DNA from: Escherichia coli | GTDB lineage: Bacteria; Pseudomonadota; Gammaproteobacteria; Enterobacterales; Enterobacteriaceae | Strand: one strand, 5' to 3' | DNA: 64,000 nucleotides | Assembly (NCBI RefSeq): GCF_003991155.1 | Contig: NZ_CP031293.1 | Shown here: positions 1 to 64,000 of the stretch, piece by piece | Position numbering within the stretch: the stretch's first letter is position 1 | How the letters are laid out: every line of letters begins with the position of its first letter | Notes under the pieces: generated by a model | Database searches by the model: none | What the model saw: only the letters and a program-made list of their open reading frames with translations | What the model was told of the DNA's origin: nothing | Translations under genes and position numbers: made by a program

Positions 1-360
<360 letters not shown>

Positions 361-1713
361 TTAATGTGCTTTTTTAAGCTCTGCGATGCAGTCGGCAAAA
401 TTTGGCAACCATTTCTCGTGCGCCAGAATCATCTCGCGTGCCAGCAGCTCAGCATCGCGATCGGAATGCACCAACGGACTAAGGTTTAGGGCCAGTAACA
501 CATCGTTAAACTCTCCGCTAAGTGCGGCGTTGCTGGCAGCAATCTCGAAGCCTTTAATGGTGTGAATCAGCCCCATCACTTTATCATCGAAATGCGTAAT
601 GCGCGGATGTGGCGTCGCGCCATCGCGCCCCAGCGTACAGGTCATTTCTACCGCCCAGTCTGCCGGAATATTATCAATATGCCCATGATGCGGGATATTA
701 ACGTAATGTTCAGCTTGCTTGTCGTTGTAGATAGCGTTGATCACTTCGCACGCTGCATCAGAGTAATAAGCCCCACCGCGCTGTTCCAGTTCTTTCGGCT
801 TAACTTTCAACTCCGGGTTTTTATATAGCTCAAAAAGTTGTTTCTCGACTTTCTGTACTACCTGCGCTCGTGCGCCGCCTTTGTAGTATTCGCCCATTTC
901 AATAGCCAGCATCTCTTTTTGCTTGAAGTAATAAAGCAAATAAGAACACGGCAACAGATTCAGAGAACGAATTAAGCCTTCGCTAAATGGCAGATCGAAA
1001 ATATTTTTAACGCCAGATGCTTTTAACTGCCCGGATGCCACACCATCAAGCAATTCGGCAAAGCGTGATTTGCCATTTACCAGCACATCTTTAATGAACA
1101 CCATATGGTTGAGGCCGAACAGATCGATAGATAAATCATCGCTGTCTTTCAGCATCAGAACATCGCGAATAAACATCTTCATGCCTATCGGAATATTACA
1201 CACGCCGATAAAGCGTTTAAATCCGGTATGACGATAAACGGCTTCAGTGACCATTCCCGCCGGGTTAGTGAAGTTAATCACCCATGCATTCGGACAAAGT
1301 TCTTCGACATCTTTTACGATGTCAAAAATCACCGGAATGGTACGCAGACCTTTAAACAGACCGCCCGCGCCGTTAGTTTCCTGACCAAGATAACCATGAC
1401 TTAATGGAATACGTTCATCCAGTTCGCGCGCCGGTAATTGGCCTACGCGCAGTTGGGTAGTAACGAAATCAGCATCTTTCAATGCTTCGCGGCGATCCAG
1501 CGTTTTATAAAGCTTCATCGGGACGCCAGCGTTATCAATCATCCGTTGGCAGAGATCAAAAATAATATCCAGTTTCTCTTTACCATCTTCGACATCCACC
1601 AGCCATAATTCGCTGACCGGCAATTCGTGATAACGCTTAATAAATCCTTCCAGTAACTCCGGGGTATAGCTGCTCCCGCCACCAATAGTGACGACTTTTA
1701 ATTTCTGGCTCAT
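361..1713 (-). CDS. chbF: 6-phospho-beta-glucosidase (GH4 family, NAD/Mn-dependent)
   Basis: 450-aa ORF, N-terminal KVVTIGGGSSYTPEL Rossmann motif typical of GH4; matches ChbF. Confidence 0.95.
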   Translation of the reverse strand: MSQKLKVVTIGGGSSYTPELLEGFIKRYHELPVSELWLVDVEDGKEKLDIIFDLCQRMIDNAGVPMKLYKTLDRREALKDADFVTTQLRVGQLPARELDERIPLSHGYLGQETNGAGGLFKGLRTIPVIFDIVKDVEELCPNAWVINFTNPAGMVTEAVYRHTGFKRFIGVCNIPIGMKMFIRDVLMLKDSDDLSIDLFGLNHMVFIKDVLVNGKSRFAELLDGVASGQLKASGVKNIFDLPFSEGLIRSLNLLPCSYLLYYFKQKEMLAIEMGEYYKGGARAQVVQKVEKQLFELYKNPELKVKPKELEQRGGAYYSDAACEVINAIYNDKQAEHYVNIPHHGHIDNIPADWAVEMTCTLGRDGATPHPRITHFDDKVMGLIHTIKGFEIAASNAALSGEFNDVLLALNLSPLVHSDRDAELLAREMILAHEKWLPNFADCIAELKKAH

Positions 1714-2140
1714 AATTTCTCCCTTCAGTACAGAATACTGATATCTGGCATATCTGCCCCCCCGGACATAAATAATCCAGCAACAGGACAGATATGTGAA
1801 TTGTCAGGTATAACGACTTACTGATTAAATTCAGTCAATTTCTTACGATAGCTCTTAGGCGTAAAGGACGTTAATTTCTTAAACGTTTTAATAAACAAAC
1901 TCGGGCTACTATAACCGGCCTCAAACGCAATATCCGTCACTGAATAGTTGGTCATTTCCAGTTGTTTTTTGGCAAAATTAATACGGATTTCATTAATAAT
2001 CTGCATTGGCGTTTTGCCATAATATCGTTGAGTCGCTCGCGTCAAATATTCCTGTGATTTGGCTGACAACGTCACCATATTCTCCAGCGCCGATTCACTA
2101 AACTGCTCTTTATCATGCATCTTTTCTACCGTACTTTTCA

Positions 2141-2149
2141 GCCACTGCG
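2141..2149. repeat. IS1 target-site duplication, left copy (GCCACTGCG)
   Basis: Identical 9-mer directly abuts both IS1 ends. Confidence 0.85.
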
Positions 2150-2204
2150 GGTGATGCTGCCAACTTACTGATTTAGTGTATGATGGTGTTTTTGAGGTGC
2201 TCCA

Positions 2205-2480
2205 GTGGCTTCTGTTTCTATCAGCTGTCCCTCCTGTTCAGCTACTGACGGAGTGGTGCGTAACGGCAAAAGCACCGCCGGACATCAGCGCTATCTCTGC
2301 TCTCATTGCCGTAAAACATGGCAACTGCAGTTCACTTACACCGCTTCTCAACCCGGTACGCACCAGAAAATCATTGATATGGCCATGAATGGCGTTGGAT
2401 GCCGGGCAACCGCCCGCATTATGGGCGTTGGCCTCAACACGATTTTCCGCCATTTAAAAAACTCAGGCCGCAGTCGGTAA
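2205..2480 (+). CDS. insA: IS1 InsA (transposition inhibitor / N-terminal part of InsAB' transposase)
   Basis: 91-aa [43 protein letters not shown]..., zinc-finger Cys pairs. Confidence 0.9.
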
Positions 2481-2902
2481 CCTCGCGCATACAGCCGGGC
2501 AGTGACGTCATCGTCTGCGCGGAAATGGACGAACAGTGGGGATACGTCGGGGCTAAATCGCGCCAGCGCTGGCTGTTTTACGCGTATGACAGGCTCCGGA
2601 AGACGGTTGTTGCGCACGTATTCGGTGAACGCACTATGGCGACGCTGGGGCGTCTTATGAGCCTGCTGTCACCCTTTGACGTGGTGATATGGATGACGGA
2701 TGGCTGGCCGCTGTATGAATCCCGCCTGAAGGGAAAGCTGCACGTAATCAGCAAGCGATATACGCAGCGAATTGAGCGGCATAACCTGAATCTGAGGCAG
2801 CACCTGGCACGGCTGGGACGGAAGTCGCTGTCGTTTTCAAAATCGGTGGAGCTGCATGACAAAGTCATCGGGCATTATCTGAACATAAAACACTATCAAT
2901 AA
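2399..2902 (+). CDS. insB: IS1 InsB reading frame (expressed as InsAB' fusion by -1 frameshift)
   Basis: 167-aa ORF in -1 frame relative to insA; coordinates are the open frame as given in the ORF track. Confidence 0.85.
2452..2461 (+). other. IS1 programmed -1 ribosomal frameshift motif (TTTAAAAAAC)
   Basis: A6C slippery run near the end of insA where the insB frame overlaps in -1. Confidence 0.7.
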
Positions 2903-2917
2903 GTTGGAGTCATTACC

Positions 2918-2926
2918 GCCACTGCG
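2918..2926. repeat. IS1 target-site duplication, right copy (GCCACTGCG)
   Basis: Identical to 2141..2149. Confidence 0.85.
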
Positions 2927-3444
2927 GTACATCATCAATCACCTGTTCTTCGCGGTAATGACGTAAACGGTTAATGACATAAAAAGTAACCATCTCAACA
3001 AACTCTTCCAGCCCTGTTTCGCGGAAATTCAATGAAGAAATCACTGTTTCCACATAGGTGAGAAAAGCGTTATTGGTCCGGTATACCTGCGAAGCTACAA
3101 AGCAATAAGGCAACAACGGCAGGTAATGCTGCTCAAAAAAGCGTTTACTGATCCCAACGTTCAATATGCGCGTGGCACCAAACTCATAAAAACTTTGATG
3201 GTGCGAACCTAACGGAATAAAAACAAAATCGCCCCGTTCCAGTAACACGCGCTTACCGTTAATCTCCTGGAAATAACGCCCGGTTAATACCAGAGTAAAT
3301 TCATAATAGTCGTGCTGATGCAGTCCGCTGATACTCTCAGTTTTGTTATAGATAAACACATGGAAATTTTTGCCATTAAACAACTGCTGTTCTCGGGCGG
3401 TGGCAATTTCCGGCGCGTTAATCACTGGCTGCATCATCGACTCC

Positions 3445-3795
3445 TTATGCCTTCAGTTTTTCATGAAGCTCAATTAATTCAGTAATCAGTTCACGCGCAA
3501 GCATGGACGTCATTAAATGATCCTGAGCGTGGACCAGCACCAGACTCACTTTCATCTTACCTTCGCCCGCATCGCCTTCAATCAGTTTCGTCTGTACCAG
3601 ATGCGCTTCATTCAATGCCATCCGTGACTGATCCATCATGGCTTTTGCTGCGGCAAAATCGCCCTGCTTCGCCTGTTTCAGTGCCGCATACGCCAGGCTG
3701 CGCGCTTGTCCGGAGTTGATGATAAGCCCCATCACCACTTCTTCCAGCTCTTCAGCTTCTGTTTGCGTATCGGGAATGTTATCGAGATCCATCAT
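3445..3795 (-). CDS. chbA: PTS chitobiose-specific EIIA component
   Basis: 116-aa ORF, lactose/cellobiose-family IIA; position between chbR and chbC. Confidence 0.9.
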
Positions 3796-3845
3796 ACATC
3801 GTTCCTCTCTTTTCTTACCGGCACGATTACCCGTACCGGCATCGA

Positions 3846-5204
3846 TTAAAATTTCAGGGCGTTAGCGATATCTTCTTCGCTCTCTTCTTTATCAATCGCG
3901 TTTTGTGCTTTGTTAGCGACCACAACAAAGGGCAGATAAATTAACGTTGCGATACCAAGGTTGAAGAGTGCAACCAGCAATGCGGCGACGCTACCGTTGG
4001 TGTTAAAGAAGGCTCCCAGACCGGTTGGCATGGTCCACGGTGCAATATTGGTCACCGGAGGAATAATGCCCATGTAGTACGCTGCCAGGGTGATTGCCGC
4101 CAGAATCGGTTGTACCAGTACAAACGGGATAAACATCACCGGGTTCATGATAATTGGCAGACCAAACAGAATCGGTTCGTTAATCTGGAAGATGCCGGAC
4201 GGCAGCGCCAGTTTTGCCACCTGACGATAATCAGCACGGCGAGAGGCGATAAAGATAGCCAGGATCAGACCTAAAGTCGCACCACTGCCCCCAAGGAAAA
4301 TAAAGGAGTCCAGCATCGGCTTGGCCCAGATATGGAAGGTCTTACCGGCTGCCAGCGCCGCTTCGACGGAACCATATTGCTGATAGGTCGCGATATTTTC
4401 CAGCGCCCACGGCGTCATAATGCCGTTGTCCAGTGCGGTCAGCGCCAGCGCACCATGAATACCGAAGAACCAGAGCAGTGGAACAAAGATCACATAGGCC
4501 CAGCCCACCACGCTACCCAACGATGCCAGTGGGGTTGAGATGGTATCCATAATGATCTGATGGAAGTTGGTGCCCCAGGTATTCAACGCCCAGGCAATAA
4601 TCCCCATCACGGAAAGAATAATAAAGCCGGGAATTAAAGCCGAGAAGGAACGCGATACTGAAGCAGGTACGCTATCGGGCAATTTAATGACCCAATTGCG
4701 GCGGACAATAAAGGTAAACATTTCTGCCACCACCAGGCCAATAATAATCCCGGAGATGATATTCGCCCCACCTAACCAGTTTGCGCCAACCGCATAGGCC
4801 TCACCGACACTATATGGGGTGACGGTCATAAATGCTGCAACGGATAACAACCCAGCCGCCAGCGCATCGACTTTACGCTCTTCTGCCAGCGCCATGCCAA
4901 TAAAGAACGGTGCCATTAAAGACATTATCCCTAATGTTCCGTTATATACGTTGCCGCCAATACCTTTCAGACCATTAAGTGTTTCAATGGTTGAGGCATC
5001 CAGGCGAATACCTAAGGAATAAAAAAACGACCCCTCCCCAAAGCTTAGAAAAACGTTGTTAATTAATACAAACATGGCCCCCGCAAGGGTTAACGGCATT
5101 AAGCGAATAAAGCCATTTTTGATTGCATTAACGTGTGGCTGCTTTCCTATTTTAACTGCAAAAGGGAGGAGTACCTTTTCAAGCGATGCAATAACATTAC
5201 TCAT
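3846..5204 (-). CDS. chbC: PTS chitobiose-specific EIIC permease
   Basis: 452-aa polytopic membrane protein, PTS EIIC lactose/cellobiose family. Confidence 0.9.
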
Positions 5205-5287
5205 AGAAAAATACCCTTAAAAACCGCAATTTAAATATTGCGGTATTGATTTATGAAATAACTCTTTGACGGGAAAATTTAAAAAAA

Positions 5288-5608
5288 TTAATTTGCTGCG
5301 GCTTTTTTAATCGCTGCAACCGCAGCCTTAAGCACGCCTAAACCATCGACTTTGCCATAAAGCAACGAGTCAATTACTTCAACCGGTTTGTTGGGTAACA
5401 AACGCTGGATTTCGGGCAACATATAAGCAATCTGCGGCCCTAATAACACGACATCGGCATTCTGACCTTTTTCACCAGCCAGTGTTTCCGGAAATGCTTC
5501 AATAATGACCGGAACTTCATATTTTTCTGCCTGTGCGCGCATTTTTGATACCAGTAAAGAGGTAGACATGCCCGCAGAACAAAACAGATAAATGTGTTTC
5601 TTTTCCAT
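5288..5608 (-). CDS. chbB: PTS chitobiose-specific EIIB component
   Basis: Start placed at internal Met ([20 protein letters not shown]...), phospho-Cys motif CSAGMSTS; ORF-track start 5647 is an upstream in-frame extension. Confidence 0.85.
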
Positions 5609-5790
5609 AAAACTGCCCTCATCGACGATTATCTGTAAGCCAGACACTCCGCAAGCCTTAACCTGCTTCCATGCTCTGGGTAACTTGCGAAACCAACATG
5701 ACTTTTTTTGTGGCTGAAAGGAGTATACGGTATAGACCTGAGCAATAGTATTTCTTTGACCTTATAAATTGTCTCTCCTTGACCTGCGGT

Positions 5791-5806
5791 TATGACCCTC
5801 TTCACA
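5791..5806 (-). promoter_or_regulatory. candidate CRP site in chb promoter region (TGTGAAGAGGGTCATA on minus strand)
   Basis: Matches TGTGA-N6-TCACA with one mismatch; the chb operon is known to be CRP-dependent; exact site not verified. Confidence 0.35.
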
Positions 5807-5848
5807 TTTCGGGCAAATAATTCGCGAAGATAATTAAGAACTCAGGCC

Positions 5849-5876
5849 AAAAAAAACCGGCGCAATGGCCGGTTTC
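5849..5876 (-). terminator. rho-independent terminator downstream of osmE (bidirectional hairpin ACCGGC-GCAATG-GCCGGT with flanking A/T runs)
   Basis: GC-rich stem followed by U-run on the minus-strand transcript. Confidence 0.6.
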
Positions 5877-5906
5877 CGTTGTAACTCAAGCTTTCAGGCG
5901 AAGTGA

Positions 5907-6245
5907 TTACTTCGCAGCCTGTGGATCAGTGTCGTATTCAGCACAGGTCTGATAACCGGAGTTGATGACATGTCCGGTATCATCTAACGCGACAAAGTAG
6001 GTTTCTGCTTTACCATCACGTTGACCCAGGATGTAGGTCTGGCAAGTACCACGAGCATGGATCATGCTCACTTCAGACGAAGGTTTACCCGCAATTTGTG
6101 CAACCTGCGCCCGGCTCATGCCTTTTTTGACGTCTTTCACCACAGGCTGTACAAACTGGTCTTTGGTACGATCATAAGCCGTACAACCCGCCAGCATGGT
6201 TAATACCGCCGCTGCACTCAGAATTCCTGCCATATTCTTGTTCAT
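5907..6245 (-). CDS. osmE: osmotically inducible lipoprotein OsmE
   Basis: 112-aa ORF with signal peptide and lipobox (LAGC). Confidence 0.9.
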
Positions 6246-6446
6246 ATTCCGTCCTCTTGTTTATCAGCGTGTTAGATAAGCCTGGAATACATTGGGCGCT
6301 TTTTCAAGCCCGTGAACGAAACGGCTCCGCTTTCAGAGGATTCCTGTATGACGTTTTAACCACCATTCAGCCCGCTGTCGCTTGTCGTTTCAGTAGCAAC
6401 GGGTTAGCTTTAAGGAAGTTTTGTCTTTTCTGTCTGGAGGGGTTCA

Positions 6447-7274
6447 ATGACATTGCAACAACAAATAATAAAGGCGCTGGGCGCAAAACCGCAGATTAAT
6501 GCTGAAGAGGAAATTCGTCGTAGTGTCGATTTTCTGAAAAGCTACCTGCAAACTTATCCGTTCATTAAATCACTGGTGCTAGGGATCAGCGGCGGTCAGG
6601 ACTCCACGCTTGCCGGTAAGCTGTGCCAGATGGCGATTAATGAGCTGCGCCAGGAAACCGGCAACGAATCACTGCAATTTATTGCCGTACGCCTGCCCTA
6701 TGGTGTTCAGGCCGACGAACAAGATTGCCAGGATGCCATTGCCTTTATTCAACCGGATCGCGTATTAACCGTTAATGTCAAGGGCGCGGTATTGGCCAGC
6801 GAACAGGCGCTGCGCGAAGCGGGTATTGAATTAAGTGATTTTGTCCGTGGCAATGAAAAAGCGCGTGAGCGGATGAAAGCACAATATAGCATTGCGGGTA
6901 TGACCAGCGGTGTCGTGGTGGGCACCGATCATGCAGCAGAAGCCATTACCGGATTCTTCACTAAATATGGTGACGGCGGTACAGACATTAATCCACTGTA
7001 TCGTCTCAACAAACGTCAGGGTAAACAGTTACTGGCAGCATTAGGTTGCCCGGAACACCTTTATAAGAAAGCGCCAACTGCCGATCTGGAAGATGATCGC
7101 CCTTCTCTGCCAGATGAAGTGGCACTCGGCGTGACCTATGACAATATCGACGACTATCTGGAAGGGAAAAACCTACCTGAACAGGTCGCCAGAACAATAG
7201 AGAACTGGTATCTGAAAACCGAACATAAACGCCGTCCGCCAATTACCGTTTTCGATGATTTCTGGAAGAAGTAA
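6447..7274 (+). CDS. nadE: NH3-dependent NAD+ synthetase
   Basis: 275-aa ORF with SGGQDS PP-loop ATP pyrophosphatase motif. Confidence 0.95.
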
Positions 7275-7310
7275 TAATTTGCACATATTGGTTTGTGCGA
7301 AAAAGAGTAC

Positions 7311-7353
7311 TTTGTTCACGCCGGATGCGGCGTGAACGCCTTATTCGACCTAC
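7311..7353. repeat. REP-type extragenic palindrome (GTTCACGCCGGATGCGGCGTGAACGCCTTATTCGACCTAC)
   Basis: Resembles the E. coli REP consensus GCCGGATGCGGCGTGAACGCCTTATCCGGCCTAC. Confidence 0.6.
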
Positions 7354-7472
7354 AAAACTATGCAAATTCAATATATTGCATGAGTCGAATAGGACTGACA
7401 GGCGTAGCACGTCTCACGGTGTAACCTTTGTCATCGCCCCGCCTCTTTTTTAATCGCTCCCCGCCTGTTACA

Positions 7473-7488
7473 CTGGATAGATAACCAG
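7473..7488 (+). promoter_or_regulatory. candidate LexA (SOS) box CTGGATAGATAACCAG upstream of cho
   Basis: CTG-N10-CAG with AT-rich centre, 16 bp upstream of the cho GTG start; cho is a known SOS gene. Confidence 0.5.
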
Positions 7489-7503
7489 CACTCGGAGTCA
7501 ACA

Positions 7504-9004
<1,501 letters not shown>

Positions 9005-9042
9005 TTAGTGGCGATCAGGCTTTTTTTGCATCTGTTTGAGAA

Positions 9043-9117
9043 CAAAAAAGAAAACCGCCGATCCTGTCCACCGCATTACTGCAAGGTAGTGGACAAGACC
9101 GGCGGTCTTAAGTTTTT
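9043..9117 (-). terminator. spy terminator: long imperfect hairpin (9054..9106) flanked by an A-run and a T-run, bidirectional
   Basis: Arms ACCGCCGATCCTGTCCAC / GTGGACAAGACCGGCGGT pair at 16 of 18 positions; U-run on both strands. Confidence 0.55.
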
Positions 9118-9128
9118 TGGCTGAAAGA

Positions 9129-9614
9129 TTATTCAGCAGTTGCAGGCATTTTACCTTTTGCCGCTGGACGTTCTGTCAGACGCTTCTCAAAATTAGCATT
9201 AAATTGCTTTTTCTGTTCCGGCGTCAGGATGTTGTAAATCTTGTTCTGGGTTTCCATGTGCGCCAGCATGTTAGCTTTGCGCTGTTCTTCCATTTTTGCG
9301 ATCTGCGCTTCAGCTTTTGCTTTATCGAAGGTATCGCTGGCAATGATGTCATGCATTGCGCGGCGTTCTTCCAGCGGCGGACGTTTCATCTGGTCACGCT
9401 GGCCTTTCATGATTTCGCGGATCTGCTGTTTCTGCGCGTCGGTCAGGTTCAGGTCTTTGAACATCATGTCCTGATGCGGACCGAACTTGCCTTTGTGGTG
9501 CATCATCGGCTTCGCGTCAGCCGGTGCTGCGGTAGTGGTGTCTGCGGCATGGGCCAGGTTAGCCGCGCCAAGAGCCAGGGTAGAGGCAACAAACAGTGCA
9601 GTTAATTTACGCAT
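9129..9614 (-). CDS. spy: periplasmic ATP-independent chaperone Spy
   Basis: 161-aa ORF with signal peptide and LTDAQKQQIREIM motif (CpxP/Spy family). Confidence 0.95.
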   Translation of the reverse strand: MRKLTALFVASTLALGAANLAHAADTTTAAPADAKPMMHHKGKFGPHQDMMFKDLNLTDAQKQQIREIMKGQRDQMKRPPLEERRAMHDIIASDTFDKAKAEAQIAKMEEQRKANMLAHMETQNKIYNILTPEQKKQFNANFEKRLTERPAAKGKMPATAE

Positions 9615-9752
9615 ATTCTATATCCTTCCTTTCAGTTATTTATTACGGCTTTCTTAAGTAGCGTGCCGTGTTGACGAGATTAACTTTACTGACTTTAGCG
9701 TCAATTAATCAGAGCAACGGTAAAACAATGAAAGTGTAAAAAACACTTTTGC

Positions 9753-9770
9753 GCCAATTATGGAGAAAAA
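9753..9770 (-). promoter_or_regulatory. BaeR box upstream of spy (TTTTTCTCCATAATTGGC on spy strand)
   Basis: Exact match to the BaeR consensus TTTTTCTCCATDATTGGC as I recall it, about 140 bp upstream of the spy start. Confidence 0.55.
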
Positions 9771-9916
9771 AAGAAAATTTGATGGAGAGTAATGAGAAAA
9801 TATTACAACACGATGATTTTGCAGAGATTATGAAGAACTATACCGGATGACTGGTGATAAATAAAGCAAATAACCAGGATTAATCTGTATTAATTTATAA
9901 GAAAGTAACTTAATAC

Positions 9917-9938
9917 CCGCAGAATGATTTCTGCGGGT
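9917..9938 (-). terminator. hairpin (CCCGCAGAA-TGAT-TTCTGCGGG) immediately downstream of astE; possible ast operon terminator
   Basis: Perfect 9-bp stem; U-tract on the minus transcript is weak. Confidence 0.4.
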
Positions 9939-9943
9939 AAGTA

Positions 9944-16007
<6,064 letters not shown>

Positions 16008-16043
16008 TTAATAATAAGTAATGTTTGCGCTGTAAATGTAGAT

Positions 16044-16059
16044 TGCAGGGTTCGTGCCA
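16044..16059 (-). promoter_or_regulatory. sigma54 (-24/-12) promoter candidate for astC: TGGCACGAACCCTGCA
   Basis: GG-N10-GC spacing, one mismatch to TGGCAC-N5-TTGCA; about 70 nt upstream of astC; ast operon is known to be NtrC/sigma54 controlled. Confidence 0.55.
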
Positions 16060-16416
16060 GCCAGTGATAAAAGTGCATAAACGGCGGAGGCTAACTGAAA
16101 ATCAAGGAGTTATAACCACATCATATGCATTTAAAGTGCATATAAAGTGAATACGTTTGCGATGTGGGTGAATAAAAAGAATAAAAAACGCAATGTTATG
16201 CAGAAGTAAAATATAATTCTGGAATTGTGATCATTGACGAAATTTACTGGAAATTACTGCGCCATTCTGACGCAGCGCGCACCAAAAGCGGGCATTTTTT
16301 GCGCCATCGTTGACATCATTAACAACCATCGATCAAATCACTTAACAACAGGCGGTAAGCAAAGCGAAATTCTGCTACCATCCACGCACTCTTTATCTGA
16401 ATAAATGGCAGCGACT

Positions 16417-17223
16417 ATGAAATTTGTCTCTTTTAATATCAACGGCCTGCGCGCCAGACCTCACCAGCTTGAAGCCATCGTCGAAAAGCACCAGCCGGAT
16501 GTGATTGGCCTGCAGGAGACAAAAGTTCATGACGATATGTTTCCACTCGAAGAGGTGGCGAAGCTCGGCTACAACGTGTTTTATCACGGGCAGAAAGGCC
16601 ATTACGGCGTGGCATTGTTGACCAAAGAGACGCCGATTGCTGTGCGTCGCGGCTTCCCTGACGACGGCGAAGAGGCACAACGGCGAATTATTATGGCGGA
16701 AATCCCCTCGCCGCTGGGTAATGTCACCGTGATCAACGGTTACTTCCCACAGGGCGAAAGTCGCGACCATCCGATTAAATTCCCGGCGAAAGCGCAGTTT
16801 TATCAGAACCTGCAAAACTATCTCGAAACCGAACTTAAGCGTGAAAATCCGGTGCTGATTATGGGCGATATGAATATCAGTCCTGGCGACCTGGATATTG
16901 GCATTGGCGAAGAGAACCGTAAGCGCTGGCTGCGTACCGGAAAATGTTCTTTCCTTCCGGAGGAACGCGAATGGATGGAGAGACTGATGAGCTGGGGGTT
17001 GGTCGATACCTTCCGCCATGCGAATCCGCAAACAGCAGATCGTTTCTCATGGTTTGATTACCGCTCAAAAGGTTTTGACGATAACCGTGGTCTGCGCATC
17101 GACCTGCTGCTCGCCAGCCAACCGCTGGCAGAATGTTGCGTAGAAACCGGCATCGACTATGAAATCCGCAGCATGGAAAAACCGTCCGATCACGCGCCTG
17201 TGTGGGCGACCTTCCGCCGCTAA
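16417..17223 (+). CDS. xthA: exodeoxyribonuclease III (AP endonuclease)
   Basis: Start at internal Met ([13 protein letters not shown]...) giving 268 aa. Confidence 0.95.
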
Positions 17224-17389
17224 TTTAGCTGCTCTCCTGGCACAAACGGAGTCAGGAGAATTAACCTTGAGAAAAATCAACAAACTGTCAGTAATGATTT
17301 GTTGCCTGCCGTCCTTTGTTATACCGTCACAGCGTTTTTAGTTGTCTGACCACTTCTCTATTATCAAGTTTGATATAGGAAACTCCACG

Positions 17390-18100
17390 ATGAACGCTGA
17401 GCGTAAATTTCTTTTTGCCTGTCTTATTTTTGCGCTGGTCATTTACGCTATCCACGCTTTCGGTTTATTCGAGCTGCTCACCGATTTACCTCACTTACAG
17501 ACACTCATTCGCCAGAGCGGATTGTTCGGTTATAGCCTCTATATTCTGTTATTCATCATTGCCACCCTCTTTCTGTTGCCAGGAAGCATACTGGTGATCG
17601 CTGGAGGGATAGTTTTTGGCCCGCTCTTAGGGACACTACTATCATTAATTGCCGCCACGCTGGCCTCCTCGTGCTCATTCCTGCTGGCGCGCTGGCTGGG
17701 ACGTGATTTACTGCTGAAATACGTTGGTCATAGCCATACCTTTCAGTCCATTGAAAAAGGCATTGCGCGTAACGGTATTGATTTTCTTATTCTGACCCGC
17801 TTAATCCCGTTGTTTCCTTACAATATTCAAAATTACGCTTACGGATTAACCACAATCGCCTTCTGGCCTTATACCCTTATTTCGGCACTCACGACCCTGC
17901 CCGGTATTGTTATTTATACCGTGATGGCAAGCGATCTCGCCAATGAAGGCATTACGCTGCGCTTTATTTTACAACTCTGTCTGGCGGGCCTGGCGCTGTT
18001 TATTCTCGTCCAGCTCGCAAAACTCTACGCTCGACACAAACATGTGGATCTGTCTGCTTCTCGCCGCAGCCCACTTTCTCACCCAAAAAATGAAGGATAG
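17390..18100 (+). CDS. ydjX: DedA/TVP38-family inner membrane protein
   Basis: Start at MNAERKFLFACL..., 236 aa, multi-TM. Confidence 0.8.
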   Translation: MNAERKFLFACLIFALVIYAIHAFGLFELLTDLPHLQTLIRQSGLFGYSLYILLFIIATLFLLPGSILVIAGGIVFGPLLGTLLSLIAATLASSCSFLLARWLGRDLLLKYVGHSHTFQSIEKGIARNGIDFLILTRLIPLFPYNIQNYAYGLTTIAFWPYTLISALTTLPGIVIYTVMASDLANEGITLRFILQLCLAGLALFILVQLAKLYARHKHVDLSASRRSPLSHPKNEG

Positions 18101-18104
18101 AACA

Positions 18105-18782
18105 ATGTTGCAACATTATTCAGTGTCATGGAAAAAAGGACTGACTGCACTCTGCTTACTGGCTGTTGCTGGGCTTAGCGGCTGCGATCAAAAAGAGAAT
18201 GCGGCGGCAAAAGTGGAATACGACGAACTTTCGAACAGCCAACCGCTGCGTGTCGATGCTAATAACCATACGGTAACCATGCTGGTGCAAATTAATGGTC
18301 GTTTCCTCACCGACGACACTCGTCACGGTATTGTGTTTAAAGATGGCTCCAACGGACATAAATCGCTGTTTATGGGTTATGCGACCCCGAAAGCATTTTA
18401 TGAAGCCCTGAAAGAGGCAGGTGGTACGCCGGGCGAAAACATGACGATGGATAATAAAGAAACGACTCATGTCACAGGCAGCAAACTGGATATTTCGGTC
18501 AACTGGCAAGGGGCGGCAAAAGCGTATTCCTTCGATGAAGTGATTGTTGACAGTAATGGCAAGAAACTGGACATGCGCTTTGGCGGTAATTTAACGGCAG
18601 CAGAAGAGAAGAAAACGGGTTGCCTGGTGTGTCTGGATAGCTGCCCGGTCGGCATCGTCAGCAATGCAACATACACTTATGGTGCGGTGGAAAAACGCGG
18701 CGAAGTGAAATTCAAAGGCAATGCCTCAGTTCTCCCGGCGGATAACACGCTGGCAACGGTTACCTTTAAAATCACCGAATAA
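18105..18782 (+). CDS. ydjY: putative lipoprotein YdjY
   Basis: Start at MLQHYSVSWKK...; lipobox LSGC; C-terminal CLVCLDSCP cysteine cluster; 225 aa. Confidence 0.8.
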   Translation: MLQHYSVSWKKGLTALCLLAVAGLSGCDQKENAAAKVEYDELSNSQPLRVDANNHTVTMLVQINGRFLTDDTRHGIVFKDGSNGHKSLFMGYATPKAFYEALKEAGGTPGENMTMDNKETTHVTGSKLDISVNWQGAAKAYSFDEVIVDSNGKKLDMRFGGNLTAAEEKKTGCLVCLDSCPVGIVSNATYTYGAVEKRGEVKFKGNASVLPADNTLATVTFKITE

Positions 18783-18796
18783 AGCCAGGATAAAGG

Positions 18797-19504
18797 ATGA
18801 TGAAGATGCAATCGCGAAAAATCTGGTACTACCGTATAACCCTCATCATCCTGTTGTTCGCTATGCTGCTGGCATGGGCGCTGCTTCCCGGCGTCCATGA
18901 GTTTATCAATCGCAGCGTTGCGGCGTTTGCCGCCGTGGACCAACAGGGTATAGAACGCTTTATTCAGTCTTACGGCGCACTGGCGGCAGTTGTCTCGTTC
19001 TTGTTGATGATTTTACAGGCCATTGCTGCACCGCTACCTGCGTTTTTGATCACCTTTGCCAATGCGTCGCTGTTTGGCGCGTTCTGGGGGGGATTGCTGT
19101 CGTGGACCAGTTCGATGGCCGGCGCGGCGCTGTGCTTTTTTATCGCCAGAGTGATGGGCCGCGAAGTGGTGGAAAAATTAACCGGCAAAACCGTACTTGA
19201 CAGTATGGACGGCTTTTTCACTCGCTACGGCAAACACACCATCCTGGTATGTCGGTTATTGCCTTTTGTGCCTTTTGATCCCGTAAGCTATGCTGCCGGT
19301 TTGACTTCAATACGTTTTCGCTCGTTTTTTATCGCCACCGGGCTTGGTCAGTTACCGGCGACTATTGTTTATTCTTGGGCGGGCAGCATGTTAACAGGCG
19401 GTACCTTCTGGTTTGTCACCGGACTGTTTATTCTGTTTGCCCTGACCGTGGTGATTTTTATGGCGAAGAAAATATGGCTTGAGCGCCAGAAGAGGAATGC
19501 CTGA
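18797..19504 (+). CDS. ydjZ: DedA/TVP38-family inner membrane protein
   Basis: 235-aa multi-TM ORF, paralogous to ydjX. Confidence 0.8.
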   Translation: MMKMQSRKIWYYRITLIILLFAMLLAWALLPGVHEFINRSVAAFAAVDQQGIERFIQSYGALAAVVSFLLMILQAIAAPLPAFLITFANASLFGAFWGGLLSWTSSMAGAALCFFIARVMGREVVEKLTGKTVLDSMDGFFTRYGKHTILVCRLLPFVPFDPVSYAAGLTSIRFRSFFIATGLGQLPATIVYSWAGSMLTGGTFWFVTGLFILFALTVVIFMAKKIWLERQKRNA

Positions 19505-20052
19505 TGGGTTTACCGCCGCTTAGCAAAATTCCTTTCATTTTACGTCCGCAGGCGTGGCTGCATCGTCGCCATTACGGCGAGGTGCTAAGCCCGATTCGCT
19601 GGTGGGGGCGGATCCCGTTTATCTTTTATCTGGTGTCGATGTTTGTCGGCTGGCTGGAGCGCAAACGCTCACCGCTCGATCCGGTAGTGCGATCGCTTGT
19701 CAGCGCGCGCATTGCGCAAATGTGCCTGTGTGAGTTTTGCGTGGATATCACCAGTATGAAAGTCGCCGAGCGTACCGGCAGCACCGATAAACTGCTGGCA
19801 GTGGCTGACTGGCGGCAAAGCCCGCTCTTTAGCGATGAAGAACGGCTGGCGCTGGAGTACGCCGAAGCCGCAAGCGTCACACCGCCAACGGTCGATGATG
19901 CCCTGCGTACCCGACTGGCTACCCATTTTGACGCTCAGGCACTCACCGAACTGACGGCATTGATCGGCCTGCAAAACCTGTCAGCCCGTTTTAATTCTGC
20001 CATGGACATTCCCGCTCAGGGGCTGTGCCGTATTCCTGACAAACGTTCTTAA
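19504..20052 (+). CDS. ynjA: carboxymuconolactone decarboxylase (AhpD-like) family protein
   Basis: 182-aa ORF; ATGA overlap with ydjZ stop. Confidence 0.8.
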   Translation: MGLPPLSKIPFILRPQAWLHRRHYGEVLSPIRWWGRIPFIFYLVSMFVGWLERKRSPLDPVVRSLVSARIAQMCLCEFCVDITSMKVAERTGSTDKLLAVADWRQSPLFSDEERLALEYAEAASVTPPTVDDALRTRLATHFDAQALTELTALIGLQNLSARFNSAMDIPAQGLCRIPDKRS

Positions 20053-20061
20053 GGAGAGATG

Positions 20062-21228
20062 ATGCGCCATTGTGTATGGTTGCTGGGATTGTTATCGCTG
20101 TTTTCTTTGGCAACACATGCCAGTGACTGGCAGGAAATTAAAAATGAGGCCAAAGGGCAAACCGTCTGGTTTAACGCCTGGGGCGGCGATACCGCAATTA
20201 ACCGCTATCTCGACTGGGTTAGCGGCGAGATGAAAACCCATTACGCTATAAACCTGAAGATTGTTCGTCTCGCGGATGCCGCAGACGCGGTGAAGCGCAT
20301 TCAGACCGAAGCTGCTGCCGGGCGCAAAACAGGCGGTTCGGTGGATCTGCTCTGGGTGAACGGCGAAAACTTCCGCACCTTAAAAGAGGCTAATTTACTG
20401 CAAACTGACTGGGCGGAGACCCTGCCCAACTGGCGCTATGTCGACACACAGCTGCCGGTGCGGGAAGATTTTTCAGTGCCTACAGAAGGGGCAGAATCAC
20501 CCTGGGGCGGCGCGCAATTGACGTTTATCGCCCGCCGCGATGTTACGCCACAGCCACCACAAACGCCGCAAGCCTTACTGGAGTTTGCTAAAGCCAATCC
20601 CGGCACGGTTACCTATCCGCGCCCACCGGACTTTACCGGCACGGCGTTTCTTGAACAGTTGCTGATTATGCTGACGCCCGATCCCGCAGCATTAAAAGAA
20701 GCGCCGGACGATGCAACTTTCGCCCGTGTCACTGCTCCCTTGTGGCAATATCTTGATGCGCTACATCCGTATTTGTGGCGCGAAGGAAAGGATTTCCCGC
20801 CTTCGCCCGCGCGGATGGATGCTCTGCTGAAAGCCGGCACATTGCGCCTGTCGCTGACCTTTAACCCCGCGCATGCGCAGCAAAAAATCGCCAGCGGCGA
20901 TTTACCCGCCAGCAGTTACAGTTTTGGCTTTCGCGAGGGGATGATTGGCAACGTGCATTTCGTCACCATTCCTGCCAACGCGAATGCCAGTGCTGCGGCG
21001 AAGGTAGTTGCCAATTTCCTGCTCTCACCCGATGCGCAACTGCGTAAAGCAGATCCCACTGTCTGGGGCGATCCTTCTGTTCTCGATCCGCAAAAACTGC
21101 CTGACGGGCAGCGCGAAACATTGCAATCGAGAATGCCGCAGGATCTGCCGCCGGTACTGGCTGAACCGCACGCAGGTTGGGTAAATGCGCTGGAACAAGA
21201 ATGGCTACACCGTTACGGTACGCATTAA
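20062..21228 (+). CDS. ynjB: ABC transporter periplasmic substrate-binding protein
   Basis: Signal peptide then soluble domain; start at second Met giving 388 aa. Confidence 0.8.
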   Translation: MRHCVWLLGLLSLFSLATHASDWQEIKNEAKGQTVWFNAWGGDTAINRYLDWVSGEMKTHYAINLKIVRLADAADAVKRIQTEAAAGRKTGGSVDLLWVNGENFRTLKEANLLQTDWAETLPNWRYVDTQLPVREDFSVPTEGAESPWGGAQLTFIARRDVTPQPPQTPQALLEFAKANPGTVTYPRPPDFTGTAFLEQLLIMLTPDPAALKEAPDDATFARVTAPLWQYLDALHPYLWREGKDFPPSPARMDALLKAGTLRLSLTFNPAHAQQKIASGDLPASSYSFGFREGMIGNVHFVTIPANANASAAAKVVANFLLSPDAQLRKADPTVWGDPSVLDPQKLPDGQRETLQSRMPQDLPPVLAEPHAGWVNALEQEWLHRYGTH

Positions 21229-22736
21229 TCTTTTTGCTGTGGGCGATGGTGGCGGTGATTTATGCACCGCTGATCCCGGCAACTCTCACGCTGATATCGC
21301 CTGCTTTATCGTTGACACACTGGCAGGCGTTATTTGCCGATCCACAGTTACCGCAGGCATTACTGGCAACGCTGGTGTCGACAACCATCGCGGCGGTCGG
21401 GGCGTTGTTGATTGCCCTGCTGGTGATTGTGGCGCTGTGGCCTGGGCCGAAATGGCAGCGTATGTGCGCCCGTCTGCCGTGGCTGCTCGCCATTCCCCAT
21501 GTGGCTTTTGCCACCAGCACCCTTCTGCTCTTTGCTGACGGAGGGCTGCTTTATGACTATTTCCCATATTTCACTCCGCCAATGGACAAATTGGGTATTG
21601 GGCTGGGCTTCACGCTGGCGGTGAAAGAAAGCGCATTTCTATTGTGGATCTTAGCGGCAGTATTGAGCGAAAAACGGCTGTTGCAGCAACTCATTGTGCT
21701 GGATTCGCTGGGCTACAGCCGCTGGCAATGCCTGAACTGGCTGCTGTTGCCCTCCGTCGCGCCTGCGCTGGCAATGGCGATGCTGGCGATTGTGGCCTGG
21801 TCGCTGTCGGTCGTGGATGTGGCGATTATTCTTGGGCCAGGTAATCCCCCGACGCTGGCAGTAATTAGCTGGCAGTGGTTAACTCAGGGCGACGCCGATC
21901 AACAAACGAAAGGCGCACTCGCCAGCCTGCTGCTGATGCTGTTACTCGCCGCCTACGTTTTGCTGGACTATCTGCTATGGCGTGGCTGGCGGCGTACTAT
22001 TCCCCGCGTAGATGGCGTTCGTAAGCCTGCCACGCCTTTATTGCCAGGCAATACGCTGGCGAGTTTTTTACCCTTAACCGGTGTGCTGTGTGTGGTTCTG
22101 CTGGCGATCCTCGCGGATCAGTCGACGATCAATAGTGAAGCGCTCATCAACAGCCTGACAATGGGGCCGGTGGCGACATTCATCGCTTTGCTCCTGTTAC
22201 TGCTGTGGCTGGAATGGGGGCCACAGCGTCGCCAATTGTGGCTATGGTTGCCTATTTTATTACCCGCTCTGCCGCTGGTGGCGGGCCAGTACACGCTGGC
22301 GCTATGGCTGAACCTGGATGGAAGCTGGACGGCGGTGGTCTGGGGGCATCTGCTGTGGGTAATGCCGTGGATGCTGTTTATCCTGCAACCCGCCTGGCAG
22401 CGCATTGATTCACGGTTAATTTTGATTGCGCAAACACTGGGCTGGTCGCGGGCCAAAATCTTCTTTTACGTAAAATGCCCACTCATGTTGCGCCCTGCGT
22501 TGATTGCCTTCGCGGTGGGATTTTCAGTCAGTATTGCGCAGTATATGCCGACGCTGTGGCTGGGCGCGGGGCGTTTTCCGACGCTCACCACTGAAGCGGT
22601 GGCATTAAGCAGCGGCGGCAGCAACGGCATTCTCGCCGCCCAGGCTTTATGGCAACTACTGTTGCCGCTTATTATTTTTGCCCTGACCGCGTTAGTCGCA
22701 AAATGGGTAGGTTATGTCAGACAAGGACTCCGCTAA
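21201..22736 (+). CDS. ynjC: ABC transporter permease (duplicated transmembrane domains)
   Basis: Very hydrophobic 511-aa product; start at MATPLRYALIFLL overlapping ynjB 3' end. Confidence 0.75.
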   Translation: MATPLRYALIFLLWAMVAVIYAPLIPATLTLISPALSLTHWQALFADPQLPQALLATLVSTTIAAVGALLIALLVIVALWPGPKWQRMCARLPWLLAIPHVAFATSTLLLFADGGLLYDYFPYFTPPMDKLGIGLGFTLAVKESAFLLWILAAVLSEKRLLQQLIVLDSLGYSRWQCLNWLLLPSVAPALAMAMLAIVAWSLSVVDVAIILGPGNPPTLAVISWQWLTQGDADQQTKGALASLLLMLLLAAYVLLDYLLWRGWRRTIPRVDGVRKPATPLLPGNTLASFLPLTGVLCVVLLAILADQSTINSEALINSLTMGPVATFIALLLLLLWLEWGPQRRQLWLWLPILLPALPLVAGQYTLALWLNLDGSWTAVVWGHLLWVMPWMLFILQPAWQRIDSRLILIAQTLGWSRAKIFFYVKCPLMLRPALIAFAVGFSVSIAQYMPTLWLGAGRFPTLTTEAVALSSGGSNGILAAQALWQLLLPLIIFALTALVAKWVGYVRQGLR

Positions 22737-23389
22737 TGCTCTGCGTGAAAAATGTTTCGCTACGTTTACCAGAAAGCCGCTTGCTGACAAACGTTAACTT
22801 TACGGTGGATAAAGGTGACATTGTCACGTTAATGGGGCCGTCTGGCTGTGGAAAATCTACACTGTTTTCATGGATGATTGGTGCGCTGGCCGGACAGTTT
22901 TCTTGTACAGGTGAGCTATGGCTCAATGAGCAACGGATTGACATGCTACCCACCGCACAGCGTCAGATTGGCATTCTTTTCCAGGATGCACTGTTATTTG
23001 ACCAATTCAGCGTCGGGCAAAATTTACTGCTGGCTCTGCCAGCGGCACTCAAAGGTGTTGCAAGGCGCGATGCGGTAAATGATGCGCTGGAGCGTGCGGG
23101 GCTTGGCGGTATGTTCCATCAGGATCCTGCCACTTTGTCTGGCGGTCAGCGAGCGCGCGTTGCTCTAGTACGCGCCCTTCTCGCTCAGCCAAAAGCGTTG
23201 CTACTGGATGAGCCATTCAGCCGTCTTGATGTAGCTCTGCGCGATAATTTTCGCCAGTGGGTGTTCAGCGAAGTTCGCGCCCAGGCGATCCCAGTCGTTC
23301 AGGTAACGCACGATCTCCAGGATGTTCCTGCTGATAGCCCCGTTCTGGATATGGCGCAGTGGTCAGAAAATTACAACAAACTGCGATAA
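22736..23389 (+). CDS. ynjD: ABC transporter ATP-binding protein
   Basis: Walker A GPSGCGKST, signature LSGGQRARV, Walker B LLLDEPF; start at MLCVKNVSLRL (217 aa), 1-nt overlap with ynjC stop. Confidence 0.85.
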   Translation: MLCVKNVSLRLPESRLLTNVNFTVDKGDIVTLMGPSGCGKSTLFSWMIGALAGQFSCTGELWLNEQRIDMLPTAQRQIGILFQDALLFDQFSVGQNLLLALPAALKGVARRDAVNDALERAGLGGMFHQDPATLSGGQRARVALVRALLAQPKALLLDEPFSRLDVALRDNFRQWVFSEVRAQAIPVVQVTHDLQDVPADSPVLDMAQWSENYNKLR

Positions 23390-23455
23390 CGCAAAGTTTT
23401 TCTCAATGCGTCAGTTCAGAATGGCGCTCTCAAAAATACAATGTCGGGATTTTCG

Positions 23456-24763
23456 ATGAAACGTGTTTCTCAAATGACCGCGCTGGCAATGGCTTTAGGG
23501 CTGGCTTGCGCTTCTTCGTGGGCCGCTGAACTGGCGAAGCCTCTTACACTTGACCAGCTTCAACAACAAAATGGCAAAGCGATTGATACTCGCCCCAGCG
23601 CGTTTTATAACGGCTGGCCACAAACCTTAAATGGCCCTTCCGGTCATGAACCTGCCGCCTTAAACCTCTCTGCTAGCTGGCTCGACAAAATGAGCACCGA
23701 ACAGCTCAACGAGTGGATCAAGCAACATAACCTGAAAGCCGATGCCCCGGTGGCGCTGTACGGTAATGACAAAGATGTCGATGCCGTCAAAACGCGTCTG
23801 CAAAAAGCAGGTTTTACGCATATCTCCATCCTGAGTGACGCGCTAAGCGAACCTTCCCGTCTGCAAAAACTGCCGCACTTTGAGCAGCTGGTTTATCCGC
23901 AATGGCTGCATGACCTGCAACAAGGTAAAGAGGTTACGGCGAAACCTGCCGGTGACTGGAAAGTCATTGAAGCGGCCTGGGGCGCTCCTAAGCTTTACCT
24001 TATCAGCCATATTCCCGGCGCTGACTACATCGACACCAACGAAGTGGAAAGCGAACCGCTGTGGAACAAAGTTTCTGATGAACAACTGAAAGCGATGCTG
24101 GCAAAACACGGCATTCGCCATGACACCACGGTCATTCTGTACGGGCGTGACGTATACGCTGCAGCGCGTGTGGCGCAAATTATGCTTTATGCCGGCGTGA
24201 AAGATGTGCGCCTGCTGGACGGAGGCTGGCAAACCTGGTCCGACGCGGGTCTGCCCGTTGAGCGCGGTACGCCACCGAAAGTGAAAGCGGAACCGGATTT
24301 CGGCGTGAAGATCCCGGCACAACCGCAACTGATGCTTGATATGGAACAAGCGCGTGGACTGCTGCATCGCCAGGATGCATCGCTGGTGAGTATTCGTTCG
24401 TGGCCGGAGTTTATCGGTACGACCAGTGGTTACAGCTATATTAAACCAAAAGGTGAAATAGCCGGAGCACGTTGGGGACACGCTGGTAGCGACTCGACGC
24501 ATATGGAAGATTTCCATAACCCGGATGGCACCATGCGTAGCGCCGATGATATTACCGCTATGTGGAAAGCATGGAATATCAAGCCAGATCAGCAAGTTTC
24601 ATTCTACTGCGGCACCGGCTGGCGCGCGTCCGAAACCTTTATGTACGCACGCGCAATGGGCTGGAATAACGTCTCCGTTTACGACGGCGGCTGGTACGAA
24701 TGGAGCAGCGATCCAAAAAATCCGGTAGCAACCGGTGAACGCGGCCCGGACAGCAGCAAATAA
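23456..24763 (+). CDS. ynjE: thiosulfate sulfurtransferase (multi-rhodanese-domain, periplasmic)
   Basis: Start at MKRVSQMTALAMALG (signal peptide), 435 aa. Confidence 0.85.
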   Translation: MKRVSQMTALAMALGLACASSWAAELAKPLTLDQLQQQNGKAIDTRPSAFYNGWPQTLNGPSGHEPAALNLSASWLDKMSTEQLNEWIKQHNLKADAPVALYGNDKDVDAVKTRLQKAGFTHISILSDALSEPSRLQKLPHFEQLVYPQWLHDLQQGKEVTAKPAGDWKVIEAAWGAPKLYLISHIPGADYIDTNEVESEPLWNKVSDEQLKAMLAKHGIRHDTTVILYGRDVYAAARVAQIMLYAGVKDVRLLDGGWQTWSDAGLPVERGTPPKVKAEPDFGVKIPAQPQLMLDMEQARGLLHRQDASLVSIRSWPEFIGTTSGYSYIKPKGEIAGARWGHAGSDSTHMEDFHNPDGTMRSADDITAMWKAWNIKPDQQVSFYCGTGWRASETFMYARAMGWNNVSVYDGGWYEWSSDPKNPVATGERGPDSSK

Positions 24764-24771
24764 CATTGCAA

Positions 24772-25398
24772 TTACTGACGCTGGAGCGACTTCAGCGTCA
24801 GATACCCACTCCACACCCGCGTAAAGGTCGTCATCCAGCACAACGCACCAAATACCCACGCAAACCACGGAAAACAGGCCGGAAAGAGGCAACTCAGAAC
24901 AAACAGCAAAATCGTCTCGCTGCCTTCGGTTAACCCGCCCAGATAATAAAACGATTTATGCGCATAACCAGGATTATCAATCTGATGTTTCGCCGCCAGC
25001 GCAGCAAAAGCGAGAAAACTGCTGCCCGTGCCGATAAACGCAAACAGCAGCCAGCCGCCTGCCAGCGCATTTTGCTCCGGTGCAGCAAGAATAAAACCAA
25101 ACGGCACCAGCGCGTAAAAGAGAAAATCGAGAGAAATATCGAGAAAGCCGCCCGCGTCGGTAAGCCCTCTGCGCCGCGCCAGCGCACCGTCCAGACCATC
25201 AAGCAGCCTGTTCAACAAAATGGCGACTAGCGCCGCCAGATACCAGCCCAGCGCCAGAAAAGGCAGTGCCAGCACGCCGATGGCAAATCCCACTAATGTT
25301 AAACCATCTGGCGTAATGCCCGGTTTATCAAGAACCCGCACGCACTGATGCAACAACGGTTTAATCCGGGGATGAAGATGGCGGTCTAGCACAGGCAC
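24772..25398 (-). CDS. ynjF: CDP-alcohol phosphatidyltransferase family membrane protein
   Basis: DG-x2-AR-x8-G-x3-D-x3-D-like motif (LDGLDGALARRRGLTDAGG); exact start uncertain (ATG 25398 or GTG 25392). Confidence 0.8.
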   Translation of the reverse strand: MPVLDRHLHPRIKPLLHQCVRVLDKPGITPDGLTLVGFAIGVLALPFLALGWYLAALVAILLNRLLDGLDGALARRRGLTDAGGFLDISLDFLFYALVPFGFILAAPEQNALAGGWLLFAFIGTGSSFLAFAALAAKHQIDNPGYAHKSFYYLGGLTEGSETILLFVLSCLFPACFPWFAWVFGALCWMTTFTRVWSGYLTLKSLQRQ

Positions 25399-25478
25399 TC
25401 CTTAAATATAAAGCCTTTCTGATTGAGCAACAGTGCGGATATTATGGCATTTTTCGCTTATCTGCCCGTGTGTAATTT

Positions 25479-25886
25479 ATGAAAATGATTGAAGTTGTTG
25501 CCGCCATCATCGAACGTGATGGCAAAATTTTACTCGCGCAACGCCCCGCCCATAGCGATCAGGCGGGATTATGGGAGTTTGCCGGTGGTAAAGTCGAGCC
25601 GGATGAAAACCAGCGGCAGGCGCTGGTGCGTGAGTTACGCGAAGAACTGGGCATCGAAGCAGCTGTGGGTGAATATGTTGCCAGCCATCAGCGAGAAGTT
25701 TCGGGGCGGATTATCCATCTTCATGCCTGGCACGTACCCGACTTCCACGGGACGTTACAGGCACATGAACATCAGGCGCTGGTCTGGTGCTCACCTGAAG
25801 AGGCGCTGCAATATCCGCTGGCCCCTGCTGACATTCCACTATTAGAGGCATTTATGGCTTTACGCGCCGCCAGACCAGCGGATTAG
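25479..25886 (+). CDS. nudG: Nudix CTP/dCTP pyrophosphohydrolase
   Basis: 135-aa ORF with Nudix box GGKVEPDENQRQALVRELREELGI. Confidence 0.9.
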   Translation: MKMIEVVAAIIERDGKILLAQRPAHSDQAGLWEFAGGKVEPDENQRQALVRELREELGIEAAVGEYVASHQREVSGRIIHLHAWHVPDFHGTLQAHEHQALVWCSPEEALQYPLAPADIPLLEAFMALRAARPAD

Positions 25887-26124
25887 TGCTAAGGGTTTTG
25901 TCATCACGCTGGCATTGCAGCAGTATTCCCTCGGCTTTAATTACCGCTCCTTCAGAATAATTTTTATCCTGATAAACGCAGCACTGAGTACAGGGCTGCG
26001 CTGACTGCCCGCCTGAACTGAACACTTCTGGCGGTACGTTTACCTCCACGTCCGGATGATAATGCGGGTTAGCCAGTGCAATTAATGGAAATGCTAATAC
26101 TACGGCGAACAATGCTCGACTCAC
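25852..26124 (-). CDS. ynjH: DUF1496 secreted protein
   Basis: 90-aa ORF with signal peptide; 3' end overlaps nudG 3' end. Confidence 0.75.
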   Translation of the reverse strand: MSRALFAVVLAFPLIALANPHYHPDVEVNVPPEVFSSGGQSAQPCTQCCVYQDKNYSEGAVIKAEGILLQCQRDDKTLSTNPLVWRRVKP

Positions 26125-26359
26125 AGGGAACTCCTTAACGTTATTGTCTCTGCTACTAATAACGGTAGCCGGGCGGCATAACTTTAGCGTCTGAGTTATC
26201 GCATTTGGTTATGAGATTACTCTCGTTATTAATTTGCTTTCCTGGGTCATTTTTTTCTTGCTTACCGTCACATTCTTGATGGTATAGTCGAAAACTGCAA
26301 AAGCACATGACATAAACAACATAAGCACAATCGTATTAATATATAAGGGTTTTATATCT

Positions 26360-27703
26360 ATGGATCAGACATATTCTCTGGAGTCATTCCTCAACCATGT
26401 CCAAAAGCGCGACCCGAATCAAACCGAGTTCGCGCAAGCCGTTCGTGAAGTAATGACCACACTCTGGCCTTTTCTTGAACAAAATCCAAAATATCGCCAG
26501 ATGTCATTACTGGAGCGTCTGGTTGAACCGGAGCGCGTGATCCAGTTTCGCGTGGTATGGGTTGATGATCGCAACCAGGTACAGGTCAACCGTGCATGGC
26601 GTGTGCAGTTCAGCTCTGCCATCGGCCCGTACAAAGGCGGTATGCGCTTCCATCCGTCAGTTAACCTTTCCATTCTCAAATTCCTCGGCTTCGAACAAAC
26701 CTTCAAAAATGCCCTGACTACTCTGCCGATGGGCGGTGGTAAAGGCGGCAGCGATTTCGATCCGAAAGGAAAAAGCGAAGGTGAAGTGATGCGTTTTTGC
26801 CAGGCGCTGATGACTGAACTGTATCGCCACCTGGGCGCGGATACCGACGTTCCGGCAGGTGATATCGGGGTTGGTGGTCGTGAAGTCGGCTTTATGGCGG
26901 GGATGATGAAAAAGCTCTCCAACAATACCGCCTGCGTCTTCACCGGTAAGGGCCTTTCATTTGGCGGCAGTCTTATTCGCCCGGAAGCTACCGGCTACGG
27001 TCTGGTTTATTTCACAGAAGCAATGCTAAAACGCCACGGTATGGGTTTTGAAGGAATGCGCGTTTCCGTTTCTGGCTCCGGCAACGTCGCCCAGTACGCT
27101 ATCGAAAAAGCGATGGAATTTGGTGCTCGTGTGATCACTGCGTCAGACTCCAGTGGCACTGTAGTTGATGAAAGCGGATTCACGAAAGAGAAACTGGCGC
27201 GTCTTATCGAAATCAAAGCCAGCCGCGATGGTCGAGTGGCAGATTACGCCAAAGAATTTGGTCTGGTCTATCTCGAAGGCCAACAGCCGTGGTCTGTACC
27301 GGTTGATATCGCCCTGCCTTGCGCCACCCAGAACGAACTGGATGTTGACGCCGCGCATCAGCTTATCGCCAATGGCGTTAAAGCCGTCGCCGAAGGGGCA
27401 AATATGCCGACCACCATCGAAGCGACTGAACTGTTCCAGCAGGCAGGCGTACTGTTTGCACCGGGTAAAGCGGCTAATGCTGGCGGTGTAGCAACATCGG
27501 GCCTGGAAATGGCGCAAAACGCTGCGCGCCTGGGCTGGAAAGCCGAGAAAGTTGACGCACGTTTGCATCACATCATGCTGGATATCCACCATGCCTGTGT
27601 TGAGCATGGTGGTGAAGGTGAGCAAACCAACTACGTACAGGGCGCGAATATTGCCGGTTTTGTGAAGGTTGCCGATGCGATGTTAAGCCAGGGCGTGATT
27701 TAA
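26360..27703 (+). CDS. gdhA: NADP-specific glutamate dehydrogenase
   Basis: 447-aa ORF; GGGKGG active-site region, Glu/Leu/Phe/Val dehydrogenase family. Confidence 0.95.
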   Translation: MDQTYSLESFLNHVQKRDPNQTEFAQAVREVMTTLWPFLEQNPKYRQMSLLERLVEPERVIQFRVVWVDDRNQVQVNRAWRVQFSSAIGPYKGGMRFHPSVNLSILKFLGFEQTFKNALTTLPMGGGKGGSDFDPKGKSEGEVMRFCQALMTELYRHLGADTDVPAGDIGVGGREVGFMAGMMKKLSNNTACVFTGKGLSFGGSLIRPEATGYGLVYFTEAMLKRHGMGFEGMRVSVSGSGNVAQYAIEKAMEFGARVITASDSSGTVVDESGFTKEKLARLIEIKASRDGRVADYAKEFGLVYLEGQQPWSVPVDIALPCATQNELDVDAAHQLIANGVKAVAEGANMPTTIEATELFQQAGVLFAPGKAANAGGVATSGLEMAQNAARLGWKAEKVDARLHHIMLDIHHACVEHGGEGEQTNYVQGANIAGFVKVADAMLSQGVI

Positions 27704-27710
27704 GACAATT

Positions 27711-27744
27711 GTGCCGGATACAGCGCAAACGCCTTATCCGGCCA
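27711..27744. repeat. REP-like palindrome downstream of gdhA (GTGCCGGATACAGCGCAAACGCCTTATCCGGCCA)
   Basis: Inverted GCCGGAT...ATCCGGC arms as in REP elements. Confidence 0.55.
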
Positions 27745-27779
27745 TAAAAATCTTCAGTATCAGATGGTTGAAAGAACCT

Positions 27780-29735
27780 TTATATTATCACTCCATTGCC
27801 CGCCTCTTCTGATGGCGGGCTTTTTTTCGGCGCTCTCTTGCGTGTCGAATCCTTTTTCTTCCCTTCTCCACCGCCGGGAACCATTATTCCCCGAAACTGC
27901 CTTACCGACGTGCGCTTTGCCTGATCAATCAACTGGTACAATGTCCCCACCAGCGGCTGCATAAAGTCCTGATAGCGACACTGCTTTTCGCTGATTTGCG
28001 TCAGCACCGATTCCCAGTGCGCGGTCATGTCCGGTCGCGTCGCCATCTCTGGCAGCGAATGGAATAGCGCTTTTCCGGCGTCGGTGGAGTGGATATAGCG
28101 CCCTTTTTTGGTCAGGAAACCACGCTTGAACAACAGTTCAATAATCCCGGCACGGGTTGCTTCTGTCCCCAGACCATCGGTCGCACGAAGGATCTTTTTC
28201 AGATCTTTGTCCTGCACAAAGCGTGCGATCCCGGTCATCGCCGAAAGCAGTGTTGCATCGGTAAAATGGCGCGGCGGCTGGGTTTGCCGCTCTACCACTT
28301 CACCTTTTTCGCACAACAATTCATCGCCTTTCGCCACCACAGGCAGCGGCGTGCCGTCGTTTTCTTCATCGCGTTCTTTGCTGCCTAACAGCGTGCGCCA
28401 GCCTGCTTCAGCAAGAAAACGGGCTTTAGCGACAAATTTGCCTTTGGCAATGTCCAGTTCGATAACACACTTGCGGAACACCGCATCCGGGCAGAACTGC
28501 ATCAAGTACTGACGGGCAATCAGGTTATAGACCTTCGCTTCGTTCTCCGTCAGGTTGATCGCAGAACTCCGTGCGGTCGGAATGATGGCGTGGTGCGCAT
28601 CGACCTTTTTGTCATCCCAACAGCGGTTGCGTATATCTGGATCTACCACTGGCTGCGGCAACAGATCCGGTGCATGAACGCTGATGGCATTCATCACTGC
28701 GTGGCGTCCGGCAAAATGTTCTTCTGGCAAATAGCGGCAATCGGAACGCGGATAAGTGATTAGCTTGTGCGTTTCGTACAGCTTCTGGCAGATATCAAGC
28801 ACGTTCTGCGCGCTCAGACCAAAACGTTTAGCCGCTTCAATCTGCAACGCCGAAAGCGAAAAAGGAAGCGGCGCGGATTCTGATTCCCGTTTATCGTTAT
28901 AGCTGGTGACAATAGCTGGTTGACCACTAATGCGGTTAACCACATGCTCCGCCAGTGGACGATGTAACAAGCGCCCTTCTTCATCCTGGTACGGTTCACA
29001 CGCTTCGCTCGGTTGCCAGATAGCGGTAAACCGCTCATCGGCAGGTGTCACGATATGTGCTTTGACTTCAAAGAAATCTTTCGCCACGAAGTTTTCAATC
29101 TCTTCGTCGCGGCGCACCACCAGTCCGAGTACGGGCGTCTGCACGCGTCCCACGGAAAGTACGCCCTGATAACCGGCATTGCGACCGAGAATGGTGTAAG
29201 CGCGGGTCATATTGATGCCGTACAGCCAGTCAGCTCGGGCTCGCGCCAGTGCAGAAACGCACAGCGGTACAAACTCGCTATTGGAGCGAAGACGATCGAT
29301 CGCCCGCTCAACCGCCTGCGGGTTCAGGTCGTTTATCAAACAACGCTGTACCTGCTGGCGCTTTTCCGGTGCCAGTTGCAGGTAGTCCAGCACTTCATCC
29401 ACCAGCAGTTGCCCTTCGCGATCCGGGTCTCCGGCGTGAACGATTTCGCTGGCTTCATGCAGGAAGCGTTTGATGACATTAAGTTGTTTAGTCACGGAGG
29501 GTCGGGGCTGTAATTGCCACTTTTCCGGGACAATTGGCAAATCCGCAAGATTCCAGCGCGCATAGCGGCTGTCGTAGGCGTCTGGCTGCGCCTGCTCAAG
29601 CAGGTGACCGATACACCAGGTCACCACCTGACCATTACCGCACTCGATAAAGCCATCGCCTTTCCGGTGCGGTTTAGGCAGGACATCAGCAATGGCGCGC
29701 GCCAGACTCGGTTTTTCGGCAATAAACAACCGCAT
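27780..29735 (-). CDS. topB: DNA topoisomerase III
   Basis: Start at [23 protein letters not shown]...; Lys-rich C-terminal tail; 651 aa by my count. Confidence 0.9.
27798..27827 (+). terminator. intrinsic terminator-like hairpin GCCCGCC-TCTTCTGAT-GGCGGGC plus T7 run, positioned as gdhA terminator and lying inside the last codons of topB on the other strand
   Basis: 7-bp GC-rich stem followed directly by TTTTTTT. Confidence 0.6.
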
Positions 29736-29739
29736 TGAA

Positions 29740-30783
29740 TTAACGGATCTCAACCATGGCACGACCGCCGCGCGCTGGCACCAGTTCGCCAATCGCCGTC
29801 AGTTCAATGCCAAACTCGGCGGCTGTAGCTTTGACCTCATTTTCTGCTTCCGGCATGACCGCCAGCAGCAAACCGCCAGAAGTTTGCGGATCGCACAGCA
29901 GATCGCGCACTTCACGCGGCATTTCACCCATCAGATGACCGTAGCTGGCAAAGTTACGTTCGGTGCCGCCAGGCACTGCGCCCAACTTAATGTACTCTTC
30001 AACCCCAGGCAATTTCGGGATCGCGTCATAGTCGACGCGCGCCTGCACACCTGCGCCCTGACACATTTCGCTTAAATGCCCCAGCAAACCAAAACCCGTA
30101 ACGTCGGTCATCGCTTTTACGCCTTCGATGTTGGCAAAGGACGCGCCTGCGATGTTCATCCGGCACATCACTTCCGTCGCCAGTCCCTGATGTTCTGGTT
30201 TAAGCAGTGATTTTTTCTCAGCCGTGGTAAGAACGCCAATCCCCAGCGGCTTCGTCAGGAACAGTTTGCATCCGGCTTGTGCGGTACTGTTTTTCTTCAC
30301 CCGCTCGGTCGGTACGATCCCCGTTACCGCCAGACCAAAAATCGGCTCCGGCGCATCGATGGAGTGACCGCCAGCCAGCGCAATACCCGCCTGACGGCAT
30401 GCATAGCGTCCACCTTCGGTCACTTCGCGGGCAATTTCCGGGGAAAGTTTGTTAATCGGCCAGCCGAGGATCGCAATCGCCATAATTGGTTTGCCGCCCA
30501 TTGCGAAGATATCGCTGATGGCGTTAGTCGCCGCAATGCGGCCAAAATCGAAAGGATTATCAACGATCGGCATAAAGAAGTCGGTGGTACTGATAACGCT
30601 GGTGCCATTGCCCAGATCGTATACCGCCGCATCGTCGCGGGTTTCATTACCCACAAGCAAATTCGGATCAACAAACTTCGCCTGCTCACTGTGCAGGATG
30701 GTTTCCAACACTTTTGGGGAAATTTTACAGCCGCAACCAGCGCCGTGGCTGTATTGGGTCAAACGAATCGAGTTCTCGCTCAT
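29740..30783 (-). CDS. selD: selenide, water dikinase (selenophosphate synthetase)
   Basis: Start at [21 protein letters not shown]..., 347 aa; 4-bp gap to topB start. Confidence 0.95.
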
Positions 30784-30899
30784 GGACATCTCCTGTCAAT
30801 GCAATCCGGGTATGGTAACCCTCATTCCATGAAGTGATAAGTGAGAGTGTCTGAATTCCTGCTCCTTTGCTCACAATCCAGACAGTTTCGCGACAATTA

Positions 30900-31451
30900 T
30901 CAGAAATAAGTCACAAACGGCGTCGGGTCCGGGACGTTTATCGACGTAGATGCTTTCAACTGCGGCGTACCGAGGTAGAGAAAACCGACAATTTTATCCT
31001 GCTCACGGCAACCGAATGCTTCACGCACTACCGGACTTTCAGTTAATGCACCACTGCGCCAGATGCCGCCAAACCCCTGGGCAACTGCTGCCATTTGCAT
31101 CGCCATGACCGCGCATCCCGCAGACATTTCCTGTTCCCAGCGCGGGACTTTATGATTTTCTTCGCATTTCGCCACCACCGTTATGATGAGCGGTGCGCGG
31201 AACGGCGCATTACGCGCTTTGTCGATGGCTTTGTTATCACTACCGGCAGCAATCGCCCCCTGCTCCAGTACAGCGCTGAAACGCTCGCGCCCTTCCCCTT
31301 CAATCACAAAGAAATGCCACGGTTGCATGGACTTATGGTCCGGCGCACGCATACCCGCACGCAGGATGTTTTGCAGTTGTTCACCCGTTGGCGCGGGTTC
31401 AGCCATGCGGGAGGCGCTACGGCGATTGATCAATAGTTCGAGTGCATCCAT
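30900..31451 (-). CDS. ydjA: nitroreductase-family protein
   Basis: 183-aa ORF. Confidence 0.85.
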
Positions 31452-31611
31452 TTGATTAACTCCTGTCGTGATATTTATTCACAAAATTAACACGAGAGTG
31501 GATTTTGTTACAGCCCAGTCCGCAATTCCTGCTGACAAGTGCCGGTTGGGTCATTACGATAACCACATCTATTGCGCCTGAAAAAGGTGTGACCTTAAGT
31601 TGGGAGAATAC

Positions 31612-33468
31612 ATGCGAACCCTTTGGCGATTTATTGCCGGATTTTTTAAATGGACGTGGCGTCTGCTGAATTTCGTCCGTGAAATGGTACTTAACCTGTT
31701 CTTTATTTTTCTCGTGCTGGTTGGTGTGGGGATCTGGATGCAGGTCAGTGGTGGTGATTCGAAAGAAACGGCCAGTCGTGGCGCACTGCTGCTGGACATT
31801 TCTGGTGTGATCGTCGATAAACCCGACAGTTCTCAGCGGTTTAGTAAATTAAGCCGCCAGCTGCTTGGTGCCAGTTCCGATCGTCTGCAGGAAAACTCAC
31901 TGTTTGATATCGTCAACACCATTCGCCAGGCGAAGGACGACCGCAATATCACCGGTATCGTGATGGATCTGAAAAACTTTGCAGGCGGCGACCAGCCGTC
32001 TATGCAGTACATCGGCAAAGCTCTGAAAGAGTTTCGTGACAGCGGGAAACCGGTTTATGCCGTTGGCGAGAACTACAGCCAGGGGCAATATTATCTCGCC
32101 AGTTTCGCCAATAAAATTTGGCTGTCTCCGCAAGGCGTGGTGGATCTGCACGGCTTTGCCACCAACGGTCTGTACTACAAATCGTTGCTGGATAAGCTGA
32201 AAGTTTCCACCCATGTGTTCCGCGTGGGTACGTATAAATCTGCCGTTGAACCGTTTATTCGTGATGATATGTCGCCGGCAGCCCGCGAAGCTGACAGCCG
32301 CTGGATTGGTGAGCTGTGGCAAAACTATCTGAATACTGTTGCCGCTAACCGGCAGATCCCTGCTCAGCAGGTATTCCCTGGCGCGCAAGGGTTGCTTGAG
32401 GGTTTAACCAAAACCGGTGGCGATACCGCGAAATATGCGCTGGAAAACAAGCTGGTCGATGCACTGGCATCGAGTGCCGAAATCGAAAAAGCTCTGACCA
32501 AAGAGTTCGGCTGGAGTAAGACTGATAAAAATTATCGCGCCATCAGTTATTACGATTACGCATTGAAAACGCCGGCAGATACCGGTGACAGCATCGGAGT
32601 CGTCTTCGCTAATGGCGCAATTATGGATGGCGAGGAAACTCAGGGGAATGTTGGCGGTGATACCACTGCGGCACAAATCCGCGACGCTCGCCTTGACCCG
32701 AAAGTGAAAGCGATTGTCCTGCGTGTTAATAGCCCAGGCGGCAGCGTTACCGCGTCTGAAGTGATTCGCGCTGAACTGGCAGCAGCCCGGGCAGCGGGTA
32801 AGCCTGTGGTTGTATCGATGGGCGGTATGGCGGCATCTGGTGGTTACTGGATTTCCACACCAGCTAATTACATTGTGGCTAACCCCAGCACCCTGACCGG
32901 TTCTATCGGTATCTTCGGCGTGATCACCACCGTAGAAAATAGTCTGGATTCGATTGGTGTTCATACTGATGGTGTCTCAACTTCACCGCTGGCGGATGTT
33001 TCTATCACCAGGGCACTGCCGCCGGAAGCGCAGCAGATGATGCAGTTAAGCATTGAGAATGGCTATAAACGCTTTATCACGCTGGTTGCTGATGCGCGTC
33101 ATTCAACGCCGGAGCAGATTGATAAAATCGCCCAGGGCCACGTCTGGACCGGTCAGGATGCAAAAGCTAACGGGCTGGTCGATAGTCTCGGGGATTTCGA
33201 TGATGCGGTCGCCAAAGCAGCAGAGCTGGCAAAAGTGAAACAGTGGCATCTGGAATACTACGTTGATGAACCGACCTTCTTCGACAAAGTGATGGACAAC
33301 ATGTCTGGTTCTGTCCGCGCAATGTTGCCAGATGCGTTCCAGGCCATGTTACCTGCACCGCTGGCCTCGGTAGCCTCTACCGTTAAAAGTGAAAGCGACA
33401 AGCTGGCCGCGTTTAACGACCCACAAAACCGTTATGCGTTTTGCCTGACCTGCGCCAACGTGCGTTAA
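31612..33468 (+). CDS. sppA: signal peptide peptidase A (protease IV)
   Basis: Start at [14 protein letters not shown]..., 618 aa, tandem S49 peptidase domains. Confidence 0.9.
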
Positions 33469-33480
33469 GTCATGTACTAA

Positions 33481-33512
33481 GTGGCCGACAGATCGTCGGC
33501 CACATTTTTTTT
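33481..33512 (+). terminator. rho-independent terminator after sppA (GTGGCCGAC-AGAT-CGTCGGCCAC plus T8)
   Basis: Perfect 9-bp stem plus U-run. Confidence 0.8.
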
Positions 33513-33633
33513 ACCTCGACGAATCCTCTTCCCGCTGTCTCGCCCCATATTTCCTTATCCGCATAGTATCAGGTGCGCTCCCCCTGCCTCACGTATATAC
33601 TTTTGCTCTTTCGATATCATTCATATCAATATC

Positions 33634-34650
33634 ATGCAAAAGAAATCAATTTACGTCGCCTACACGGGCGGGACCATCGGGATGCAGCGTTCCGAGCAGG
33701 GTTATATTCCGGTGTCAGGTCATCTACAACGCCAACTGGCGCTGATGCCGGAATTCCATCGCCCGGAGATGCCAGATTTCACCATTCATGAATATACGCC
33801 ATTGATGGATTCTTCTGATATGACGCCAGAAGACTGGCAGCATATTGCTGAAGATATTAAAGCGCACTATGACGACTATGATGGTTTTGTCATTCTGCAC
33901 GGTACAGACACGATGGCGTATACCGCCTCTGCACTGTCGTTCATGCTCGAGAATCTCGGTAAACCGGTCATTGTGACAGGGTCACAAATCCCGCTAGCTG
34001 AGTTACGCTCTGACGGACAAATTAATCTGCTGAATGCGTTGTACGTTGCGGCGAATTATCCTATCAACGAAGTAACTCTCTTTTTTAATAATCGACTTTA
34101 TCGTGGCAACCGTACCACCAAAGCCCATGCCGATGGTTTTGATGCGTTTGCCTCTCCAAACCTTCCTCCGTTACTGGAAGCAGGTATCCATATTCGTCGT
34201 TTGAATACACCACCCGCCCCGCACGGTGAAGGGGAATTGATCGTTCATCCAATCACCCCACAACCGATTGGCGTAGTGACGATTTATCCAGGGATTTCTG
34301 CTGACGTCGTGCGCAATTTTCTGCGCCAACCGGTGAAAGCATTGATTCTGCGCTCATATGGCGTGGGTAATGCGCCACAAAACAAAGCCTTCCTGCAAGA
34401 ATTACAAGAAGCCAGCGATCGCGGTATTGTGGTAGTCAACCTGACACAATGTATGTCCGGTAAAGTGAATATGGGTGGTTATGCCACCGGTAACGCCCTC
34501 GCCCATGCCGGCGTTATTGGCGGTGCAGATATGACTGTAGAAGCCACACTAACCAAACTGCATTACCTGCTTAGCCAGGAACTGGATACTGAAACCATTC
34601 GCAAGGCCATGAGCCAAAACCTGCGCGGCGAACTGACGCCGGATGATTAA
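33634..34650 (+). CDS. ansA: cytoplasmic L-asparaginase I
   Basis: Start at MQKKSIYVAYTGGTIGMQRS (asparaginase TGGTIG motif), 338 aa. Confidence 0.9.
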   Translation: MQKKSIYVAYTGGTIGMQRSEQGYIPVSGHLQRQLALMPEFHRPEMPDFTIHEYTPLMDSSDMTPEDWQHIAEDIKAHYDDYDGFVILHGTDTMAYTASALSFMLENLGKPVIVTGSQIPLAELRSDGQINLLNALYVAANYPINEVTLFFNNRLYRGNRTTKAHADGFDAFASPNLPPLLEAGIHIRRLNTPPAPHGEGELIVHPITPQPIGVVTIYPGISADVVRNFLRQPVKALILRSYGVGNAPQNKAFLQELQEASDRGIVVVNLTQCMSGKVNMGGYATGNALAHAGVIGGADMTVEATLTKLHYLLSQELDTETIRKAMSQNLRGELTPDD

Positions 34651-34660
34651 GGAGACTGCA

Positions 34661-35302
34661 ATGCCCCCTCGCGCCCTGTTACTGGTCGATTTACAAAATG
34701 ATTTCTGTGCTGGTGGCGCGCTCGCCGTGCCGGAAGGTGACAGTACGGTGGATGTCGCTAACCGCCTGATTGACTGGTGCCAGTCGCGCGGTGAAGCGGT
34801 TATCGCCAGTCAGGACTGGCACCCGGCGAATCACGGCAGTTTTGCCAGTCAGCACGGTGTAGAGCCTTATACGCCGGGCCAACTCGACGGTTTGCCACAA
34901 ACCTTCTGGCCAGATCACTGTGTGCAGAACAGTGAAGGCGCACAATTACATCCGTTACTGAACCAAAAAGCGATCGCAGCGGTGTTCCATAAAGGCGAAA
35001 ATCCTTTAGTTGACAGTTACAGTGCCTTTTTTGATAACGGCCGTCGGCAGAAAACTGCGCTCGATGACTGGTTGCGCGCTCATGTAATCAATGAATTGAT
35101 CGTTATGGGTCTGGCTACTGACTATTGCGTGAAGTTTACCGTGCTGGACGCGTTACAGTTAGGCTATAAGGTGAACGTGATTACCGATGGTTGTCGTGGC
35201 GTAAATATCCAGCCACAGGACAGTGCGCACGCGTTTATGGAGATGTCAGCAGCTGGGGCAACGCTATATACGCTGGCAGACTGGGAAGAAACGCAGGAGT
35301 AA
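34661..35302 (+). CDS. pncA: nicotinamidase / pyrazinamidase
   Basis: Start at MPPRALLLVDLQNDFCAGG, isochorismatase family, 213 aa. Confidence 0.9.
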   Translation: MPPRALLLVDLQNDFCAGGALAVPEGDSTVDVANRLIDWCQSRGEAVIASQDWHPANHGSFASQHGVEPYTPGQLDGLPQTFWPDHCVQNSEGAQLHPLLNQKAIAAVFHKGENPLVDSYSAFFDNGRRQKTALDDWLRAHVINELIVMGLATDYCVKFTVLDALQLGYKVNVITDGCRGVNIQPQDSAHAFMEMSAAGATLYTLADWEETQE

Positions 35303-35311
35303 TTTTACGCT

Positions 35312-35342
35312 GGCCTACAATTCTGTACTGCCATTGTAGGCC
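35312..35342. repeat. palindrome GGCCTACAAT-N11-ATTGTAGGCC between convergent pncA and ydjE; likely shared terminator / REP-like element
   Basis: Perfect 10-bp inverted repeat. Confidence 0.5.
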
Positions 35343-35394
35343 AAATAAAACACGTCAGTGGTACATCTGGCAATTGATGCCATCAACGAAAGAT

Positions 35395-36753
35395 TTAATT
35401 CACCTCAGAAATCTCTTCCAGCGACACCTTCCGCGTTTCGATGCCAAAAATGGAGAGAACCAGCGCACAGAGCACTAACATGACACCAAGCACCATAAAC
35501 ACCGTGATTGACCCATAATGCGTTAATAGTGCCGCAACGCCATAGGGCGTGAAGACTGCGACGATCCGTCCGACGGCATTAACGAAACCCGAACCACGCA
35601 GGCGTAAATGCGTTGGCCAAAGTTCCGGGATATAAACCGCCGACGCGAAGCACACATACATGTATAAAAAGAAGATCATCACCAGGCCATAGATTAAAAT
35701 CGCCCACTCTGTAGTCTGAATTGAATAGATATAGCCTAACACAGCAATAATAATAAGTAAGGCAGAGCCAAATAATCGACGAGGAAAATGATCAATAATT
35801 AATGCCGCAATAAATATCCCTACCGGAGCGCCAATCATAATAACAGCGGTCATTAATATTGATTTATCAACATCAATGCCGGAGTTAACAAATATGGTCG
35901 GTATCCATACGGTGATGGTATAAAGCGAAATGTTCATTGCAATTAAAACAGTAATCGCGACTAATGTACGTCGTAACATTTCCCCTTTAAACAGGAGCCA
36001 GAAGGTACCCTTGATTACCTTAACCTTGCTGTTGCTCTGGTTCAAAGTAAGCGGGGGTAAACGAATACTCTTCTCTCTTTCAATTTGCTGCTCTACTTCA
36101 CGAAGTTGGCTTTCTGCACCTGCGATTTGCCCTTTCCCCGCCAACCATCGAGGCGACTCAATAAAGTATTTACCTGAGAGAAACCAGGCTAACAGTATGC
36201 CAATACCACCCAGCAGAAACATTATCCGCCAACTAAAAAAAGCGATAACCACCACGCCTATCGCCGCAGACAACATGGGCGACCAGTTACCGACAAATGA
36301 GAGCCGCGCGGACCATTTTCCACGCACCGTCGCGGGGATAAACTCCGTAAATGAGGCATAGCCAACCATAATCAGCGCCCCCATTCCTGTTCCCATCAGG
36401 AAGCGAAAGAAGATGAGCCAGTACATATCAGGGACAAAAGCGGCCCCTGTTGCCGCAATACCGACGATGAGAAGATTTATGCGAAACGCCCTGCGCCGCC
36501 CAAAGTAGTCACCAATAAACCCACCGGTAAGAGAGCCGATGAAATAACCAAACATTAATGCCGAGGTAAAGGCGGCATTGAGGAGATTATTTGACCATCC
36601 ATTGCTTACCAGCTTTGCTAAAACAACATTGCCTGAATAACTCAAAAAACCCGTTAATAACAGACTAAAGCTTATAATACCAAATATACGATAATGAAAC
36701 CGGGCCAAAGGCAAGCGGTCCAGTCTTGCGCCAATTTGATCATATTGTTCCAT
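35395..36753 (-). CDS. ydjE: MFS transporter
   Basis: 452-aa, about 12 TM helices, sugar-porter-like GR[RK] motifs. Confidence 0.8.
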   Translation of the reverse strand: MEQYDQIGARLDRLPLARFHYRIFGIISFSLLLTGFLSYSGNVVLAKLVSNGWSNNLLNAAFTSALMFGYFIGSLTGGFIGDYFGRRRAFRINLLIVGIAATGAAFVPDMYWLIFFRFLMGTGMGALIMVGYASFTEFIPATVRGKWSARLSFVGNWSPMLSAAIGVVVIAFFSWRIMFLLGGIGILLAWFLSGKYFIESPRWLAGKGQIAGAESQLREVEQQIEREKSIRLPPLTLNQSNSKVKVIKGTFWLLFKGEMLRRTLVAITVLIAMNISLYTITVWIPTIFVNSGIDVDKSILMTAVIMIGAPVGIFIAALIIDHFPRRLFGSALLIIIAVLGYIYSIQTTEWAILIYGLVMIFFLYMYVCFASAVYIPELWPTHLRLRGSGFVNAVGRIVAVFTPYGVAALLTHYGSITVFMVLGVMLVLCALVLSIFGIETRKVSLEEISEVN

Positions 36754-36869
36754 TAGGTGCCTCGGATTTGCTAAAAAGGTAGCAATTGCGGCAAATTCAC
36801 TTGCCGCATCTTTATCATCATTTTATTTCCAGGCGCAGGAACAAATAATATTGACAACGTGTGCTTAAA

Positions 36870-37628
36870 TTACCACACCAGCTGGATATTATTGTCTTTG
36901 CAAAATGCTATCCACTCTGCACCCGGTGATTTATCAGTTATTATGTAATTAATATGACTAAAGTCAGCTAACTGGACAAAAGCTTTGCGATCAAACTTAG
37001 AGTGATCAACCAATAACGCAACTTCTGTCGCCTGACGGATCATTGTCTTTTTGATTTCAGCTTCCGCTTCGTTAGAGTCCAGCGCGCCGCTGTTAATATC
37101 AAGACCTTTACAACTCATTACCATGATATCGACATGGTAGCGGCTGATGATCTCTTTAGTAATTCTTCCTTGCAGGGAAAGTGTATTTTTGTTTAGTTCC
37201 CCCCCCGTTGAAACGACTTTAATTTCTGACTGAGCCAGAACATGAATCGCTTCCGCCGAGTTGGTTAGCAACGTCAGGTCACTACGGTCCTGTAACAATT
37301 TGAGCAATTCCATTACGGTACTACTGGAATCGGCTGCCATGGTGGTTTTATTGTCGATAAAGGGTAGTGCCTTGCGTGCAATAAGCTGCTTCTCTTCATA
37401 AAACGATGAAGCGCGCTTATAAAAATGGATATTCTCCGTCAACATCGCTGTATTTAAAACAGCACCACCATAGGTTCTGGTCAAAAAGCCTTCATCTTCC
37501 AGCTTCTCAAGATCGCGGCGAATGGTTTCTTCGGTTACCTGAAAAATCCCACTCAAATTTGAGACTGTCACCTTTTTATCGTTGGCAACCATTTGCTTAA
37601 TTGCCTGAATCCTGTCTTTTGCCGCCAC
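36870..37628 (-). CDS. ydjF: DeoR-family transcriptional regulator
   Basis: 252-aa ORF, N-terminal HTH plus DeoR C-terminal sugar-phosphate sensor domain. Confidence 0.8.
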   Translation of the reverse strand: MAAKDRIQAIKQMVANDKKVTVSNLSGIFQVTEETIRRDLEKLEDEGFLTRTYGGAVLNTAMLTENIHFYKRASSFYEEKQLIARKALPFIDNKTTMAADSSSTVMELLKLLQDRSDLTLLTNSAEAIHVLAQSEIKVVSTGGELNKNTLSLQGRITKEIISRYHVDIMVMSCKGLDINSGALDSNEAEAEIKKTMIRQATEVALLVDHSKFDRKAFVQLADFSHINYIITDKSPGAEWIAFCKDNNIQLVW

Positions 37629-37764
37629 GATTACACCCCTGTATCTTTTTACATCACATTAGCGCGATTATCGCATAACCGATGTTTACTTTCAAAATAA
37701 CCTGTTTGAATCACAGATTTTCATCACAGTTTTCACAGAAACAGAGGTGAATCGTGTTGAGTAT

Positions 37765-38745
37765 TTAACGCTCCAGGGCCTCTGCCATTTCCCTCATCAA
37801 TGTTGCGTCTGCATCCGATAAGTTGATATTCAATGCCGCGACATTTTCGCGTACCTGTTCCGGTGCAGTAGCCCCACTAAGAATGGAGATTAAATCACTC
37901 TGTTTTAATATCCACGCCAGTGCCAGAGTGGGAATTGTGCACTGATAACGAGCACAGAGTGGCTGCCACTGTTCAAGCATATCAATCACTTTCAGCATGT
38001 TTTCACGCTGGAACCAGACTTTATTTGCCCGAGCGCCACCCGGAACGTAATCACGAGTGATGGTACCGGTCAACAATCCCTGCTCTAGCGGGGAATAAAC
38101 CTGTACCACAATGCCATTATCACGACATAGCGGCAGCAGTTCGCTTTCCAATGCCCGGTCGAGGATACTGTATTTCGCCTGAATAATATCCAGTTCACCA
38201 TATTGCAGATACTCGCGGATATGGTCAGCATCGACGTTAGCAGCGCCTATAGCGCGAATTTTTCCTTCGGCCTTTAACTCATTGAGCACTGCGACAGTTT
38301 CAGCTATCGGCGTAAAAAATGGCGGCACCGACTGCCAGTGCGTCATGTAGATATCGATGTAATCAATACCCAGACGTTGCAAGCTGGCTTCTACCTCTTC
38401 GCGGATAGATTCCGGGGAAAGGTTTTTATACAACTGCCGATCGCCAACTTTGTTGAATAAACTCCCTTTTCGTTCCCAGACAATGCCGCATTTGGTTTCT
38501 ACTACAACCTGTTCACGGGGCAGTTTTTTTAACGCCTGACCGACGATAACTTCACTATTGCCAAAGTTATATCCTGGCGCAGTATCAATCAGATTAATGC
38601 CACAACGATGGGCTTCAAGAATCGTATCAATACATATTTGCCGATCGAGATCGCCATTCCATGCAGGACCGCCGCCAATGGCCCATGTCCCCAACCCCAT
38701 TCGCGAAAGCGTAATATCCGTTGTGCCTAAAGGTATCTTTTTCAT
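37765..38745 (-). CDS. ydjG: aldo-keto reductase
   Basis: 326-aa AKR-family ORF. Confidence 0.8.
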   Translation of the reverse strand: MKKIPLGTTDITLSRMGLGTWAIGGGPAWNGDLDRQICIDTILEAHRCGINLIDTAPGYNFGNSEVIVGQALKKLPREQVVVETKCGIVWERKGSLFNKVGDRQLYKNLSPESIREEVEASLQRLGIDYIDIYMTHWQSVPPFFTPIAETVAVLNELKAEGKIRAIGAANVDADHIREYLQYGELDIIQAKYSILDRALESELLPLCRDNGIVVQVYSPLEQGLLTGTITRDYVPGGARANKVWFQRENMLKVIDMLEQWQPLCARYQCTIPTLALAWILKQSDLISILSGATAPEQVRENVAALNINLSDADATLMREMAEALER

Positions 38746-38754
38746 TTGCCTTCA

Positions 38755-39702
38755 TTATCCTTCGTATTCTTCCAGCAATTGTTCGACCAGCTTTCTGTTT
38801 TTTACGCCGGTGGTGGCACCGACGCTTAGAACCGAGATAGCCGCCGTTGCATTGGCAAAGCGTGCGCATTCACGCAGATTTTTGCCTTCTAACAGTGCCG
38901 CAATAAAACCTGAAGCAAAGTTATCGCCCGCGCCAATGGTGTCGATGGCGGTTATTCCTGCGACCGCCGGCACCTTCATCGTCATGTCACCACGCTTGAT
39001 AAAGCAGCCGTCTTTACCCGTTTTAATCACCACCGTTTTTACGCCGCACGCAAGAAAGCAGTCAGCAATTTCATCCAGTGTCTCTTTCCCGGTGAGTAAT
39101 TTTGCCTCGGCAAAATTAGGAAACAGATAATCGACATAACTCAATGCTTCGCAAATATCATCCAGCGTTTCATTCAACCGCGGTTTGATCATATCGGCAC
39201 AGATAATCATCTGCCGGGCTTTAGCTTGCGTAAAAATTTCTGTTAGCGCTTTACCATCCAATAGTGGACTGTTGAAAATACTGGCCAGTGATAATAATTT
39301 CGCCTGGGAAAACCGCGCAAAATCAACATCGTCAATATTCAATTTCCACAGACTGCCGTTACGGTTTGTGACAAACGTCCGCTCGCCATCCTCCGTCACC
39401 AGTCCAACGTTAATAGAGGTATCTATGTTGACGTCCTGCTTCAGGCTTTGAATATCAATATTCTCTTTGCGGCAATGGTCGAGAATAAATTGCCCGGCGG
39501 CATCTTTACCAATACGACTCATTAATGCTGTGCGATGGCCCAGACGAGAAATAATTGTTGCTTCATTTATTGCATCACCCCCGGTGGTCATTGCGATTCT
39601 TTCAAGAGGATAAGAATCCACATCAAAGATATTTTTACTGACCGGTTGCAATGGAATATCAACAATAGCGGCACCTATACAAATAACGTCGAGATTATCC
39701 AT
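38755..39702 (-). CDS. ydjH: PfkB/ribokinase-family sugar kinase
   Basis: Start at MDNLDVICIGAAIVD; GAGDNF motif near C-terminus; 315 aa. Confidence 0.8.
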   Translation of the reverse strand: MDNLDVICIGAAIVDIPLQPVSKNIFDVDSYPLERIAMTTGGDAINEATIISRLGHRTALMSRIGKDAAGQFILDHCRKENIDIQSLKQDVNIDTSINVGLVTEDGERTFVTNRNGSLWKLNIDDVDFARFSQAKLLSLASIFNSPLLDGKALTEIFTQAKARQMIICADMIKPRLNETLDDICEALSYVDYLFPNFAEAKLLTGKETLDEIADCFLACGVKTVVIKTGKDGCFIKRGDMTMKVPAVAGITAIDTIGAGDNFASGFIAALLEGKNLRECARFANATAAISVLSVGATTGVKNRKLVEQLLEEYEG

Positions 39703-39706
39703 ATCA

Positions 39707-40543
39707 TTATTCCGCTTTGCCATCAGAACCGAACAGTTTAATTTTTTCCAATGCCCGTTCTTTTACAGCTTTACGTACTTCACGTTCTAAATGCAGGAAA
39801 GGCTGATCCTGGTTTTCTTTCACTGCTACCATTGCGGCCTGACAGAGCTCCGTATGAATGTTGATTTTCGCAATACCCAACGAAATTGCAGTTTTAATGT
39901 CGGCATCACTGATCCCCGATGCGCCGTGCAAAACCAGCGGAACAGAAACAGCATCGCGTACGCCTTTGACGACCTCAAAGTTCAATTGTGGCTCTGACGT
40001 ATAAACCCCATGCTGGTTGCCGATGGCGACAGCCAATGAGTCACAGCCCGTACGTTCAACAAATTCAGCCGCCTGGTCAGGATCGGTATAGTGATAGCCC
40101 GCCAGCGCTTCCTCATAAACGGTTTCATTACCGACATGCCCTAATTCCGCCTCTACCGGAATACCCAGCGGATGGAAGAAATCAACAGCCTCTTTGGTTA
40201 AACGAATATTTTCTTCGAAATCAAATGCGGAAGCATCACGCATTAATGAATTCATACCATGAGTCCAGGCGTTATGAATAATTTCCATACTCCGACCATG
40301 ATCCCAATGAGTTATTACCGGCACCGTTGCTTTTTTTGCCATTGATACCATCATGTGAGAGAAATCTTCAAATGAGGTGTTCCCGACAAAACCTGTACCA
40401 AAAGAAATAATAACCGGTGATTTCGCTTCTTCGGCTGCGTCGATAACGCCCATCAACATTTCTGCATTCCATACGTTAAAATGGGCAATTGCATAATGTT
40501 TATTTGTGGCATCGTTTTCCCAATATCTGATATCTGCGAGCAT
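39707..40543 (-). CDS. ydjI: class II (metal-dependent) aldolase, FBA/tagatose-bisphosphate aldolase-like
   Basis: 278-aa ORF. Confidence 0.8.
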   Translation of the reverse strand: MLADIRYWENDATNKHYAIAHFNVWNAEMLMGVIDAAEEAKSPVIISFGTGFVGNTSFEDFSHMMVSMAKKATVPVITHWDHGRSMEIIHNAWTHGMNSLMRDASAFDFEENIRLTKEAVDFFHPLGIPVEAELGHVGNETVYEEALAGYHYTDPDQAAEFVERTGCDSLAVAIGNQHGVYTSEPQLNFEVVKGVRDAVSVPLVLHGASGISDADIKTAISLGIAKINIHTELCQAAMVAVKENQDQPFLHLEREVRKAVKERALEKIKLFGSDGKAE

Positions 40544-40563
40544 ATTCTGTTCTCCCGTATTAA

Positions 40564-41607
40564 TTAATCGCTAATTTTAATAACGCCTTTAATAATGTCG
40601 CGTTTGTTGTTAACCGACTCTTCAAATGCCTGTTGTACATCCTGATAATCGTAAATATGTGTCACCATCGATTTCACATCTAATCGCCCTGAGGAAATAG
40701 CTTCAATCGTGACCGGATAACGATTGGCATAGCGGAATACTGTCTGGATAGTGACTTCGCGATTGATTTTGAGGAAATTGATTGCCGAATCGCCCGGTAC
40801 AGTACCAACAATCATAATTTTACCGCCGCGCATTACCAGATAAGGTGCCTGTTTAACGGTGACCGCAGAACCCGCTGTTTCGAAAACAATATCTGCGCCC
40901 ATTTCTTCGGTAAATTGCTGACAGCGTGCAATAGTGTCTTCTTTTGCGCCGTTAATAACCACTGTCGCGCCGAGCTGTTCCGCCATTGTCAGACGTTTTT
41001 CCAGCACATCAACGACGGCAATATCCGTAGCTCCCAGGCATTTGCACGCTTGCAACGTCATCAAACCAATACAACCCGCTCCCAGAATAATTATCTTCTT
41101 ACCCGGTTTAACATCTGCCAGCATCGCGGCATGCATCCCGACTGCGGCAGGCTCCACCAGCGCCCCTTCCATCGTGTCCATATTGTCGGGCAGTTTGTAA
41201 GTAAAGCTCTCCGGATGACACAGATAGTGCGTTAATGCGCCGCGGTAGTTAGGTTGTGTCGCCATAAAATCAACGTCCGGGCAGATGTTATATTTGCCTT
41301 CCAGACAGTAACGACAGTGACCGCAAGGAACGCCAGGTTCGATATTTACCCGATCCCCCGCTTTAAATTTGCGCACACGGCTTCCCACAGCCACAACCGT
41401 CCCGGCGCATTCATGACCCAGGCCAATTTCTTGATTTGGGTCTTTAGGCGGAATAAACGGGCCTGATTCGAAACCATGTACATCTGAACCACAAATACCG
41501 ACATATTCCACTTTAATCAAAACTTCATCTTCTTTAGGCACAGGTATTTCTGCTGAAATAATTTTCATTGTGCCCGGCACCTGCAATATTGCTTTTGAAT
41601 TTTTCAT
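40564..41607 (-). CDS. ydjJ: Zn-dependent alcohol/polyol dehydrogenase (MDR family)
   Basis: 347-aa ORF; GHECAG zinc motif and GAGCIG Rossmann motif. Confidence 0.8.
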   Translation of the reverse strand: MKNSKAILQVPGTMKIISAEIPVPKEDEVLIKVEYVGICGSDVHGFESGPFIPPKDPNQEIGLGHECAGTVVAVGSRVRKFKAGDRVNIEPGVPCGHCRYCLEGKYNICPDVDFMATQPNYRGALTHYLCHPESFTYKLPDNMDTMEGALVEPAAVGMHAAMLADVKPGKKIIILGAGCIGLMTLQACKCLGATDIAVVDVLEKRLTMAEQLGATVVINGAKEDTIARCQQFTEEMGADIVFETAGSAVTVKQAPYLVMRGGKIMIVGTVPGDSAINFLKINREVTIQTVFRYANRYPVTIEAISSGRLDVKSMVTHIYDYQDVQQAFEESVNNKRDIIKGVIKISD

Positions 41608-41623
41608 TTTGAATCCACCAGTA

Positions 41624-43003
41624 TTATTTATTGACTACTGCATCAATACTTAAACTTTCAACGGAGACACCTTTCGTTTCAATTCCAATGGTGGTGATAG
41701 CAATTGCGACAATAATTGAAACAGCCCCCAGAAGAATAAAGACTCCCGTTACGCCATAACTACTGAGCAGCACTGCAACGGCATAAGGTGCGGCAATACC
41801 ACTGATTCGCCCTACCGCATTCGCCAGACCGGAGCCACGTAATTTGGCCTCTGTCGGCCAGATTTCAGGGACATACACTGCCGAGGCATAGCAAACGTAC
41901 ATATAGACGAAAGTAATCAGGAAGAAACCAATCAGCGTTATGAGCAACATACTGGTTTGCAGTGAATAGATATATCCGAGCACCGCAATCAGGATTAATA
42001 GCCCCACACCCATTGTTTTACGCGGAATTTTATCCATCACCAGCATGGCAATAAATATACCAAATGGCGCACCAAACATACTCATGGTATTTAAAACAAT
42101 CGAGTCTTTTAAATTAATCCCCTGGGTCATGAATATTGTTGGCAACCAGTTAATTAGTGTGTACTGCACAACGTTCATGGCAATCAGCACACAAGAACCT
42201 AATATCACGCGTTTCAGTAATACTCCTGTCAGTAAGGCTGAATACGGCACCGCTTGTGGCGCTTTACCGTCATCAGCAATAACCACGGGCGGCAAAGGTT
42301 TTCCCGTCTGGCGTATGACGCCTTCTTCTATACTCCGCATGACTTTCTCGGCTTCCTGATACCGTCCGCGCGATTCCAGCCAGCGCGGGGATTCAGGAAA
42401 GTAGCGCCAGGCCAGCGCCGTAGCGATAAGCGACAATATTGCAGGGATAAGCAGTTGTACTCGCCAGTTCCACTCTGCACTAATCAGCGGCGTGAGTCCC
42501 ATCGCAATCAATGAACAGAGCGGATATGACCAGTTGCCAATAAAAGAAACCCGACTGGACCACGTTCCGCGATTTCTACCGGGCATATATTCGGTGAAAC
42601 CAGCAAACAGCGTCACCAGTAAAGCTCCCAGCCCAACGCCCATCACAAAACGGCAGGCAATAAGGAAATCCATATTCGGTGAAAAAGCACCGACCACCAT
42701 CGAGGCAATATGAATGGCCTCATAGAGGATGAACGCATTTCTGCGACCGGTTTTGTCACCGATGATGCCGCCAACCAGCGCACCGAGAAACATTCCGGCG
42801 GTCGTGATTGCTGAGAATGTGGCAGTGGTGGAATTATCTGTCCAGCCCAACGCTTTCAGCTGCGCGAGGATCAAGCCACCAACGGCATTACTCCAGCAGA
42901 CAAGCAAGCCAAACGCGACGATAGCAAACATTGACGAATGCCAGCGGCAATCCGGTAAGCGATCCAGCCGAGCACCACAATGCGGTTTTGTTATCTGTTC
43001 CAT
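41624..43003 (-). CDS. ydjK: MFS transporter
   Basis: 459-aa polytopic membrane protein, paralogous to ydjE. Confidence 0.8.
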   Translation of the reverse strand: MEQITKPHCGARLDRLPDCRWHSSMFAIVAFGLLVCWSNAVGGLILAQLKALGWTDNSTTATFSAITTAGMFLGALVGGIIGDKTGRRNAFILYEAIHIASMVVGAFSPNMDFLIACRFVMGVGLGALLVTLFAGFTEYMPGRNRGTWSSRVSFIGNWSYPLCSLIAMGLTPLISAEWNWRVQLLIPAILSLIATALAWRYFPESPRWLESRGRYQEAEKVMRSIEEGVIRQTGKPLPPVVIADDGKAPQAVPYSALLTGVLLKRVILGSCVLIAMNVVQYTLINWLPTIFMTQGINLKDSIVLNTMSMFGAPFGIFIAMLVMDKIPRKTMGVGLLILIAVLGYIYSLQTSMLLITLIGFFLITFVYMYVCYASAVYVPEIWPTEAKLRGSGLANAVGRISGIAAPYAVAVLLSSYGVTGVFILLGAVSIIVAIAITTIGIETKGVSVESLSIDAVVNK

Positions 43004-43029
43004 GCGATAACGCTCCTTCAGGAGAGTAG

Positions 43030-44106
43030 TTATTCATCAAAGTCGTAAGTCATGATCACTTTGATTGCGGTTTTATCGACCATCGCATCAAACCCTTCGC
43101 GCCATTGCGACAGGCCGATACGATGCGTGATCATCGGTTTGACTTTGATAGCGCCGCTGGCTAATAGCCTGATAGCGTTACGCCATGAGGTGGAGTCATA
43201 GGCCATATGCCCAATGATGCTTTTGTTCCAGGCGGTAATGTCATTAATCGAGAAATCAAGAGGTTTGAAGCCCATTCCAACGCGTACCACTTCCCCATTC
43301 GGGCGGAGCATTTCGATGGCTTGTTTCAATGCGATATTGGCACCGGAGCATTCAATCACCAGTCCCAGATTGTCTTTGCCACAAATTTGCTGGCAGCGCG
43401 CCACCACATCTTCGGTAGAACCATTTACTACTGCCGTCGCACCCAGTTCTTTTGCAACCGGGAAGCGGACCGCCACATCTTCTTGTAGACCAACGACGAC
43501 GATATTTACCGCCCCCATAATCCGCGCCATTTGTACGGAGAACAGCCCGAGTGGGCCAGTACCGATGACGACCACATCCTGACCAGGGAGGAATTTCGAT
43601 TGCTGCGCTATGGATTTGTAGGCATTACAGATAGGGTCAAGTACGGCTGCGTCCTCATAATCAACACCATCAGGGATTTCCCACAACGCATGACGATGAA
43701 TTTTGAGAATTTCACCAGGAACCAGACAATATTTGGAAAAACCACCGCCCCAGGTATTGTTATCCAGACCAAGGTTTACTTTTTCTGTACAACACAGAAA
43801 ATCACCTTGTTCACAGGCCGGACAAACGCCGCAGACGTGACCGCTGTTATCTGACACGACGCGTTGCCCCACTTTCCAGTCTTTGACTTTTTCACCAACC
43901 TGCGCAATACAACCTGCGAACTCATGGCCGCGGATAGAGTTAAACTCATCAGAACCGCTATCGACATTGTAGTGCTTCATGTCTGCGCCGCAGATTGCCG
44001 CGGCTTTAATTTCAATCACGACATCTTCCGGGCCACAAATGGGTTGTGGCACATCGATCATCTTGTAGCCGCCAAAGGCTTTGCCAAACCGAGCCAGTGC
44101 TTTCAT
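43030..44106 (-). CDS. ydjL: Zn-dependent alcohol/polyol dehydrogenase (MDR family)
   Basis: 358-aa ORF; GHEFAG zinc motif. Confidence 0.8.
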   Translation of the reverse strand: MKALARFGKAFGGYKMIDVPQPICGPEDVVIEIKAAAICGADMKHYNVDSGSDEFNSIRGHEFAGCIAQVGEKVKDWKVGQRVVSDNSGHVCGVCPACEQGDFLCCTEKVNLGLDNNTWGGGFSKYCLVPGEILKIHRHALWEIPDGVDYEDAAVLDPICNAYKSIAQQSKFLPGQDVVVIGTGPLGLFSVQMARIMGAVNIVVVGLQEDVAVRFPVAKELGATAVVNGSTEDVVARCQQICGKDNLGLVIECSGANIALKQAIEMLRPNGEVVRVGMGFKPLDFSINDITAWNKSIIGHMAYDSTSWRNAIRLLASGAIKVKPMITHRIGLSQWREGFDAMVDKTAIKVIMTYDFDE

Positions 44107-44475
44107 TGCGTCATCCTCTGTATTTTGTTTTGCTTAGATGGTCATCATACTTACCCACATGATTTTTGAGGTCAACATTAAATCTGTAAAACACAGATAA
44201 TGATCTGCGTTTTACAACTCAGATCACAATTACGCAGAAAATGGCTGGATCTGTTACAGGTTGATGGAAGGCGGAACGCAAAATGAGCAAATTTGAGAGG
44301 GATTACCGGCCAAATAGGTCTGAGACTTAAGTTCAGGAGAAGTCATTCAGGCGTGAACGCGACTGCAAGAGACCGGACTGGGGCTTTGCCTGGTCGTGAC
44401 GAGATAATTGAGATGAGTCGTGGGGTTATTGTTGGCTATCCCCTTTATAACCGCGGCAAAAAGGGGACAAACCAC

Positions 44476-44748
44476 TTACTTAAACATGGCAATTGGCTTT
44501 GCTGAGATACCAAAATCTTCTTTTAACTGTTGTTTGCTCTTCATGACCATCTGACCATTTGTGTCAATTGTCATATGCTGTGCTTCGGTATTATGGCGGG
44601 CTTGCCACAGCATCACCAGTTGCAGGCAGTTCTCTTTTTGTTCCTCGGTCAACGTAACGCCATCAGGCCATTTCCCCAGTTCAACGGCTGTCGACAAACG
44701 CTGGTATACCTCAGGCGTCATGCTGTTGATAATGTCATCAAGATTCAT
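44476..44748 (-). CDS. yeaC: DUF1315 protein
   Basis: Start at MNLDDIINSMTPEVYQRL, 90 aa. Confidence 0.75.
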   Translation of the reverse strand: MNLDDIINSMTPEVYQRLSTAVELGKWPDGVTLTEEQKENCLQLVMLWQARHNTEAQHMTIDTNGQMVMKSKQQLKEDFGISAKPIAMFK

Positions 44749-44789
44749 AATTTTTCCGCTCCTGTGGAATAAGTTGCTGAATCGTTTTT

Positions 44790-45203
44790 TCAACCGTTGA
44801 TTTCTTCGCCGTTTTCGCCATCGGTAAAGCGTAAAGAGGCTGAGTTAACACAATAACGTTCACCCGTTGGCTGCGGCCCGTCGGGGAAGACATGCCCCAG
44901 ATGGGCATCACAGTTACCGCAACGAATTTCTATGCGCTGCATCCCATGTGACAAGTCTTTGATATAACGAATGGATTCTTCACTCACCGGTTCGTAGAAA
45001 CTGGGCCAGCCACAGCCGGAATCATACTTGGTTTGGGAATGAAACAGCGGGGCATCGCAGATCAAACAGTGATATACGCCGTCACGCTTGTTATGCAGTA
45101 AACGACCCGTAAATGGCGGCTCTGTCCCATGATTCTGCGTCACGTAGAACTGCATCTCGGACAAATTTTTTTTCAGTTCTTCTGCCGAAGGTTTATTAGC
45201 CAT
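44790..45203 (-). CDS. msrB: peptide methionine-(R)-sulfoxide reductase
   Basis: Start at [14 protein letters not shown]; zinc CxxC pairs and catalytic RYCVNSASL; 137 aa. Confidence 0.9.
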
Positions 45204-45532
45204 TTGCTCACATCTCACTTTAATCGTGCTCACATTACGTGACTGATTCTAACAAAACATTAACACCAACTGGCAAAATTTTGTCCTAAACTTGATCTCG
45301 ACGAAATGGCTGCACCTAAATCGTGATGAAAATCACATTTTTATCGTAATTGCCCTTTAAAATTCGGGACGCCGACCCCATGTGGTCTCAAGCCCAAAGG
45401 AAGAGTGAGGCGAGTCAGTCGCGTAATGCTTAGGCACAGGATTGATTTGTCGCAATGATTGACACGATTCCGCTTGACGCTGCGTAAGGTTTTTGTAATT
45501 TTACAGGCAACCTTTTATTCACTAACAAATAG

Positions 45533-46540
<1,008 letters not shown>

Positions 46541-46561
46541 GTTGAGATGACACTGTGATCT

Positions 46562-46592
46562 AAAAAGAGCGACTTCGGTCGCTCTTTTTTTT
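46562..46592 (+). terminator. rho-independent terminator after gapA (AAAGAGCGAC-TTCG-GTCGCTCTTT plus T-run)
   Basis: 10-bp stem with tetraloop and T8. Confidence 0.85.
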
Positions 46593-46623
46593 ACCTGATA
46601 AAATGAAGTTAAAGGACTGCGTC

Positions 46624-47508
46624 ATGATTAAGAAAATTTTTGCCCTTCCGGTCATCGAACAAATCTCCCCTGTCCTCTCCCGTCGTAAACTGGATGAACT
46701 GGACCTCATTGTGGTCGATCATCCCCAGGTAAAAGCCTCTTTTGCATTACAGGGCGCACACCTTCTCTCATGGAAACCTGCGGGTGAAGAAGAAGTTCTG
46801 TGGTTGAGCAATAACACACCGTTCAAAAATGGCGTCGCTATTCGCGGTGGCGTACCGGTTTGCTGGCCGTGGTTTGGTCCGGCTGCACAACAAGGTCTGC
46901 CTGCGCACGGTTTTGCCCGCAACCTGCCGTGGACGCTGAAATCACATCGTGAAGATGCTGATGGCGTAGCGCTGACTTTTGAATTGACACAAAGCGAAGA
47001 GACGAAAAAATTCTGGCCACACGACTTTACGCTATTAGCGCATTTCCGCGTGGGTAAAGCCTGTGAAATCGATCTTGAAGCACACGGCGAATTTGAAACC
47101 ACCTCTGCCCTGCATACCTACTTTAACGTGGGTGATATCACTAAGGTAAGCGTCAGTGGACTGGGCGATCGCTTCATTGATAAAGTGAATGACGCGAAAG
47201 AAGATGTACTGACCGACGGTATTCAGACCTTCCCTGACCGTACCGATCGCGTGTATCTGAATCCGCAAGATTGCAGCGTAATTAATGACGAAGCGCTGAA
47301 TCGTATTATCGCCGTAGGCCACCAGCATCATCTGAACGTTGTAGGCTGGAACCCAGGACCGGCGCTTTCAGTTAGCATGGGCGATATGCCGGATGATGGC
47401 TACAAGACCTTTGTTTGTGTAGAAACAGCTTACGCCTCAGAAACGCAAAAAGTCACCAAAGAGAAACCTGCACATCTGGCGCAATCCATTCGCGTTGCGA
47501 AACGTTAA
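46624..47508 (+). CDS. yeaD: glucose-6-phosphate 1-epimerase (aldose 1-epimerase family)
   Basis: Start at MIKKIFALPVIEQ, 294 aa. Confidence 0.85.
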   Translation: MIKKIFALPVIEQISPVLSRRKLDELDLIVVDHPQVKASFALQGAHLLSWKPAGEEEVLWLSNNTPFKNGVAIRGGVPVCWPWFGPAAQQGLPAHGFARNLPWTLKSHREDADGVALTFELTQSEETKKFWPHDFTLLAHFRVGKACEIDLEAHGEFETTSALHTYFNVGDITKVSVSGLGDRFIDKVNDAKEDVLTDGIQTFPDRTDRVYLNPQDCSVINDEALNRIIAVGHQHHLNVVGWNPGPALSVSMGDMPDDGYKTFVCVETAYASETQKVTKEKPAHLAQSIRVAKR

Positions 47509-47522
47509 TTTGCGTTAATGTT

Positions 47523-47546
47523 GTGTGCCGGGTGCGATGCATCCGG
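47523..47546. repeat. REP-like palindrome (GTGCCGG-GTGCGATGCA-TCCGGCAC)
   Basis: Inverted repeat between yeaD and yeaE. Confidence 0.45.
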
Positions 47547-47558
47547 CACGTATCAACA

Positions 47559-48413
47559 TCACACCATATCCAGCGCAGTTTTTCCTTTTGGTGCCGGATA
47601 TGCCTTATCCAGCATAGCTAATTCCGCTGATGAAAGTTCGACCTCAAGCACAGCCGCATTTTGTTGGACATGGGCAATCGTGGCCGCTTTTGGAATCGCC
47701 ATCACACCCTGATGACTGATCACCCACGCCAACAATACTTGTGCCGCGCTGATATTGTGAGCATGTGCAATTTCGTTGACTACCGCGTTTTTTAACAGCC
47801 CATTGCGCAACCGCCCGGCCTGGGCTAACGGACTGTAAGCCATCACCGGCATCTGCTGTTTCTGGCACCAGGGAAGTAGATCGTACTCAATCCCTCGTGA
47901 ACCGAGATGGTAAAGCACCTGATTAGTGGCACACTGATTCCCCCCCGGCAGCTGCCAGAGTTCCTGCATATCGGCATAATCAAGGTTAGAAACGCCCCAG
48001 CGGCGGATTTTTCCCTGGGCGATCAATTTTTCCATCGCTGCGACAGTCTCTTCAAAAGCGAAACTGCCAGACCAGTGTAATAAGTAGAGATCGAGATAAT
48101 CAGTATTGAGACGGCGTAAACTGGCTTCGCATGCATTTATCGCTTTTTGCCCGCCAGCATTCCACGGATAAACTTTAGAGACGAGAAAGACGTTCTCACG
48201 CAGGCCGGTTAATGCTTCCCCAACCACCATTTCGGCACCGCCATCGGCATACATTTCGGCGGTATCAATGAGGGTTAAACCGAGTTCAATGCCCGCGCGT
48301 AGTGCAGCAACTTCTGTTTTACGCTGACTGGCATCTTCGCCCATATACCATGTTCCCTGCCCTATGGCTGGCAGTGAGACATCGCCACTAAATTGAATCA
48401 TTTTTTGTTGCAT
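47559..48413 (-). CDS. yeaE: aldo-keto reductase
   Basis: Start at MQQKMIQFSGDVSLPAIGQGTW, 284 aa. Confidence 0.85.
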   Translation of the reverse strand: MQQKMIQFSGDVSLPAIGQGTWYMGEDASQRKTEVAALRAGIELGLTLIDTAEMYADGGAEMVVGEALTGLRENVFLVSKVYPWNAGGQKAINACEASLRRLNTDYLDLYLLHWSGSFAFEETVAAMEKLIAQGKIRRWGVSNLDYADMQELWQLPGGNQCATNQVLYHLGSRGIEYDLLPWCQKQQMPVMAYSPLAQAGRLRNGLLKNAVVNEIAHAHNISAAQVLLAWVISHQGVMAIPKAATIAHVQQNAAVLEVELSSAELAMLDKAYPAPKGKTALDMV

Positions 48414-48446
48414 TGTTTCCTCCCAGGTATTGCACCACCGTAATGC

Positions 48447-48472
48447 AAAACAGGGCATGACGCCCTGTTTTT
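48447..48472 (-). terminator. bidirectional hairpin terminator after mipA (AAAACAGGGC-ATGAC-GCCCTGTTTT)
   Basis: Stem flanked by A-run and T-run. Confidence 0.7.
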
Positions 48473-48502
48473 ATGCACAAAATGCCCTGGAAAGATGCAT
48501 TA

Positions 48503-49249
48503 TCAGAATTTGTAGGTGATCCCGGTAGAAATCAGGCCAGTCCAGGATTTATCCACCATTGGGCTGTCAGTAACTTCATCAGACAGACGGGTGTAGCGCG
48601 CGGTACCGTAAACACTCCAGTCGCCGAGGAAGTTGTAGCTGGCGCTCAGCTCCAGGTAAGGGCTCCAGCTGTCGTTCGGGTTATAGCCACGCAGACCGCT
48701 GCGAGCGGACTCTTTGCGCGATACGCCATAATAGTATTCGTTCTGGTTTTCGCTGTTCCACTGCACACCAATACCCGGAGTCACGGTCAGGCCGCCGTTG
48801 GTGTAACGATACAACCAGGCCATATCCCAGACAATGCCGTTGCTGTTATCCAGGGTATCGCCAGCCAGGGTGGTACGCAGGTAACCGTACTGGGTAAAGT
48901 GAGCATAAGACAGACCAGCCATCATGGTGCTCTTACGGTCATCCAGGTGACGCATTTGGTGATCGCCACTGTCTTTAGCTTTGAAGTAAAGCGGCGACCA
49001 GTAAGCGGTAATTGAAAGTTTGTCCGTTGCGTCATTCCACAGGTAGTAACCACCACCTAAGCCACGGAACCAGAAGTTATCGCCTTCATAGTTGATTACC
49101 GGTACTGGGTAAACATCGGTATCGTAATCTTTATATGGGTGTTCAACGACACCTACGCCTGCGCCCAGGGAAAATTTACCTTCAGCGTGCGCTACGCCTG
49201 CAGACGTTGCGATAAGCACTCCAAGTGCCAGAAGTTTGAGTTTGGTCAC
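48503..49249 (-). CDS. mipA: MltA-interacting outer membrane protein
   Basis: 248-aa ORF with signal peptide and C-terminal aromatic residue (TYKF), OmpV/MipA family. Confidence 0.9.
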   Translation of the reverse strand: MTKLKLLALGVLIATSAGVAHAEGKFSLGAGVGVVEHPYKDYDTDVYPVPVINYEGDNFWFRGLGGGYYLWNDATDKLSITAYWSPLYFKAKDSGDHQMRHLDDRKSTMMAGLSYAHFTQYGYLRTTLAGDTLDNSNGIVWDMAWLYRYTNGGLTVTPGIGVQWNSENQNEYYYGVSRKESARSGLRGYNPNDSWSPYLELSASYNFLGDWSVYGTARYTRLSDEVTDSPMVDKSWTGLISTGITYKF

Positions 49250-49565
49250 AATTAATCATTCCTTAAACAAATGTTTAGCGGGCGACAAAGTTTACCCGTC
49301 AATACATCGAAACCCAACCTTTTTACGTTTTCATTTTTTAAAGTAACTGTTTAATTTTCCTGACGCAGATGACACCACGCTTACAGCCAAATGAATTTAG
49401 CGTTACCGGCGACCCTATTGTTTACATTAATTATGCAAAATTTATGGATGAGTTGTTGATATGCCATTGAAATTAAGAAAGCCGTGCAGGCAAGTTTTCC
49501 ATTTGCCATCTACGCTTAATTTTGAAGGTGTATCACCGGGCACGTTGTTCTCATCGTCAATAAAA

Positions 49566-49581
49566 TGGCATGAGAGTTGCT
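49566..49581 (+). promoter_or_regulatory. sigma54 (-24/-12) promoter candidate for yeaG: TGGCATGAGAGTTGCT
   Basis: GG-N10-GC spacing; about 100 nt upstream of yeaG, a known nitrogen-starvation (NtrC) gene. Confidence 0.5.
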
Positions 49582-49684
49582 GTGTTTTAGCAAGAGACGT
49601 CGTTCAGTTTACCTCTTCCGGGAGCCTCTACTATTCATATGAACGGCTCTTAACCTGTGCTAAAAAACGAAAGGACGGCATACC

Positions 49685-51619
49685 ATGAATATATTCGATC
49701 ACTATCGCCAGCGATATGAAGCTGCCAAGGACGAAGAGTTCACACTGCAGGAGTTTCTTACCACTTGTCGGCAAGATCGCAGTGCTTATGCCAACGCGGC
49801 TGAGCGGCTATTGATGGCTATTGGTGAGCCTGTCATGGTCGATACAGCCCAGGAACCCAGACTTTCTCGACTCTTTTCTAACCGGGTCATTGCACGTTAT
49901 CCGGCGTTTGAAGAGTTTTACGGCATGGAAGACGCGATTGAACAGATTGTCTCTTATCTGAAACACGCGGCTCAGGGGCTGGAAGAGAAGAAACAAATCC
50001 TGTATCTGCTGGGGCCTGTGGGTGGGGGTAAATCATCGCTTGCTGAGCGACTGAAATCATTAATGCAGCTCGTACCGATTTATGTATTGAGCGCCAACGG
50101 TGAGCGTAGCCCGGTCAACGATCATCCGTTCTGTCTTTTCAATCCGCAGGAAGATGCGCAGATTCTGGAAAAAGAGTATGGCATTCCTCGCCGTTATCTC
50201 GGCACCATCATGTCGCCGTGGGCGGCAAAACGCCTGCATGAATTTGGTGGCGATATTACTAAGTTCCGGGTGGTAAAGGTCTGGCCGTCAATTCTGCAAC
50301 AAATTGCTATCGCCAAAACGGAACCTGGCGATGAGAACAACCAGGACATCTCAGCGCTGGTAGGGAAAGTCGATATCCGTAAACTCGAACACTACGCGCA
50401 GAACGATCCAGACGCCTACGGATATTCTGGTGCACTGTGCCGCGCCAACCAGGGGATCATGGAGTTTGTCGAGATGTTTAAAGCACCGATAAAAGTGCTG
50501 CATCCCTTGTTAACCGCCACCCAGGAAGGTAACTACAACGGGACGGAAGGTATCTCCGCCCTGCCGTTCAACGGGATTATCCTCGCCCACTCGAACGAAT
50601 CCGAATGGGTCACTTTCCGTAATAACAAAAACAACGAAGCCTTCCTCGACCGTGTTTACATCGTGAAGGTGCCGTATTGCTTGCGCATTTCCGAAGAGAT
50701 CAAAATCTACGAGAAATTGCTTAATCACAGTGAATTGACTCACGCCCCCTGCGCCCCTGGCACGCTGGAAACACTGTCACGTTTTTCCATTCTTTCGCGC
50801 CTGAAAGAGCCAGAAAACTCCAGCATTTATTCAAAGATGCGGGTTTATGATGGCGAAAGTCTGAAAGACACCGATCCCAAAGCCAAGTCGTATCAGGAAT
50901 ATCGTGACTACGCCGGTGTCGATGAAGGGATGAACGGTCTGTCGACGCGTTTTGCGTTTAAGATCCTCTCCCGCGTGTTCAACTTCGATCATGTAGAAGT
51001 GGCGGCAAACCCGGTCCATCTGTTCTACGTCCTGGAACAGCAGATCGAGCGCGAGCAGTTCCCACAAGAGCAGGCAGAACGCTATCTGGAGTTCCTGAAA
51101 GGTTATCTGATCCCGAAATATGCCGAGTTTATCGGCAAAGAGATCCAGACGGCCTACCTTGAATCCTATTCCGAATATGGGCAAAACATTTTCGACCGTT
51201 ATGTTACCTACGCGGATTTCTGGATTCAGGATCAGGAGTATCGCGATCCGGATACCGGGCAGTTGTTTGACCGCGAGTCTCTTAACGCCGAGCTGGAGAA
51301 AATCGAGAAACCGGCGGGGATCAGTAATCCAAAAGATTTCCGCAACGAGATTGTTAACTTCGTACTGCGCGCCAGAGCGAATAACAGCGGACGCAATCCG
51401 AACTGGACCAGCTATGAAAAACTGCGCACGGTTATTGAGAAGAAAATGTTCTCCAATACCGAGGAGCTGTTGCCGGTTATCTCGTTTAACGCCAAAACGT
51501 CAACCGACGAGCAGAAGAAACACGACGACTTTGTCGACCGTATGATGGAAAAAGGCTACACCCGTAAACAGGTGCGTTTACTGTGCGAATGGTATTTGCG
51601 CGTACGTAAATCGTCTTAA
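49685..51619 (+). CDS. yeaG: PrkA-family serine protein kinase
   Basis: 644-aa ORF with P-loop GPVGGGKSS. Confidence 0.9.
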   Translation: MNIFDHYRQRYEAAKDEEFTLQEFLTTCRQDRSAYANAAERLLMAIGEPVMVDTAQEPRLSRLFSNRVIARYPAFEEFYGMEDAIEQIVSYLKHAAQGLEEKKQILYLLGPVGGGKSSLAERLKSLMQLVPIYVLSANGERSPVNDHPFCLFNPQEDAQILEKEYGIPRRYLGTIMSPWAAKRLHEFGGDITKFRVVKVWPSILQQIAIAKTEPGDENNQDISALVGKVDIRKLEHYAQNDPDAYGYSGALCRANQGIMEFVEMFKAPIKVLHPLLTATQEGNYNGTEGISALPFNGIILAHSNESEWVTFRNNKNNEAFLDRVYIVKVPYCLRISEEIKIYEKLLNHSELTHAPCAPGTLETLSRFSILSRLKEPENSSIYSKMRVYDGESLKDTDPKAKSYQEYRDYAGVDEGMNGLSTRFAFKILSRVFNFDHVEVAANPVHLFYVLEQQIEREQFPQEQAERYLEFLKGYLIPKYAEFIGKEIQTAYLESYSEYGQNIFDRYVTYADFWIQDQEYRDPDTGQLFDRESLNAELEKIEKPAGISNPKDFRNEIVNFVLRARANNSGRNPNWTSYEKLRTVIEKKMFSNTEELLPVISFNAKTSTDEQKKHDDFVDRMMEKGYTRKQVRLLCEWYLRVRKSS

Positions 51620-51719
51620 CAACCCTGGCCCGGTACACATGCTACCGGGCCTACAACGACAGCGAACCGTGGGCCAGAGAAATGGCAACACAGGCGTAGC
51701 ATACCGTTGGCAAATGTAG

Positions 51720-53015
<1,296 letters not shown>

Positions 53016-53018
53016 AAC

Positions 53019-53050
53019 TGTCAGCCGGGTCATTATCGCCTGGCTGATTT
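53019..53050 (+). terminator. terminator after yeaH (CAGCCGG...CCTGGCTG hairpin plus ATTTTT)
   Basis: Hairpin plus T-run. Confidence 0.6.
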
Positions 53051-53161
53051 TTAGCTCACTGTAAATTATCTCATTTATTACATACATTAGCTTACAATCG
53101 CTTTAAATATGACAGCATAACCTTTACACAATTTAGTTCCAGAAAACAATCATTCGGAAAA

Positions 53162-54637
53162 ATGATTCGGTCAACACGTATTTCCCTGGGGTTATTCTTT
53201 AATTATTTTTTATCGTCAACGAAAATTGATCCTGGTCAAAACTATATATCTCTGCCATCAATAAAATCCAGCACTCACATTGCTCTCCTTTTTATGGCTT
53301 CTATGGGTACACAAAAATTAAAAGCTCAAGGCTTTTTAGTTTTCAGCTTATTGCTGACGTTAATTTTATTTTGCATTACTACTTTATATAACGAAAACAC
53401 GAATGTAAAACTCATCCCACAGATGAATTACCTGATGGTTGTTGTGGCTTTGTTTTTCCTTAACGCCGTCATTTTTCTTTTCATGTTAATGAAGTATTTC
53501 ACTAACAAACAAATTTTACCAACACTCATTTTAAGCCTTGCATTTTTAAGTGGCCTTATCTATTTAGTTGAAACCATTGTAATTATCCATAAACCAATCA
53601 ACGGCAGTACACTGATCCAGACAAAGTCGAATGATGTTTCTATTTTCTATATTTTCCGCCAACTCAGTTTCATTTGTTTAACCTCGCTGGCGCTCTTTTG
53701 TTATGGGAAAGACAACATCCTTGACAACAATAAGAAAAAAACTGGCATTCTGTTGCTGGCGCTGATTCCTTTTTTAGTTTTTCCCCTTCTGGCACACAAT
53801 CTGAGTAGTTATAACGCTGACTATTCTTTGTATGTCGTCGATTACTGTCCGGACAACCATACTGCGACCTGGGGAATCAACTATACAAAAATATTGGTTT
53901 GTTTGTGGGCATTTTTACTGTTCTTTATTATCATGCGTACACGATTAGCCAGCGAACTATGGCCGTTAATAGCATTATTATGTCTGGCATCGCTATGCTG
54001 CAACTTACTTCTACTGACTCTGGATGAGTATAATTACACCATCTGGTATATCAGTCGCGGGATTGAAGTTTCCAGTAAACTGTTTGTTGTGTCTTTTCTG
54101 ATTTATAACATTTTTCAGGAACTGCAACTCTCCAGCAAACTGGCAGTTCATGATGTGCTGACCAATATTTATAATCGGCGCTACTTTTTCAACAGCGTAG
54201 AGTCATTATTGTCGCGACCTGTTGTTAAGGACTTTTGTGTCATGCTGGTTGATATTAATCAGTTCAAACGCATCAATGCCCAATGGGGACATCGTGTGGG
54301 TGATAAAGTGCTGGTATCAATTGTCGATATTATCCAGCAAAGCATCCGCCCCGATGATATTTTAGCGCGACTGGAGGGTGAGGTGTTTGGCTTGCTATTT
54401 ACCGAACTCAATAGTGCCCAGGCAAAAATCATTGCGGAACGTATGCGTAAAAATGTCGAACTCCTGACCGGCTTTAGTAACAGATATGATGTTCCTGAAC
54501 AAATGACCATCAGTATTGGCACGGTTTTTTCAACGGGTGACACGCATAATATCTCGCTTGTCATGACGGAAGCAGATAAAGCCTTACGCGAAGCGAAAAG
54601 CGAGGGGGGCAACAAAGTGATTATTCATCATATTTAA
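53162..54637 (+). CDS. yeaI: membrane-anchored GGDEF-domain protein with degenerate active-site motif
   Basis: 491-aa ORF; N-terminal multi-TM region; GGDEF domain with RLEGEVF in place of RxGGDEF. Confidence 0.85.
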   Translation: MIRSTRISLGLFFNYFLSSTKIDPGQNYISLPSIKSSTHIALLFMASMGTQKLKAQGFLVFSLLLTLILFCITTLYNENTNVKLIPQMNYLMVVVALFFLNAVIFLFMLMKYFTNKQILPTLILSLAFLSGLIYLVETIVIIHKPINGSTLIQTKSNDVSIFYIFRQLSFICLTSLALFCYGKDNILDNNKKKTGILLLALIPFLVFPLLAHNLSSYNADYSLYVVDYCPDNHTATWGINYTKILVCLWAFLLFFIIMRTRLASELWPLIALLCLASLCCNLLLLTLDEYNYTIWYISRGIEVSSKLFVVSFLIYNIFQELQLSSKLAVHDVLTNIYNRRYFFNSVESLLSRPVVKDFCVMLVDINQFKRINAQWGHRVGDKVLVSIVDIIQQSIRPDDILARLEGEVFGLLFTELNSAQAKIIAERMRKNVELLTGFSNRYDVPEQMTISIGTVFSTGDTHNISLVMTEADKALREAKSEGGNKVIIHHI

Positions 54638-54817
54638 GTGCAAAAATATTCAGAGCCATGCTTTTTGCGTGGCTTTTGCATACAATTTATTACTATTACC
54701 CCTAAATTTCCCCTCCCCAGCGGCGCAGAGATGAGTATAATTAGCGCCCCTGTGCCAGGCCGCAATCGAACTTTATCTGGTTTTCTCGTTTCACTAACCG
54801 AAGGAGTGCCATTTATC

Positions 54818-56308
54818 ATGAAATTGCACCATAGAATGCTCCGGCATTTTATCGCCGCAAGTGTCATTGTGCTGACATCTTCCTTCCTTATTTTTGAACT
54901 TGTCGCCAGTGACAGAGCAATGAGTGCCTATCTGCGCTATATCGTGCAGAGAGCAGACTCCTCCTTTCTTTATGATAAGTATCAGAATCAGAGTATTGCC
55001 GCGCATGTGATGCGCGCTCTCGCTGCTGAGCAGTCGGAAGTGTCGCCAGAACAGCGGCGAGCCATCTGCGAGGCTTTTGAGTCTGCCAATAATACCCATG
55101 GCTTAAACCTGACTGCCCATAAATACCCTGGCTTACGCGGCACACTACAAACCGCATCCACTGACTGCGACACAATTGTGGAAGCTGCTGCACTATTACC
55201 CGCTTTTGATCAGGCAGTGGAAGGCAACCGCCACCAGGATGATTACGGTTCAGGTCTTGGGATGGCCGAAGAGAAATTTCACTATTATCTCGATCTCAAT
55301 GACCGCTATGTCTATTTTTATGAGCCGGTTAATGTTGAGTACTTTGCGATGAATAACTGGTCCTTCCTGCAGTCAGGAAGTATTGGCATCGATCGCAAAG
55401 ATATTGAAAAGGTATTTACCGGGCGTACCGTATTATCGAGCATTTACCAGGATCAGCGTACTAAACAGAACGTGATGAGTTTGCTGACGCCGGTATATGT
55501 CGCAGGGCAGCTAAAAGGGATTGTGCTGCTGGATATTAACAAAAACAATCTGCGGAATATCTTTTACACTCATGACCGCCCTCTCCTCTGGCGTTTTCTC
55601 AATGTCACGCTAACTGATACAGATTCGGGGCGCGACATTATCATCAACCAGAGCGAAGATAATCTGTTCCAGTATGTCAGTTACGTCCATGACTTACCGG
55701 GCGGCATTCGTGTCTCGTTATCCATTGATATTCTTTACTTTATCACGTCTTCGTGGAAAAGCGTTCTGTTCTGGATTTTGACGGCGTTAATTTTGCTGAA
55801 TATGGTGCGGATGCACTTCCGTTTATACCAAAATGTGTCGCGAGAAAATATTAGTGATGCGATGACTGGACTGTATAATCGCAAAATTTTAACCCCTGAA
55901 CTGGAGCAGCGGTTGCAGAAACTGGTGCAATCCGGTTCTTCGGTGATGTTTATTGCAATTGACATGGACAAGTTAAAGCAAATAAATGACACCCTTGGTC
56001 ATCAGGAGGGGGATTTAGCGATTACGTTATTAGCTCAGGCGATTAAACAATCGATTCGTAAAAGTGATTATGCCATCCGACTCGGTGGCGATGAATTCTG
56101 CATCATTCTTGTCGATTCGACGCCGCAAATTGCAGCACAACTGCCTGAACGTATCGAAAAACGTCTACAACATATCGCGCCGCAGAAAGAGATCGGCTTC
56201 TCTTCCGGTATTTACGCGATGAAAGAAAACGATACGTTACATGATGCGTATAAAGCTTCCGATGAGCGTTTATATGTCAATAAGCAGAACAAAAACAGCC
56301 GTTCATGA
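54818..56308 (+). CDS. yeaJ: diguanylate cyclase (periplasmic sensor domain plus GGDEF)
   Basis: Start at MKLHHRMLRHFIAASVIVL; canonical RLGGDEF; 496 aa. Confidence 0.85.
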   Translation: MKLHHRMLRHFIAASVIVLTSSFLIFELVASDRAMSAYLRYIVQRADSSFLYDKYQNQSIAAHVMRALAAEQSEVSPEQRRAICEAFESANNTHGLNLTAHKYPGLRGTLQTASTDCDTIVEAAALLPAFDQAVEGNRHQDDYGSGLGMAEEKFHYYLDLNDRYVYFYEPVNVEYFAMNNWSFLQSGSIGIDRKDIEKVFTGRTVLSSIYQDQRTKQNVMSLLTPVYVAGQLKGIVLLDINKNNLRNIFYTHDRPLLWRFLNVTLTDTDSGRDIIINQSEDNLFQYVSYVHDLPGGIRVSLSIDILYFITSSWKSVLFWILTALILLNMVRMHFRLYQNVSRENISDAMTGLYNRKILTPELEQRLQKLVQSGSSVMFIAIDMDKLKQINDTLGHQEGDLAITLLAQAIKQSIRKSDYAIRLGGDEFCIILVDSTPQIAAQLPERIEKRLQHIAPQKEIGFSSGIYAMKENDTLHDAYKASDERLYVNKQNKNSRS

Positions 56309-56350
56309 TAACCTTCTGTGGTTGTTTGCTTGTAATCTCAGGAGCATGAA

Positions 56351-56854
56351 ATGACTGAAATGGCTAAAGGAAGCGTGACGCATCAGCGGTTAATCGCTTT
56401 ATTATCGCAAGAAGGTGCTGACTTCCGCGTCGTTACCCATGAAGCGGTAGGTAAATGTGAAGCGGTGTCAGAAATTCGTGGCACCGCTTTAGGCCAGGGG
56501 GCTAAGGCACTGGTATGTAAAGTCAAAGGCAATGGCGTAAATCAACATGTTCTGGCGATCCTCGCTGCCGATCAACAGGCCGATCTGAGCCAACTCGCCA
56601 GCCATATAGGCGGATTACGCGCTTCGTTGGCCAGTCCGGCGGAAGTCGATGAACTCACAGGCTGTGTCTTCGGCGCGATCCCCCCTTTCAGCTTCCATCC
56701 AAAACTCAAACTGGTTGCCGACCCCCTACTCTTCGAACGATTTGATGAAATCGCCTTCAATGCAGGCATGCTGGATAAATCCGTTATTTTGAAAACCGCG
56801 GATTATTTGCGCATTGCGCAACCAGAACTGGTCAATTTCCGCCGCACTGCGTAA
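56351..56854 (+). CDS. yeaK: YbaK/ProX-type aminoacyl-tRNA deacylase-domain protein
   Basis: 167-aa ORF. Confidence 0.8.
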   Translation: MTEMAKGSVTHQRLIALLSQEGADFRVVTHEAVGKCEAVSEIRGTALGQGAKALVCKVKGNGVNQHVLAILAADQQADLSQLASHIGGLRASLASPAEVDELTGCVFGAIPPFSFHPKLKLVADPLLFERFDEIAFNAGMLDKSVILKTADYLRIAQPELVNFRRTA

Positions 56855-56959
56855 CTAGCCTGTCCGTTCGATAAGAAGAACGGACAAAACCAGCACAACA
56901 GCAATGGCAAAAAACGATGACGTGATAATCAGTGTCTCGACGAACATTTGATCGTTCAT
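56855..56959 (-). CDS. yoaI: small hydrophobic protein (34 aa) [34 protein letters not shown]
   Basis: Not in the ORF track (under 60 aa); single predicted TM helix; matches the small protein I remember as yoaI. Confidence 0.6.
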
Positions 56960-57128
56960 AGTATGCCCCCGGGAGATAGCTGTTTTCACGTTATTGTTAG
57001 CGTGCGCAAATGGCAGTTTGATGACAGTTCGCCTGATTTTTTATGCAAAAAACGTAAAGATTTTCTACTTCCTTCCTGCAGCAAGCGTAAAGTAAGCAGG
57101 CTTATTATTTTTTGGCAAGGAAACCACG

Positions 57129-57575
57129 ATGTTTGATGTCACTTTGCTGATCCTGCTCGGGTTAGCTGCGCTGGGCTTTATCAGTCATAACACCACTGTC
57201 GCCGTTTCAATTCTGGTGTTGATTATTGTCCGCGTCACACCGTTAAGCACCTTTTTTCCGTGGATTGAAAAACAGGGGCTAAGTATCGGGATAATCATTC
57301 TGACGATTGGTGTTATGGCCCCCATCGCCAGCGGGACGCTACCGCCCTCAACCCTGATTCACTCGTTTCTGAACTGGAAATCGCTGGTGGCAATTGCAGT
57401 CGGCGTTATTGTCTCCTGGCTGGGAGGGCGCGGCGTGACGTTAATGGGCAGCCAGCCGCAACTGGTCGCCGGGTTGCTGGTGGGCACTGTTTTAGGCGTG
57501 GCGCTGTTTCGCGGCGTACCGGTTGGCCCGCTTATTGCCGCGGGTCTGGTTTCGCTGATTGTGGGGAAACAGTAG
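57129..57575 (+). CDS. yeaL: UPF0756/DUF441 inner membrane protein
   Basis: 148-aa hydrophobic ORF. Confidence 0.8.
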
Positions 57576-58353
57576 TTAATCCCGCAATATATCGGCCTGG
57601 CGTTTGCCCCAGGCCTTTCTTAAACATAGTAATAAAGGCCGTTGTTGAATCATACCCCAGCGTATGAGCAACTTTCTGTACAGTATCGCCTTTCACTAAT
57701 CCCTGAAGCGCCATAATCAGCTGTAACTGCTGACGCCACTGGCGAAAACTCAAGCCCGTCTCTTTCACTATCAGCCGGGCAAGATTGCGTTCACTCATCG
57801 CAAAAAAGCCAGCCCATTGCCCCAATGAGCCCCACTCGACGGGCTCTTTCGCCATCATCTCCACCATCGCGCGGATTTTAGGATGAGAAGAAACGGGTAG
57901 GTGCAGCTGTTGTTGTGGCTGCTGAGGGAGTTCATCAAACAGGACCTGAATTAATCTGCGGGTCATCGGCTCAGCACGCTGAGTCGTCGTCCTGTTTGCC
58001 AGGGTTAAAATTAATTCCCGGCATAAGGGCGATATTTTCAATGTGCAACAGGTTGTCGGCATTGTCACTGCGCTGGGTTCGATAAACAGAAAACAGAGTT
58101 CAGCGTTAGCTGTCACTTGATTGCTATGTTCCACCCCTCCCGGTATCCAAACCGCATATTGTGGCGGCACCATCCACAAAGCATTTTCCACCGTACAGGT
58201 AATTGCACCATGTAGCGCCAGTATCAGCTGTCCTTTGCGGTGCTGATGTACAGGACTGGTTAACTCATCCGTTCCGGCGTGAATACAAAATGCGACCGCG
58301 GCTTCATGGTGTCGGTCGGGTTCATAGCCATTGAGATTCAACCTGTGCATCAT
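57532..58353 (-). CDS. yeaM: AraC-family transcriptional regulator (cupin plus HTH)
   Basis: 273-aa ORF; 3' end overlaps yeaL 3' end. Confidence 0.8.
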
Positions 58354-58449
58354 TTTGTCCGAATTTAGCGATAATTTGTCATTTTAGCTTGATTCAACAT
58401 AACAATAAAAACGGTAAGGTACAGCCTCGTTTGTAACAATGAGAAGCAT

Positions 58450-59631
58450 ATGACCTGTTCAACTTCATTAAGCGGCAAAAACAGGATTGTCCTTATCGCT
58501 GGTATTCTGATGATTGCCACAACATTACGCGTCACCTTTACCGGCGCAGCACCGTTACTGGATACGATTCGTTCCGCTTACTCGCTGACGACGGCGCAAA
58601 CCGGCTTATTGACCACCCTGCCATTATTAGCCTTTGCGCTAATCTCACCGCTGGCCGCCCCGGTGGCGCGACGTTTTGGTATGGAACGTAGCCTGTTTGC
58701 CGCGTTACTTTTGATCTGTGCAGGTATCGCAATTCGCTCTCTCCCTTCGCCTTACTTATTATTTGGCGGTACAGCGGTCATTGGCGGTGGGATTGCATTA
58801 GGTAATGTCTTACTGCCAGGATTAATTAAACGCGATTTCCCTCATTCCGTCGCCAGACTTACCGGCGCATATTCCCTGACAATGGGAGCTGCAGCGGCAC
58901 TGGGATCGGCGATGGTAGTGCCGCTGGCTTTGAACGGTTTTGGCTGGCAAGGCGCGTTGCTCATGCTGATGTCTTTTCCTCTGCTGGCTCTTTTTTTATG
59001 GCTGCCACAGTGGCGAAGTCAACAACATGCAAATTTGAGTACCTCACGCGCCTTACATACTCGGGGTATCTGGCGTTCGCCGCTTGCCTGGCAGGTAACA
59101 TTGTTTCTTGGGATCAACTCACTCGTCTATTACGTGATTATTGGCTGGCTTCCGGCGATCCTCATCAGTCACGGCTATAGCGAAGCACAGGCGGGTTCAC
59201 TGCATGGTTTGCTGCAACTAGCCACAGCAGCTCCCGGTTTGCTGATCCCACTTTTCTTACATCATGTGAAAGATCAGCGTGGTATTGCAGCGTTCGTTGC
59301 CTTGATGTGCGCAGTGGGCGCGGTTGGGCTCTGCTTTATGCCAGCGCACGCGATCACCTGGACTCTGCTTTTCGGTTTTGGTTCCGGCGCAACAATGATA
59401 CTGGGGTTGACGTTCATTGGTCTTCGGGCAAGTTCTGCGCATCAGGCGGCGGCACTCTCGGGGATGGCACAATCCGTCGGGTATTTGCTGGCAGCCTGTG
59501 GGCCGCCGCTGATGGGTAAAATACACGATGCTAACGGTGACTGGTCCATACCACTGATGGGTGTTGCCATACTTTCACTACTGATGGCGATTTTCGGACT
59601 TTGCGCCGGGAGAGACAAAGAAATTCGCTAA
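58450..59631 (+). CDS. yeaN: MFS transporter (cyanate-transporter-like family)
   Basis: 393-aa polytopic ORF. Confidence 0.8.
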   Translation: MTCSTSLSGKNRIVLIAGILMIATTLRVTFTGAAPLLDTIRSAYSLTTAQTGLLTTLPLLAFALISPLAAPVARRFGMERSLFAALLLICAGIAIRSLPSPYLLFGGTAVIGGGIALGNVLLPGLIKRDFPHSVARLTGAYSLTMGAAAALGSAMVVPLALNGFGWQGALLMLMSFPLLALFLWLPQWRSQQHANLSTSRALHTRGIWRSPLAWQVTLFLGINSLVYYVIIGWLPAILISHGYSEAQAGSLHGLLQLATAAPGLLIPLFLHHVKDQRGIAAFVALMCAVGAVGLCFMPAHAITWTLLFGFGSGATMILGLTFIGLRASSAHQAAALSGMAQSVGYLLAACGPPLMGKIHDANGDWSIPLMGVAILSLLMAIFGLCAGRDKEIR

Positions 59632-59685
59632 TATCCGGTGCTATAGTGACGTGACAAATCATGCGTGAAAGGGAGAACAAACACG

Positions 59686-60033
59686 ATGAATATTCAGTGC
59701 AAACGCGTTTATGATCCGGCTGAACAGAGCGATGGTTATCGCGTACTGGTCGACCGCCTCTGGCCGCGCGGTATCAAAAAAACCGATTTAGCCCTTGATG
59801 AGTGGGATAAAGAAATCACGCCGTCAACGGAACTGCGCAAAGCCTTTCACGGCGAAGTCGTCGATTTTGCAACCTTTCGCGAGCAATATCTTGCAGAACT
59901 GGCGCAACACGAGCAAGAAGGAAAGCGGCTGGCGAACATCGCCAAAAAACAGCCGCTGACCCTGCTCTACTCAGCAAAAAACACCACGCAGAACCATGCG
60001 CTGGTACTGGCAGACTGGCTACGTAGCTTGTGA
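59686..60033 (+). CDS. yeaO: DUF488 protein
   Basis: Start at MNIQCKRVYD, 115 aa. Confidence 0.75.
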   Translation: MNIQCKRVYDPAEQSDGYRVLVDRLWPRGIKKTDLALDEWDKEITPSTELRKAFHGEVVDFATFREQYLAELAQHEQEGKRLANIAKKQPLTLLYSAKNTTQNHALVLADWLRSL

Positions 60034-60054
60034 TTTTAGTACGCCATCCGGCGG

Positions 60055-60309
60055 TTATTTTTCACCAGCCGGATGGTCCCGTCGCCACAATGCCCATTCA
60101 TCAATCGTTTCACCGCCCGGTAATTTGCAATTGTTGCTGACCCCTTGCGCTGTCTGCACAGGAATGAGCGTCCCGCCCTTCTGCTGGCAATAGACCGACG
60201 CCGGATTTGCCATACCAATCTGTGGCGGTTTAGGTGCTTCTGGCTGAGAAGGGGTTGAACAACCAGCCAGGACCAGCAAGCAAGGCAGAACAAAACTGAT
60301 AATTTTCAT
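60055..60309 (-). CDS. yoaF: DUF333 lipoprotein
   Basis: 84-aa ORF with lipobox LAGC. Confidence 0.75.
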   Translation of the reverse strand: MKIISFVLPCLLVLAGCSTPSQPEAPKPPQIGMANPASVYCQQKGGTLIPVQTAQGVSNNCKLPGGETIDEWALWRRDHPAGEK

Positions 60310-60491
60310 TTATTGATCTCACATATTTATCCAGACTTAGAGTATCGCGGTATCGTTTTGTTTTGCAGCACTATTTTTATTACATTCACTCAAAACATAT
60401 TACGCCTTGTTTCATCTTTGTTGATGATGTTTTATCATGCCTGCAAAGATTAAATAATCAGCATTTACCCGCCGTATCCTGGAGTTGTTTC

Positions 60492-61517
60492 GTGTCAGAT
60501 CAGATTATCGCCCGCGTCTCGCAATCCCTTGCCAAAGAACAGTCACTGGAAAGTCTGGTTCGACAGCTTCTGGAGATGCTGGAAATGGTCACTGATATGG
60601 AATCAACCTACCTGACCAAAGTGGATGTCGAAGCGCGCCTGCAGCATATAATGTTTGCCCGTAACAGCCAGAAAATGCACATCCCGGAGAATTTTACCGT
60701 CTCGTGGGATTACTCGTTATGCAAACGCGCCATTGATGAAAACTGCTTTTTCAGCGATGAAGTCCCCGACCGTTGGGGCGACTGTATTGCGGCACGCAAT
60801 CTTGGCATCACCACATTTCTGAGCACGCCAATTCACTTACCGGATGGATCATTCTATGGCACGCTTTGCGCCGCCAGCAGTGAGAAGCGCCAGTGGAGTG
60901 AACGCGCGGAACAGGTTTTGCAGTTATTCGCCGGACTGATTGCACAATATATTCAAAAAGAGGCACTGGTTGAACAGCTGCGCGAAGCTAATGCTGCGCT
61001 GATTGCGCAATCGTATACCGACTCGTTAACCGGGCTACCGAATCGGCGGGCGATTTTTGAAAATCTGACGACGCTGTTTTCTCTCGCCCGGCATCTTAAC
61101 CATAAGATAATGATCGCGTTTATCGACCTGGATAACTTCAAATTAATCAACGATCGTTTTGGTCATAATAGTGGCGATCTGTTTCTCATTCAGGTTGGCG
61201 AGCGCCTTAATACGCTCCAGCAAAATGGCGAAGTTATTGGTCGTCTCGGCGGTGATGAGTTTTTGGTTGTTTCACTGAACAACGAGAATGCGGATATTTC
61301 GTCGCTGCGAGAACGTATTCAACAACAAATACGCGGAGAATATCACTTAGCTGATGTTGATTTGTATTATCCTGGTGCCAGTCTTGGCATAGTAGAAGTC
61401 GATCCTGAAACGACCGATGCAGACAGTGCCCTGCATGCTGCCGATATCGCGATGTATCAGGAGAAAAAACACAAACAGAAAACACCTTTTGTCGCGCATC
61501 CAGCGCTACATTCCTGA
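60492..61517 (+). CDS. yeaP: diguanylate cyclase (GAF-like N-terminal domain plus GGDEF)
   Basis: GTG start (MSDQIIARVSQ...), canonical RLGGDEF, 341 aa. Confidence 0.85.
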   Translation: MSDQIIARVSQSLAKEQSLESLVRQLLEMLEMVTDMESTYLTKVDVEARLQHIMFARNSQKMHIPENFTVSWDYSLCKRAIDENCFFSDEVPDRWGDCIAARNLGITTFLSTPIHLPDGSFYGTLCAASSEKRQWSERAEQVLQLFAGLIAQYIQKEALVEQLREANAALIAQSYTDSLTGLPNRRAIFENLTTLFSLARHLNHKIMIAFIDLDNFKLINDRFGHNSGDLFLIQVGERLNTLQQNGEVIGRLGGDEFLVVSLNNENADISSLRERIQQQIRGEYHLADVDLYYPGASLGIVEVDPETTDADSALHAADIAMYQEKKHKQKTPFVAHPALHS

Positions 61518-61549
61518 GGCGTATTCACATCCTTTTGATTGGTGATAAC

Positions 61550-61648
61550 ATGCGAATCGGTATTATTTTTCCGGTTGTAATCTTTATTACAGCGGTCGTA
61601 TTTTTAGCATGGTTTTTTATTGGCGGCTATGCTGCCCCGGGAGCATAA
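61550..61648 (+). CDS. yoaK: small membrane protein (32 aa) MRIGIIFPVVIFITAVVFLAWFFIGGYAAPGA
   Basis: Not in ORF track; single TM helix; directly downstream of yeaP. Confidence 0.55.
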   Translation: MRIGIIFPVVIFITAVVFLAWFFIGGYAAPGA

Positions 61649-61650
61649 AG

Positions 61651-61725
61651 ATGAAAAAAACAACGATTATTATGATGGGTGTGGCGATTATTGTCGTACT
61701 CGGCACTGAGCTGGGATGGTGGTAA
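61651..61725 (+). CDS. yoaJ: small membrane protein (24 aa) MKKTTIIMMGVAIIVVLGTELGWW
   Basis: Not in ORF track; starts 3 nt after yoaK stop. Confidence 0.55.
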   Translation: MKKTTIIMMGVAIIVVLGTELGWW

Positions 61726-61745
61726 CGTCACATCTAGAAAATAGC

Positions 61746-61775
61746 AAAGGCTGCCTGTGTGCAGCCTTTGTGCAA
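61746..61775. terminator. bidirectional hairpin (AAAGGCTGC-CTGTGT-GCAGCCTTT) between yoaJ and yeaQ
   Basis: Perfect 9-bp stem; flanking A/T-rich runs are modest. Confidence 0.5.
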
Positions 61776-61783
61776 TTTACGCG

Positions 61784-62032
61784 TTAACTTTTAATCTTTC
61801 TGTAGATAAACAGCACGACAATCGCGCCAATAACGGCAACCACGAAGCTGCCAAAATTGAAGCCATCGACTTTACCAAAGCCAAACAGCGTGCTGATCCA
61901 TCCGCCGACTACGGCACCGACTATCCCCAGCAGGATAGTCATAAAGAATCCACCACCATCTTTACCTGGCATGATCCACTTCGCCAGAATACCGGCAATA
62001 AGCCCAAAAATAATCCATGACAGAATGCCCAT
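61784..62032 (-). CDS. yeaQ: GlsB/YeaQ/YmgE-family transglycosylase-associated membrane protein
   Basis: 82-aa Gly-rich hydrophobic ORF. Confidence 0.8.
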   Translation of the reverse strand: MGILSWIIFGLIAGILAKWIMPGKDGGGFFMTILLGIVGAVVGGWISTLFGFGKVDGFNFGSFVVAVIGAIVVLFIYRKIKS

Positions 62033-62179
62033 TGTTTCCTCACTTATCTGTTTTGCATTAGCGGGTTAGTCGCTGATAAAAAGCATAGCACAACATCGGG
62101 AGGGCAAGATTTGTGACGAGCATCACGGAGGAATTTTTTGCGATGGCGCAGAAATTGCGCCATCAACGATCAGTGATAA

Positions 62180-62362
62180 TTACCAACCACAAACATCATG
62201 TTCGTTTTCCGTGTCATAAGAACGCACGGTATTCACCAGATCTTTTATCACTTCAGCCGCCACTTCTGGTACCAGCAAAGTCATCGGCGTCTCTGTTTCA
62301 TAATCGACAGAAACGCCATTGCTGTTATTGGTGACGGTCACGGTATACGTTGCTTTGCCCAT
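62180..62362 (-). CDS. yoaG: DUF1869 protein
   Basis: 60-aa ORF immediately downstream of yeaR. Confidence 0.7.
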   Translation of the reverse strand: MGKATYTVTVTNNSNGVSVDYETETPMTLLVPEVAAEVIKDLVNTVRSYDTENEHDVCGW

Positions 62363-62365
62363 GAT

Positions 62366-62725
62366 TCATTTCCCGTTATGAATGACTTTCCGTTGTTGCG
62401 CGCCTTCCATCAGGACTTCAGGAGCAACGAAGAAGTCAATGTTGAAATAAGTGTCGTCAGTCATGGCTTCAATGTTGTGCCACTTTTCTGGAGGGAACAC
62501 CGCAAACTGCCCCGCTTCGATAAGGATCACTTGATCAGGCTCTGCACTGTGTTCATCAGCGTAGCCGAGATATTTGACCGCCCCATGCATAACGGAAAGG
62601 CGTGGGTAAACCCCCGGGCGCGTTCCTTTATCAAGATGACGTTCGAATATTCCGGCAGGCGCAGTTTGTTTATTCCAGAAAGGCGTTGAGCGCGTATGAA
62701 TATAATTCTGTGGGATTTGCAGCAT
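62366..62725 (-). CDS. yeaR: DUF1971 (cupin-like) protein
   Basis: 119-aa ORF. Confidence 0.8.
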   Translation of the reverse strand: MLQIPQNYIHTRSTPFWNKQTAPAGIFERHLDKGTRPGVYPRLSVMHGAVKYLGYADEHSAEPDQVILIEAGQFAVFPPEKWHNIEAMTDDTYFNIDFFVAPEVLMEGAQQRKVIHNGK

Positions 62726-62791
62726 CCTTTTCCCTCCTTCGGTGAATGCGCTGAAAACGGTTTATTCCAGCCGTTTCAGGGTACGCCTGAT

Positions 62792-62814
62792 AATTTGCAT
62801 TTTAAATACCATTT
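62792..62814 (-). promoter_or_regulatory. NsrR-type palindrome upstream of yeaR (AATTTGCATTTTAAATACCATTT on + strand)
   Basis: Resembles the NsrR consensus AANATGCATTTnAAATGCATnTT; yeaR-yoaG is known to be NO/nitrate responsive. Confidence 0.4.
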
Positions 62815-62897
62815 ATTGGTTACTTTTTAGCACCATATCAGAGAAGAATCAGGGAGGATTACAGATGGGAAGCCCGCGACAACGCGGGCTGAAAGCA

Positions 62898-63605
<708 letters not shown>

Positions 63606-63662
63606 TTAGAAAGGAGAAAATCAGGTTTTAACCTGATATCAACCCGATAATTGAATCATTAA

Positions 63663-64000
63663 TCAGGCATGCTCCAGTGAAAAATTCGGGTAGTGCTCGG
63701 CAAAATACTGGCGTAAAAATTCTACCGTTATCCGCACTTTCGCTGACGTCGCCAGCCTTGAAACATAAACGGCCCAGACGTTCGCTGGCTGGTAATATTC
63801 CGGTAGCACTTGTACTAAATGACCACTGGCAATGTTTTCGCTAACATCCCACCAGGAGCGCAGAGCAATCCCCTGTCCATCGAGACACCACTGATGGACA
63901 ATTTCTCCATGATTAGACGACAGTGGGCCGGTGACTTTAATCGCATGGTGGCCTTCTTTATTGCGTAAGTGCCAGACACCAAAAGGATGATCGCGCTCTT
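63663..64000 (-). CDS. dmlR: LysR-family transcriptional regulator, C-terminal part (gene continues past window end)
   Basis: Minus-strand frame ends ...HYPNFSLEHA-stop at 63663; LysR substrate-binding domain; start is outside the window. Confidence 0.7.
   Translation of the reverse strand, partial: ERDHPFGVWHLRNKEGHHAIKVTGPLSSNHGEIVHQWCLDGQGIALRSWWDVSENIASGHLVQVLPEYYQPANVWAVYVSRLATSAKVRITVEFLRQYFAEHYPNFSLEHA

Follow-up and report, generated by a model that had tools for sequence, protein, structure and literature searches.

A degenerate MASE4-GGDEF protein gene, probably an old insertion, beside the diguanylate cyclase gene dgcJ of Escherichia coli

In PopA of Caulobacter, PelD of Pseudomonas aeruginosa and SgmT of Myxococcus, a GGDEF domain with a dead A-site keeps an RxxD I-site that binds c-di-GMP, so that the domain works as a receptor. 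The N-terminal modules of these proteins are receiver, GAF or kinase domains, whereas that of Escherichia coli CdgI (YeaI) is a MASE4 domain, and they are not known to be orthologous to it. The MASE4 plus GGDEF architecture of CdgI is shared by DgcT (YcdT) and DgcX, both described as functional cyclases (PMC10459773). For CdgI itself, Sarenko et al. (2017, PMC5635695) found the A-site degenerate but the I-site intact, and reported that its GGDEF domain, purified with a His6 tag, binds c-di-GMP (their Fig. S4B), that strong heteromeric contacts are made to the GGDEF domains of other proteins and that overexpression is toxic; both these authors and Cimdins-Ahne (2023, PMC10459773) treat the protein as catalytically non-functional. 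The product of the neighbouring gene, YeaJ (DgcJ), has been reported to sense AI-2, with a role for residues Y210 and D239 (PMC9637222). The pairing of cdgI with dgcJ, the dead active site, c-di-GMP binding, H-NS occupancy and a predicted foreign origin are all already published, and the official name of the gene reflects its function.

Here we analysed a window of 64,000 nucleotides of an E. coli chromosome, in which the block 53162-56308 matches E. coli chromosomes annotated with cdgI and dgcJ at 100% identity (Table 1). This block is present in 5424 of 5426 complete E. coli genomes. We interpret it, with a probability of roughly 0.85, as cdgI, an old insertion encoding a dead-cyclase MASE4-GGDEF receptor, adjoining dgcJ, which encodes an ancestral and competent cyclase. 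The window's cdgI is the same gene as that of K-12 (MG1655, b1785), with identical neighbours, an identical 491-aa annotation and EGEVF and RPDD likewise unchanged; the 28 nucleotide and nine amino-acid differences represent strain-level polymorphism only, and four of the nine lie within a doubtful 44-codon N-terminal extension. A preliminary description of this DNA had begun yeaJ at 54638, which is merely the start of the longest GTG-initiated open reading frame; the annotated start lies at 54818, and thus what had been called the 5' part of yeaJ is mostly the 180-bp spacer between the two genes. The hairpin after yeaH suggests that cdgI has a promoter of its own. An Rfam scan of 52800-57200 with E-values up to 1 returned no RNA family.

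Table 1. Features of the cdgI-dgcJ locus, in window coordinates
Feature	Position	Strand	Remarks
yeaH-cdgI spacer	53016-53161	+	GC 0.342
Terminator-like hairpin	53020-53048	+	11-bp stem then T run; directly 3' of yeaH stop
Promoter-like site in yeaH-cdgI spacer	53123-53150	+	sigma-70 scan
cdgI (yeaI)	53162-54637	+	annotated 491 aa; MASE4 membrane domain and degenerate GGDEF domain; GC 0.388
CdgI N-terminal 44-codon extension	53162-53293	+	probably untranslated
H-NS-bound promoter island (approximate equivalent)	53289-53592		1868534_304, PMC3661553 Table 1
MASE4 integral-membrane sensor domain of CdgI	53423-54118	+	aa 88-319; PF17158, E 1.7e-48
GGDEF domain of CdgI	54143-54616	+	aa 328-485; PF00990, E 9e-45
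CdgI I-site RPDD	54347-54358	+	R396-D399; five residues upstream of A-site
CdgI degenerate A-site EGEVF	54374-54388	+	E405-F409, replacing GG(D/E)EF
cdgI-dgcJ spacer	54638-54817	+	180 bp; GC 0.45
Promoter-like site in cdgI-dgcJ spacer	54790-54819	+	
dgcJ (yeaJ)	54818-56308	+	496 aa; GAPES1 and canonical GGDEF; GC 0.455
GAPES1 periplasmic sensor of DgcJ	54908-55729	+	aa 31-304; PF17155, E 7e-151
GGDEF domain of DgcJ	55853-56299	+	aa 346-494; E 3.4e-40
DgcJ I-site RKSD and A-site GGDEF	56057-56068 and 56084-56098	+	

The preliminary description had read RLEGEVF in YeaI and proposed that the protein is probably catalytically inactive and may serve as a c-di-GMP receptor or scaffold, a reading that published work and our sequence analysis support. 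The motif lies at residues 403-409 (54368-54388), and HMMER aligned RLEGEVFG of CdgI to RYGGEEFG of solved cyclases, with matches between the GGDEF domain and PDB cyclases at E-values down to 4e-22. The local sequence runs from RPDD (396-399) through ILARL to EGEVF. CdgI, an inner-membrane protein, has the subfamily arrangement of an N-terminal MASE4 domain followed by GGDEF and the RxxD placement of an I-site receptor, and has neither the intact GG(D/E)EF motif nor the full canonical core of an active cyclase. In addition to the replacement of the first glycine and the second acidic residue of the motif (E405, V408), four changes, D366N, D373A, Y476R and R483G, go along with the A-site degeneracy; D364, K369, N372, D381 and K479 are retained in the alignment. 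The catalytic-core positions that were checked are those we take to be D327, D329, K332, N335, D336, D344, K442 and R446 in PleD numbering, of which D329, D336 and R446 presumably correspond to N366, A373 and G483 of CdgI and are lost. DgcT, which is 37% identical to CdgI and has the same RPDD I-site, possesses an intact GGEEF and canonical residues at the other changed positions, whereas CdgI has lost both. Since its RxxD I-site is intact, CdgI would bind c-di-GMP instead of making it.

Residues R396, D399, R403, G406 and F409 were invariant in 20 of 20 aligned homologs; Escherichia sp. MOD1-EC7003, examined separately from this alignment, has HPDD at the I-site. A-site positions 405, 407 and 408 vary among Escherichia-type sequences, which read EGEVF, EGDVF, EGEEF, DGEVF, EGNVF or EGKRF. 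Syntenic orthologs from Citrobacter read GGEEF and retain D, D, Y and R at CdgI positions 366, 373, 476 and 483, whereas the motif is degenerate in every Escherichia species sampled. Because the Citrobacter orthologs are still of the GGEEF type, catalysis appears to have been lost on the Escherichia stem. Judged by these sequences, the Escherichia species sampled would share the G-to-E replacement, after which the A-site drifted while the I-site remained fixed, with dN/dS near 0.1.

An alternative is that CdgI is a working, if weak or conditional, diguanylate cyclase whose phenotypes arise through c-di-GMP synthesis, and its retention of residues that presumably align with PleD D327, K332, N335, D344, E370 and K442 is in keeping with this. 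As cited in PMC6824119, Sanchez-Torres (2011) found that yeaI raises c-di-GMP in BW25113, and the same work is the source given where PMC3484386 places yeaI among the "verified" cyclases. Furthermore, the WspR cyclase complemented the biofilm defect of a CFT073 yeaI deletion in no-salt LB (Spurbeck et al. 2012, PMC3484386), for which reason some authors still call YeaI an active cyclase; in glycerol medium, however, WspR failed to complement the deletion (PMC3484386). A changed c-di-GMP pool in a mutant can also be indirect, via contacts of CdgI with real cyclases. The reported knockout phenotypes conflict, with biofilm up in K-12 and down in CFT073. The lost motif and core residues, the free drift of the A-site beside a fixed I-site, which fits an A-site that is no longer catalytic, and the published judgements of Sarenko et al. 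and Cimdins-Ahne make residual cyclase activity improbable, and we retain the reading of CdgI as a receptor.

Loss of catalysis has not been accompanied by decay of the gene. Over codons 45-491, dN/dS was 0.065-0.113 in five comparisons between Escherichia species, in both domains and at dS values reaching 1.1, as compared to 0.02-0.04 in dgcJ and about 0.012 in yeaH. The reading frame of these codons is intact in every Escherichia species examined, and 5388 of the 5426 E. coli genomes cover 80% or more of the query region. A silenced, functionless relic that is turning into a pseudogene might be suspected from the degenerate active site, from the lack of detectable protein in K-12 (PMC5635695), from the numerous CdgI fragments, truncated or labelled "partial", that occur in assemblies of E. 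coli and Shigella sonnei, and from the literature report of a spontaneous cdgI deletion with little phenotypic effect. Such a relic is hardly credible next to the purifying selection, the intact frame, the genome coverage and the I-site invariance in the 20-sequence alignment, and we rejected the pseudogene hypothesis on the dN/dS values.

The preliminary description had also portrayed yeaI and the 5' part of yeaJ as a single AT-rich block suggestive of horizontal origin. Computation of windowed GC upheld the compositional part of this for cdgI, which at 0.388 against a window average of 0.497 (z -3.46) ranks last in GC among the 56 window genes scored, all of them 100 aa or longer, and overturned it for dgcJ, whose first 500 nt from the real start have an average GC of 0.49. 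The lowest GC of any 500-bp segment in all 64 kb falls at 53051-53550 (0.318), and A or T runs at least four long occur at 31 per kb in 53001-54000, against 11.4 +/- 4.3 elsewhere. With z values of -1.6 for overall GC (0.455) and -0.6 for GC3 (0.499), dgcJ is only mildly AT-rich and its composition unremarkable. The true AT-rich block extends over about 52700-54400, from the end of yeaH through the spacer into that part of cdgI which encodes the membrane domain. That dgcJ shares a foreign, AT-rich character was rejected, given its GC3 and its presence at this position in each genus sampled (Salmonella, Citrobacter, Klebsiella and Kluyvera).

The order yeaG-yeaH-[MASE4-GGDEF]-dgcJ-yeaK was found in E. 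albertii, E. fergusonii, E. whittamii and further Escherichia species, as well as in Citrobacter sp. Awk 4-like genomes; cdgI occupies the same slot, and is equally AT-rich, in all sampled species of Escherichia and a subset of Citrobacter. In most Citrobacter, however, the slot between yeaH and dgcJ is empty or has other cargo. Nothing but 141-146 bp separates the two genes in C. amalonaticus, C. sedlakii and Kluyvera genomosp. 1. Unrelated genes fill the slot in Klebsiella, in other Kluyvera and in C. koseri, and it consists of 658 bp of AT-rich non-coding DNA in Salmonella enterica arizonae, where tblastn and blastn searches for a cdgI remnant found nothing past the end of yeaH. A slot with different or no cargo in other Enterobacteriaceae most likely reflects an old insertion that preceded the Escherichia radiation. 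The foreign origin proposed for cdgI is thus supported by a variable slot and by published calls, with the qualification that the event was old and not recent; for dgcJ, present across the genera, it does not hold. The distribution of cdgI is patchy across genera, yet the gene is core in E. coli and its orthologs diverge at about the rate of the neighbouring dgcJ, which is not the pattern of a recently acquired or mobile element.

Horizontal origin of cdgI is nevertheless only probable, as a gene that was present ancestrally and lost several times could show the same distribution. Under that account, AT-richness would be an intrinsic and maintained trait of MASE4-GGDEF genes, owed to their hydrophobic membrane proteins rich in Asn, Lys and Ile, and cdgI would be old, vertically inherited and repeatedly lost elsewhere. 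Indeed, much of the GC deficit of cdgI comes from the first and second codon positions (z -3.3 and -2.5), whereas the third is only moderately low (GC3 0.431, z -1.85), reflecting a protein rich in F, Y, M, I, N and K (34%, with 15% G, A, R and P). Its orthologs in E. albertii and Citrobacter hold a GC of 0.374-0.383 although dS exceeds 1, and the paralog dgcT has 0.386 at a different locus, adjoining pgaABCD, the AT-richness being common to the whole MASE4-GGDEF family. Also, no integrase, IS, tRNA or flanking repeat was seen at the borders in the locus annotations, and cdgI is core in E. coli. Other membrane-protein genes in the window, however, are less AT-rich (nimT 0.53, chbC 0.49), and the GC3 of 0.333 in the first 87 annotated cdgI codons and the GC of the upstream spacer go beyond what amino-acid composition can explain. 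Set against the account too are the slots holding a 141-146 bp spacer alone in several genera or unrelated cargo in others, the remnant-free Salmonella spacer and the compositional methods of GIST, Nakamura and Lawrence, which flag yeaI as foreign (PMC3661553, Table 1). We consider vertical inheritance with repeated loss unlikely and continue with the old insertion.

The annotated start of the 491-aa CdgI is probably 44 codons too long, and the likely start is the ATG at 53294 (M45) or at 53303 (M48). The 44-codon extension shows neutral evolution, is interrupted by in-frame stops in E. albertii and in strain E69, and is missing from the orthologs and from DgcT, whose residue 1 aligns to CdgI residue 48; the hydropathy peaks of CdgI begin at residue 52. 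A weak GGAA precedes the annotated ATG, and no Shine-Dalgarno sequence was found before M45 or M48. Nucleotide identity to E. albertii over the extension and spacer is ~0.48-0.56, which points to a poor ungapped alignment and makes this comparison unreliable. Taken jointly, a start at M45 or M48 and loss of cyclase activity on the Escherichia stem are propositions that we favour with some reserve. Both the start and the placement of the catalytic loss may be new to the literature.

As to expression, a 304-bp promoter island inside yeaI, one of 78 such published islands, was bound by H-NS in all ChIP studies compiled by Shavkunov et al. (2013, PMC3661553). Placed in the window on the assumption of U00096.2 coordinates (offset about +1978), the island coincides with the GC minimum and the A/T-run maximum. 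CdgI is undetectable in K-12 under standard laboratory conditions, and repression by CsrA has been reported (PMC5635695). This occupancy and the undetectable protein agree with the H-NS silencing that the preliminary description had suspected. The yeaH-cdgI spacer has an SrsR gSELEX peak (PMC9181523) and, as "PyeaI", is an EMSA target of RstA (PMC6824119). A simple sigma-70 scan reproduced no island: the 9-kb region 49-58 kb had no overall excess of promoter-like sites (11 against 14.3 +/- 4.3 expected), with 6 of the 11 in 52.8-54.2 kb. The 10-bp high-affinity H-NS motif TCGATAAATT, allowing up to two mismatches, was not enriched at cdgI, occurring about once per kb as elsewhere, and the literature yielded no report of derepression specifically for cdgI in hns mutants.

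For DgcJ, the earlier view of a canonical cyclase was sustained. The protein scored 747 bits with the NCBIfam equivalog NF040885 (cutoff 500), its catalytic-core positions read DMDKLKQINDTLGHQEGD, which is canonical, the A-site RLGGDEF and the RKSD I-site are intact, and the AI-2-binding residues Y210 and D239 are both present. Along its full 496 residues it shares 68% identity with the protein of S. enterica arizonae. Salmonella yeaJ (STM1283) adjoins yeaK as in E. coli, and its GGDEF, RxxD, Y210 and D239 are conserved in E. coli DgcJ; in Salmonella, however, dgcJ follows yeaH after the 658-bp spacer, without cdgI, whereas the E. coli slot holds cdgI.

These observations suggest the following course of events. 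An ancestral locus would have carried dgcJ as a catalytically competent cyclase with a GAPES1 sensor, the Salmonella ortholog of which senses AI-2. Before the Escherichia radiation, cdgI would have been inserted between yeaH and dgcJ, insertion being the presumed direction of the change, and on the Escherichia stem its cyclase catalysis would have been lost, with purifying selection since. In laboratory culture cdgI would be essentially silent, lying in an AT-rich, H-NS-bound island under CsrA repression, with SrsR and RstA binding upstream. When expressed, CdgI may act, following Sarenko et al., as a receptor or adaptor that responds to c-di-GMP and makes contact with GGDEF domains in other cyclases and in degenerate GGDEF proteins, and these contacts could modulate local c-di-GMP signalling for biofilm formation and motility.

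The "foreign" label of cdgI would accordingly denote an old insertion into a variable slot and not a recent transfer. If the start at M45 or M48 is correct, the first 132 nt of the annotated gene would be an AT-rich, H-NS-covered leader abutting the published promoter island, and the corrected gene model would affect constructs, fusions and topology predictions. Additionally, if catalysis was lost on the Escherichia stem, the locus would offer a natural before-and-after pair for the conversion of an enzyme into a second-messenger receptor, and the syntenic, still canonical Citrobacter orthologs could be used to test this change from cyclase to receptor.

Across the window the gene order is that of the E. 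coli chromosome, katE'-chb-ast-ydj-gapA-yeaG-yeaH-cdgI-dgcJ-yeaK...dgcP-leuE, and several complete E. coli genomes match positions 52900-56400 at 100% identity. The cdgI-dgcJ region was found in 5424 of 5426 complete E. coli genomes, with coverage of at least 80% in 5388; some assemblies of E. coli and Shigella sonnei also have truncated "partial" CdgI forms. DgcJ (YeaJ) scored 747 bits against the NCBIfam DgcJ equivalog model (cutoff 500). The preliminary description had started yeaJ at 54638, which merely opens the longest GTG-initiated ORF; the RefSeq start is 54818. Because dgcP lies 4 kb downstream of the pair, three GGDEF genes, not two, are found inside 8.4 kb. At the other end of the window, chbR is interrupted by an IS1 element with terminal inverted repeats, flanked by a 9-bp target-site duplication at 777-bp spacing and missing from 2016C-3878, otherwise the closest genome. 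Activation of the chb operon, which is cryptic, has been associated with IS insertions near chbR.

Features of the cdgI-dgcJ locus and other elements of the window (window coordinates)
Feature	Position	Length	Basis or description
cdgI (yeaI, b1785)	53162-54637	491 aa	RefSeq annotation
CdgI domains	MASE4 aa 88-319; GGDEF aa 328-485		Pfam
cdgI-dgcJ intergenic spacer	54638-54817	180 bases	
dgcJ (yeaJ, b1786)	54818-56308	496 aa	RefSeq annotation
DgcJ domains	GAPES1 aa 31-304; GGDEF aa 346-494		Pfam
DgcJ Y210 codon	55445-55447		
DgcJ D239 codon	55532-55534		
dgcP (yeaP)	60492-61517		GAF+GGDEF
nimR-nimT	57532-59631		
ydjE-ydjL	35395-44106		sugar-catabolism cluster
chbR, HTH part	1818-2120		
chbR, cupin/AraC-binding part	2913-3437		
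IS1 in chbR	2150-2917	768 bp	
IS1 ORF	2399-2902	167 aa	DDE_Tnp_IS1
IS1 target-site duplication	2141-2149 and 2918-2926	9 bp	GCCACTGCG

The initial reading of a degenerate active site in YeaI and a canonical one in YeaJ was borne out by alignment. CdgI carries the string R396-P-D-D-I-L-A-R-L-E405-G-E-V-F409, and HMMER sets its RLEGEVFG opposite the RYGGEEFG of solved cyclases; therefore EGEVF occupies the A-site, the GG(D/E)EF catalytic motif, and the RxxD I-site, the allosteric c-di-GMP-binding motif, is intact at the canonical five-residue distance. Further core residues are changed: in PleD numbering, the presumed equivalents of D327, K332, N335, D344, E370 and K442 are kept, and those of G368, E371, D329, D336 and R446 are altered (to E, V, N, A and G, respectively). 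CdgI also has an Arg at the Tyr (Y of ALYEAK) that is conserved across GGEEF-bearing homologs. In DgcJ, the GGDEF motif is accompanied by an RKSD I-site (RKSD-YAIRL-GGDEF) and the canonical DxD...K..ND...H...D string. Some papers, relying on Sanchez-Torres et al. 2011, still describe YeaI as an active cyclase.

A 20-sequence alignment of CdgI homologs bears on the loss of catalysis. The syntenic Citrobacter orthologs are fully canonical (GGEEF, DIDHFKRINDRWGH, ALYEAK, GRN). The first Gly of the A-site is missing from all Escherichia-type sequences, and the remaining motif is lineage-specific: E. coli, E. fergusonii, E. whittamii and sp. E1V33 share EGEVF, E. albertii has EGNVF, sp. MOD1-EC5427 (a representative of the cluster holding E. 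marmotae) has EGEEF and a metagenomic relative has EGKRF; divergent sequences, strain E69 among them, have EGDVF or DGEVF. Throughout, R396, D399, R403, G406 and F409 are invariant. At the level of sequence, a varying A-site beside a conserved ligand-binding site is the mark of a catalytic site that has been abandoned. Examined apart from this alignment, the CdgI of Escherichia sp. MOD1-EC7003 (L030:5050-6525) has HPDD in place of RPDD at the I-site, a natural variant in which c-di-GMP binding might be lost.

Loss of catalysis has not made cdgI a pseudogene, a possibility ruled out by the Nei-Gojobori dN/dS of 0.065-0.113 over codons 45-491 in five Escherichia comparisons, with the MASE4 and GGDEF parts alike. 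From these values CdgI is under purifying selection, although more relaxed than its neighbours (dgcJ, 0.02-0.04; yeaH, ~0.012).

The first 44 annotated codons behave differently, and several lines of evidence together indicate that the annotated start is probably over-extended. Outside E. coli proper, the orthologs have 445-448 aa and start opposite CdgI M45 or M48, and alignment places residue 1 of the MASE4-GGDEF paralog DgcT (YcdT) at CdgI residue 48. In-frame stops interrupt the upstream codons in E. albertii (one) and strain E69 (two), and in E. whittamii the first of these codons is TTG. The dN/dS of the upstream codons is 0.35-1.7 (small counts), and of the nucleotide differences that separate the window from MG1655, all 4 in the 132-nt extension are non-synonymous, compared with 5 of 24 elsewhere in the gene. 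Also, no hydrophobic segment was found upstream of CdgI residue 52. Judged by these comparisons, positions 53162-53293 are probably non-coding and evolve neutrally, with the real start at the ATG at 53294 or 53303.

The gene is also the compositional extreme of the window. Among the 56 window genes of at least 100 aa that were scored, cdgI has the lowest GC (0.388, z -3.46, against 0.497 for the window); the yeaH-cdgI spacer is at 0.342, the 500-bp minimum of the entire 64 kb falls at 53051-53550 (0.318), and the density of A or T runs (length at least four) is 31 per kb in 53001-54000, compared with 11.4 +/- 4.3 per kb elsewhere. The reported AT-richness is thus real for cdgI, where it is the strongest in the window, and was overstated for the 5' part of yeaJ: dgcJ is not notably low (GC 0.455, z -1.6; GC3 0.499, z -0.6), with 0.49 over the first 500 nt. 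Codon positions 1 and 2 of cdgI show a larger GC deficit (z -3.3 and -2.5) than position 3 does (z -1.85; GC3 0.431), and the protein is rich in F/Y/M/I/N/K (34%, with G/A/R/P at 15%), so the low GC partly reflects amino-acid composition. Yet GC3 falls to 0.333 over the first 87 annotated codons, and other membrane-protein genes of the window are much less AT-rich (nimT, 0.53; chbC, 0.49). A second, broader low-GC region is the ydjE-ydjL cluster (gene GC 0.43-0.50), whose GC3 goes down to 0.41, similar to that of cdgI.

Low GC is shared by relatives of the gene. The cdgI orthologs are at 0.374-0.383, although the E. coli-E. albertii dS is above 1, and MG1655 dgcT (L033:3877-5235), which lies beside pgaA and an IS3 copy, has GC 0.386 and GC3 0.408. 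The MASE4-GGDEF family is thus AT-rich throughout, and the low GC behaves as a maintained trait and not merely an un-ameliorated scar.

The distribution of the gene bears on its origin, which had been proposed to be horizontal. The order yeaH-[MASE4-GGDEF]-dgcJ is found in E. coli, E. albertii, E. fergusonii, E. whittamii and other Escherichia species, and a MASE4-GGDEF gene also occupies this interval in the metagenomic relative and in Citrobacter sp. Awk 4-like genomes. When the yeaH-dgcJ junction was compared at loci from other genomes (L014, L015-L019 and L021-L032), C. amalonaticus, C. sedlakii and Kluyvera genomosp. 1 had a bare spacer of 141-146 bp, and S. enterica arizonae had AT-rich non-coding DNA (658 bp). 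Klebsiella carried an ORF of 385 aa at this point and C. koseri one of 256 aa; two Kluyvera species had a LysR-type regulator plus another ORF, and K. intermedia had an ABC-transporter-like ORF (gap GC 0.365). Since the contents differ between taxa, Enterobacteriaceae have a variable slot at this junction, and the simplest reading is that cdgI is an old insertion. A foreign origin is further favoured by published predictions: GIST, Nakamura et al. and also Lawrence & Ochman flag the yeaI "promoter island" as foreign (Shavkunov et al. 2013, PMC3661553, Table 1). Recent acquisition was rejected: cdgI belongs to the E. coli core, it diverges from its Citrobacter orthologs (57-62% identity) to a similar extent as dgcJ does (63-67%), and the annotation shows no mobility genes beside it. 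Farther along the window, nimR-nimT is missing between yeaL and yeaO in E. albertii (L008/L009, 9834-10725) and in the relative at locus L035.

The suggested H-NS silencing agrees with published data. The 304-bp island inside yeaI is H-NS-bound in all compiled ChIP studies (Shavkunov et al. 2013, PMC3661553, Table 1); if its coordinates are those of U00096.2, as we assumed with an offset of ~+1978 derived from the MG1655 v3 annotation and the SrsR peak in the yeaH-cdgI spacer, it maps to ~53289-53592, exactly on the GC minimum. In K-12, CdgI protein is under the detection limit, CsrA represses it and its overproduction is toxic (Sarenko et al. 2017, PMC5635695). SrsR (YgfI) binds the yeaH-cdgI spacer and activates cdgI (PMC9181523), and in O157:H7 the yeaI promoter is a binding target of RstA (PMC6824119); yeaI phenotypes disagree between strains. 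The receptor role suggested for YeaI likewise has a published basis: the purified CdgI GGDEF domain binds c-di-GMP and makes strong contacts with several other GGDEF domains, and it was proposed that CdgI inhibits other cyclases, modulated by c-di-GMP (Sarenko et al. 2017, PMC5635695).

For the neighbouring gene, Salmonella YeaJ uses its GAPES1 domain to detect AI-2, and Y210 and D239 are key residues for this (PMC9637222). Both are kept in the window DgcJ, which is predicted on this basis to be AI-2-responsive. A 429-bp contig assigned to the Firmicute Terrisporobacter mayombei (L027, NZ_JAHZMP010000305.1), with 99% protein identity to E. coli DgcJ 147-289, is almost certainly E. coli contamination.

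The interpretation first offered for this locus is essentially the present view of the field and was already known. Two points may be new: a shorter model of the cdgI gene, and the assignment of the change from enzyme to receptor to the Escherichia stem, the syntenic Citrobacter orthologs being still canonical. We infer that CdgI acts as a membrane-anchored c-di-GMP receptor or adaptor, to which the MASE4 domain may provide a membrane or periplasmic input, and that DgcJ would be an independent active cyclase, probably responding to AI-2. Once de-silenced, CdgI would engage other GGDEF proteins and so tune local signalling.

Follow-up and report, generated by a model that had tools for sequence, protein, structure and literature searches.

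The three GGDEF-domain genes found between positions 53162 and 61517 of a 64-kb stretch of Escherichia coli DNA (hereafter, the window), cdgI (yeaI; MASE4-GGDEF), dgcJ (yeaJ; GAPES1-GGDEF) and dgcP (yeaP; GAF-GGDEF), are very probably three c-di-GMP genes of different descent, separately transcribed, which were gathered stepwise in the variable region downstream of the yeaG-yeaH operon.

The cdgI-dgcJ-dgcP locus

A preliminary description of this DNA had drawn attention to three GGDEF genes within about 8 kb, and the ORF listing, Pfam, the RefSeq annotation of E. coli chromosomes with the identical sequence and a six-frame GGDEF profile scan all agree on exactly these three; the scan, run over the whole 64-kb window, returned no others. 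All three are on the + strand, within 8.4 kb; cdgI directly adjoins dgcJ, and seven unrelated genes on mixed strands, yeaK (+), yoaI (-), yeaL (+), nimR (-), nimT (+), yeaO (+) and yoaF (-), separate dgcJ from dgcP (56351..60309). Several chromosomes of other E. coli isolates, K-12 not among them, match the stretch at 100% identity. The RefSeq and K-12 annotations are concordant for the locus: order, orientation and domains are those of K-12 cdgI (b1785), dgcJ (b1786) and dgcP (b1794), and the proteins are 98-100% identical to their K-12 counterparts (98% for CdgI), differing by strain-level substitutions only. The locus was found in 5399 of 5426 complete E. coli genomes. It is the well-known cdgI-dgcJ-dgcP neighbourhood of E. 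coli, real but ordinary and already known.

Domains, active sites and start codon of CdgI

As annotated, cdgI codes for 491 amino acids (53162..54637, + strand), with a MASE4 integral-membrane sensor domain (PF17158; residues 88-319, 53423..54118, +; E 1.7e-48, 165.5 bits against a gathering cut-off of 28.4), also collinear with full-length DgcT, and a GGDEF domain (PF00990; residues 328-485, 54143..54616, +; 152.8 bits, cut-off 23.8). The I-site, RPDD (54347-54358, +), is intact and lies five residues upstream of the GG(D/E)EF position (RPDD-ILARL-EGEVF). The A-site, in turn, is a degenerate EGEVF (aa 405; 54374-54388, +), and the upstream ND motif has become NA ('KRINAQWGH'), the metal/substrate Asp being replaced by Ala. 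Because of these two changes CdgI is not classed as a cyclase; from its motifs it is read as a GGDEF fold devoid of cyclase function, that is, as a putative c-di-GMP-binding non-enzyme. The combination of EGEVF with an intact RxxD was published before, in passages of PMC3484386 and PMC5635695, the latter also reporting that purified CdgI binds c-di-GMP. With a dN/dS of about 0.1 (0.09-0.115 against other Escherichia species), cdgI is therefore under purifying selection and is no pseudogene.

The annotated start of cdgI at 53162 probably sits 44 codons too far upstream. Comparison of reading frames points to Met45 of the annotated ORF (53294..53296, +) as the probable true start codon, with Met48 (53303) as an alternative: in E. 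albertii and in two divergent 'E. coli' species the 44 codons upstream of Met45 contain 1-nt indels or stop codons or have lost the ATG, the annotated length in the other Escherichia CdgI clusters is 447 aa, and the alignments of DgcT and of the Citrobacter orthologues to CdgI begin at residue 48.

Active-type motifs in DgcJ and DgcP

DgcJ (496 aa; 54818..56308, +; a mechanical ORF with a GTG start would give 556 aa against the annotated 496) has a periplasmic GAPES1 sensor domain (PF17155; 54908..55729, +; E 9.6e-151, 501 bits) between two TM segments, followed by a GGDEF domain (PF00990; 137.6 bits, cut-off 23.8). It is predicted to be an active-type cyclase, with a GGDEF motif (aa 423; 56084-56098, +) and 'KQINDTLGH' upstream, and its I-site, RKSD (56057-56068, +), stands five residues before GGDEF (RKSD-YAIRL-GGDEF). 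Residues Y210 (55445-55447) and D239 (55532-55534), reported as the autoinducer-2 (AI-2)-binding residues of the YeaJ GAPES1 domain (PMC9637222), are both present. The GAPES1 domains of Salmonella YeaJ (STM1283) and of its EHEC O157:H7 homologue bind AI-2, and stimulation of the cyclase was also reported (PMC9637222); DgcJ matches the Salmonella protein in architecture, in Y210 and D239, in GGDEF and in RxxD, a likeness drawn from sequence by which it may be compared with the AI-2-binding proteins.

DgcP (341 aa; 60492..61517, +; 384 aa in a mechanical ORF with a TTG start) is cytoplasmic, with a GAF domain (60540-60956, +; GAF_2 41.7 bits, cut-off 28.6; GAF 36.5 bits, cut-off 22.4) and a GGDEF domain (PF00990; 61014-61481, +; 140.6 bits, cut-off 23.8). 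Its GGDEF motif (aa 253; 61248-61262, +) and 'KLINDRFGH' likewise predict an active-type site. An RxxD I-site is absent from DgcP: 'QQNGEVIGRLGGDEF' has NGEV at the I-site position (NGEV-IGRL-GGDEF). Cyclase activity is known from the literature for YeaP and YeaJ (PMC3484386, PMC9637222). The N-terminal labels of the preliminary description (multi-TM, periplasmic sensor and GAF-like) were correct, corresponding to MASE4, GAPES1 and GAF in Pfam, and its label 'c-di-GMP enzymes' fits the motifs of DgcJ and DgcP but not those of CdgI (EGEVF, NA).

Relatedness of the three proteins

The pairwise identity of CdgI, DgcJ and DgcP is 29-31% and is confined to the GGDEF domain, a level that equals the background for any pair of GGDEF domains in E. 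coli. When the K-12 GGDEF repertoire was compared all against all by BLAST, the three took only ranks 7 to 12 in one another's lists of matches. The best K-12 paralogue of CdgI is DgcT (37% over 449 aa, E 5e-99), with DgcJ 8th and DgcP 12th; DgcJ matches DosC and DgcQ best, and DgcP matches PdeR, DgcC and DgcE. In a bootstrapped NJ tree of 34 GGDEF domains (about 156 columns), in which the deep nodes are unresolved and only shallow groupings are reliable, CdgI groups with DgcT (99%), and the orthologues of DgcJ (100%) and of DgcP (100%) form two further, separate clades. Neither the BLAST ranks nor the domain tree makes these neighbours the closest relatives in the genome, as tandem duplicates would be.

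DgcT (YcdT) and DgcX are MASE4-GGDEF cyclases of E. coli, and the N-terminal domain common to them and to CdgI was noted earlier, in a passage of PMC5635695. CdgI and DgcT have the whole architecture in common, and both genes are low in GC (39.2% for cdgI, 38.6% for dgcT); DgcT, however, has an active GGEEF where CdgI has EGEVF. The dgcT gene, located 0.78 Mb away and adjoining pgaABCD, was considered as the direct parent of cdgI and is ruled out, since database proteins at 41-46% identity are nearer to CdgI than DgcT is.

Transcription signals and regulation

The upstream yeaG-yeaH operon ends in an intrinsic terminator (53020..53048, +; an 11-bp stem with six GC pairs, then a T-run) that was called by a terminator scan and whose hairpin is kept in every aligned Escherichia and Citrobacter locus; this strong terminator sets cdgI apart from that operon. 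Just 3' of the cdgI stop codon a weak hairpin followed by a T-run (GCCATGC-TTTTT-GCGTGGC-TTTT; 54655..54676, +), read by eye and uncalled by the scan, may tentatively be taken as a cdgI terminator. About 80 nt upstream of dgcJ, GATGAGTATAATTA (54730..54743, +) contains a perfect TATAAT, a candidate -10 element of a promoter of dgcJ's own; GATGAGTATAATTAGCGCC is found at the same position in Citrobacter sp. Awk 4. Both the weak hairpin and the TATAAT box lie within the 180-bp gap between cdgI and dgcJ. An operon, with its genes on the same strand, short gaps and neither terminators nor opposing genes in between, does not extend from dgcJ to dgcP: three of the seven intervening genes have the opposite orientation, so that co-transcription of the two is impossible. 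Passages of PMC5635695 describe CdgI as undetectable and CsrA-repressed, DgcP as under vegetative control and strongly expressed, and DgcJ as expressed separately.

Distribution and composition

In a synteny survey of 80 Enterobacteriaceae species, with loci anchored on yeaH, cdgI was present at all five Escherichia loci and at none of the other 75; beyond the survey, it was also found in a few Citrobacter-like lineages, and in every lineage that has it cdgI adjoins dgcJ. The dgcJ gene was present at 23 of the 80 loci, in Escherichia, Citrobacter (63-67%), Kluyvera and the Klebsiella oxytoca group (~45% for the latter two), and dgcP at 37, including those of Enterobacter, Leclercia and Trabulsiella. 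Enterobacter keeps dgcP only, most Citrobacter keep dgcJ and dgcP, and Salmonella Typhimurium has YeaJ only, according to a published GGDEF list (PMC3229569). The window has a GC content of 49.7%; that of cdgI is 39.2%, of dgcJ 45.5% and of dgcP 48.4%. The preliminary description had held that unrelated domains in a lineage-wide, ancient synteny would amount to just a conserved layout, and this largely applies: the domains show no particular relatedness and the dgcJ and dgcP layout is common to Escherichia, Citrobacter, Kluyvera and the K. oxytoca group, but cdgI is restricted.

The syntenic CdgI orthologues of Citrobacter sp. Awk 4 and of related contigs have GGEEF and IND, and in intermediate contigs the A-site is EGKRF or EGEVF. 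Identity to the E. coli proteins is 76% for CdgI and 68% for DgcJ in one contig (L100), and 64% and 84%, respectively, in another (L101); this incongruent divergence makes the single-insertion account less simple, through exchange of alleles or through unequal rates.

Origin of the cluster

The claim that GGDEF genes are unusually dense here holds in so far as the density exceeds chance. When the 19 K-12 GGDEF genes were placed uniformly at random, a group of three starts spanning at most 7.3 kb arose in 0.7% of 200,000 trials (P 0.007), and in 2.3% (P 0.023) given that 12 of the 19 lie in the 1.0-2.2 Mb segment, both values being post hoc. The c-di-GMP genes of E. coli often lie close together, mostly within that part of the chromosome; other GGDEF/EAL neighbours are the dosC-dosP operon, pdeI-dgcI, and dgcF and dgcZ (12 kb apart). 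Unlike dosCP, in which a cyclase and a phosphodiesterase are co-transcribed and serve a common function, cdgI, dgcJ and dgcP are GGDEF-only and probably form separate transcription units.

Paralogues from local duplication or independent acquisitions were the two origins considered in the preliminary description. That a single ancestral GGDEF gene was duplicated in tandem, the copies then acquiring other sensor domains and diverging over a long time, appears extremely improbable: such an origin accords with the position of the three genes on one strand, cdgI beside dgcJ, and other genera have a distant full-length relative of DgcJ (22% over 470 aa) a few kb off in the same neighbourhood, so that a duplication near the yeaH site may have occurred there, but the GGDEF identities are those of the E. 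coli background, each protein has nearer relatives elsewhere (full-length for CdgI-DgcT), the three clades are separate and well supported, and phyletic distributions and GC contents differ. The staggered phyletic patterns at a syntenic position, together with the differing GC, argue for independent acquisitions. It is also quite improbable that clustering was selected for joint function, CdgI binding c-di-GMP and modulating DgcJ, possibly DgcP as well, by way of contacts between GGDEF domains. The density above random expectation and the constant adjacency of cdgI and dgcJ speak for it, as do the strong two-hybrid contacts of the CdgI GGDEF domain with several other GGDEF domains and its binding of c-di-GMP (passages of PMC5635695), and a cdgI-dgcJ' deletion that arose spontaneously had a mild phenotype (PMC8117528); against it stand the probably separate transcription units and different published regulation, the many lineages that retain one or two of the genes (J in Salmonella, P in Enterobacter, J and P in most Citrobacter), and the passages of PMC5635695, which do not name DgcJ or DgcP among the partners of CdgI.

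Another reading, which we consider rather unlikely, takes the 10 kb past the yeaG-yeaH stress-kinase operon as a recurrent landing site, selected by position, for GGDEF genes specifically and throughout the Enterobacteriaceae. Across genera these 10 kb have received at least six architectures (MASE4, GAPES1, GAF, CZB, dCache and an unclassified periplasmic one), among them a DgcZ-like CZB-type protein (43.5% identity) in other genera, and the upstream flanks (~8 kb) of all 80 loci yielded no GGDEF gene. Outside E. coli, three of 124 accessory families carry GGDEF, against about 0.6 expected if GGDEF is taken to have a genome-wide frequency of 0.5% (Poisson P ~0.025), the families having been counted in a rough census of ORFs. 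This enrichment is, however, modest and post hoc and depends on that census and assumed rate; being typical members of the accessory genome, GGDEF genes are expected to be over-represented wherever a region is variable; 121 of the 124 families are without GGDEF; and a single control flank was examined.

Under the favoured reading, that of stepwise gathering, the accretion site would be the variable region near the replication terminus, downstream of yeaG-yeaH. The oldest and most widespread resident would be dgcP, coding for a cytoplasmic GAF-GGDEF cyclase without a feedback I-site, and dgcJ, beside yeaH, would be an older resident too, patchy in distribution and quick to diverge, coding for a membrane cyclase with a feedback I-site whose periplasmic GAPES1 domain would, going by the literature, sense AI-2. 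The low-GC gene cdgI, which shares its MASE4-GGDEF family with DgcT and DgcX, would have entered the space between yeaH and dgcJ in the ancestry of Escherichia and of a few Citrobacter-like lineages. On arrival it probably had an active GGEEF site, and Escherichia CdgI would then have lost catalysis (GGEEF to EGEVF, ND to NA) while retaining RxxD, to become a c-di-GMP-binding regulator instead of a cyclase. We infer both the direction of active-site decay and the order of acquisition, the latter from presence and absence alone, with which early presence and many losses of dgcJ are also compatible. Pure neutral accretion leaves something unexplained, as the density is statistically unusual, and the constant adjacency of cdgI and dgcJ could reflect function and not just history.

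Implications

The small details that are new here are the probable shorter start of cdgI and the syntenic Citrobacter CdgI orthologue that retains GGEEF. If the region downstream of yeaG-yeaH were indeed a recurrent landing site, the three E. coli genes would show a long-lived 'c-di-GMP islet' at one moment of its history; and if CdgI does act on its neighbours, it would have changed in evolution from an active cyclase to a modulator of them that responds to c-di-GMP.

Results and discussion

A mildly dense group of three GGDEF genes

RefSeq and K-12 annotation, Pfam and a profile derived from the GGDEF repertoire of E. coli all bear out the three genes and the domain labels given in the preliminary description: cdgI (yeaI, b1785; 53162-54637; MASE4 and GGDEF), dgcJ (yeaJ, b1786; 54818-56308; GAPES1 and GGDEF) and dgcP (yeaP, b1794; 60492-61517; GAF and GGDEF), with yeaK, yoaI, yeaL, nimR, nimT, yeaO and yoaF between dgcJ and dgcP. 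The profile finds exactly these three GGDEF domains in the whole 64-kb window. Several E. coli chromosomes match 53162-61517 at 100% identity, and 5399 of the 5426 complete E. coli genomes contain at least 80% of this segment. The mechanical ORF list lengthens dgcJ by 60 codons, to an upstream GTG (54638-54817; 556 aa), and dgcP by 43, to a TTG (60363-60491; 384 aa); the annotated starts (the dgcJ ATG at 54818, after AAGGAG, and the dgcP GTG at 60492) are a better match to the Pfam boundaries and to the orthologues.

The trio had been called unusually dense. When the starts of the 19 K-12 genes that encode a GGDEF domain were placed at random 200,000 times, three of them fell within 7.3 kb in 0.7% of placements, and in 0.2% when the 13 GGDEF-only genes were used; conditioned on 12 of the 19 genes lying at 1.0-2.2 Mb, the density has P = 0.023. 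The density is real and exceeds chance, but it is just mildly unusual, and the test was made post hoc. In K-12 (NC_000913.3), the 1.0-2.2 Mb segment that holds these 12 genes is 26% of the chromosome, around the terminus (binomial P ~0.0007 for the enrichment, the segment having been picked post hoc). Further close pairs in K-12 are dosC-dosP, pdeI-dgcI and dgcF/dgcZ, the last 12 kb apart.

The three proteins are not local duplicates

Local duplication, one of the two origins proposed initially, is rejected. In pairwise BLASTP the three proteins share 29-31% identity, confined to the GGDEF domain, and among all K-12 GGDEF proteins they rank 7th-12th for each other. The top match of CdgI is DgcT (37% over 449 aa, full length, E 5e-99), with DgcJ 8th and DgcP 12th; DgcJ is closest to DosC and DgcQ, and DgcP to PdeR, DgcC and DgcE. 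A neighbour-joining tree of 34 GGDEF domains (200 bootstraps), of which only the shallow groupings were used as the deep nodes are unresolved, joins CdgI to DgcT (99%) and places the DgcJ and DgcP orthologues in clades of their own (100% each); the trio show no mutual affinity in this tree. The N-terminal domain of CdgI is common to DgcT and DgcX (PMC5635695). Since a protein search also returned proteins that, at 41-46% identity, are nearer to CdgI than is DgcT, dgcT belongs to the family but is not the direct parent of cdgI.

Motifs and predicted functions

The description of all three products as c-di-GMP enzymes fails for CdgI, in which EGEVF replaces the GG(D/E)EF active site (A-site) and NA replaces the ND substrate/metal motif, while the RxxD c-di-GMP-binding site (I-site) is retained as RPDD. 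With these replacements CdgI is not an enzyme, in agreement with the literature: its degenerate A-site appears in a published motif table (PMC3484386), and the purified protein, with its intact I-site, binds c-di-GMP (PMC5635695). CdgI is undetectable in standard conditions and toxic when overproduced; it is a membrane-anchored c-di-GMP binder that may modulate other GGDEF proteins via heteromeric contacts (PMC5635695).

DgcJ combines a GGDEF motif with RKSD, an RxxD I-site that lies five residues upstream of it, and its GAPES1 domain carries both Y210 and D239. Both are needed for autoinducer-2 (AI-2) binding by Salmonella YeaJ, and homologues that bind AI-2, that of EHEC O157:H7 among them, have them too (PMC9637222). 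DgcJ is best read as a cyclase stimulated by AI-2 and subject to product feedback. DgcP has an intact GGDEF motif and lacks RxxD, and is a cytoplasmic, GAF-regulated cyclase without feedback; its activity has been reported for E. coli and Shigella (E. coli: PMC3484386).

Transcription units and the start of cdgI

A strong terminator at 53020-53048, 3' of yeaH, is conserved across Escherichia and Citrobacter. The 180-bp gap between cdgI and dgcJ contains a weak hairpin with a T-run and a TATAAT box, which recurs at the Citrobacter sp. Awk 4 locus, and between dgcJ and dgcP lie seven genes, of which three are on the opposite strand. Scanning for sigma-70 promoters gave no usable signal, with 11 sites where 14.4 were expected. 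This layout agrees with the published expression differences, CdgI being silent and CsrA-repressed, and DgcP being under vegetative control with relatively strong expression through all growth phases (PMC5635695).

Codons 1-44 of the cdgI ORF as annotated (53162-53293; ORF of 491 aa) are unconserved as coding sequence: they contain 1-nt indels and stop codons in E. albertii and in two divergent 'E. coli' species, and the annotated ATG is TTG in E. whittamii. Since the upstream frame is disrupted, and since DgcT and all CdgI orthologues align from residue 48 of the annotated ORF, the true start is probably Met45 (53294) or Met48 (53303), and the database start would be wrong. As DNA, 53162-53293 is fairly conserved (e.g. 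TTGATCCTGGTCAAAA), and may be a regulatory 5' region.

Synteny and phyletic distribution

The three genes were mapped onto 80 species-representative loci, anchored on yeaH, a conserved gene upstream of the trio, and with 10-kb flanks. cdgI is present at all five Escherichia loci and at none of the 75 others. dgcJ is found at 23 of the 80, at 95-98% in Escherichia, 63-67% in Citrobacter and ~45% in Kluyvera and the Klebsiella oxytoca group, and also in Pseudocitrobacter and one Cedecea. dgcP lies downstream of yoaF at 37 loci, and its reach extends to Enterobacter, Leclercia, Pseudescherichia and Trabulsiella (55-73%). For Salmonella Typhimurium, which is not among the 80, a published GGDEF list gives YeaJ (STM1283) as the sole member of the trio (PMC3229569). 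GC contents (cdgI 39.2%, dgcJ 45.5%, dgcP 48.4%; window 49.7%, dgcT 38.6%) fit a staggered history.

Two other differences in gene content were seen. A PF00117 glutamine-amidotransferase-like gene (~235-250 aa; e.g. L097:16421-17128, on a Citrobacter contig) lies between nimT and yeaO at 54 of the 80 loci and has no counterpart in Escherichia, including the window (~59631-59686). The genes for the nitroimidazole regulator NimR and exporter NimT (nimR and nimT; equivalent to window 57532-59631) are missing from Escherichia sp. E1V33 (L003) and E. whittamii (L004), where yeaO comes straight after yeaL; contig L100 lacks nimR only.

Origin and evolution of cdgI

In a protein search, Citrobacter sp. 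Awk 4, Citrobacter sp. NCU1 and further assemblies yielded CdgI relatives of 57-64% identity, on contigs that keep the order yeaH - MASE4-GGDEF - dgcJ - yeaK ... dgcP. With this order on non-Escherichia contigs, the trio layout predates Escherichia, yet it is rare outside that genus. The syntenic orthologues of Citrobacter sp. Awk 4 and a related assembly (L097:10001-11338 and L099:10001-11338; 57-62% identity) have a canonical GGEEF and an intact IND, whereas those of two further contigs, L100 and L101, have EGEVF (76% identity to E. coli CdgI) and EGKRF (64%), respectively; every one of these proteins retains RxxD. If polarity is set by DgcT (GGEEF) as the outgroup, the ancestor of CdgI would, most simply, have had an active site that was lost in the lineage including Escherichia. 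Identities to E. coli are incongruent at these two loci (CdgI 76% and DgcJ 68% in L100; CdgI 64% and DgcJ 84% in L101), possibly through allele exchange or very uneven rates at the locus.

cdgI remains under purifying selection, though its rate of evolution is two to four times that of its neighbours (dN/dS 0.09-0.115, against 0.02-0.04 for dgcJ and 0.05-0.07 for dgcP). With dN/dS of ~0.1 and frames intact in four Escherichia species, we reject the idea that it is a decaying pseudogene. Beside an intact cluster of ~10,900 members, truncated CdgI variants of 281-345 aa, several without GGDEF, form clusters with hundreds of members (P0013, P0019, P0025 and P0022); cdgI is therefore frequently disrupted in natural E. 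coli, and it is wholly absent from Shigella flexneri (PMC11327459). As to traces of mobile elements, a repeat search of 52900-54900 gave short, chance-level repeats only, and no IS, tRNA or integrase adjoins cdgI in the ORF list or annotation. In Citrobacter species without cdgI, tblastn with the Citrobacter-type protein found no remnants of the gene, although some of these species have 1-2 kb of additional DNA between yeaH and dgcJ.

Probable acquisition history of the region

Different enteric genera have different GGDEF genes in the 10 kb downstream of yeaH. A CZB-GGDEF gene on the opposite strand immediately follows yeaH in some Enterobacter, Leclercia and Lelliottia (L017:1706-2680, L018:11321-12238, L034:5873-6778 and L048:11320-12276, all minus), in the slot that cdgI and dgcJ occupy in E. 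coli; it shares 43.5% identity with DgcZ. In Enterobacter mori, a dCache_1-GGDEF gene is located beyond yeaQ (L019:18653-20125, minus). Kluyvera, Pseudocitrobacter and Pluralibacter have an extra periplasmic-sensor GGDEF gene beyond dgcP, near dgcP/yoaF (L021:19689-21209, L042:19724-21244, L033:20061-21269 and L060:16119-17696, all minus); in the tree, its GGDEF domain and the DgcJ clade are sisters (87% bootstrap), the Kluyvera protein is a full-length distant relative of DgcJ (22% identity over 470 aa), and its sensor domain has no Pfam match. The upstream flank has no GGDEF gene at any of the 80 loci.

The region downstream of yeaH could on this account be a GGDEF hot spot, a minor rival at which the census hints weakly: three of 124 non-E. 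coli gene families in the region carry GGDEF, where ~0.6 would be expected, but the census is rough and P is just ~0.025. The staggered distributions across loci and the differing GC contents best support the other origin first proposed, independent acquisition, here stepwise and in a variable, terminus-proximal region. The question of whether the cluster came from duplication is settled in the negative.

The locus is real, somewhat dense statistically and already well described, and the significance of these results is slight, as publications already cover the genes and their domains, CdgI's degeneracy and AI-2 sensing by YeaJ. They make three small, checkable additions: the GGEEF-bearing CdgI orthologues, the probable error in the cdgI start and the GGDEF genes that vary by genus after yeaH. 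From the GGEEF orthologues through the degenerate forms of L100 and L101 to Escherichia, CdgI offers a natural series leading apparently from a cyclase to a c-di-GMP receptor.

Follow-up and report, generated by a model that had tools for sequence, protein, structure and literature searches.

A stem-loop in the last codons of yoaI, at its junction with the convergent gene yeaK, as a candidate 3'-end structure in Escherichia

The minus-strand open reading frame (ORF) at positions 56855..56959 of the 64-kb stretch of Escherichia coli DNA analyzed here (the window) is the known small-protein gene yoaI, and the last codons of this gene contain a perfect inverted repeat that starts 6 nt past the stop codon of the convergent neighbor, yeaK. 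The explanation that we favor for the site as a whole, with moderate confidence, combines the known gene with a hairpin that would act as the 3'-end stem-loop of overlapping convergent transcripts; taken separately, the chances that the hairpin has any selected role at the RNA level are evenly balanced. Publications already cover the gene, the fact that it is translated, its control by PhoB and the action of its product on EnvZ, and nothing is added here at that level; the sole undescribed detail is the Escherichia-specific hairpin within the yoaI coding sequence, together with its putative function. The accessible literature dealing with yoaI mentions neither the hairpin nor the zero-gap junction with yeaK.

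The identity of the ORF as yoaI and the known function of its protein can jointly be regarded as practically certain. The frame runs from an ATG at 56959 to a TAG at 56857..56855 (34 codons plus the stop), and the list of open reading frames, the sequence itself and the RefSeq annotation place it at exactly the same coordinates. The preliminary description of this DNA had named the gene yoaI, a name borne out both by RefSeq and by the NCBIfam equivalog model NF041475 (“small membrane protein YoaI”), which matches the protein over residues 1-34 of 34 with 79.8 bits (E = 1.1e-22), the curated cut-off being 45 bits. A search against a local copy of Pfam gave no match for YoaI; PF23689 is precomputed on database homologues that bear the name YoaI. 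In K-12, the counterpart is b1788 (1874078..1874182, minus strand), whose translation gives the same 34 residues, a protein identical to WP_000999630.1. The window thus encodes the same protein as the described YoaI, with the same PhoB box and in the same neighborhood (dgcJ-yeaK / yoaI / yeaL-nimR), and differs from K-12 yoaI at the DNA level only, with ACA instead of ACC at T33. A 901-nt query taken around the site finds a match in 5411 of 5426 complete E. coli genomes, and the RefSeq gene set at the locus in these 5411 genomes consists of dgcJ, yeaK, yoaI and yeaL; two of the approximately 5414 E. coli matches to the yoaI locus fall on records labelled as plasmids.

Homologues were searched for with a 44-codon, GTG-extended version of the ORF, and a scan of one genome per species yielded 27 yoaI loci, the genera recovered being Escherichia, Citrobacter, Enterobacter and Lelliottia only. 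Across the 27 loci from these four genera, the yoaI frame is intact, at 32-35 codons, and the dN/dS of the loci relative to the window sequence lies between 0.07 and 0.36. The extended, 44-codon form with its GTG start was rejected as the coding sequence: the extension is confined to Escherichia, in-frame stops breaking it elsewhere, and yoaI therefore starts at the ATG. Synteny is largely kept, with yeaK as the convergent downstream neighbor in 25 of the 27 loci and a divergent yeaL on the upstream side in 22.

YoaI is a 34-residue single-pass inner-membrane protein that stimulates EnvZ-OmpR signaling and needs Glu31 of its short cytoplasmic tail to do so. In the work of Vellappan et al. (10.1101/2024.09.13.612970; Sci Signal 2025, according to PMC12648545), a Ribo-RET peak is found at the yoaI start codon, YoaI-SPA is detected by western blot in membrane fractions, and a two-hybrid assay reports an interaction between YoaI and EnvZ. 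With omrB, ompC and ompF reporters, YoaI was seen to activate omrB and ompC in an EnvZ-dependent manner, an effect abolished by the substitutions E31A and E31Q (10.1101/2024.09.13.612970). These published experiments agree with everything visible in the sequence. They also settle most of what had been said of the ORF beforehand: the call of a small membrane protein was correct, as the membrane fractions show, and so was the guess of a regulatory role, given the binding and activation of EnvZ (10.1101/2024.09.13.612970). Ribosome profiling and epitope tagging, proposed in the preliminary description as checks, are already in print and both show translation (10.1101/2024.09.13.612970); as to the two findings that it said would speak against the gene, namely the lack of a translation signal and the lack of a conserved reading frame, the Ribo-RET signal is clearly there and the frame is clearly kept.

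The same study reports S26, V27 and E31 as invariant among 57 YoaI orthologues (10.1101/2024.09.13.612970). All three residues are present in the YoaI of the window; in our alignment of YoaI proteins, S26 and E31 are invariant and V27 is replaced by I in one Enterobacter sequence, and one Lelliottia locus encodes D at position 31. YoaI has been reviewed within the class of small membrane-protein modulators of kinases (PMC12648545). Like MgrB (acting on PhoQ), SafA (PhoQ), MzrA (EnvZ) and PmrR, it is a short single-pass inner-membrane modulator of a kinase, induced by one two-component system and acting on the kinase of another; however, it has no sequence relation to these proteins, and it is an activator that works via a glutamate of its cytoplasmic tail.

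Expression of yoaI is driven by PhoB from a Pho-box promoter approximately 67 nt upstream of the gene, with translation starting from the ATG at 56959. The PhoB box TGTCATCAAACTGCCATT (57009..57026, minus strand) is an exact match to the site that Fitzgerald et al. 2023 give for yoaI/yeaL on the basis of ChIP-seq (PMC10294691), and a Pho-box-like TGTCA-N6-TGNCA is found 60-74 nt upstream of yoaI in 26 of 28 loci. Nine nucleotides downstream of the box, a -10-like TAACAAT (56993..56999, minus strand), conserved across the Escherichia loci, is a probable promoter element. When the sequence was scanned for consensus promoters, none of the sigma-70 type was called at yoaI, which is to be expected since the promoter is PhoB-dependent and without a -35 element. 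Closer to the gene, a Shine-Dalgarno-like GGGGG (56966..56970, minus strand) lies 6 nt ahead of the ATG, and a run of GGGG or GAGG occupies the same distance from the ATG in all orthologous loci. The strength of the regulation is apparent from RNA-seq, where yoaI reaches approximately 12,000 normalised reads in the wild type versus approximately 28 in a phoB deletion, a dependence on PhoB of approximately 440-fold (PMC10294691). Transcription of yoaI was likewise found to be PhoB-dependent by Vellappan et al., who in addition describe a PhoQ-independent, post-transcriptional rise in YoaI at low Mg2+ (10.1101/2024.09.13.612970).

The hairpin is formed by two arms, TGTCCGTTC at 56861-56869 and GAACGGACA at 56878-56886, set 8 nt apart, which pair perfectly over 9 bp around an 8-nt loop; the whole inverted repeat falls within codons 25-33 of yoaI. 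The preliminary description had already seen it within the coding sequence, at 56861..56885; the hairpin is real and so placed, and only its end has to be moved by one base, to 56886. Read in the yoaI sense, the stem is (T)TG TCC GTT C ... GAA CGG ACA, the 5' arm coding for L25-S26-V27 and the first base of L28, and the 3' arm for E31-R32-T33. Folding models predict a stable RNA stem-loop: as plus-strand RNA, the hairpin folds with −15.2 kcal/mol (z = −5.2; none of 200 shuffles reached this value), and in yoaI-sense RNA only, G-U pairs lengthen it to a predicted helix at 56854..56894 (minus strand) that includes the UAG stop codon (−21.3 kcal/mol, z = −6.0). When the whole predicted yoaI mRNA is folded, the 3' hairpin behaves as an independent domain; no significant sequestration of the ribosome-binding site or long-range pairing was found in this mRNA, the 5' part of which has z = −0.5. 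An Rfam search of 56000-57600 gave no match on the hairpin at E ≤ 1. The same family collection gives a JUMPstart match inside yeaL, at 57335-57364 on the minus strand, which is most likely due to chance (21.5 bits versus a gathering threshold of 35, E = 0.086).

An inverted repeat with 9-N8-9 spacing is also a perfect palindrome at the level of the DNA, and this is the sole argument for viewing it as a site for a dimeric DNA-binding protein, a function that we consider extremely unlikely. We know of no recognised operator consensus that the palindrome resembles. The sequence is single-copy in E. coli genomes and, being located where both genes end, is a long way from the promoter of either; the PhoB binding described by Fitzgerald et al. 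is at the promoter instead (PMC10294691).

Taken alone, one hairpin of this type could have arisen by chance, although most of the real ones are non-random: the 64-kb window contains approximately 13 distinct stems that are perfect over 9 bp or more and have loops of 3-10 nt, versus approximately 2.5 in dinucleotide shuffles. This raises the question as to whether the hairpin is a functionless by-product of the protein that it encodes, given that the codons for the conserved residues S26-V27 and E31-R32 (TCC GTT C and GAA CGG A) are near-complementary and that E. coli is young and little diverged. This, the main rival reading, we hold to be possible, if somewhat doubtful. The 2.5 or so hairpins of this kind that chance alone would leave in 64 kb are in its favor, as is the fact that the hairpin was noticed before being tested. 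Synonymous resampling with the peptide fixed, based on the codon usage of the window itself and post hoc, the hairpin having been noticed first, bears on the question in two ways. The most frequent outcome is 4-5 pairs, so that about half of the nine pairs arise anyway once the protein is given; however, all nine Watson-Crick pairs are obtained at a frequency of only 2e-4, and at least eight of the nine at 6e-3, which speaks against a by-product. The stem moreover requires the uncommon Arg codon CGG (89 of the 716 Arg codons in the long ORFs of the window), and the use of this codon counts on the same side.

Variation within E. coli can be compared with this expectation. Approximately 95% of the 5411 genomes carry one of three alleles that leave a stem of 8 bp or more intact: the commonest, found in exactly the same form in 3402 genomes, keeps the 9-bp stem and departs from the window sequence at two bases of the loop (CTG at L28 and ATT at I30); the K-12 allele (1142 genomes) has an 8-bp stem instead of 9 bp, owing to its ACC at T33; and the allele of the window is present in approximately 500-630 genomes. 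The common polymorphisms of the species fall on the two loop positions and on the terminal pair, and the 8-bp core has none. Counted by hand, three of four synonymous sites outside the core are polymorphic versus none of six to seven within it (Fisher p of approximately 0.03), in a test that is post hoc and relies on few sites. The avoidance of the stem core by polymorphisms is suggestive and, as far as it goes, is at odds with a by-product. In one strain, E. coli A30 (NZ_CP092500.1), the hairpin itself is interrupted by an IS903-like element (locus 498-1583), for which the annotation gives an IS5-family transposase. The element has GGCTTTGTTGAATAAATC as its terminal repeat and is apparently flanked by a 9-bp duplication of its target, CCGTTCTGC; the insertion truncates YoaI to MNDQ...SVLRLC (31 aa) and parts yoaI from yeaK.

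Beyond E. coli, the record of the hairpin is mixed. Perfect stems of 8-9 bp are retained in E. albertii and in Escherichia sp. MOD1, and the perfect 8-bp stem of E. albertii persists despite a dS of 0.53 to the window, which is not what would be expected of a by-product. In E. whittamii and Escherichia sp. E1V33, on the other hand, the stem carries one or two non-pairing substitutions, located at synonymous sites, and outside Escherichia the hairpin is absent, both of which a by-product would readily explain. Across 26 orthologues, 60.9% of cells pair versus 58.7% in shuffles and there is no meaningful covariation; a structure conserved across orthologues was thus rejected, and the missing covariation again sides with a by-product. 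As judged from the loci compared, the hairpin is specific to Escherichia and, even there, is not strictly maintained.

Two divergent genomes labelled E. coli, E69 and SCPM-O-B-8794, keep the pairing through U-G wobbles only. The hairpin then survives in yoaI-sense RNA alone, with −14.0 and −13.4 kcal/mol, respectively, versus −6.0 and −4.1 kcal/mol in yeaK-sense RNA. Together with the longer helix of the yoaI-sense strand and its inclusion of the stop codon, this pattern could be taken to indicate a cis element of the yoaI mRNA that affects its stability or translation and is perhaps involved in the low-Mg2+ rise in YoaI, since Vellappan et al. report a post-transcriptional induction (10.1101/2024.09.13.612970). 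The published signal is, however, a higher ribosome density at the start codon, in the 5' part of the mRNA with its unexceptional z value, and the hairpin folds as a domain separate from it. Moreover, no mutation is commoner in general than C-to-T, and two other lineages carry changes that do not pair; a cis element of this kind is, in our estimation, very improbable. Given the design of SPA-tag cassettes, the YoaI-SPA allele in which the Mg2+ response was seen presumably has yeaK set apart from the hairpin by the inserted tag and marker, and this speaks against the native junction being needed for the response.

The junction itself bears on the 3'-end stem-loop that we favor. yeaK (56351..56854, plus strand), which encodes a mischarged aminoacyl-tRNA deacylase, ends with a TAA at 56852..56854, and the TAG of yoaI begins at 56855 with zero bases between them; the adjoining stops had been correctly noted in the preliminary description. 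The two stops adjoin in this way (gap of 0) in every Escherichia locus; the distance between them is 1-9 nt in Citrobacter and 20-30 nt in Enterobacter/Lelliottia. A canonical intrinsic terminator overlapping the stop codon of yoaI is present on the yeaK-sense strand in at least 9 of 15 Enterobacter/Lelliottia-type loci, at −6..+14 as counted from the end of this stop (approximately 1599-1620 in locus coordinates). It has the form GGCUGAC-loop-GUCAGCC, its 3' arm being the complement of the Gly34 codon and the TGA stop of yoaI, and is followed by UUUUCUUUCC, a U-tract that is the complement of yoaI codons 30-33 or thereabouts. The ends of yeaK are homologous, reading GCG TAA in both Escherichia and Enterobacter/Lelliottia, and Escherichia is without the spacer of 20-21 nt in which the 5' arm and the loop of the terminator are located. 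From this comparison of sequences, we infer that the change went in the direction of Escherichia losing the spacer and the terminator. The hairpin of Escherichia occupies exactly the position of the terminator hairpin of its relatives, a coincidence that weighs against a by-product, and it would in part stand in for the canonical terminator of yeaK found at the same junction in Enterobacter/Lelliottia.

In comparison with the orthologous junctions of Enterobacter/Lelliottia, the hairpin of Escherichia lacks a U-tract. The stem is followed by AAAACCAG on the plus strand and by GGCUAGUUAC on the minus strand, neither of which is a U-tract, and an intrinsic terminator was rejected on this ground. 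A bidirectional terminator was rejected as well, the A and U runs being on the wrong sides of the stem: an A-run follows the hairpin on the plus strand and a U-run precedes it on the minus strand, which is the opposite of the layout of known bidirectional terminators. No terminator was called in any Escherichia locus by either a tool scan or our own scan, and a hairpin followed by a U-tract, in either direction, is absent from every Escherichia and Citrobacter locus examined. Citrobacter sp. Awk 4 has, at yoaI codons 29-33 (locus approximately 1584-1597), an unrelated 5-bp hairpin, CTCCT-CGAA-AGGAG, which is part of a more extensive helix predicted at −14 to −17 kcal/mol; the occurrence of an unrelated hairpin at the same codons is a further point against a mere by-product.

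Transcripts of the two genes appear to overlap. Using RNA-seq coverage, ExcludonFinder places yeaK-yoaI among 165 convergent overlapping pairs in MG1655 (PMC12288877). On the yeaK strand, Adams et al. 2021 (PMC7815308, Supplementary file 2) list a Rho termination region at K-12 position 1874225 (Rho score 2.8, p = 1e-5), which a gap-free comparison of the window with K-12 converts to 57002 on the plus strand; it is labelled “antisense yoaI”, and its position is approximate, as 800-nt windows were used. The region lies approximately 115 nt beyond the hairpin, inside the yoaI promoter. As it is the only mapped plus-strand feature, transcripts of the yeaK strand appear to pass the hairpin and all of yoaI until they are stopped by Rho. 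Among the curated Term-seq 3' ends of the same study, which covered three conditions, none falls within K-12 1873900-1874299 (PMC7815308); this is weak negative evidence, the expression of yeaK and yoaI being low in these conditions; TERMITe likewise has no entry for a 3' end at the hairpin. The lack of both a mapped 3' end and a U-tract is in keeping with a by-product. The idea, put forward in the preliminary description, of a region that may also serve as a yeaK 3' structure is plausible and goes no further than that: the placement of the hairpin and the terminator of the relatives speak for it, the missing U-tract and the missing curated 3' end against it.

As a 3'-end stem-loop, the hairpin would serve one or both of the convergent mRNAs. 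It may act as a barrier to 3'-5' exonucleases once transcription has passed; alternatively or in addition, it may be a point at which polymerases pause or collide, hairpins with pausing and collision-positioning roles having been studied by Wang et al. (10.1101/2022.10.23.513370). Protective stem-loops with no U-tract behind them are an established class, found on Rho-terminated transcripts of E. coli (PMC6061677). The yoaI hairpin shares several properties with the stem-loops of Dar and Sorek 2018 (PMC6061677): it is stable by prediction, is located just past a stop codon (that of yeaK, 6 nt away), has no uridines after it and is followed further downstream, on the same strand, by a Rho termination region. 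It differs from them in having no mapped steady-state 3' end in the data of Adams et al. 2021, in having no C-rich, rut-like tract immediately downstream and in being inside the coding sequence of a convergent gene. A C-rich, G-poor rut tract was sought downstream of the stem on both strands and none was convincing, the C/G ratio being 0.64-1.1. With the terminators of convergent genes and with excludons, the site has in common a hairpin at the boundary of a pair whose transcripts appear to overlap.

Published data for phosphate limitation bear on possible consequences of the overlap for expression. There, yeaK RNA amounts to 389/413 in the wild type versus 709/655 in the phoB deletion (log2 −0.8, q = 0.0115; PMC10294691 Table S1), that is, yeaK is approximately 1.7-fold lower in the wild type under phosphate limitation, where yoaI is induced approximately 440-fold (PMC10294691). 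This drop fits with interference by the induced convergent transcription of yoaI and could also be indirect. A bolder reading is that of a working excludon, in which repression between yeaK and yoaI would be mutual, the stabilities of both mRNAs would be governed by the stem-loop, the hairpin in the coding sequence would have replaced the ancestral intergenic terminator, and the PhoQ-independent, post-transcriptional control by low Mg2+ would possibly be exerted here; we deem it improbable as a whole. If it were true, the read-through of yeaK would be antisense across the whole of yoaI up to the Rho site in its promoter, and the ancestral terminator would have been deleted when the two stop codons became adjacent.

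Irrespective of its role, the hairpin shares its nucleotides with residues reported to be invariant or essential, as its arms encode S26, V27 and E31. Mutating the codons of these residues also alters what is predicted to be a stable RNA structure, as well as the 3' flank of yeaK; the substitutions E31A and E31Q alter the first or second base of GAA, at the foot of the 3' arm. A second convergent pair lies close by: yeaL (57129..57575, plus strand) and nimR (57532..58353, minus strand) overlap by 44 nt within their coding sequences (57532-57575) and are also listed by ExcludonFinder as a convergent excludon.

What the first reader, a model, noticed from the sequence alone, without database searches (positions are those of the whole stretch)
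57532..57575. Convergent 44-bp coding overlap between yeaL and the AraC-family regulator yeaM
Seen directly: the yeaL stop (57575) and yeaM stop (57532) overlap on opposite strands. The yeaM regulator is also divergent from the transporter yeaN, so expression of the regulator and of two membrane proteins may be linked.
Basis: seen in the sequence. Interest (0 to 1): 0.25.

Follow-up and report, generated by a model that had tools for sequence, protein, structure and literature searches.

The report
Known yeaL–nimR tail-to-tail gene overlap
Two neighbouring E. coli genes on opposite strands really do share their last 44 bases, but this is already in the reference annotation and looks like a harmless by-product of a drifting stop codon; the more interesting detail is that the stop signal for transcribing one gene lies inside the coding sequence of the other.

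Summary
yeaL (57129-57575, +) and yeaM, now called nimR (57532-58353, -), share 44 bp. The same overlap is annotated in RefSeq for E. coli K-12 and other strains.

It is an ordinary convergent overlap made by stop-codon movement. In 31 of 61 enterobacterial loci where the genes are adjacent, nimR stops 9 codons earlier, giving a 17-bp overlap. In Escherichia and Citrobacter, one A-to-G change turned that stop into Gln; the same change makes yeaL Ile145 into Val.

The extra NimR tail is unconstrained. All 10 substitutions inside yeaL codons of the overlap are silent for YeaL and change NimR. Across genera the junction runs from an 8-bp gap to a 44-bp overlap.

Because there is no spacer, the transcripts must overlap. 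A canonical terminator hairpin for yeaL sits inside the nimR coding sequence at 57594-57621. It is preserved at synonymous sites in Escherichia, Citrobacter and Salmonella (P about 1e-5).

A 2025 RNA-seq survey already lists yeaL-nimR as a convergent "excludon". Regulatory coupling of yeaL to nimR/nimT is untested. NimR is reported to have a single target, the nimR/nimT spacer. Interest is low.

The parts
57129..57575 (+). yeaL coding sequence: a 148-aa inner-membrane protein of family DUF441/UPF0756, function unknown
   Evidence: ORF. Pfam DUF441 matches residues 7-145 against the full 139-position model, E 2.7e-44. RefSeq annotation. 93-98% amino-acid identity to Citrobacter, Salmonella and strain E69.
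57532..58353 (-). nimR (yeaM) coding sequence: a 273-aa AraC-family regulator. Its HTH domain ends at residue 255. Residues 256-273 form a variable tail.
   Evidence: ORF. Pfam HTH_18 matches residues 180-255; HTH_AraC and AraC_binding also match. RefSeq annotation. Ortholog lengths range from 256 to 273 aa.
57532..57575 (.). The 44-bp tail-to-tail coding overlap. yeaL codon position 3 lies opposite nimR codon position 2.
   Evidence: Among 13 taxa with the 44-bp overlap, 10 of 10 substitutions inside yeaL codons are synonymous in yeaL and non-synonymous in nimR.
57559..57561 (-). nimR codon 265, CAA (Gln) here. It is a stop codon (TAA or TGA) in the 31 loci with a 17-bp overlap. Base 57561 is also the first base of yeaL codon 145 (GTG Val here; ATT or ATC Ile in nearly all 17-bp loci).
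   Evidence: The two Citrobacter youngae strains, CCUG 30791 (ATTGTT, 44 bp) and ATCC 29220 (ATTATT, 17 bp), carry G versus A at this base. In-frame stops fall at codons 265, 274 and 316.
57594..57615 (+). Hairpin GGCCTGG-N8-CCAGGCC starting 19 nt after the yeaL stop. It is the inferred stem-loop of the yeaL intrinsic terminator. It is built from the first base of nimR codon R254 through codon G247 (P-G...G-L-G of the HTH C-terminus).
   Evidence: Terminator scan. Folding gives -14.1 kcal/mol. The stem is perfect in 19 of 20 Escherichia, Citrobacter and Salmonella sequences, with dG -13 to -20, against a median of -6.4 in other genera. The four stem codons GGC, CTG, CCA and GGC are near-invariant at synonymous sites, while the loop codons vary.
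57616..57621 (+). T-tract TTTCTT directly after the hairpin (TTTTTT in 16 of the 20 Escherichia/Citrobacter/Salmonella sequences). It is the antisense of nimR Lys245-Lys246. The predicted yeaL RNA 3' end is near 57620-57624, which is K-12 1874843-1874847.
   Evidence: The 3' end is inferred; it has not been mapped.
57376..57531 (-). C-rich, G-poor stretch of the nimR-sense RNA just downstream of the nimR stop, antisense to yeaL. It is a candidate Rho-loading region. No intrinsic terminator for nimR was found.
   Evidence: C/G ratio 1.4-1.8 in 78-nt windows over the first ~156 nt. No terminator-like site on the - strand between 56800 and 57531. The role of Rho is inferred.
58354..58449 (.). nimR-nimT divergent intergenic region (96 bp). 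It is the single genomic SELEX target reported for NimR.
   Evidence: Coordinates. Target reported in PMC5934670.
58450..59631 (+). nimT (yeaN): a 393-aa MFS transporter (2-nitroimidazole exporter), divergent from nimR
   Evidence: Pfam MFS_1, E 2e-25. Annotation. Adjacent to nimR in all 80 related loci.

Best explanation
The 44-bp overlap is a real, already annotated tail-to-tail overlap. It arose by neutral movement of the nimR stop codon.

Shown:
- yeaL and nimR abut with essentially no spacer throughout the core Enterobacteriaceae.
- The yeaL stop is fixed, while the nimR stop wanders from 8 bp before it to 44 bp past it.
- The commonest state is a stop at nimR codon 265, giving a 17-bp overlap.
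- Escherichia and most Citrobacter carry G instead of A at window position 57561. This is a conservative Ile145Val change in YeaL and at the same time turns the nimR stop (TAA) into Gln (CAA). NimR therefore reads 9 more codons to the next in-frame stop.
- The added tail lies beyond the HTH domain. Its sequence simply follows yeaL's silent sites.

Inferred consequences for expression:
- With no spacer, each transcript must end inside the other gene.
- yeaL transcription most likely ends at an intrinsic terminator embedded in nimR codons 245-254. This is a 7-9 bp GC-rich hairpin plus a T-tract, 19 nt after the yeaL stop. It would give about 90 nt of obligatory antisense overlap with the 3' end of the nimR mRNA.
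- nimR has no intrinsic terminator and probably ends by Rho action in the C-rich RNA antisense to yeaL.
- Any cross-talk between yeaL and nimR/nimT would run through this transcript overlap (polymerase collision or RNase III cleavage), not through the 44 shared coding bases themselves.
For: Overlap and annotation.

Distribution of overlaps in 80 related loci plus the window: 44 bp in 13, 17 bp in 31, others between -8 and +29, and not adjacent in 20.

Origin of the 44-bp state:
- The YeaL C-terminus reads LIVGKQ in all 13 loci with the 44-bp overlap and (F/I/L)IGK(S/Q/A/G/T) in the 17-bp loci.
- The two C. youngae strains carry G (44 bp) versus A (17 bp) at this base.

The NimR tail is unconstrained:
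- 10 of 10 substitutions inside yeaL codons of the overlap are silent in yeaL and change the amino acid in nimR, including D/V, P/L/R and K/R/I/T.
- yeaL synonymous variability is no lower inside the overlap: mean third-position entropy (H3) 1.15 against 1.00 for the rest of the gene.
- NimR orthologs end 3-18 residues after PGRY.
- The K-12 and window alleles differ by G258R in the tail.

Embedded terminator:
- Found by the scan; folds at -14.1 kcal/mol.
- Hairpin perfect in 19 of 20 Escherichia, Citrobacter and Salmonella sequences, median dG -13.4 against -6.4 elsewhere, Mann-Whitney p 1.6e-9.
- Of 95 degenerate codon columns with invariant amino acid in nimR, only 7 have third-position entropy of 0.30 or less. 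Four of those are exactly the four stem codons (hypergeometric P 1.1e-5). The loop codons have entropy 1.0-1.95.
- The 61-mer holding the hairpin is at least 95% identical in 5408 of 5426 complete E. coli genomes.

Transcript overlap:
- yeaL-nimR is listed among the convergent excludons of MG1655 (PMC12288877).
- Sense/antisense reads in wild type are 4.5/2.9 RPM for yeaL and 17.6/0.84 RPM for yeaM (PMC7373196 Table S1c).
- The 0.84 RPM antisense on nimR is about what about 90 nt of yeaL read-through would give. This is my own arithmetic.

nimR 3' end: a C/G ratio of 1.4-1.8 downstream of the nimR stop and no intrinsic terminator on that strand.
Against: - No mapped RNA 3' end supports the embedded terminator. 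The Term-seq supplementary tables held as text have no yeaL or nimR rows, and the other tables were not available.
- For the single E. coli sequence, the hairpin's folding energy is not exceptional against shuffles (z -1.42). The case rests on comparative conservation.
- The stem pairs never co-vary; they are simply invariant. A palindromic DNA site or a structure in the nimR-sense RNA would leave the same signature. One Citrobacter variant (L011) keeps a G-U pair only in the nimR-sense RNA.
- The hairpin sites were picked after seeing the E. coli sequence, so the P value is semi-post hoc, and the 20 sequences are phylogenetically related.
- The direction of the 17-to-44 bp change is inferred from the taxon distribution, not from a rooted tree.
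- A zero-spacer junction kept across many genera, plus the excludon listing, leaves room for a selected function of the transcript overlap.
Confidence: 0.8

Rival explanations
1. The pair is a functional excludon. The overlapping 3' transcripts make yeaL and nimR expression mutually antagonistic, through RNA polymerase collision and/or RNase III cleavage of the duplex. yeaL transcription would then modulate NimR levels, and through NimR the nimT exporter.
For: - yeaL-nimR is listed in the MG1655 convergent excludome, meaning it was detected in at least 50% of 58 RNA-seq samples (PMC12288877).
- Antisense reads within yeaL are 34-65% of sense reads, and p19-captured dsRNA reads are recorded for both genes (PMC7373196 Tables S1b and S1c).
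- The zero-spacer arrangement is kept across many genera.
- A conserved terminator embedded in nimR would guarantee about 90 nt of overlap whenever yeaL is transcribed.
Against: - Both genes are weakly expressed under the conditions sampled (a few RPM), so collisions would be rare.
- No reciprocal expression data exist for this pair.
- NimR is reported to autoregulate through a single site in the nimR/nimT spacer, which would buffer small effects.
- Antisense signal over nimR is only about 5% of sense.
- The length of the coding overlap is not conserved.
- nimR-nimT exists without an adjacent yeaL in 20 of the 80 related loci.
Confidence: 0.2
2. The 9-residue extension of NimR, and hence the 44-bp overlap, is itself selected because the longer C-terminal tail has a function in Escherichia and Citrobacter.
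For: - The 44-bp state is found in the window strain and in 12 of 18 Citrobacter or Citrobacter-like loci.
- Among complete E. coli genomes, 3562 are identical to the window over a 61-mer spanning the overlap and 5408 of 5426 are at least 95% identical.
- No genome has the stop-restoring G57561A change on the window allele.
Against: - Tail residues vary radically between species while YeaL stays invariant; 10 of 10 substitutions change the NimR amino acid.
- Close relatives have shorter tails with the domain intact: strain E69 and C. youngae ATCC 29220 264 aa, C. amalonaticus 265 aa, C. werkmanii 257 aa, Salmonella 258 and 265 aa.
- The tail lies outside the Pfam HTH match, which ends at residue 255.
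Confidence: 0.04
3. The conserved palindrome inside nimR is not the yeaL terminator. It is kept for another reason, such as a structure in the nimR mRNA itself or a protein-binding inverted repeat in the DNA.
For: - The stem is a perfect palindrome, so it forms equally in the nimR-sense RNA.
- The one natural variant (L011) is G-U compatible only in the nimR sense.
- There is no covariation and no mapped 3' end.
Against: - The element has the full anatomy of an intrinsic terminator only on the yeaL strand. A T-tract of 5-6 T in the first 6 bases follows directly after the stem in all 20 Escherichia, Citrobacter and Salmonella sequences, and the hairpin starts a fixed 19 nt after the yeaL stop (18 nt in the two Salmonella sequences).
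- On the nimR strand no T-tract follows it.
- yeaL has no other candidate terminator downstream of its stop.
Confidence: 0.15
4. The overlap is an annotation artefact: one ORF is not a gene or is mis-delimited.
For: Long convergent overlaps are sometimes caused by sequencing errors or frameshifts that extend a 3' end (PMC2478687).
Against: - Both products match curated families over their full domains.
- Both are conserved in 60 or more genomes.
- The same stops occur in thousands of independent E. coli assemblies.
- The overlap is defined by stop codons, not by start-codon choice.
Confidence: 0.01

Closest known systems
Convergent (tail-to-tail) overlapping gene pairs of prokaryotes created by stop-codon loss or shift (Rogozin 2002 and Fukuda 2003, from my own knowledge; PMC2478687; PMC4161906)
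   Same: The two real genes lie on opposite strands and share their 3' ends. One gene is extended relative to its orthologs after losing a stop codon. The state is conserved only among close relatives. The length is below 60 bp. E. coli K-12 has 75 such pairs.
   Different: Nothing essential differs. Here the causal substitution can be pinpointed: one transition that is Ile-to-Val in one gene and stop-to-Gln in the other.
Convergent excludons, that is, overlapping 3' transcript ends of convergent operons in E. coli (Conway et al. 2014, PMC4161252; ExcludonFinder 2025, PMC12288877)
   Same: yeaL-nimR is itself listed in the MG1655 excludome. A terminator embedded in the neighbour's transcription unit is the configuration those authors report for 146 of 165 convergent excludons.
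   Different: In most catalogued cases the overlap involves UTRs across a short intergenic region (mean 95 nt). Here there is no intergenic region, and the terminator is built from codons of the partner's DNA-binding domain. Mutually exclusive expression has not been shown for this pair.
ilvA-ilvY convergent genes of E. coli, with overlapping transcription and termination (Sameshima, Wek and Hatfield 1989; cited in PMC4161252; recalled, the paper is not held)
   Same: A classical case in which convergent transcripts overlap at their 3' ends.
   Different: I could not read the paper, so the exact terminator positions were not compared. The resemblance is a lead from memory only.
Bidirectional intrinsic terminators between convergent genes (SEnd-seq, Ju et al. 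2019; from my own knowledge; bioRxiv 10.1101/2022.10.23.513370 listed)
   Same: A single GC-rich hairpin sits at the junction of a convergent gene pair.
   Different: A T-tract flanks the hairpin on the yeaL strand only. On the nimR strand the hairpin lies 20 codons before the stop codon and is not followed by a T-tract. It is therefore not bidirectional.

Membership tests
Convergent overlapping gene pair by stop-codon shift | Both overlapping ORFs are genuine protein-coding genes | tested here: met
   Pfam DUF441 (E 2.7e-44) and HTH_18/AraC (E 1.5e-18). Orthologs in 60-80 genomes. RefSeq CDS features.
Convergent overlapping gene pair by stop-codon shift | The stop codons lie on opposite strands, with each gene's 3' end inside the other's coding sequence | tested here: met
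   yeaL stop at 57573-57575 (+); nimR stop at 57532-57534 (-).
Convergent overlapping gene pair by stop-codon shift | One gene is 3'-extended relative to its orthologs because an ancestral stop was lost | tested here: met
   NimR is 264 aa in 29 of the 31 loci with the 17-bp overlap (259 and 263 aa in two Leclercia loci) and 273 aa here. Codon 265 is TAA or TGA there and CAA here. The polarity is inferred from the taxon distribution, not from a rooted tree.
Convergent overlapping gene pair by stop-codon shift | The overlapped part of the extended gene shows relaxed constraint | tested here: met
   10 of 10 substitutions are synonymous in yeaL and non-synonymous in nimR. yeaL synonymous variability inside the overlap (mean third-position entropy, H3, 1.15) is not lower than outside it (1.00).
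Rho-independent (intrinsic) terminator (for the hairpin at 57594-57621) | A GC-rich stem of at least 5 bp with a short loop | tested here: met
   7 bp with 6 GC pairs and an 8-nt loop. -14.1 kcal/mol. 7-9 bp in relatives.
Rho-independent (intrinsic) terminator (for the hairpin at 57594-57621) | A U/T-tract immediately 3' of the stem on the transcribed strand | tested here: met
   TTTCTT in E. coli. TTTTTT in 16 of 20 Escherichia, Citrobacter and Salmonella sequences.
Rho-independent (intrinsic) terminator (for the hairpin at 57594-57621) | Position shortly downstream of the stop codon of a gene on the same strand | tested here: met
   The hairpin starts 19 nt after the yeaL stop in Escherichia and Citrobacter (18 nt in the two Salmonella sequences).
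Rho-independent (intrinsic) terminator (for the hairpin at 57594-57621) | Evolutionary conservation of the structure beyond what coding requires | tested here: met
   The four stem codons are near-invariant at synonymous sites, while the loop and neighbouring codons vary; P 1.1e-5. This holds only in Escherichia, Citrobacter and Salmonella; in other genera the codons vary freely.
Rho-independent (intrinsic) terminator (for the hairpin at 57594-57621) | An RNA 3' end mapped at the T-tract, or termination shown in vitro | not testable with these tools
   The supplementary tables held for two Term-seq papers contain no yeaL or nimR rows. Other tables are not held.
Bidirectional terminator | The hairpin is flanked by an A-tract upstream and a T-tract downstream, so that it terminates both strands after both stop codons | tested here: not met
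   A T-tract is present on the yeaL strand only. On the nimR strand the hairpin is followed by GATATATTGC and lies 20 codons before the nimR stop.
Excludon (regulatory overlapping transcription) | The transcripts of the two neighbouring genes overlap | tested here: met
   From the literature, not from my own data. The pair is listed in the MG1655 convergent excludome. Antisense reads occur in both genes. The overlap is also unavoidable from the coding overlap itself.
Excludon (regulatory overlapping transcription) | Reciprocal (mutually exclusive) expression of the two genes, dependent on the overlap or on RNase III | not testable with these tools
   Only gene-level RPM values are available. 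yeaL and yeaM values in the rnc mutants are not clearly different from wild type. No pair-specific experiment was found.
AraC/XylS-family regulator NimR with divergent target nimT | A C-terminal AraC-type double HTH, an N-terminal cupin or AraC-binding domain, and a divergently transcribed target gene | tested here: met
   Pfam matches. nimT is adjacent and divergent in 80 of 80 loci. NimR binding to the spacer is from the literature only.

The most novel reading that the evidence does not exclude
The palindrome built from the codons for G-L-G...P-G-R of NimR's DNA-binding domain could be a selected dual-use sequence: protein-coding on one strand and the intrinsic terminator of the convergent gene yeaL on the other. 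It would have been acquired in the Escherichia-Citrobacter-Salmonella ancestor. It would hard-wire about 90 nt of antisense overlap, so that yeaL transcription measurably tunes NimR levels and, through NimR, nimT-mediated 2-nitroimidazole export.
Probability: 0.12. Interest if true: 0.4.

Novelty: already known. Interest (0 to 1): 0.14.

Why it matters
As reported, the finding matters little. The overlap is in the reference annotation of E. coli K-12, is one of about 75 convergent coding overlaps in that genome, and is already listed as a convergent excludon.

The follow-up adds three modest points.
- It is a clean worked example of how such overlaps arise: one transition that is conservative in one gene and removes the stop in the other.
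- It gives direct evidence that the overlapped tail of the regulator is evolutionarily free.
- It gives comparative evidence that a transcription terminator can be maintained by selection on synonymous sites inside the coding sequence of the convergent neighbour.

The last point is useful for people who recode genes, because "silent" changes in nimR codons 247-253 could remove yeaL's terminator. It is also useful for annotating terminators, which most tools seek only in intergenic DNA.

Tried and rejected
1. My first overlap table suggested overlaps of 119-281 bp in Enterobacter, Lelliottia and Klebsiella indica. This was a bug: the tblastn alignments ran through an internal stop codon. After translating to the first stop, those loci all have the 17-bp overlap.

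2. Rfam gave one sub-threshold JUMPstart match (57335-57364, - strand, 21.5 bits against a gathering score of 35, E 0.1) that contains an ops-like GGCGGTAGCGTC antisense to yeaL. The yeaL codons that carry it (T70, L71, P72) vary freely at synonymous sites in relatives. I rejected it as chance.

3. A terminator-like hairpin lies on nimR's own sense strand inside nimR (57831..57811). None of its codons is among the synonymous-invariant columns, so it is probably chance.

4. I looked for mapped RNA 3' ends in published supplements:
- PMC7815308 and PMC12207403 hold tables but have no yeaL or nimR rows.
- PMC9023263, PMC12259150, PMC6061677, PMC4161252 and PMC12288877 have no supplementary text held.
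- The ilvA-ilvY paper is not held.

5. I tested whether the overlap constrains yeaL's silent sites. It does not.

6. I searched 5426 E. coli genomes for a stop-restoring G57561A allele. There is no exact match on the window allele. Variants on other backgrounds were not enumerated.

7. The first paper search was diluted by word-start matches to unrelated words. One search was rejected for syntax.
Full report
**Observation.**
The window is E. coli chromosome. A 1.5-kb query around the site matches 5411 of 5426 complete E. coli genomes, one of them at 100%. The ORF list and sequence show yeaL at 57129-57575 on the + strand and yeaM, now called nimR, at 57532-58353 on the - strand. They share 57532-57575, which is 44 bp. 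RefSeq annotates exactly this in the identical strain and in K-12 MG1655 (yeaL 1874352-1874798, nimR 1874755-1875576).

YeaL matches Pfam DUF441 over the whole model. NimR has an AraC-type HTH ending at residue 255, plus an AraC-binding/cupin domain. The divergent neighbour nimT is an MFS transporter. The overlap is delimited by two stop codons, so start-codon choices are irrelevant.

**Is it unusual?**
No. Huvet and Stumpf count 663 overlapping adjacent pairs in E. coli K-12, of which 75 are convergent, and attribute convergent overlaps to stop-codon movement (PMC4161906). Palleja et al. find that convergent orientation is the only one that tolerates long overlaps, and that such overlaps often reflect a 3' extension after loss of a stop (PMC2478687).

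**Comparative anatomy.**
A scan of one genome per species returned 80 loci that encode NimR relatives. My first table contained a bug that produced spurious overlaps of 119-281 bp, because the alignments ran through a stop codon. The corrected table gives:
- 44 bp in the window and 12 Citrobacter or Citrobacter-like loci.
- 17 bp in 31 loci (Klebsiella, Raoultella, Enterobacter, Lelliottia, Leclercia, Pluralibacter, "E. coli" E69, C. youngae ATCC 29220).
- 29, 21 and 20 bp in a few loci.
- From a 6-bp overlap to an 8-bp gap in Trabulsiella, Siccibacter, Buttiauxella, Atlantibacter, Franconibacter, S. enterica arizonae and C. werkmanii.
- yeaL 118-1962 bp away or absent from the locus in 20 (Kosakonia, Phytobacter, Cedecea, Edwardsiella and others).

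The yeaL stop never moves; the nimR stop does. nimT is adjacent and divergent in every locus, and the order yeaK-(yoaI)-yeaL-nimR-nimT-yeaO is widely kept.

**Origin of the 44-bp state.**
All 13 loci with the 44-bp overlap have the YeaL C-terminus LIVGKQ. The 17-bp loci have (F/I/L)IGK(S/Q/A/G/T). At the DNA level, yeaL codons 144-145 read ATT GTG/GTT in the 44-bp group and NTT ATN or ATC ATC in the 17-bp group. On the other strand, this is nimR codon 265: CAA (Gln) in the first group and TAA or TGA (stop) in the second.

The two C. youngae strains, ATTGTT (44 bp) and ATTATT (17 bp), carry G versus A at this base. A single transition is therefore Ile145Val in YeaL and stop-to-Gln in NimR, and NimR then reads 9 more codons to the next in-frame stop. 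The in-frame stops fall at codons 265, 274 and then 316. The direction, 17 bp to 44 bp, is inferred from the wider taxonomic spread of the 17-bp state.

**The tail is unconstrained.**
Among the 13 taxa with the 44-bp overlap, 11 columns vary. The 10 that lie in yeaL codons are all synonymous for YeaL. All of them change the NimR residue (D/V, P/L/R, K/R/I/T and so on), because yeaL codon position 3 lies opposite nimR position 2. yeaL's synonymous variability inside the overlap is not reduced: mean third-position entropy (H3) is 1.15 against 1.00 elsewhere.

NimR orthologs end anywhere from 3 to 18 residues after the conserved PGRY. K-12 and the window strain differ by G258R in the tail. The extension is passive translation of yeaL's antisense strand.

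**Within E. coli.**
A 61-mer centred on the overlap is identical in 3562 genomes and at least 95% identical in 5408 of 5426. None carries G57561A on the window allele. One strain has an IS1 inserted at the junction, and its nimR is annotated with a different, longer end.

**Transcription.**
With no spacer, terminators cannot be intergenic. The scan found one terminator-like site downstream of yeaL on its own strand: GGCCTGG-N8-CCAGGCC at 57594-57615, followed by TTTCTT, starting 19 nt after the stop. It folds at -14.1 kcal/mol. It lies inside nimR, from the first base of codon R254 to codon G247, with the T-tract formed by K246-K245.

In Escherichia, Citrobacter and Salmonella (20 sequences) the stem is perfect in 19. 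Its dG is -13 to -20, and it abuts 5-6 T (TTTTTT in 16). In 60 sequences from other genera the same segment folds weakly, with a median of -6.4 (Mann-Whitney p 1.6e-9).

Codon analysis shows why. In the first group the stem codons are Gly GGC (19 of 20), Leu CTG (20 of 20), Pro CCA (20 of 20; CCA is only 23% of Pro codons in these genes) and Gly GGC (20 of 20). The three loop codons have third-position entropies of 1.0-1.95. Of 95 degenerate codon columns with an invariant amino acid in nimR, only 7 have entropy of 0.30 or less, and 4 of those are these stem codons (P 1.1e-5). In the other genera the same codons vary freely.

I infer that this is the yeaL intrinsic terminator, maintained by selection on silent sites of nimR. 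The caveats are:
- The stems are invariant rather than co-varying.
- The sites were chosen after seeing the E. coli hairpin.
- No mapped 3' end was found.
- A nimR-sense RNA structure or a DNA palindrome cannot be excluded.

The hairpin is not bidirectional, because no T-tract follows it on the nimR strand.

For nimR, no terminator-like site exists on the - strand between its stop and 56800. The RNA downstream of the stop is C-rich and G-poor, with C/G 1.4-1.8 over about 156 nt. This is the usual signature of a Rho loading site (inference).

**Published expression data.**
ExcludonFinder (NAR 2025, PMC12288877) lists yeaL-nimR among 165 convergent excludons of MG1655, together with the neighbouring pairs yeaK-yoaI and yeaO-yoaF. 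It reports that 146 of the 165 have terminators predicted inside the neighbour's transcription unit.

Huang et al. 2020 (PMC7373196, Table S1c) give wild-type sense/antisense RPM of 4.5/2.9 for yeaL and 17.6/0.84 for yeaM. So nimR-sense RNA runs appreciably into yeaL. Antisense RNA over nimR is small, about what 90 nt of yeaL 3' UTR would contribute (my arithmetic, gene-level data only).

Conway et al. 2014 found that 276 of 370 convergent operons have overlapping 3' ends, averaging 286 nt. NimR is reported as a single-target regulator of the nimR/nimT spacer. The yoaI/yeaL spacer binds PhoB, which activates yoaI but not yeaL. yeaL mRNA is reported as a target of the sRNA UhpU.

**Interpretation.**
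The coding overlap is a neutral consequence of stop-codon drift at a junction that has had no spacer since early in the Enterobacteriaceae. The functionally relevant feature is the forced overlap of the two transcription units. For yeaL, this is probably fixed by a terminator embedded in nimR.

For yeaL it is plausible at the level of transcript overlap, which is already catalogued, but it is unsupported as regulation. The overlap length is not conserved, the tail is free, both genes are weakly expressed, and nimR-nimT exists without yeaL in a quarter of the loci.

**Verdict.**
The embedded, synonymously conserved terminator is a small new detail that is worth a 3'-end mapping experiment.

Noticed in passing
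window 56351-56959: yeaK (+, ends 56854) and yoaI (-, 56855-56959) are convergent with no spacer at all: their stop codons abut. The pair is also listed as a convergent excludon. In published RNA-seq, antisense reads over yoaI exceed sense reads in wild type (13.4 against 2.35 RPM), which fits yeaK read-through.
   Followed up: partly
window 59686-60309: yeaO (+, ends 60033) and yoaF (-, 60055-60309) are a third convergent pair in this 4-kb stretch, with a spacer of only 21 bp. This pair is also in the published excludon list. That makes three consecutive tight convergent junctions.
   Followed up: no
window 57335-57364 (- strand): Sub-threshold Rfam JUMPstart match (21.5 bits, E 0.1) containing an ops-like GGCGGTAGCGTC, antisense to yeaL codons 69-73. 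The underlying yeaL codons vary freely at silent sites in relatives, so it is probably chance.
   Followed up: yes
window 57811-57831 (- strand): Terminator-like hairpin plus GGCTTTTTTG on nimR's own sense strand, inside nimR at codons ~175-185. None of its codons is among the synonymous-invariant columns, so there is no sign that it is selected.
   Followed up: partly
L084 (NZ_AP045826.1 2522260-2523510): In E. coli strain 23CRST051 an IS1 element sits at the yeaL-nimR junction. yeaL is not annotated in the stretch fetched, and nimR is annotated as 840 bp instead of 822 bp, so it has a different C-terminal end.
   Followed up: no
window 57582; L082 (K-12): K-12 and strain EC590 have T where the window has C. 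This changes NimR residue 258 from Gly to Arg, just outside the overlap. It is a radical polymorphism in the tail within the species.
   Followed up: partly
L002 (CP089930.1, 'Escherichia coli' E69): This genome, labelled E. coli, has only 89% NimR identity to the window and carries the 17-bp overlap (yeaL ...ATC ATC..., nimR stop TGA at codon 265). Its hairpin has a 9-bp stem, dG -19.9. It is probably a divergent Escherichia lineage.
   Followed up: no
L023 (Citrobacter werkmanii NBRC 105721), L047 (S. enterica arizonae): In these genomes NimR ends 2-3 residues after PGRY/PGQY (257 and 258 aa), so the genes do not overlap (4-bp gap and 0 bp). The whole tail therefore looks dispensable, unless these alleles are defective.
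   Followed up: no
L060 (Kosakonia arachidis) 4318-4536; L074, L067, L080: In a few genomes, 118-1962 bp have been inserted between nimR and yeaL. Kosakonia arachidis keeps only a partial yeaL-like match (70% identity over about 73 residues), which suggests decay of yeaL in the Kosakonia lineage, where other species lack an adjacent yeaL.
   Followed up: no

What the first reader, a model, noticed from the sequence alone, without database searches (positions are those of the whole stretch)
61550..61725. Two back-to-back micro-ORFs (32 and 24 codons) encoding single-helix peptides immediately after the diguanylate cyclase yeaP
Seen directly: MRIGIIFPVVIFITAVVFLAWFFIGGYAAPGA and MKKTTIIMMGVAIIVVLGTELGWW are separated by 2 nt and follow the yeaP stop by 32 nt, each preceded by a purine-rich stretch. 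They are missed by the 60-aa ORF cutoff. Their placement suggests co-expression with yeaP and a possible membrane partner role.
Basis: partly seen in the sequence, partly recalled or inferred. Interest (0 to 1): 0.3.

Follow-up and report, generated by a model that had tools for sequence, protein, structure and literature searches.

The report
Known small membrane proteins YoaK, YoaJ
The two tiny genes after the diguanylate cyclase gene are real, but they are the already catalogued E. coli small membrane proteins YoaK and YoaJ, whose production and membrane location have been shown experimentally and whose function is still unknown.

Summary
It comprises a 32-codon ORF (61550-61648) and a 24-codon ORF (61651-61725), 32 nt after the dgcP (yeaP) stop and 2 nt apart. 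It is not new: these are yoaK and yoaJ. RefSeq annotates both in about 5,400 of 5,426 complete E. coli genomes, including K-12, and both score above the cut-off of curated NCBIfam equivalog models. Held papers report a tagged YoaK protein, an experimentally confirmed type II membrane topology for YoaJ, RseP protease assays on both, and an RNA-seq-derived yeaP-yoaK-yoaJ operon.

Both frames are intact with invariant lengths in 24 of 26 DgcP-anchored loci from five named genera and several MAGs. dN/dS is 0.05 for yoaK and 0.15 for yoaJ, against 0.85-3.6 in shifted frames. Co-expression with dgcP is supported. A direct "membrane partner of YeaP" role is not: DgcP is predicted soluble, the peptides expose almost nothing to the cytoplasm, and each peptide occurs without the other.

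Side result: YoaK-family ORFs also sit directly downstream of repressor genes in many lambdoid phages, where GenBank phage records leave them unannotated.

The parts
60492..61517 (+). dgcP (yeaP), a GAF-GGDEF diguanylate cyclase; first gene of the operon; predicted soluble
   Evidence: RefSeq annotation mapped from L001; Pfam GGDEF 4.9e-41 and GAF_2 1.7e-10; highest 19-residue hydrophobicity mean 1.12, so no membrane segment
61541..61545 (+). Shine-Dalgarno-like GGTGA, 4 nt upstream of the yoaK ATG
   Evidence: Read from the sequence. A GGTGA/GGGGA/AGGTG motif holds the same position in Escherichia, Citrobacter, Enterobacter, Lelliottia and Pseudenterobacter while the rest of the spacer diverges
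61550..61648 (+). yoaK, 32-aa single-pass small membrane protein
   Evidence: RefSeq WP_001219350.1 'YoaK family small membrane protein'; NCBIfam NF033821 69.1 bits against a cut-off of 32; dN/dS 0.05; helix over residues 3-23
61640..61643 (+). Shine-Dalgarno GGAG for yoaJ, embedded in yoaK codons Pro30-Gly31, 7 nt upstream of the yoaJ ATG
   Evidence: Read from the sequence; GGAG or GGGG conserved at this place in all genera examined
61651..61725 (+). yoaJ, 24-aa single-pass (type II, N-in/C-out) small membrane protein
   Evidence: RefSeq WP_001386836.1 'protein YoaJ'; NCBIfam NF011343 60.4 bits against a cut-off of 54; dN/dS 0.15; topology stated as experimentally confirmed in PMC4597795
61745..61770 (.). 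G+C-rich hairpin between the convergent yoaJ and yeaQ genes; probable bidirectional terminator ending the dgcP-yoaK-yoaJ transcript
   Evidence: The terminator scan flags it on the - strand: 10 pairs followed by a T-rich tail. The + strand RNA folds at -21.1 kcal/mol, z = -3.2, and 0 of 200 shuffles fold as well. The U-tract on the + strand is weak, so termination in that direction is inferred
61784..62032 (-). yeaQ, convergent neighbour (GlsB/YeaQ/YmgE family membrane protein); not part of the operon

Best explanation
These are the known E. coli genes yoaK and yoaJ. Shown here: both are conserved protein-coding genes under strong purifying selection, each encoding one hydrophobic helix. They are the last two cistrons of a dgcP-yoaK-yoaJ unit that ends at a hairpin shared with the convergent yeaQ. 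Each has its own Shine-Dalgarno sequence. The yoaJ site lies inside the end of yoaK, and the stop-to-start distance is always tiny: 2 nt, 0 nt, or an overlap of 1 or 4 nt. From this I infer that yoaJ translation is coupled to yoaK translation. Taken from the literature: both proteins are made, YoaJ is an integral inner-membrane protein with its N-terminus inside and C-terminus outside, both can be handled by the intramembrane protease RseP in some assays, and no function is known. Mechanism, inferred at roughly 40%: like the characterised small membrane proteins of this size (own knowledge: AcrZ, MgrB, MgtS, CydX), each peptide acts by helix-helix contact inside the bilayer with some larger inner-membrane protein. 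It would do so under the conditions in which dgcP is transcribed, rather than by binding the soluble DgcP enzyme itself.
For: Identity: RefSeq annotation at exactly these coordinates and curated equivalog HMMs above cut-off. Coding: 24 of 26 DgcP-anchored loci keep both frames at exactly 32 and 24 codons; dN/dS is 0.05 and 0.15 against 0.85-3.6 in shifted frames. Operon: 32-nt gap, no terminator-like site between dgcP and yoaK on the + strand, hairpin after yoaJ, and an RNA-seq operon call (PMC4620388). Coupling: gaps of 2, 0, -1 and -4 nt and a conserved SD inside yoaK. Protein and membrane evidence: tagged YoaK detected (bioRxiv 10.1101/511675); YoaJ integral to the membrane, topology confirmed, and co-precipitated with RseP (PMC4597795); RseP cleavage assays on both (PMC10470546). 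Single helix. Against a DgcP-specific role and for an autonomous membrane role: DgcP is predicted soluble and YoaK relatives occur without any GGDEF gene.
Against: No partner protein is known for either peptide and none was tested here. The tight and old synteny with dgcP (synonymous divergence above 1) could reflect a functional link with c-di-GMP signalling that I cannot see. A strain with a deletion spanning yeaJ to yeaV had the same growth rate and competitive fitness as its parent, and the authors inferred these genes may not matter for exponential growth in M9 glucose (PMC9769844), so no phenotype guides the mechanism. Translational coupling is inferred from spacing only. I could not read the primary discovery papers (Hemm 2008 and 2010, Fontaine 2011); their content is cited second-hand.
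Confidence: 0.85

Rival explanations
1. One reading: YoaK and/or YoaJ are dedicated membrane partners of DgcP, for example tethering the soluble cyclase to the inner membrane or gating its activity so that c-di-GMP is made locally.
For: Same transcription unit. The order dgcP-yoaK-yoaJ is conserved in Escherichia, Citrobacter, Enterobacter, Lelliottia, Pseudenterobacter and Klebsiella despite saturated synonymous sites. A metagenomic relative (L030) also follows a GGDEF gene.
Against: DgcP has no membrane segment. By the positive-inside rule and the published YoaJ topology, the peptides expose only about 2 residues (YoaK, MR) and about 5 residues (YoaJ, MKKTT) to the cytoplasm, which leaves little surface for a soluble protein; this is an inference. 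yoaJ follows dgcP without yoaK in Kosakonia cowanii and Enterobacter sp. EA-1, and a Symbiopectobacterium DgcP relative has neither. 42 phage-borne YoaK-family genes and one plasmid-borne copy have no GGDEF neighbour. No paper in the searched library reports such an interaction.
Confidence: 0.15
2. YoaK belongs to a family whose primary role is phage-related. It would be a peptide expressed in lysogens that alters an inner-membrane function, for example blocking DNA entry by a superinfecting phage. The chromosomal dgcP-linked copy would be a relative that acts on the same host target.
For: 34 of 42 phage-borne YoaK-family ORFs lie 17-172 nt downstream of, and co-directional with, the prophage repressor gene. 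The repressors fall into at least five mutually diverged classes. The same position is seen in phages HK106, mEp234 and mEp506, between cI and PL. The phage copies are under purifying selection, dN/dS 0.13. From established knowledge, genes co-transcribed with cI, such as lambda rexAB, are expressed in the lysogen.
Against: There are no functional data at all. No PADLOC or PHROG family matches. The chromosomal copy is in a stable non-phage context in about 5,400 E. coli genomes. The position alone does not say what the peptide does.
Confidence: 0.15
3. The peptides are type I toxin-like membrane-damaging peptides kept in check by an antisense RNA.
For: They are small and very hydrophobic, like Hok, Ldr, Ibs and TisB. 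A weak promoter-like match lies antisense at 61697-61669.
Against: No Rfam family matched in 60000-63000 even at E up to 1. The antisense match is 9 of 12 positions, and the region has fewer promoter-like sites than shuffled sequence (2 against a mean of 4.1). The genes are the distal cistrons of an enzyme operon rather than a stand-alone toxin locus. Tagged versions were overproduced in the RseP studies, which report severe growth inhibition for HokB but mention none for YoaJ or YoaK in the passages read.
Confidence: 0.03
4. The ORFs are chance open frames in a 3' untranslated region.
For: Short ORFs are abundant: 77 of at least 20 aa in 4 kb.
Against: Invariant lengths, third-position variation and dN/dS of 0.05 and 0.15; curated HMM hits; published protein detection.
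Confidence: 0.01

Closest known systems
E. coli K-12 YoaK and YoaJ, small membrane proteins first reported by Hemm et al. 2008 (Mol Microbiol 70:1487), as cited in bioRxiv 10.1101/511675 and PMC4597795
   Same: They are the same genes. Every complete E. coli genome row inspected, including a K-12 MG1655 record, carries the yoaK and yoaJ annotation at this place, and the region is 98.8% identical to K-12 at the DNA level.
   Different: Nothing of substance. The window comes from a non-K-12 strain; it is 100% identical to FDAARGOS_497 and others.
Characterised single-helix small membrane protein regulators of E. coli (AcrZ, MgrB, MgtS, CydX); own knowledge plus mentions
   Same: Size of 24-50 aa, one transmembrane helix, inner-membrane location, stress- or condition-dependent expression, and often encoded next to or within operons.
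   Different: Each of those has a known larger partner (AcrB, PhoQ, MgtA, cytochrome bd). No partner is known for YoaK or YoaJ. There is no sequence relationship; the resemblance is one of kind only.
Lysogen-expressed genes placed after the repressor gene in lambdoid phages, for example lambda rexA/rexB (established knowledge)
   Same: The phage-borne YoaK-family ORFs hold the same position: co-directional with and immediately downstream of cI, upstream of PL.
   Different: A 31-34 aa peptide rather than the much larger two-protein Rex system; no homology; no exclusion phenotype demonstrated. This applies to the phage relatives, not to the chromosomal gene in the window.
Type I toxins (Hok, Ldr, Ibs, TisB)
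   Same: Small hydrophobic inner-membrane peptides. Hok peptides were tested as RseP substrates in the same screen as YoaJ and YoaK.
   Different: No antisense RNA, no toxin-locus architecture, and no toxicity mentioned for YoaJ or YoaK in the passages read.

Membership tests
YoaK family small membrane protein (NCBIfam NF033821; Pfam PF28021 in precomputed labels) | Full-length match to the curated equivalog HMM above its cut-off | tested here: met
   69.1 bits against a cut-off of 32, E = 1.8e-19, residues 1-32 of 32. The local Pfam copy gave no YoaK hit, but the precomputed label PF28021:YoaK appears on relatives.
YoaK family small membrane protein (NCBIfam NF033821; Pfam PF28021 in precomputed labels) | About 32 aa, one transmembrane helix, conserved core F-P-x3-F/I-x2-A-x5-W-F-x2-G-G-Y-A-x-P | tested here: met
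   In alignment A1, columns M1, P8, A15, W21, F22 and G26 are invariant, and G4, F7, G25, Y27, A28 and P30 are nearly invariant. Helix over residues 3-23.
Protein YoaJ (NCBIfam NF011343 / PRK14760) | Full-length match to the curated equivalog HMM above its cut-off | tested here: met
   60.4 bits against a cut-off of 54, E = 1.1e-16, residues 1-24 of 24.
Protein YoaJ (NCBIfam NF011343 / PRK14760) | Type II (N-in/C-out) integral inner-membrane topology | not testable with these tools
   Only hydrophobicity could be computed (1.95 over 19 residues). PMC4597795 states that the topology was confirmed experimentally by Fontaine et al. 2011 and shows integral membrane association of HA-MBP-YoaJ.
Validated E. 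coli small proteins (the Hemm/Storz set) | Protein product detected from the chromosomal locus | not testable with these tools
   Literature only. Chromosomally tagged YoaK was used as an immunoblot reference (bioRxiv 10.1101/511675). YoaJ is reported as up-regulated by diamide (PMC12542507 citing Hemm 2010).
dgcP-yoaK-yoaJ operon | Co-directional genes with short gaps, no intervening terminator, a terminator after the last gene, and conserved order | tested here: met
   Gaps of 32 and 2 nt; no terminator-like site between dgcP and yoaK on the + strand; hairpin after yoaJ; order conserved in 24 of 26 loci. Transcript evidence comes only from the literature (PMC4620388).
Type I toxin-antitoxin locus | Cis- or trans-encoded antisense RNA and a stand-alone toxin transcript | tested here: not met
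   No Rfam hit at E up to 1, no convincing antisense promoter, and the genes are distal cistrons of an enzyme operon.
Known anti-phage defence or phage protein families (PADLOC, PHROGs) | Match to a catalogued family | tested here: not met
   No PADLOC hit and no significant PHROG hit (best E = 0.05) for the chromosomal or phage-borne YoaK or for YoaJ.

The most novel reading that the evidence does not exclude
The YoaK family may be a mobile, lysogen-expressed peptide module. Its phage-borne members, encoded right behind the repressor gene of at least five unrelated immunity types and unannotated in the GenBank records of HK106, mEp234 and mEp506, would act on a conserved inner-membrane host protein, for example to exclude superinfecting phages. 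The chromosomal dgcP-linked YoaK in this window would then target the same host protein rather than DgcP. That would give the first functional handle on an orphan E. coli small protein.
Probability: 0.15. Interest if true: 0.45.

Novelty: already known. Interest (0 to 1): 0.1.

Why it matters
As handed over, the finding rediscovers two annotated and experimentally detected E. coli small proteins, so it adds nothing new. It does confirm that reading raw sequence can pick out true micro-genes.

What remains open is their function, which a 2022 paper still lists as unknown (PMC9769844). First, the two peptides are separable, and neither is obligatorily tied to DgcP. Second, YoaK relatives are repeatedly found behind prophage repressor genes, which suggests testing them in lysogens.

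Tried and rejected
I replaced it with a DgcP-anchored genome scan and an exhaustive phmmer search with YoaK.

A YoaJ-anchored survey was therefore not possible; only phages were searched, with no match.

3. The primary papers were not held: Hemm 2008 and 2010, Fontaine 2011, the EcoSal review and the Yadavalli & Yuan review. Their content is cited through papers that were held.

4. Rfam search of 60000-63000 at E up to 1 found nothing.

5. The promoter scan was uninformative: 2 sites against 4.1 expected. The + strand site (61524-61551) has its -10 element overlapping the yoaK ATG, so it cannot serve yoaK.

6. PHROGs and PADLOC gave no usable match.

7. Most plasmid hits turned out to be chromosomes or chromosome fragments filed as plasmids (L034, L035). 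Only the K. variicola IncFIB copy (L033) looks genuinely plasmid-borne.

8. 32 of the 74 IMG/VR hits were rejected as phage-borne. They are host dgcP-yoaK flanks at the ends of predicted prophages.

9. I looked for a citable statement on dgcP regulation. I found only that dgcP/DgcP is higher at 37 than at 23 degrees C in UPEC strain CFT073. RpoS dependence, which I recall from Sommerfeldt et al. 2009, was not verified here and is not used as evidence.

10. I did not attempt a linker-fusion AlphaFold model of DgcP with the peptides, because a single-chain workaround without paired alignments would not be interpretable.

Full report
**Observation.** The sequence and the mechanical ORF list confirm the finding exactly. 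An ATG at 61550 opens a 32-codon frame ending with TAA at 61646-61648 (MRIGIIFPVVIFITAVVFLAWFFIGGYAAPGA). Two bases later an ATG at 61651 opens a 24-codon frame ending at 61725 (MKKTTIIMMGVAIIVVLGTELGWW). The upstream GAF-GGDEF gene ends at 61517, so the spacer is 32 nt. GGTGA (61541-61545) and GGAG (61640-61643) sit at Shine-Dalgarno distance from the two start codons. Short ORFs are common here (77 of at least 20 aa in 4 kb), so the ORFs alone prove nothing.

**Identity.** A megablast of the region against 5,426 complete E. coli genomes finds it in 5,418 at 95-100% identity. The annotated features under the match are dgcP, yoaK ('YoaK family small membrane protein'), yoaJ ('protein YoaJ') and yeaQ. 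A narrower query finds the pair in 5,402 genomes at 80% coverage or more, including a K-12 MG1655 record. Both peptides match curated NCBIfam equivalog models over their whole length and above cut-off: NF033821 at 69.1 bits against 32, and NF011343 at 60.4 bits against 54. The window is therefore the E. coli nimT-yeaO-yoaF-dgcP-yoaK-yoaJ-yeaQ-yoaG-yeaR-leuE neighbourhood, and the finding is a rediscovery of two named genes.

**Independent test of coding.** I anchored on DgcP and fetched 26 orthologous loci from a collection holding one genome per species.
- 24 of the 26 loci carry both ORFs directly downstream of dgcP. They come from Escherichia (several species), Citrobacter, Enterobacter, Lelliottia, Pseudenterobacter, an unclassified Enterobacteriaceae isolate and several MAGs.
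- The lengths are always exactly 32 and 24 codons, and the ORFs are separated by 2 or 0 nt.
- Variable alignment columns fall mostly at third codon positions: yoaK 11/8/30, yoaJ 14/9/21.
- Pooled Nei-Gojobori estimates give dN/dS of 0.05 for yoaK and 0.15 for yoaJ, with synonymous sites near saturation. The same DNA read in the two shifted frames gives 0.85-3.6.

Both are therefore genes under strong purifying selection on the protein.

**Anatomy and expression.**
- The Shine-Dalgarno-like motif before yoaK is the only conserved element of an otherwise diverged spacer. The yoaJ motif lies inside yoaK codons 30-31 and is conserved.
- The stop-start junction is 2 nt in Escherichia and Citrobacter, 0 nt in Enterobacter and Lelliottia, a TAATG overlap in Klebsiella, and a 4-nt overlap in a metagenomic relative. 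This is the typical signature of translational coupling, which I infer but did not show.
- No terminator-like site lies between dgcP and yoaK on the + strand.
- An 11-bp G+C-rich hairpin at 61745-61770 separates yoaJ from the convergent yeaQ. It folds at -21.1 kcal/mol, z = -3.2.
- OperomeDB reported yeaP-yoaK-yoaJ as a three-gene operon derived from RNA-seq (PMC4620388).
- Hydrophobicity analysis and an AlphaFold2 model give one helix for YoaK, residues 3-23, pLDDT 88.7.

**Published experiments, from papers I could read.**
- YoaK is among the small proteins 'identified initially' by Hemm et al. 2008, and its chromosomally tagged form serves as an immunoblot reference (bioRxiv 10.1101/511675).
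- YoaJ is described as a small membrane protein of unknown function with type II orientation, 'confirmed experimentally (Fontaine et al., 2011)'. HA-MBP-YoaJ is integral to the membrane and co-precipitates with the protease RseP (PMC4597795).
- Both peptides are class II (assay-dependent) RseP substrates (PMC10470546).
- YoaJ is reported as induced by diamide (PMC12542507).
- A 2022 paper still lists yoaK and yoaJ as genes of unknown function. A strain carrying a yeaJ-yeaV deletion had the same growth rate and competitive fitness as its parent, and the authors inferred the genes may not be important for exponential growth in M9 glucose (PMC9769844).

**The interpretation.** Co-expression with yeaP is supported. 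The proposed role as a membrane partner of YeaP is not supported, for four reasons.
- DgcP has no hydrophobic segment; its highest 19-residue mean is 1.12.
- With the N-terminus inside, YoaK offers about two cytoplasmic residues and YoaJ about five, which is very little surface for a soluble enzyme. This is an inference.
- The components are separable. Kosakonia cowanii and Enterobacter sp. EA-1 have dgcP followed by yoaJ with no yoaK, and a Symbiopectobacterium relative has neither.
- YoaK relatives exist with no GGDEF gene nearby (next section).

The long-conserved synteny keeps the idea alive at about 15%.

**An unexpected side result.**
- An exhaustive search of 1.84 billion representative proteins found only 25 relatives of YoaK, several of which are frameshift artefacts.
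- Two of the most diverged genuine members lie in prophage immunity regions, 12-48 nt downstream of a CI-type repressor gene (HTH plus Peptidase_S24).
- tblastn finds the same ORF in phages HK106, mEp234 and mEp506, between cI and the hicAB genes and upstream of PL. The GenBank records annotate nothing there. RefSeq names the equivalent prophage ORF in E. coli PE15 'YoaK family small membrane protein'.
- A scan of IMG/VR returned 74 loci. Of these, 32 are host dgcP-yoaK flanks at the ends of predicted prophages and 42 are phage-borne.
- In 34 of the 42 phage-borne loci, the ORF is co-directional with and 17-172 nt downstream of a repressor gene. The repressors belong to at least five classes that share 30% identity or less, or cannot be aligned.
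- The phage copies are themselves under purifying selection, with dN/dS of 0.13 against 1.2-1.9 out of frame, and most are preceded by a recognisable Shine-Dalgarno-like motif.
- No yoaJ-like sequence was found in phages.
- No PHROG or PADLOC family covers the phage copies, and no paper in the library uses the term 'YoaK family'.

Genes in this position are normally expressed in the lysogen. That makes a lysogen-specific membrane function, such as superinfection exclusion, a testable guess. It is only a guess.

**Mechanism and verdict.** The best-supported account is that yoaK and yoaJ are the translationally coupled distal cistrons of the dgcP operon. Each would give a single-pass inner-membrane peptide that most likely works by helix-helix contact with a larger membrane protein, as other small membrane proteins do. 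The identity and anatomy are certain; the mechanism is inference. Rivals are a DgcP tether (0.15), a phage-type function for the YoaK family (0.15), a type I toxin (0.03) and chance (0.01).

The finding as given is already known, so interest is low. The only new material is the phage association of the YoaK family and the separability of the two peptides.

Noticed in passing
L031 2501-2599 (phage HK106, NC_019768.1 30464-30559, reverse strand); L028 3001-3105; L029 3001-3099; L036 2605-2703; 42 IMG/VR loci among L038-L075 and L107-L110: YoaK-family ORFs of 31-34 codons sit directly downstream of the repressor gene in lambdoid phages and prophages, across at least five diverged repressor classes, and are under purifying selection (dN/dS 0.13). 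They are unannotated in the GenBank records of HK106, mEp234 and mEp506, and absent from PHROGs and PADLOC.
   Followed up: yes
L023 4129-4206 (Kosakonia cowanii); L027 4124-4198 (Enterobacter sp. EA-1); L024 (Candidatus Symbiopectobacterium): In two species, yoaJ follows dgcP after a spacer of about 100 nt with no yoaK. In the Symbiopectobacterium DgcP relative neither peptide gene is present. The two peptides are therefore not an obligate pair.
   Followed up: partly
L077-L106 (IMG/VR contigs; locus positions 2501-2602): About 30 predicted Klebsiella-type prophage contigs end exactly at the stop codon of a chromosomal-type yoaK that follows a DgcP orthologue. This suggests a prophage integrated close to this locus, with prediction boundaries that swallowed host genes. 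The integration site was not examined.
   Followed up: no
P0001, P0002, P0004, P0016, P0024; L034 2600-2680 (C. freundii record): The database holds YoaK proteins with frameshifted tails, and one YoaK-YoaJ fusion of 57 aa. In the C. freundii record the A-run at the start of yoaJ is A8 instead of A7 (ATGAAAAAAAC in the window, 61651-61661), and only a 17-aa remnant is annotated. The homopolymer could be a site of sequencing error or of slippage.
   Followed up: no
L033 2501-2599 (Klebsiella variicola IncFIB conjugative plasmid NZ_CP103421.1): A YoaK-family gene on a genuine conjugative plasmid, with a strong AAGGAGG ribosome-binding site and neither a GGDEF gene nor a repressor gene next to it. 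Its sequence is of the phage-borne type.
   Followed up: partly
window 60363-60491: The mechanical ORF containing dgcP starts at a TTG at 60363 (384 aa), whereas RefSeq starts the gene at the GTG at 60492 (341 aa). The DgcP orthologues in other genera align from residue 1 of the 341-aa form, which favours the RefSeq start.
   Followed up: partly
window 61784-62032 (-), yeaQ: The convergent neighbour YeaQ (82 aa, Transgly_assoc family) gives weak sub-threshold matches to holin-like and type I toxin peptide models (Hol_Tox E = 0.005; PepG1 E = 0.015). These probably reflect shared glycine-rich membrane helices and nothing more.
   Followed up: no

Follow-up and report, generated by a model that had tools for sequence, protein, structure and literature searches.

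The NsrR operator of the Escherichia coli yeaR-yoaG promoter and its overlap with the NarL site and the -35 region

We analysed a 64,000-nucleotide stretch of DNA (the window), which contains a 23-bp sequence of interest near its end. A megablast search with positions 62150-62920 matched many complete E. coli chromosomes with stretches of 100% identity, identifying the window as E. coli chromosome. The genes next to the 23-bp sequence form a small operon on the minus strand. The first gene, yeaR (62366-62725), encodes a DUF1971 protein of 119 amino acids, and the second gene of the operon, yoaG (62180-62362), encodes a DUF1869 protein of 60 amino acids. Both were assigned from the open-reading-frame list together with RefSeq annotation, taken for yeaR from identical E. 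coli records. Because the ATG of yeaR lies at 62725 on the minus strand, its promoter is also read on the minus strand. Upstream of yeaR, a 212-amino-acid open reading frame (63536-62898) corresponds to leuE, as annotated in identical E. coli chromosomes. Directly downstream of the leuE stop codon, at 62871-62890, two GC-rich arms of 8 bp, AGCCCGCG-N4-CGCGGGCT, form a perfect inverted repeat, which is probably the terminator hairpin of leuE. This repeat has no clear T-run and was not called in a terminator scan; its GGCGGGC motif recurs in many of the orthologous loci.

The promoter elements of yeaR could be placed on the window with the help of a published NarL activation complex, solved on the yeaR promoter by cryo-EM at 3.2 Å, in which the NarL 7-2-7 site TAACCAATAAATGGTA is centred at -43.5 and is followed just downstream by a -35 element described as "intrinsically weak" (PMC10853779). 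The window contains an exact match to this NarL site at 62807-62822 on the minus strand, and the site is kept in most orthologs. Counting from the published centre, the positions -44/-43 correspond to 62815/62814, and the transcription start (+1) is a G at 62771 on the minus strand, a position obtained by counting. The corresponding column (G110) is invariant in the alignment of the orthologs, and the transcript of the published scaffold likewise starts with G (PMC10853779). From the same geometry, the -10 hexamer would be TACCCT (62778-62783, minus strand, -12 to -7), and a 17-bp spacing to this hexamer would place the weak -35 element, TTTAAA, at 62801-62806 on the minus strand (-35 to -30). 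A scan of 62100-63000 with the sigma-70 consensus called no promoter, because both hexamers are weak, as expected of a NarL-dependent promoter. The consensus heptamer of NarL is TACYYMT, and inverted pairs of it are spaced by 2 bp. Each heptamer of TAACCAATAAATGGTA fits this consensus at 5/7 positions, and the site consists of two inverted TACYYMT-like heptamers with a 2-bp gap, adjoining the -35 element.

The initial annotation had singled out the 23-mer AATTTGCATTTTAAATACCATTT as an NsrR-like palindrome, and its letters are exactly those of positions 62792-62814 on the plus strand. The 23-mer is an imperfect 11-1-11 palindrome in which 8/11 arm positions are self-complementary, a level reached by only 106 of the 63,978 23-mers in the window. 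Inverted half-sites, TTGCATTT and AAATACCA, are indeed present, but they only approximate the half-site ATGCATTT that had been quoted for them. With its ends 67 and 89 bp upstream of the ATG and its centre at 78 bp, the site agrees with the original estimate of about 70 bp upstream of the yeaR start. A generic inverted-repeat search recovered the terminator-like hairpin of leuE alone and missed the NsrR palindrome, because its arms share no common exact 6-base seed.

The reverse complement of the 23-mer, AAATGGTATTTAAAATGCAAATT, is letter for letter the 11-1-11 NsrR site listed for yeaR in Table 4 of Mehta et al. 2015 (PMC5320621). The flagged 23-mer is accordingly the known NsrR operator, and the site, the regulator and the promoter architecture have all been published before. 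It is the same object as the NsrR operator of yeaR-yoaG in K-12, to which it is identical over all 23 bp (Lin, Bledsoe & Stewart 2007, J Bacteriol 189:7539; PMC5320621). A 56-bp promoter core is also identical to that of K-12, and the window strain differs solely in the flanks of the 172-bp spacer (98.8% identity). On the sense strand of yeaR the operator reads AAATGGTATTT-A-AAATGCAAATT (62792-62814, minus strand), an assignment resting on the identity with the published site, the matrix score and the conservation in orthologs described below. With +1 placed by counting, the operator overlaps core promoter elements: the centre of the palindrome, 62803, corresponds to -32, and the operator spans -43 to -21, over the -35 region. 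The operator and the NarL site share 8 bp (62807-62814), all of them in the upstream arm of the operator. The abstract of Lin, Bledsoe and Stewart from 2007 is said to document an NsrR operator centred at -32, which agrees with the centre derived here.

For scoring the site independently of its own published entry, we derived a weight matrix for NsrR from Table 4 of PMC5320621, using its 11-1-11 sites except that of yeaR, in two versions based either on all 25 other sites or on the 16 ChIP-seq-positive sites alone. As an inverted repeat with 11-1-11 spacing, the 23-mer fits both versions, with 22.3 bits (25 sites) and 21.3 bits (16 sites). In this motif scan, which the initial annotation had proposed as a check, it ranked 1st among 63,978 window positions; the runner-up reached at most 13.9 bits, leaving a gap of about 8 bits. 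Its score is mid-range among the known sites used for the matrix, which span 12-31 bits. The palindrome might alternatively be a functionless near-palindrome that arose by chance, given that both the intergenic DNA and the NsrR consensus are AT-rich and that the palindrome is imperfect (8/11). However, exact convolution gave a per-position probability of 2e-8 for a uniform background, 5e-8 for the local composition and 4e-7 at 70% A+T, corresponding to 0.001-0.03 expected matches as good in 64 kb, even at the AT-rich extreme. No position in 1.9 Mb of first-order Markov-simulated sequence reached the score of the flagged site. Moreover, the site coincides with the published NsrR site of yeaR (PMC5320621), and its position is kept across four genera while the flanking sequences diverge. 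We consider that the conservation and the score statistics effectively rule out a chance origin, whose residual probability is close to nil.

Elsewhere in the window, at 16122-16144, we noticed a near-perfect palindrome, CATATGCATTTAAAGTGCATATA. It is located between the divergent genes astC and xthA, at a distance of about 150-170 bp upstream of astC, and its core of 17 bp, ATGCATTT-A-AAGTGCAT, has one mismatch to the NsrR core consensus and the spacing of NsrR sites. The outer AA/TT is missing from the palindrome, which reaches no more than 11.8-13.3 bits on the NsrR matrix. Of the neighbouring genes looked up in Mehta et al. 2015, namely ydjX, xthA and ydjY, none is mentioned there. Possibly, a different regulator of the ast promoter binds to this palindrome.

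The conservation of the yeaR promoter was assessed with a YeaR protein scan of one genome per species, which yielded 26 usable loci from Escherichia species, many Citrobacter, Salmonella enterica subsp. arizonae and diarizonae, and Silvania. Within 300 bp upstream of yeaR, the best match to the NsrR matrix was found at the same relative position in 26/26 loci, so the site is kept upstream of the orthologous genes throughout. The centres of these matches lie 73-84 bp from the ATG, and their scores range from 12.5 to 23.8 bits, compared with at most 10.6 bits for the second-best matches. Column identities from an alignment of 14 representatives revealed a conserved island, with mean identities of 0.83 for the NarL site, 0.84 for the NsrR site and 0.89 for the -10 hexamer (TAACCT in many orthologs); the upstream flank and the leader reached only 0.48 and 0.61, respectively. 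The most variable column of the operator is its uninformative centre base (A/T/G; 0.50), and the TTT/AAA flanking it is 93-100% conserved. Across the operator, conservation correlated with matrix information (Spearman 0.51, p 0.012), a value that is indicative only because the sequences are related. Of 5,415 E. coli genomes, 4,766 have an identical 56-bp core (62771-62826), and just 546 reach at least 99% identity over the full 172-bp spacer. The overlapping NarL site and -35 element must account for part of the operator's conservation.

This overlap is also the basis of a second alternative, namely that the NarL 7-2-7 site, a Fis site and the -35 hexamer together produce the conserved palindromic look as a by-product, and that NsrR influences yeaR only indirectly, for example through NO-dependent changes in nitrate/nitrite signalling. 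The 8 bp shared between the upstream arm and the NarL site and the coincidence of the palindrome centre with the -35 region are in its favour, as is a Fis footprint over the NarL site that Squire et al. reportedly observed in 2009. The downstream arm (-31 to -21), however, lies outside the NarL site and mostly within the -35/-10 spacer, where RNA polymerase makes no base-specific demand. In this arm, conservation is 93-100% for the ATG at -29 to -27, and the TT at -22/-21 is invariant, both at informative positions of the NsrR matrix. Since the spacer makes no sequence demand for the polymerase, NsrR is the best explanation for these conserved positions. A match of 21-22 bits to a matrix built from independent sites would also be unexpected for a by-product. 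Furthermore, Silvania, the only lineage with a clearly poor match to the NarL 7-2-7 site (3/7 and 4/7), has an even better NsrR palindrome, AAGTCGCATTTTAAATGCATTTT, with 23.6 bits. One further observation speaks for a by-product: NsrR ChIP-seq in strain CFT073 gave peaks at ytfE, hmp and hcp and none at yeaR despite the identical site, which the authors considered a probable false negative (PMC5320621). This missing peak is also the chief reservation about the operator itself. Weighing these points, we regard a by-product as improbable. We instead favour the flagged 23-mer as the operator through which NsrR controls the E. coli yeaR-yoaG promoter, with a probability of roughly 90%. This reading, which was also that of the initial annotation, is supported by the identity with the published site, the first rank on the matrix, the conservation in 26 promoters and the position over the -35 region.

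At informative positions, the upstream arm of the operator departs from the NsrR consensus with G instead of T at -39 and T instead of C at -37, which counts against the NsrR assignment; these bases are the ones required by the NarL heptamer and not those preferred by NsrR. From the sequence, the degenerate upstream arm reads as a compromise between NsrR and NarL. In the Citrobacter sedlakii/amalonaticus group (L006, L014 and L023), the NarL sequence TAACCAATAAATGGTA is replaced by TGCCCCTTTTGGTGTA, which also moves the upstream arm of the NsrR site nearer to its consensus at -39 (T). We considered whether loss of the NarL site alone, with the NsrR site retained, had occurred in these three Citrobacter lineages, and rejected this because TGCCCCTTTTGGTGTA scores as a NarL site, fitting the NarL heptamers equally well or better (6/7 and 5/7). 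The replacement looks like a turnover of overlapping sites in which neither was lost.

Counted from the deduced +1, the yeaR transcript has a 46-nt leader (62726-62770, minus strand), which contains the Shine-Dalgarno sequence AGGAGG (62738-62733, minus strand) in a region conserved in the orthologs. At the extreme 5' end of the predicted transcript, a hairpin, GCUGGAA-N8-UUUCAGC (62771-62750), could form; the minimum free energy of the 46-nt leader is -12 kcal/mol with a z-score of -1.9. Hairpins with other arm sequences were observed at the equivalent leader position in Citrobacter orthologs (CAGCGA/UCGCUG) and Salmonella orthologs (CAGCGGUG/UAUCGUUG), and the ortholog hairpins are 6-8 bp long in single-sequence folds. 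RNAalifold found no consensus structure for the aligned ortholog leaders, because the alignment does not bring the hairpin arms into register. The leader hairpin could be a stabilising stem-loop at the 5' end of the mRNA, or could reflect a DNA palindrome of the CAGC...GCTG type.

The experiment with an nsrR mutant, which the initial annotation had proposed as a refuting test, is said to have been performed by Filenko et al. and by Lin et al., both in 2007, with a positive result. According to Mehta et al., who refer to Lin et al. 2007, yeaR is "known to be regulated by NsrR". In their data, yeaR and yoaG rank among the genes that nitrate induces most strongly in CFT073, at about 160-fold, alongside ytfE and hcp (PMC5320621). 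Other studies likewise place yeaR-yoaG under the control of NarL and NsrR (PMC4959519, PMC7082413). The response to nitric oxide suggested by the initial annotation is therefore supported as far as NsrR is concerned, with the refinement that the promoter also responds to nitrate and nitrite via NarL. Rodionov 2005 makes no mention of yeaR, and the wording in PMC5320621 suggests that an earlier ChIP-chip study in K-12 supported ygbA and not yeaR.

The geometry of the promoter suggests how this control could operate. NsrR is a repressor of the Rrf2 family that senses nitric oxide with an iron-sulfur cluster, and nitrosylation of this cluster by NO releases NsrR. A holo-NsrR dimer bound to the 11-1-11 repeat at -32 would cover the weak -35 element and 8 bp of the NarL site. 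Bound NsrR would be expected to keep the polymerase, through sigma region 4, off the -35 element by steric occlusion, and would probably also block phospho-NarL from the downstream heptamer by competition. Nitrosylation of the cluster by NO would then vacate the operator, and phospho-NarL, formed with nitrate or nitrite, could recruit the polymerase via the alpha C-terminal domain (PMC10853779). The likely mechanism is hence occlusion of RNA polymerase, and possibly of NarL, relieved by NO damage to the cluster of NsrR.

The NsrR operators of ytfE, hmp, hcp-hcr and ygbA, which like yeaR are all NO- and nitrite-induced, have the 11-1-11 arrangement with a consensus of about AAGATGCATTT-N-AAATGCATCTT. 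The yeaR site shares with them the 23-bp geometry, the informative AA, the TGCATTT and the mirrored arm ending in TT. In contrast to these operators, its upstream arm AAATGGTATTT is degenerate, because the same arm forms half of the NarL site, and its promoter is activator-dependent. The NarL site (62807-62822) belongs to the same conserved island as the operator (PMC10853779; Lin 2007; Squire 2009), but differs from it in being bound by a response regulator of the NarL/FixJ type, in its TACYYMT motif and in serving activation. The other NarL-dependent, FNR-independent promoter, that of ogt, is also activated by NarL alone via a 7-2-7 site adjoining the -35 element; unlike the yeaR promoter, it needs two NarL sites, and no NsrR operator is described for it in the cited literature (PMC7419079).

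The 8-bp overlap raises a more specific and, in our view, rather speculative possibility, namely that NsrR and NarL bind in a mutually exclusive manner. NsrR might then act mainly by blocking the activator, and the promoter might work as a gate requiring both nitrate and NO. On the same assumption, the upstream arm would be an evolutionary compromise, and occupancy by NarL or Fis might account for the absent ChIP-seq peak at yeaR. If true, such a mutual-exclusion gate would do no more than refine a known system, and it may already be covered by the mutational analysis of Lin et al. 2007. What was recovered here is a real regulatory site that the initial annotation, as a first-stage reading, had picked from raw sequence at exact coordinates. 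The promoter to which it belongs has served for building the structure of the NarL activation complex (PMC10853779) and, in a synthetic-memory screen, was a sensor trigger that responded in the mouse gut (PMC6561318). For those who engineer the yeaR promoter, it is useful to know exactly how its NsrR, NarL and -35 elements overlap.
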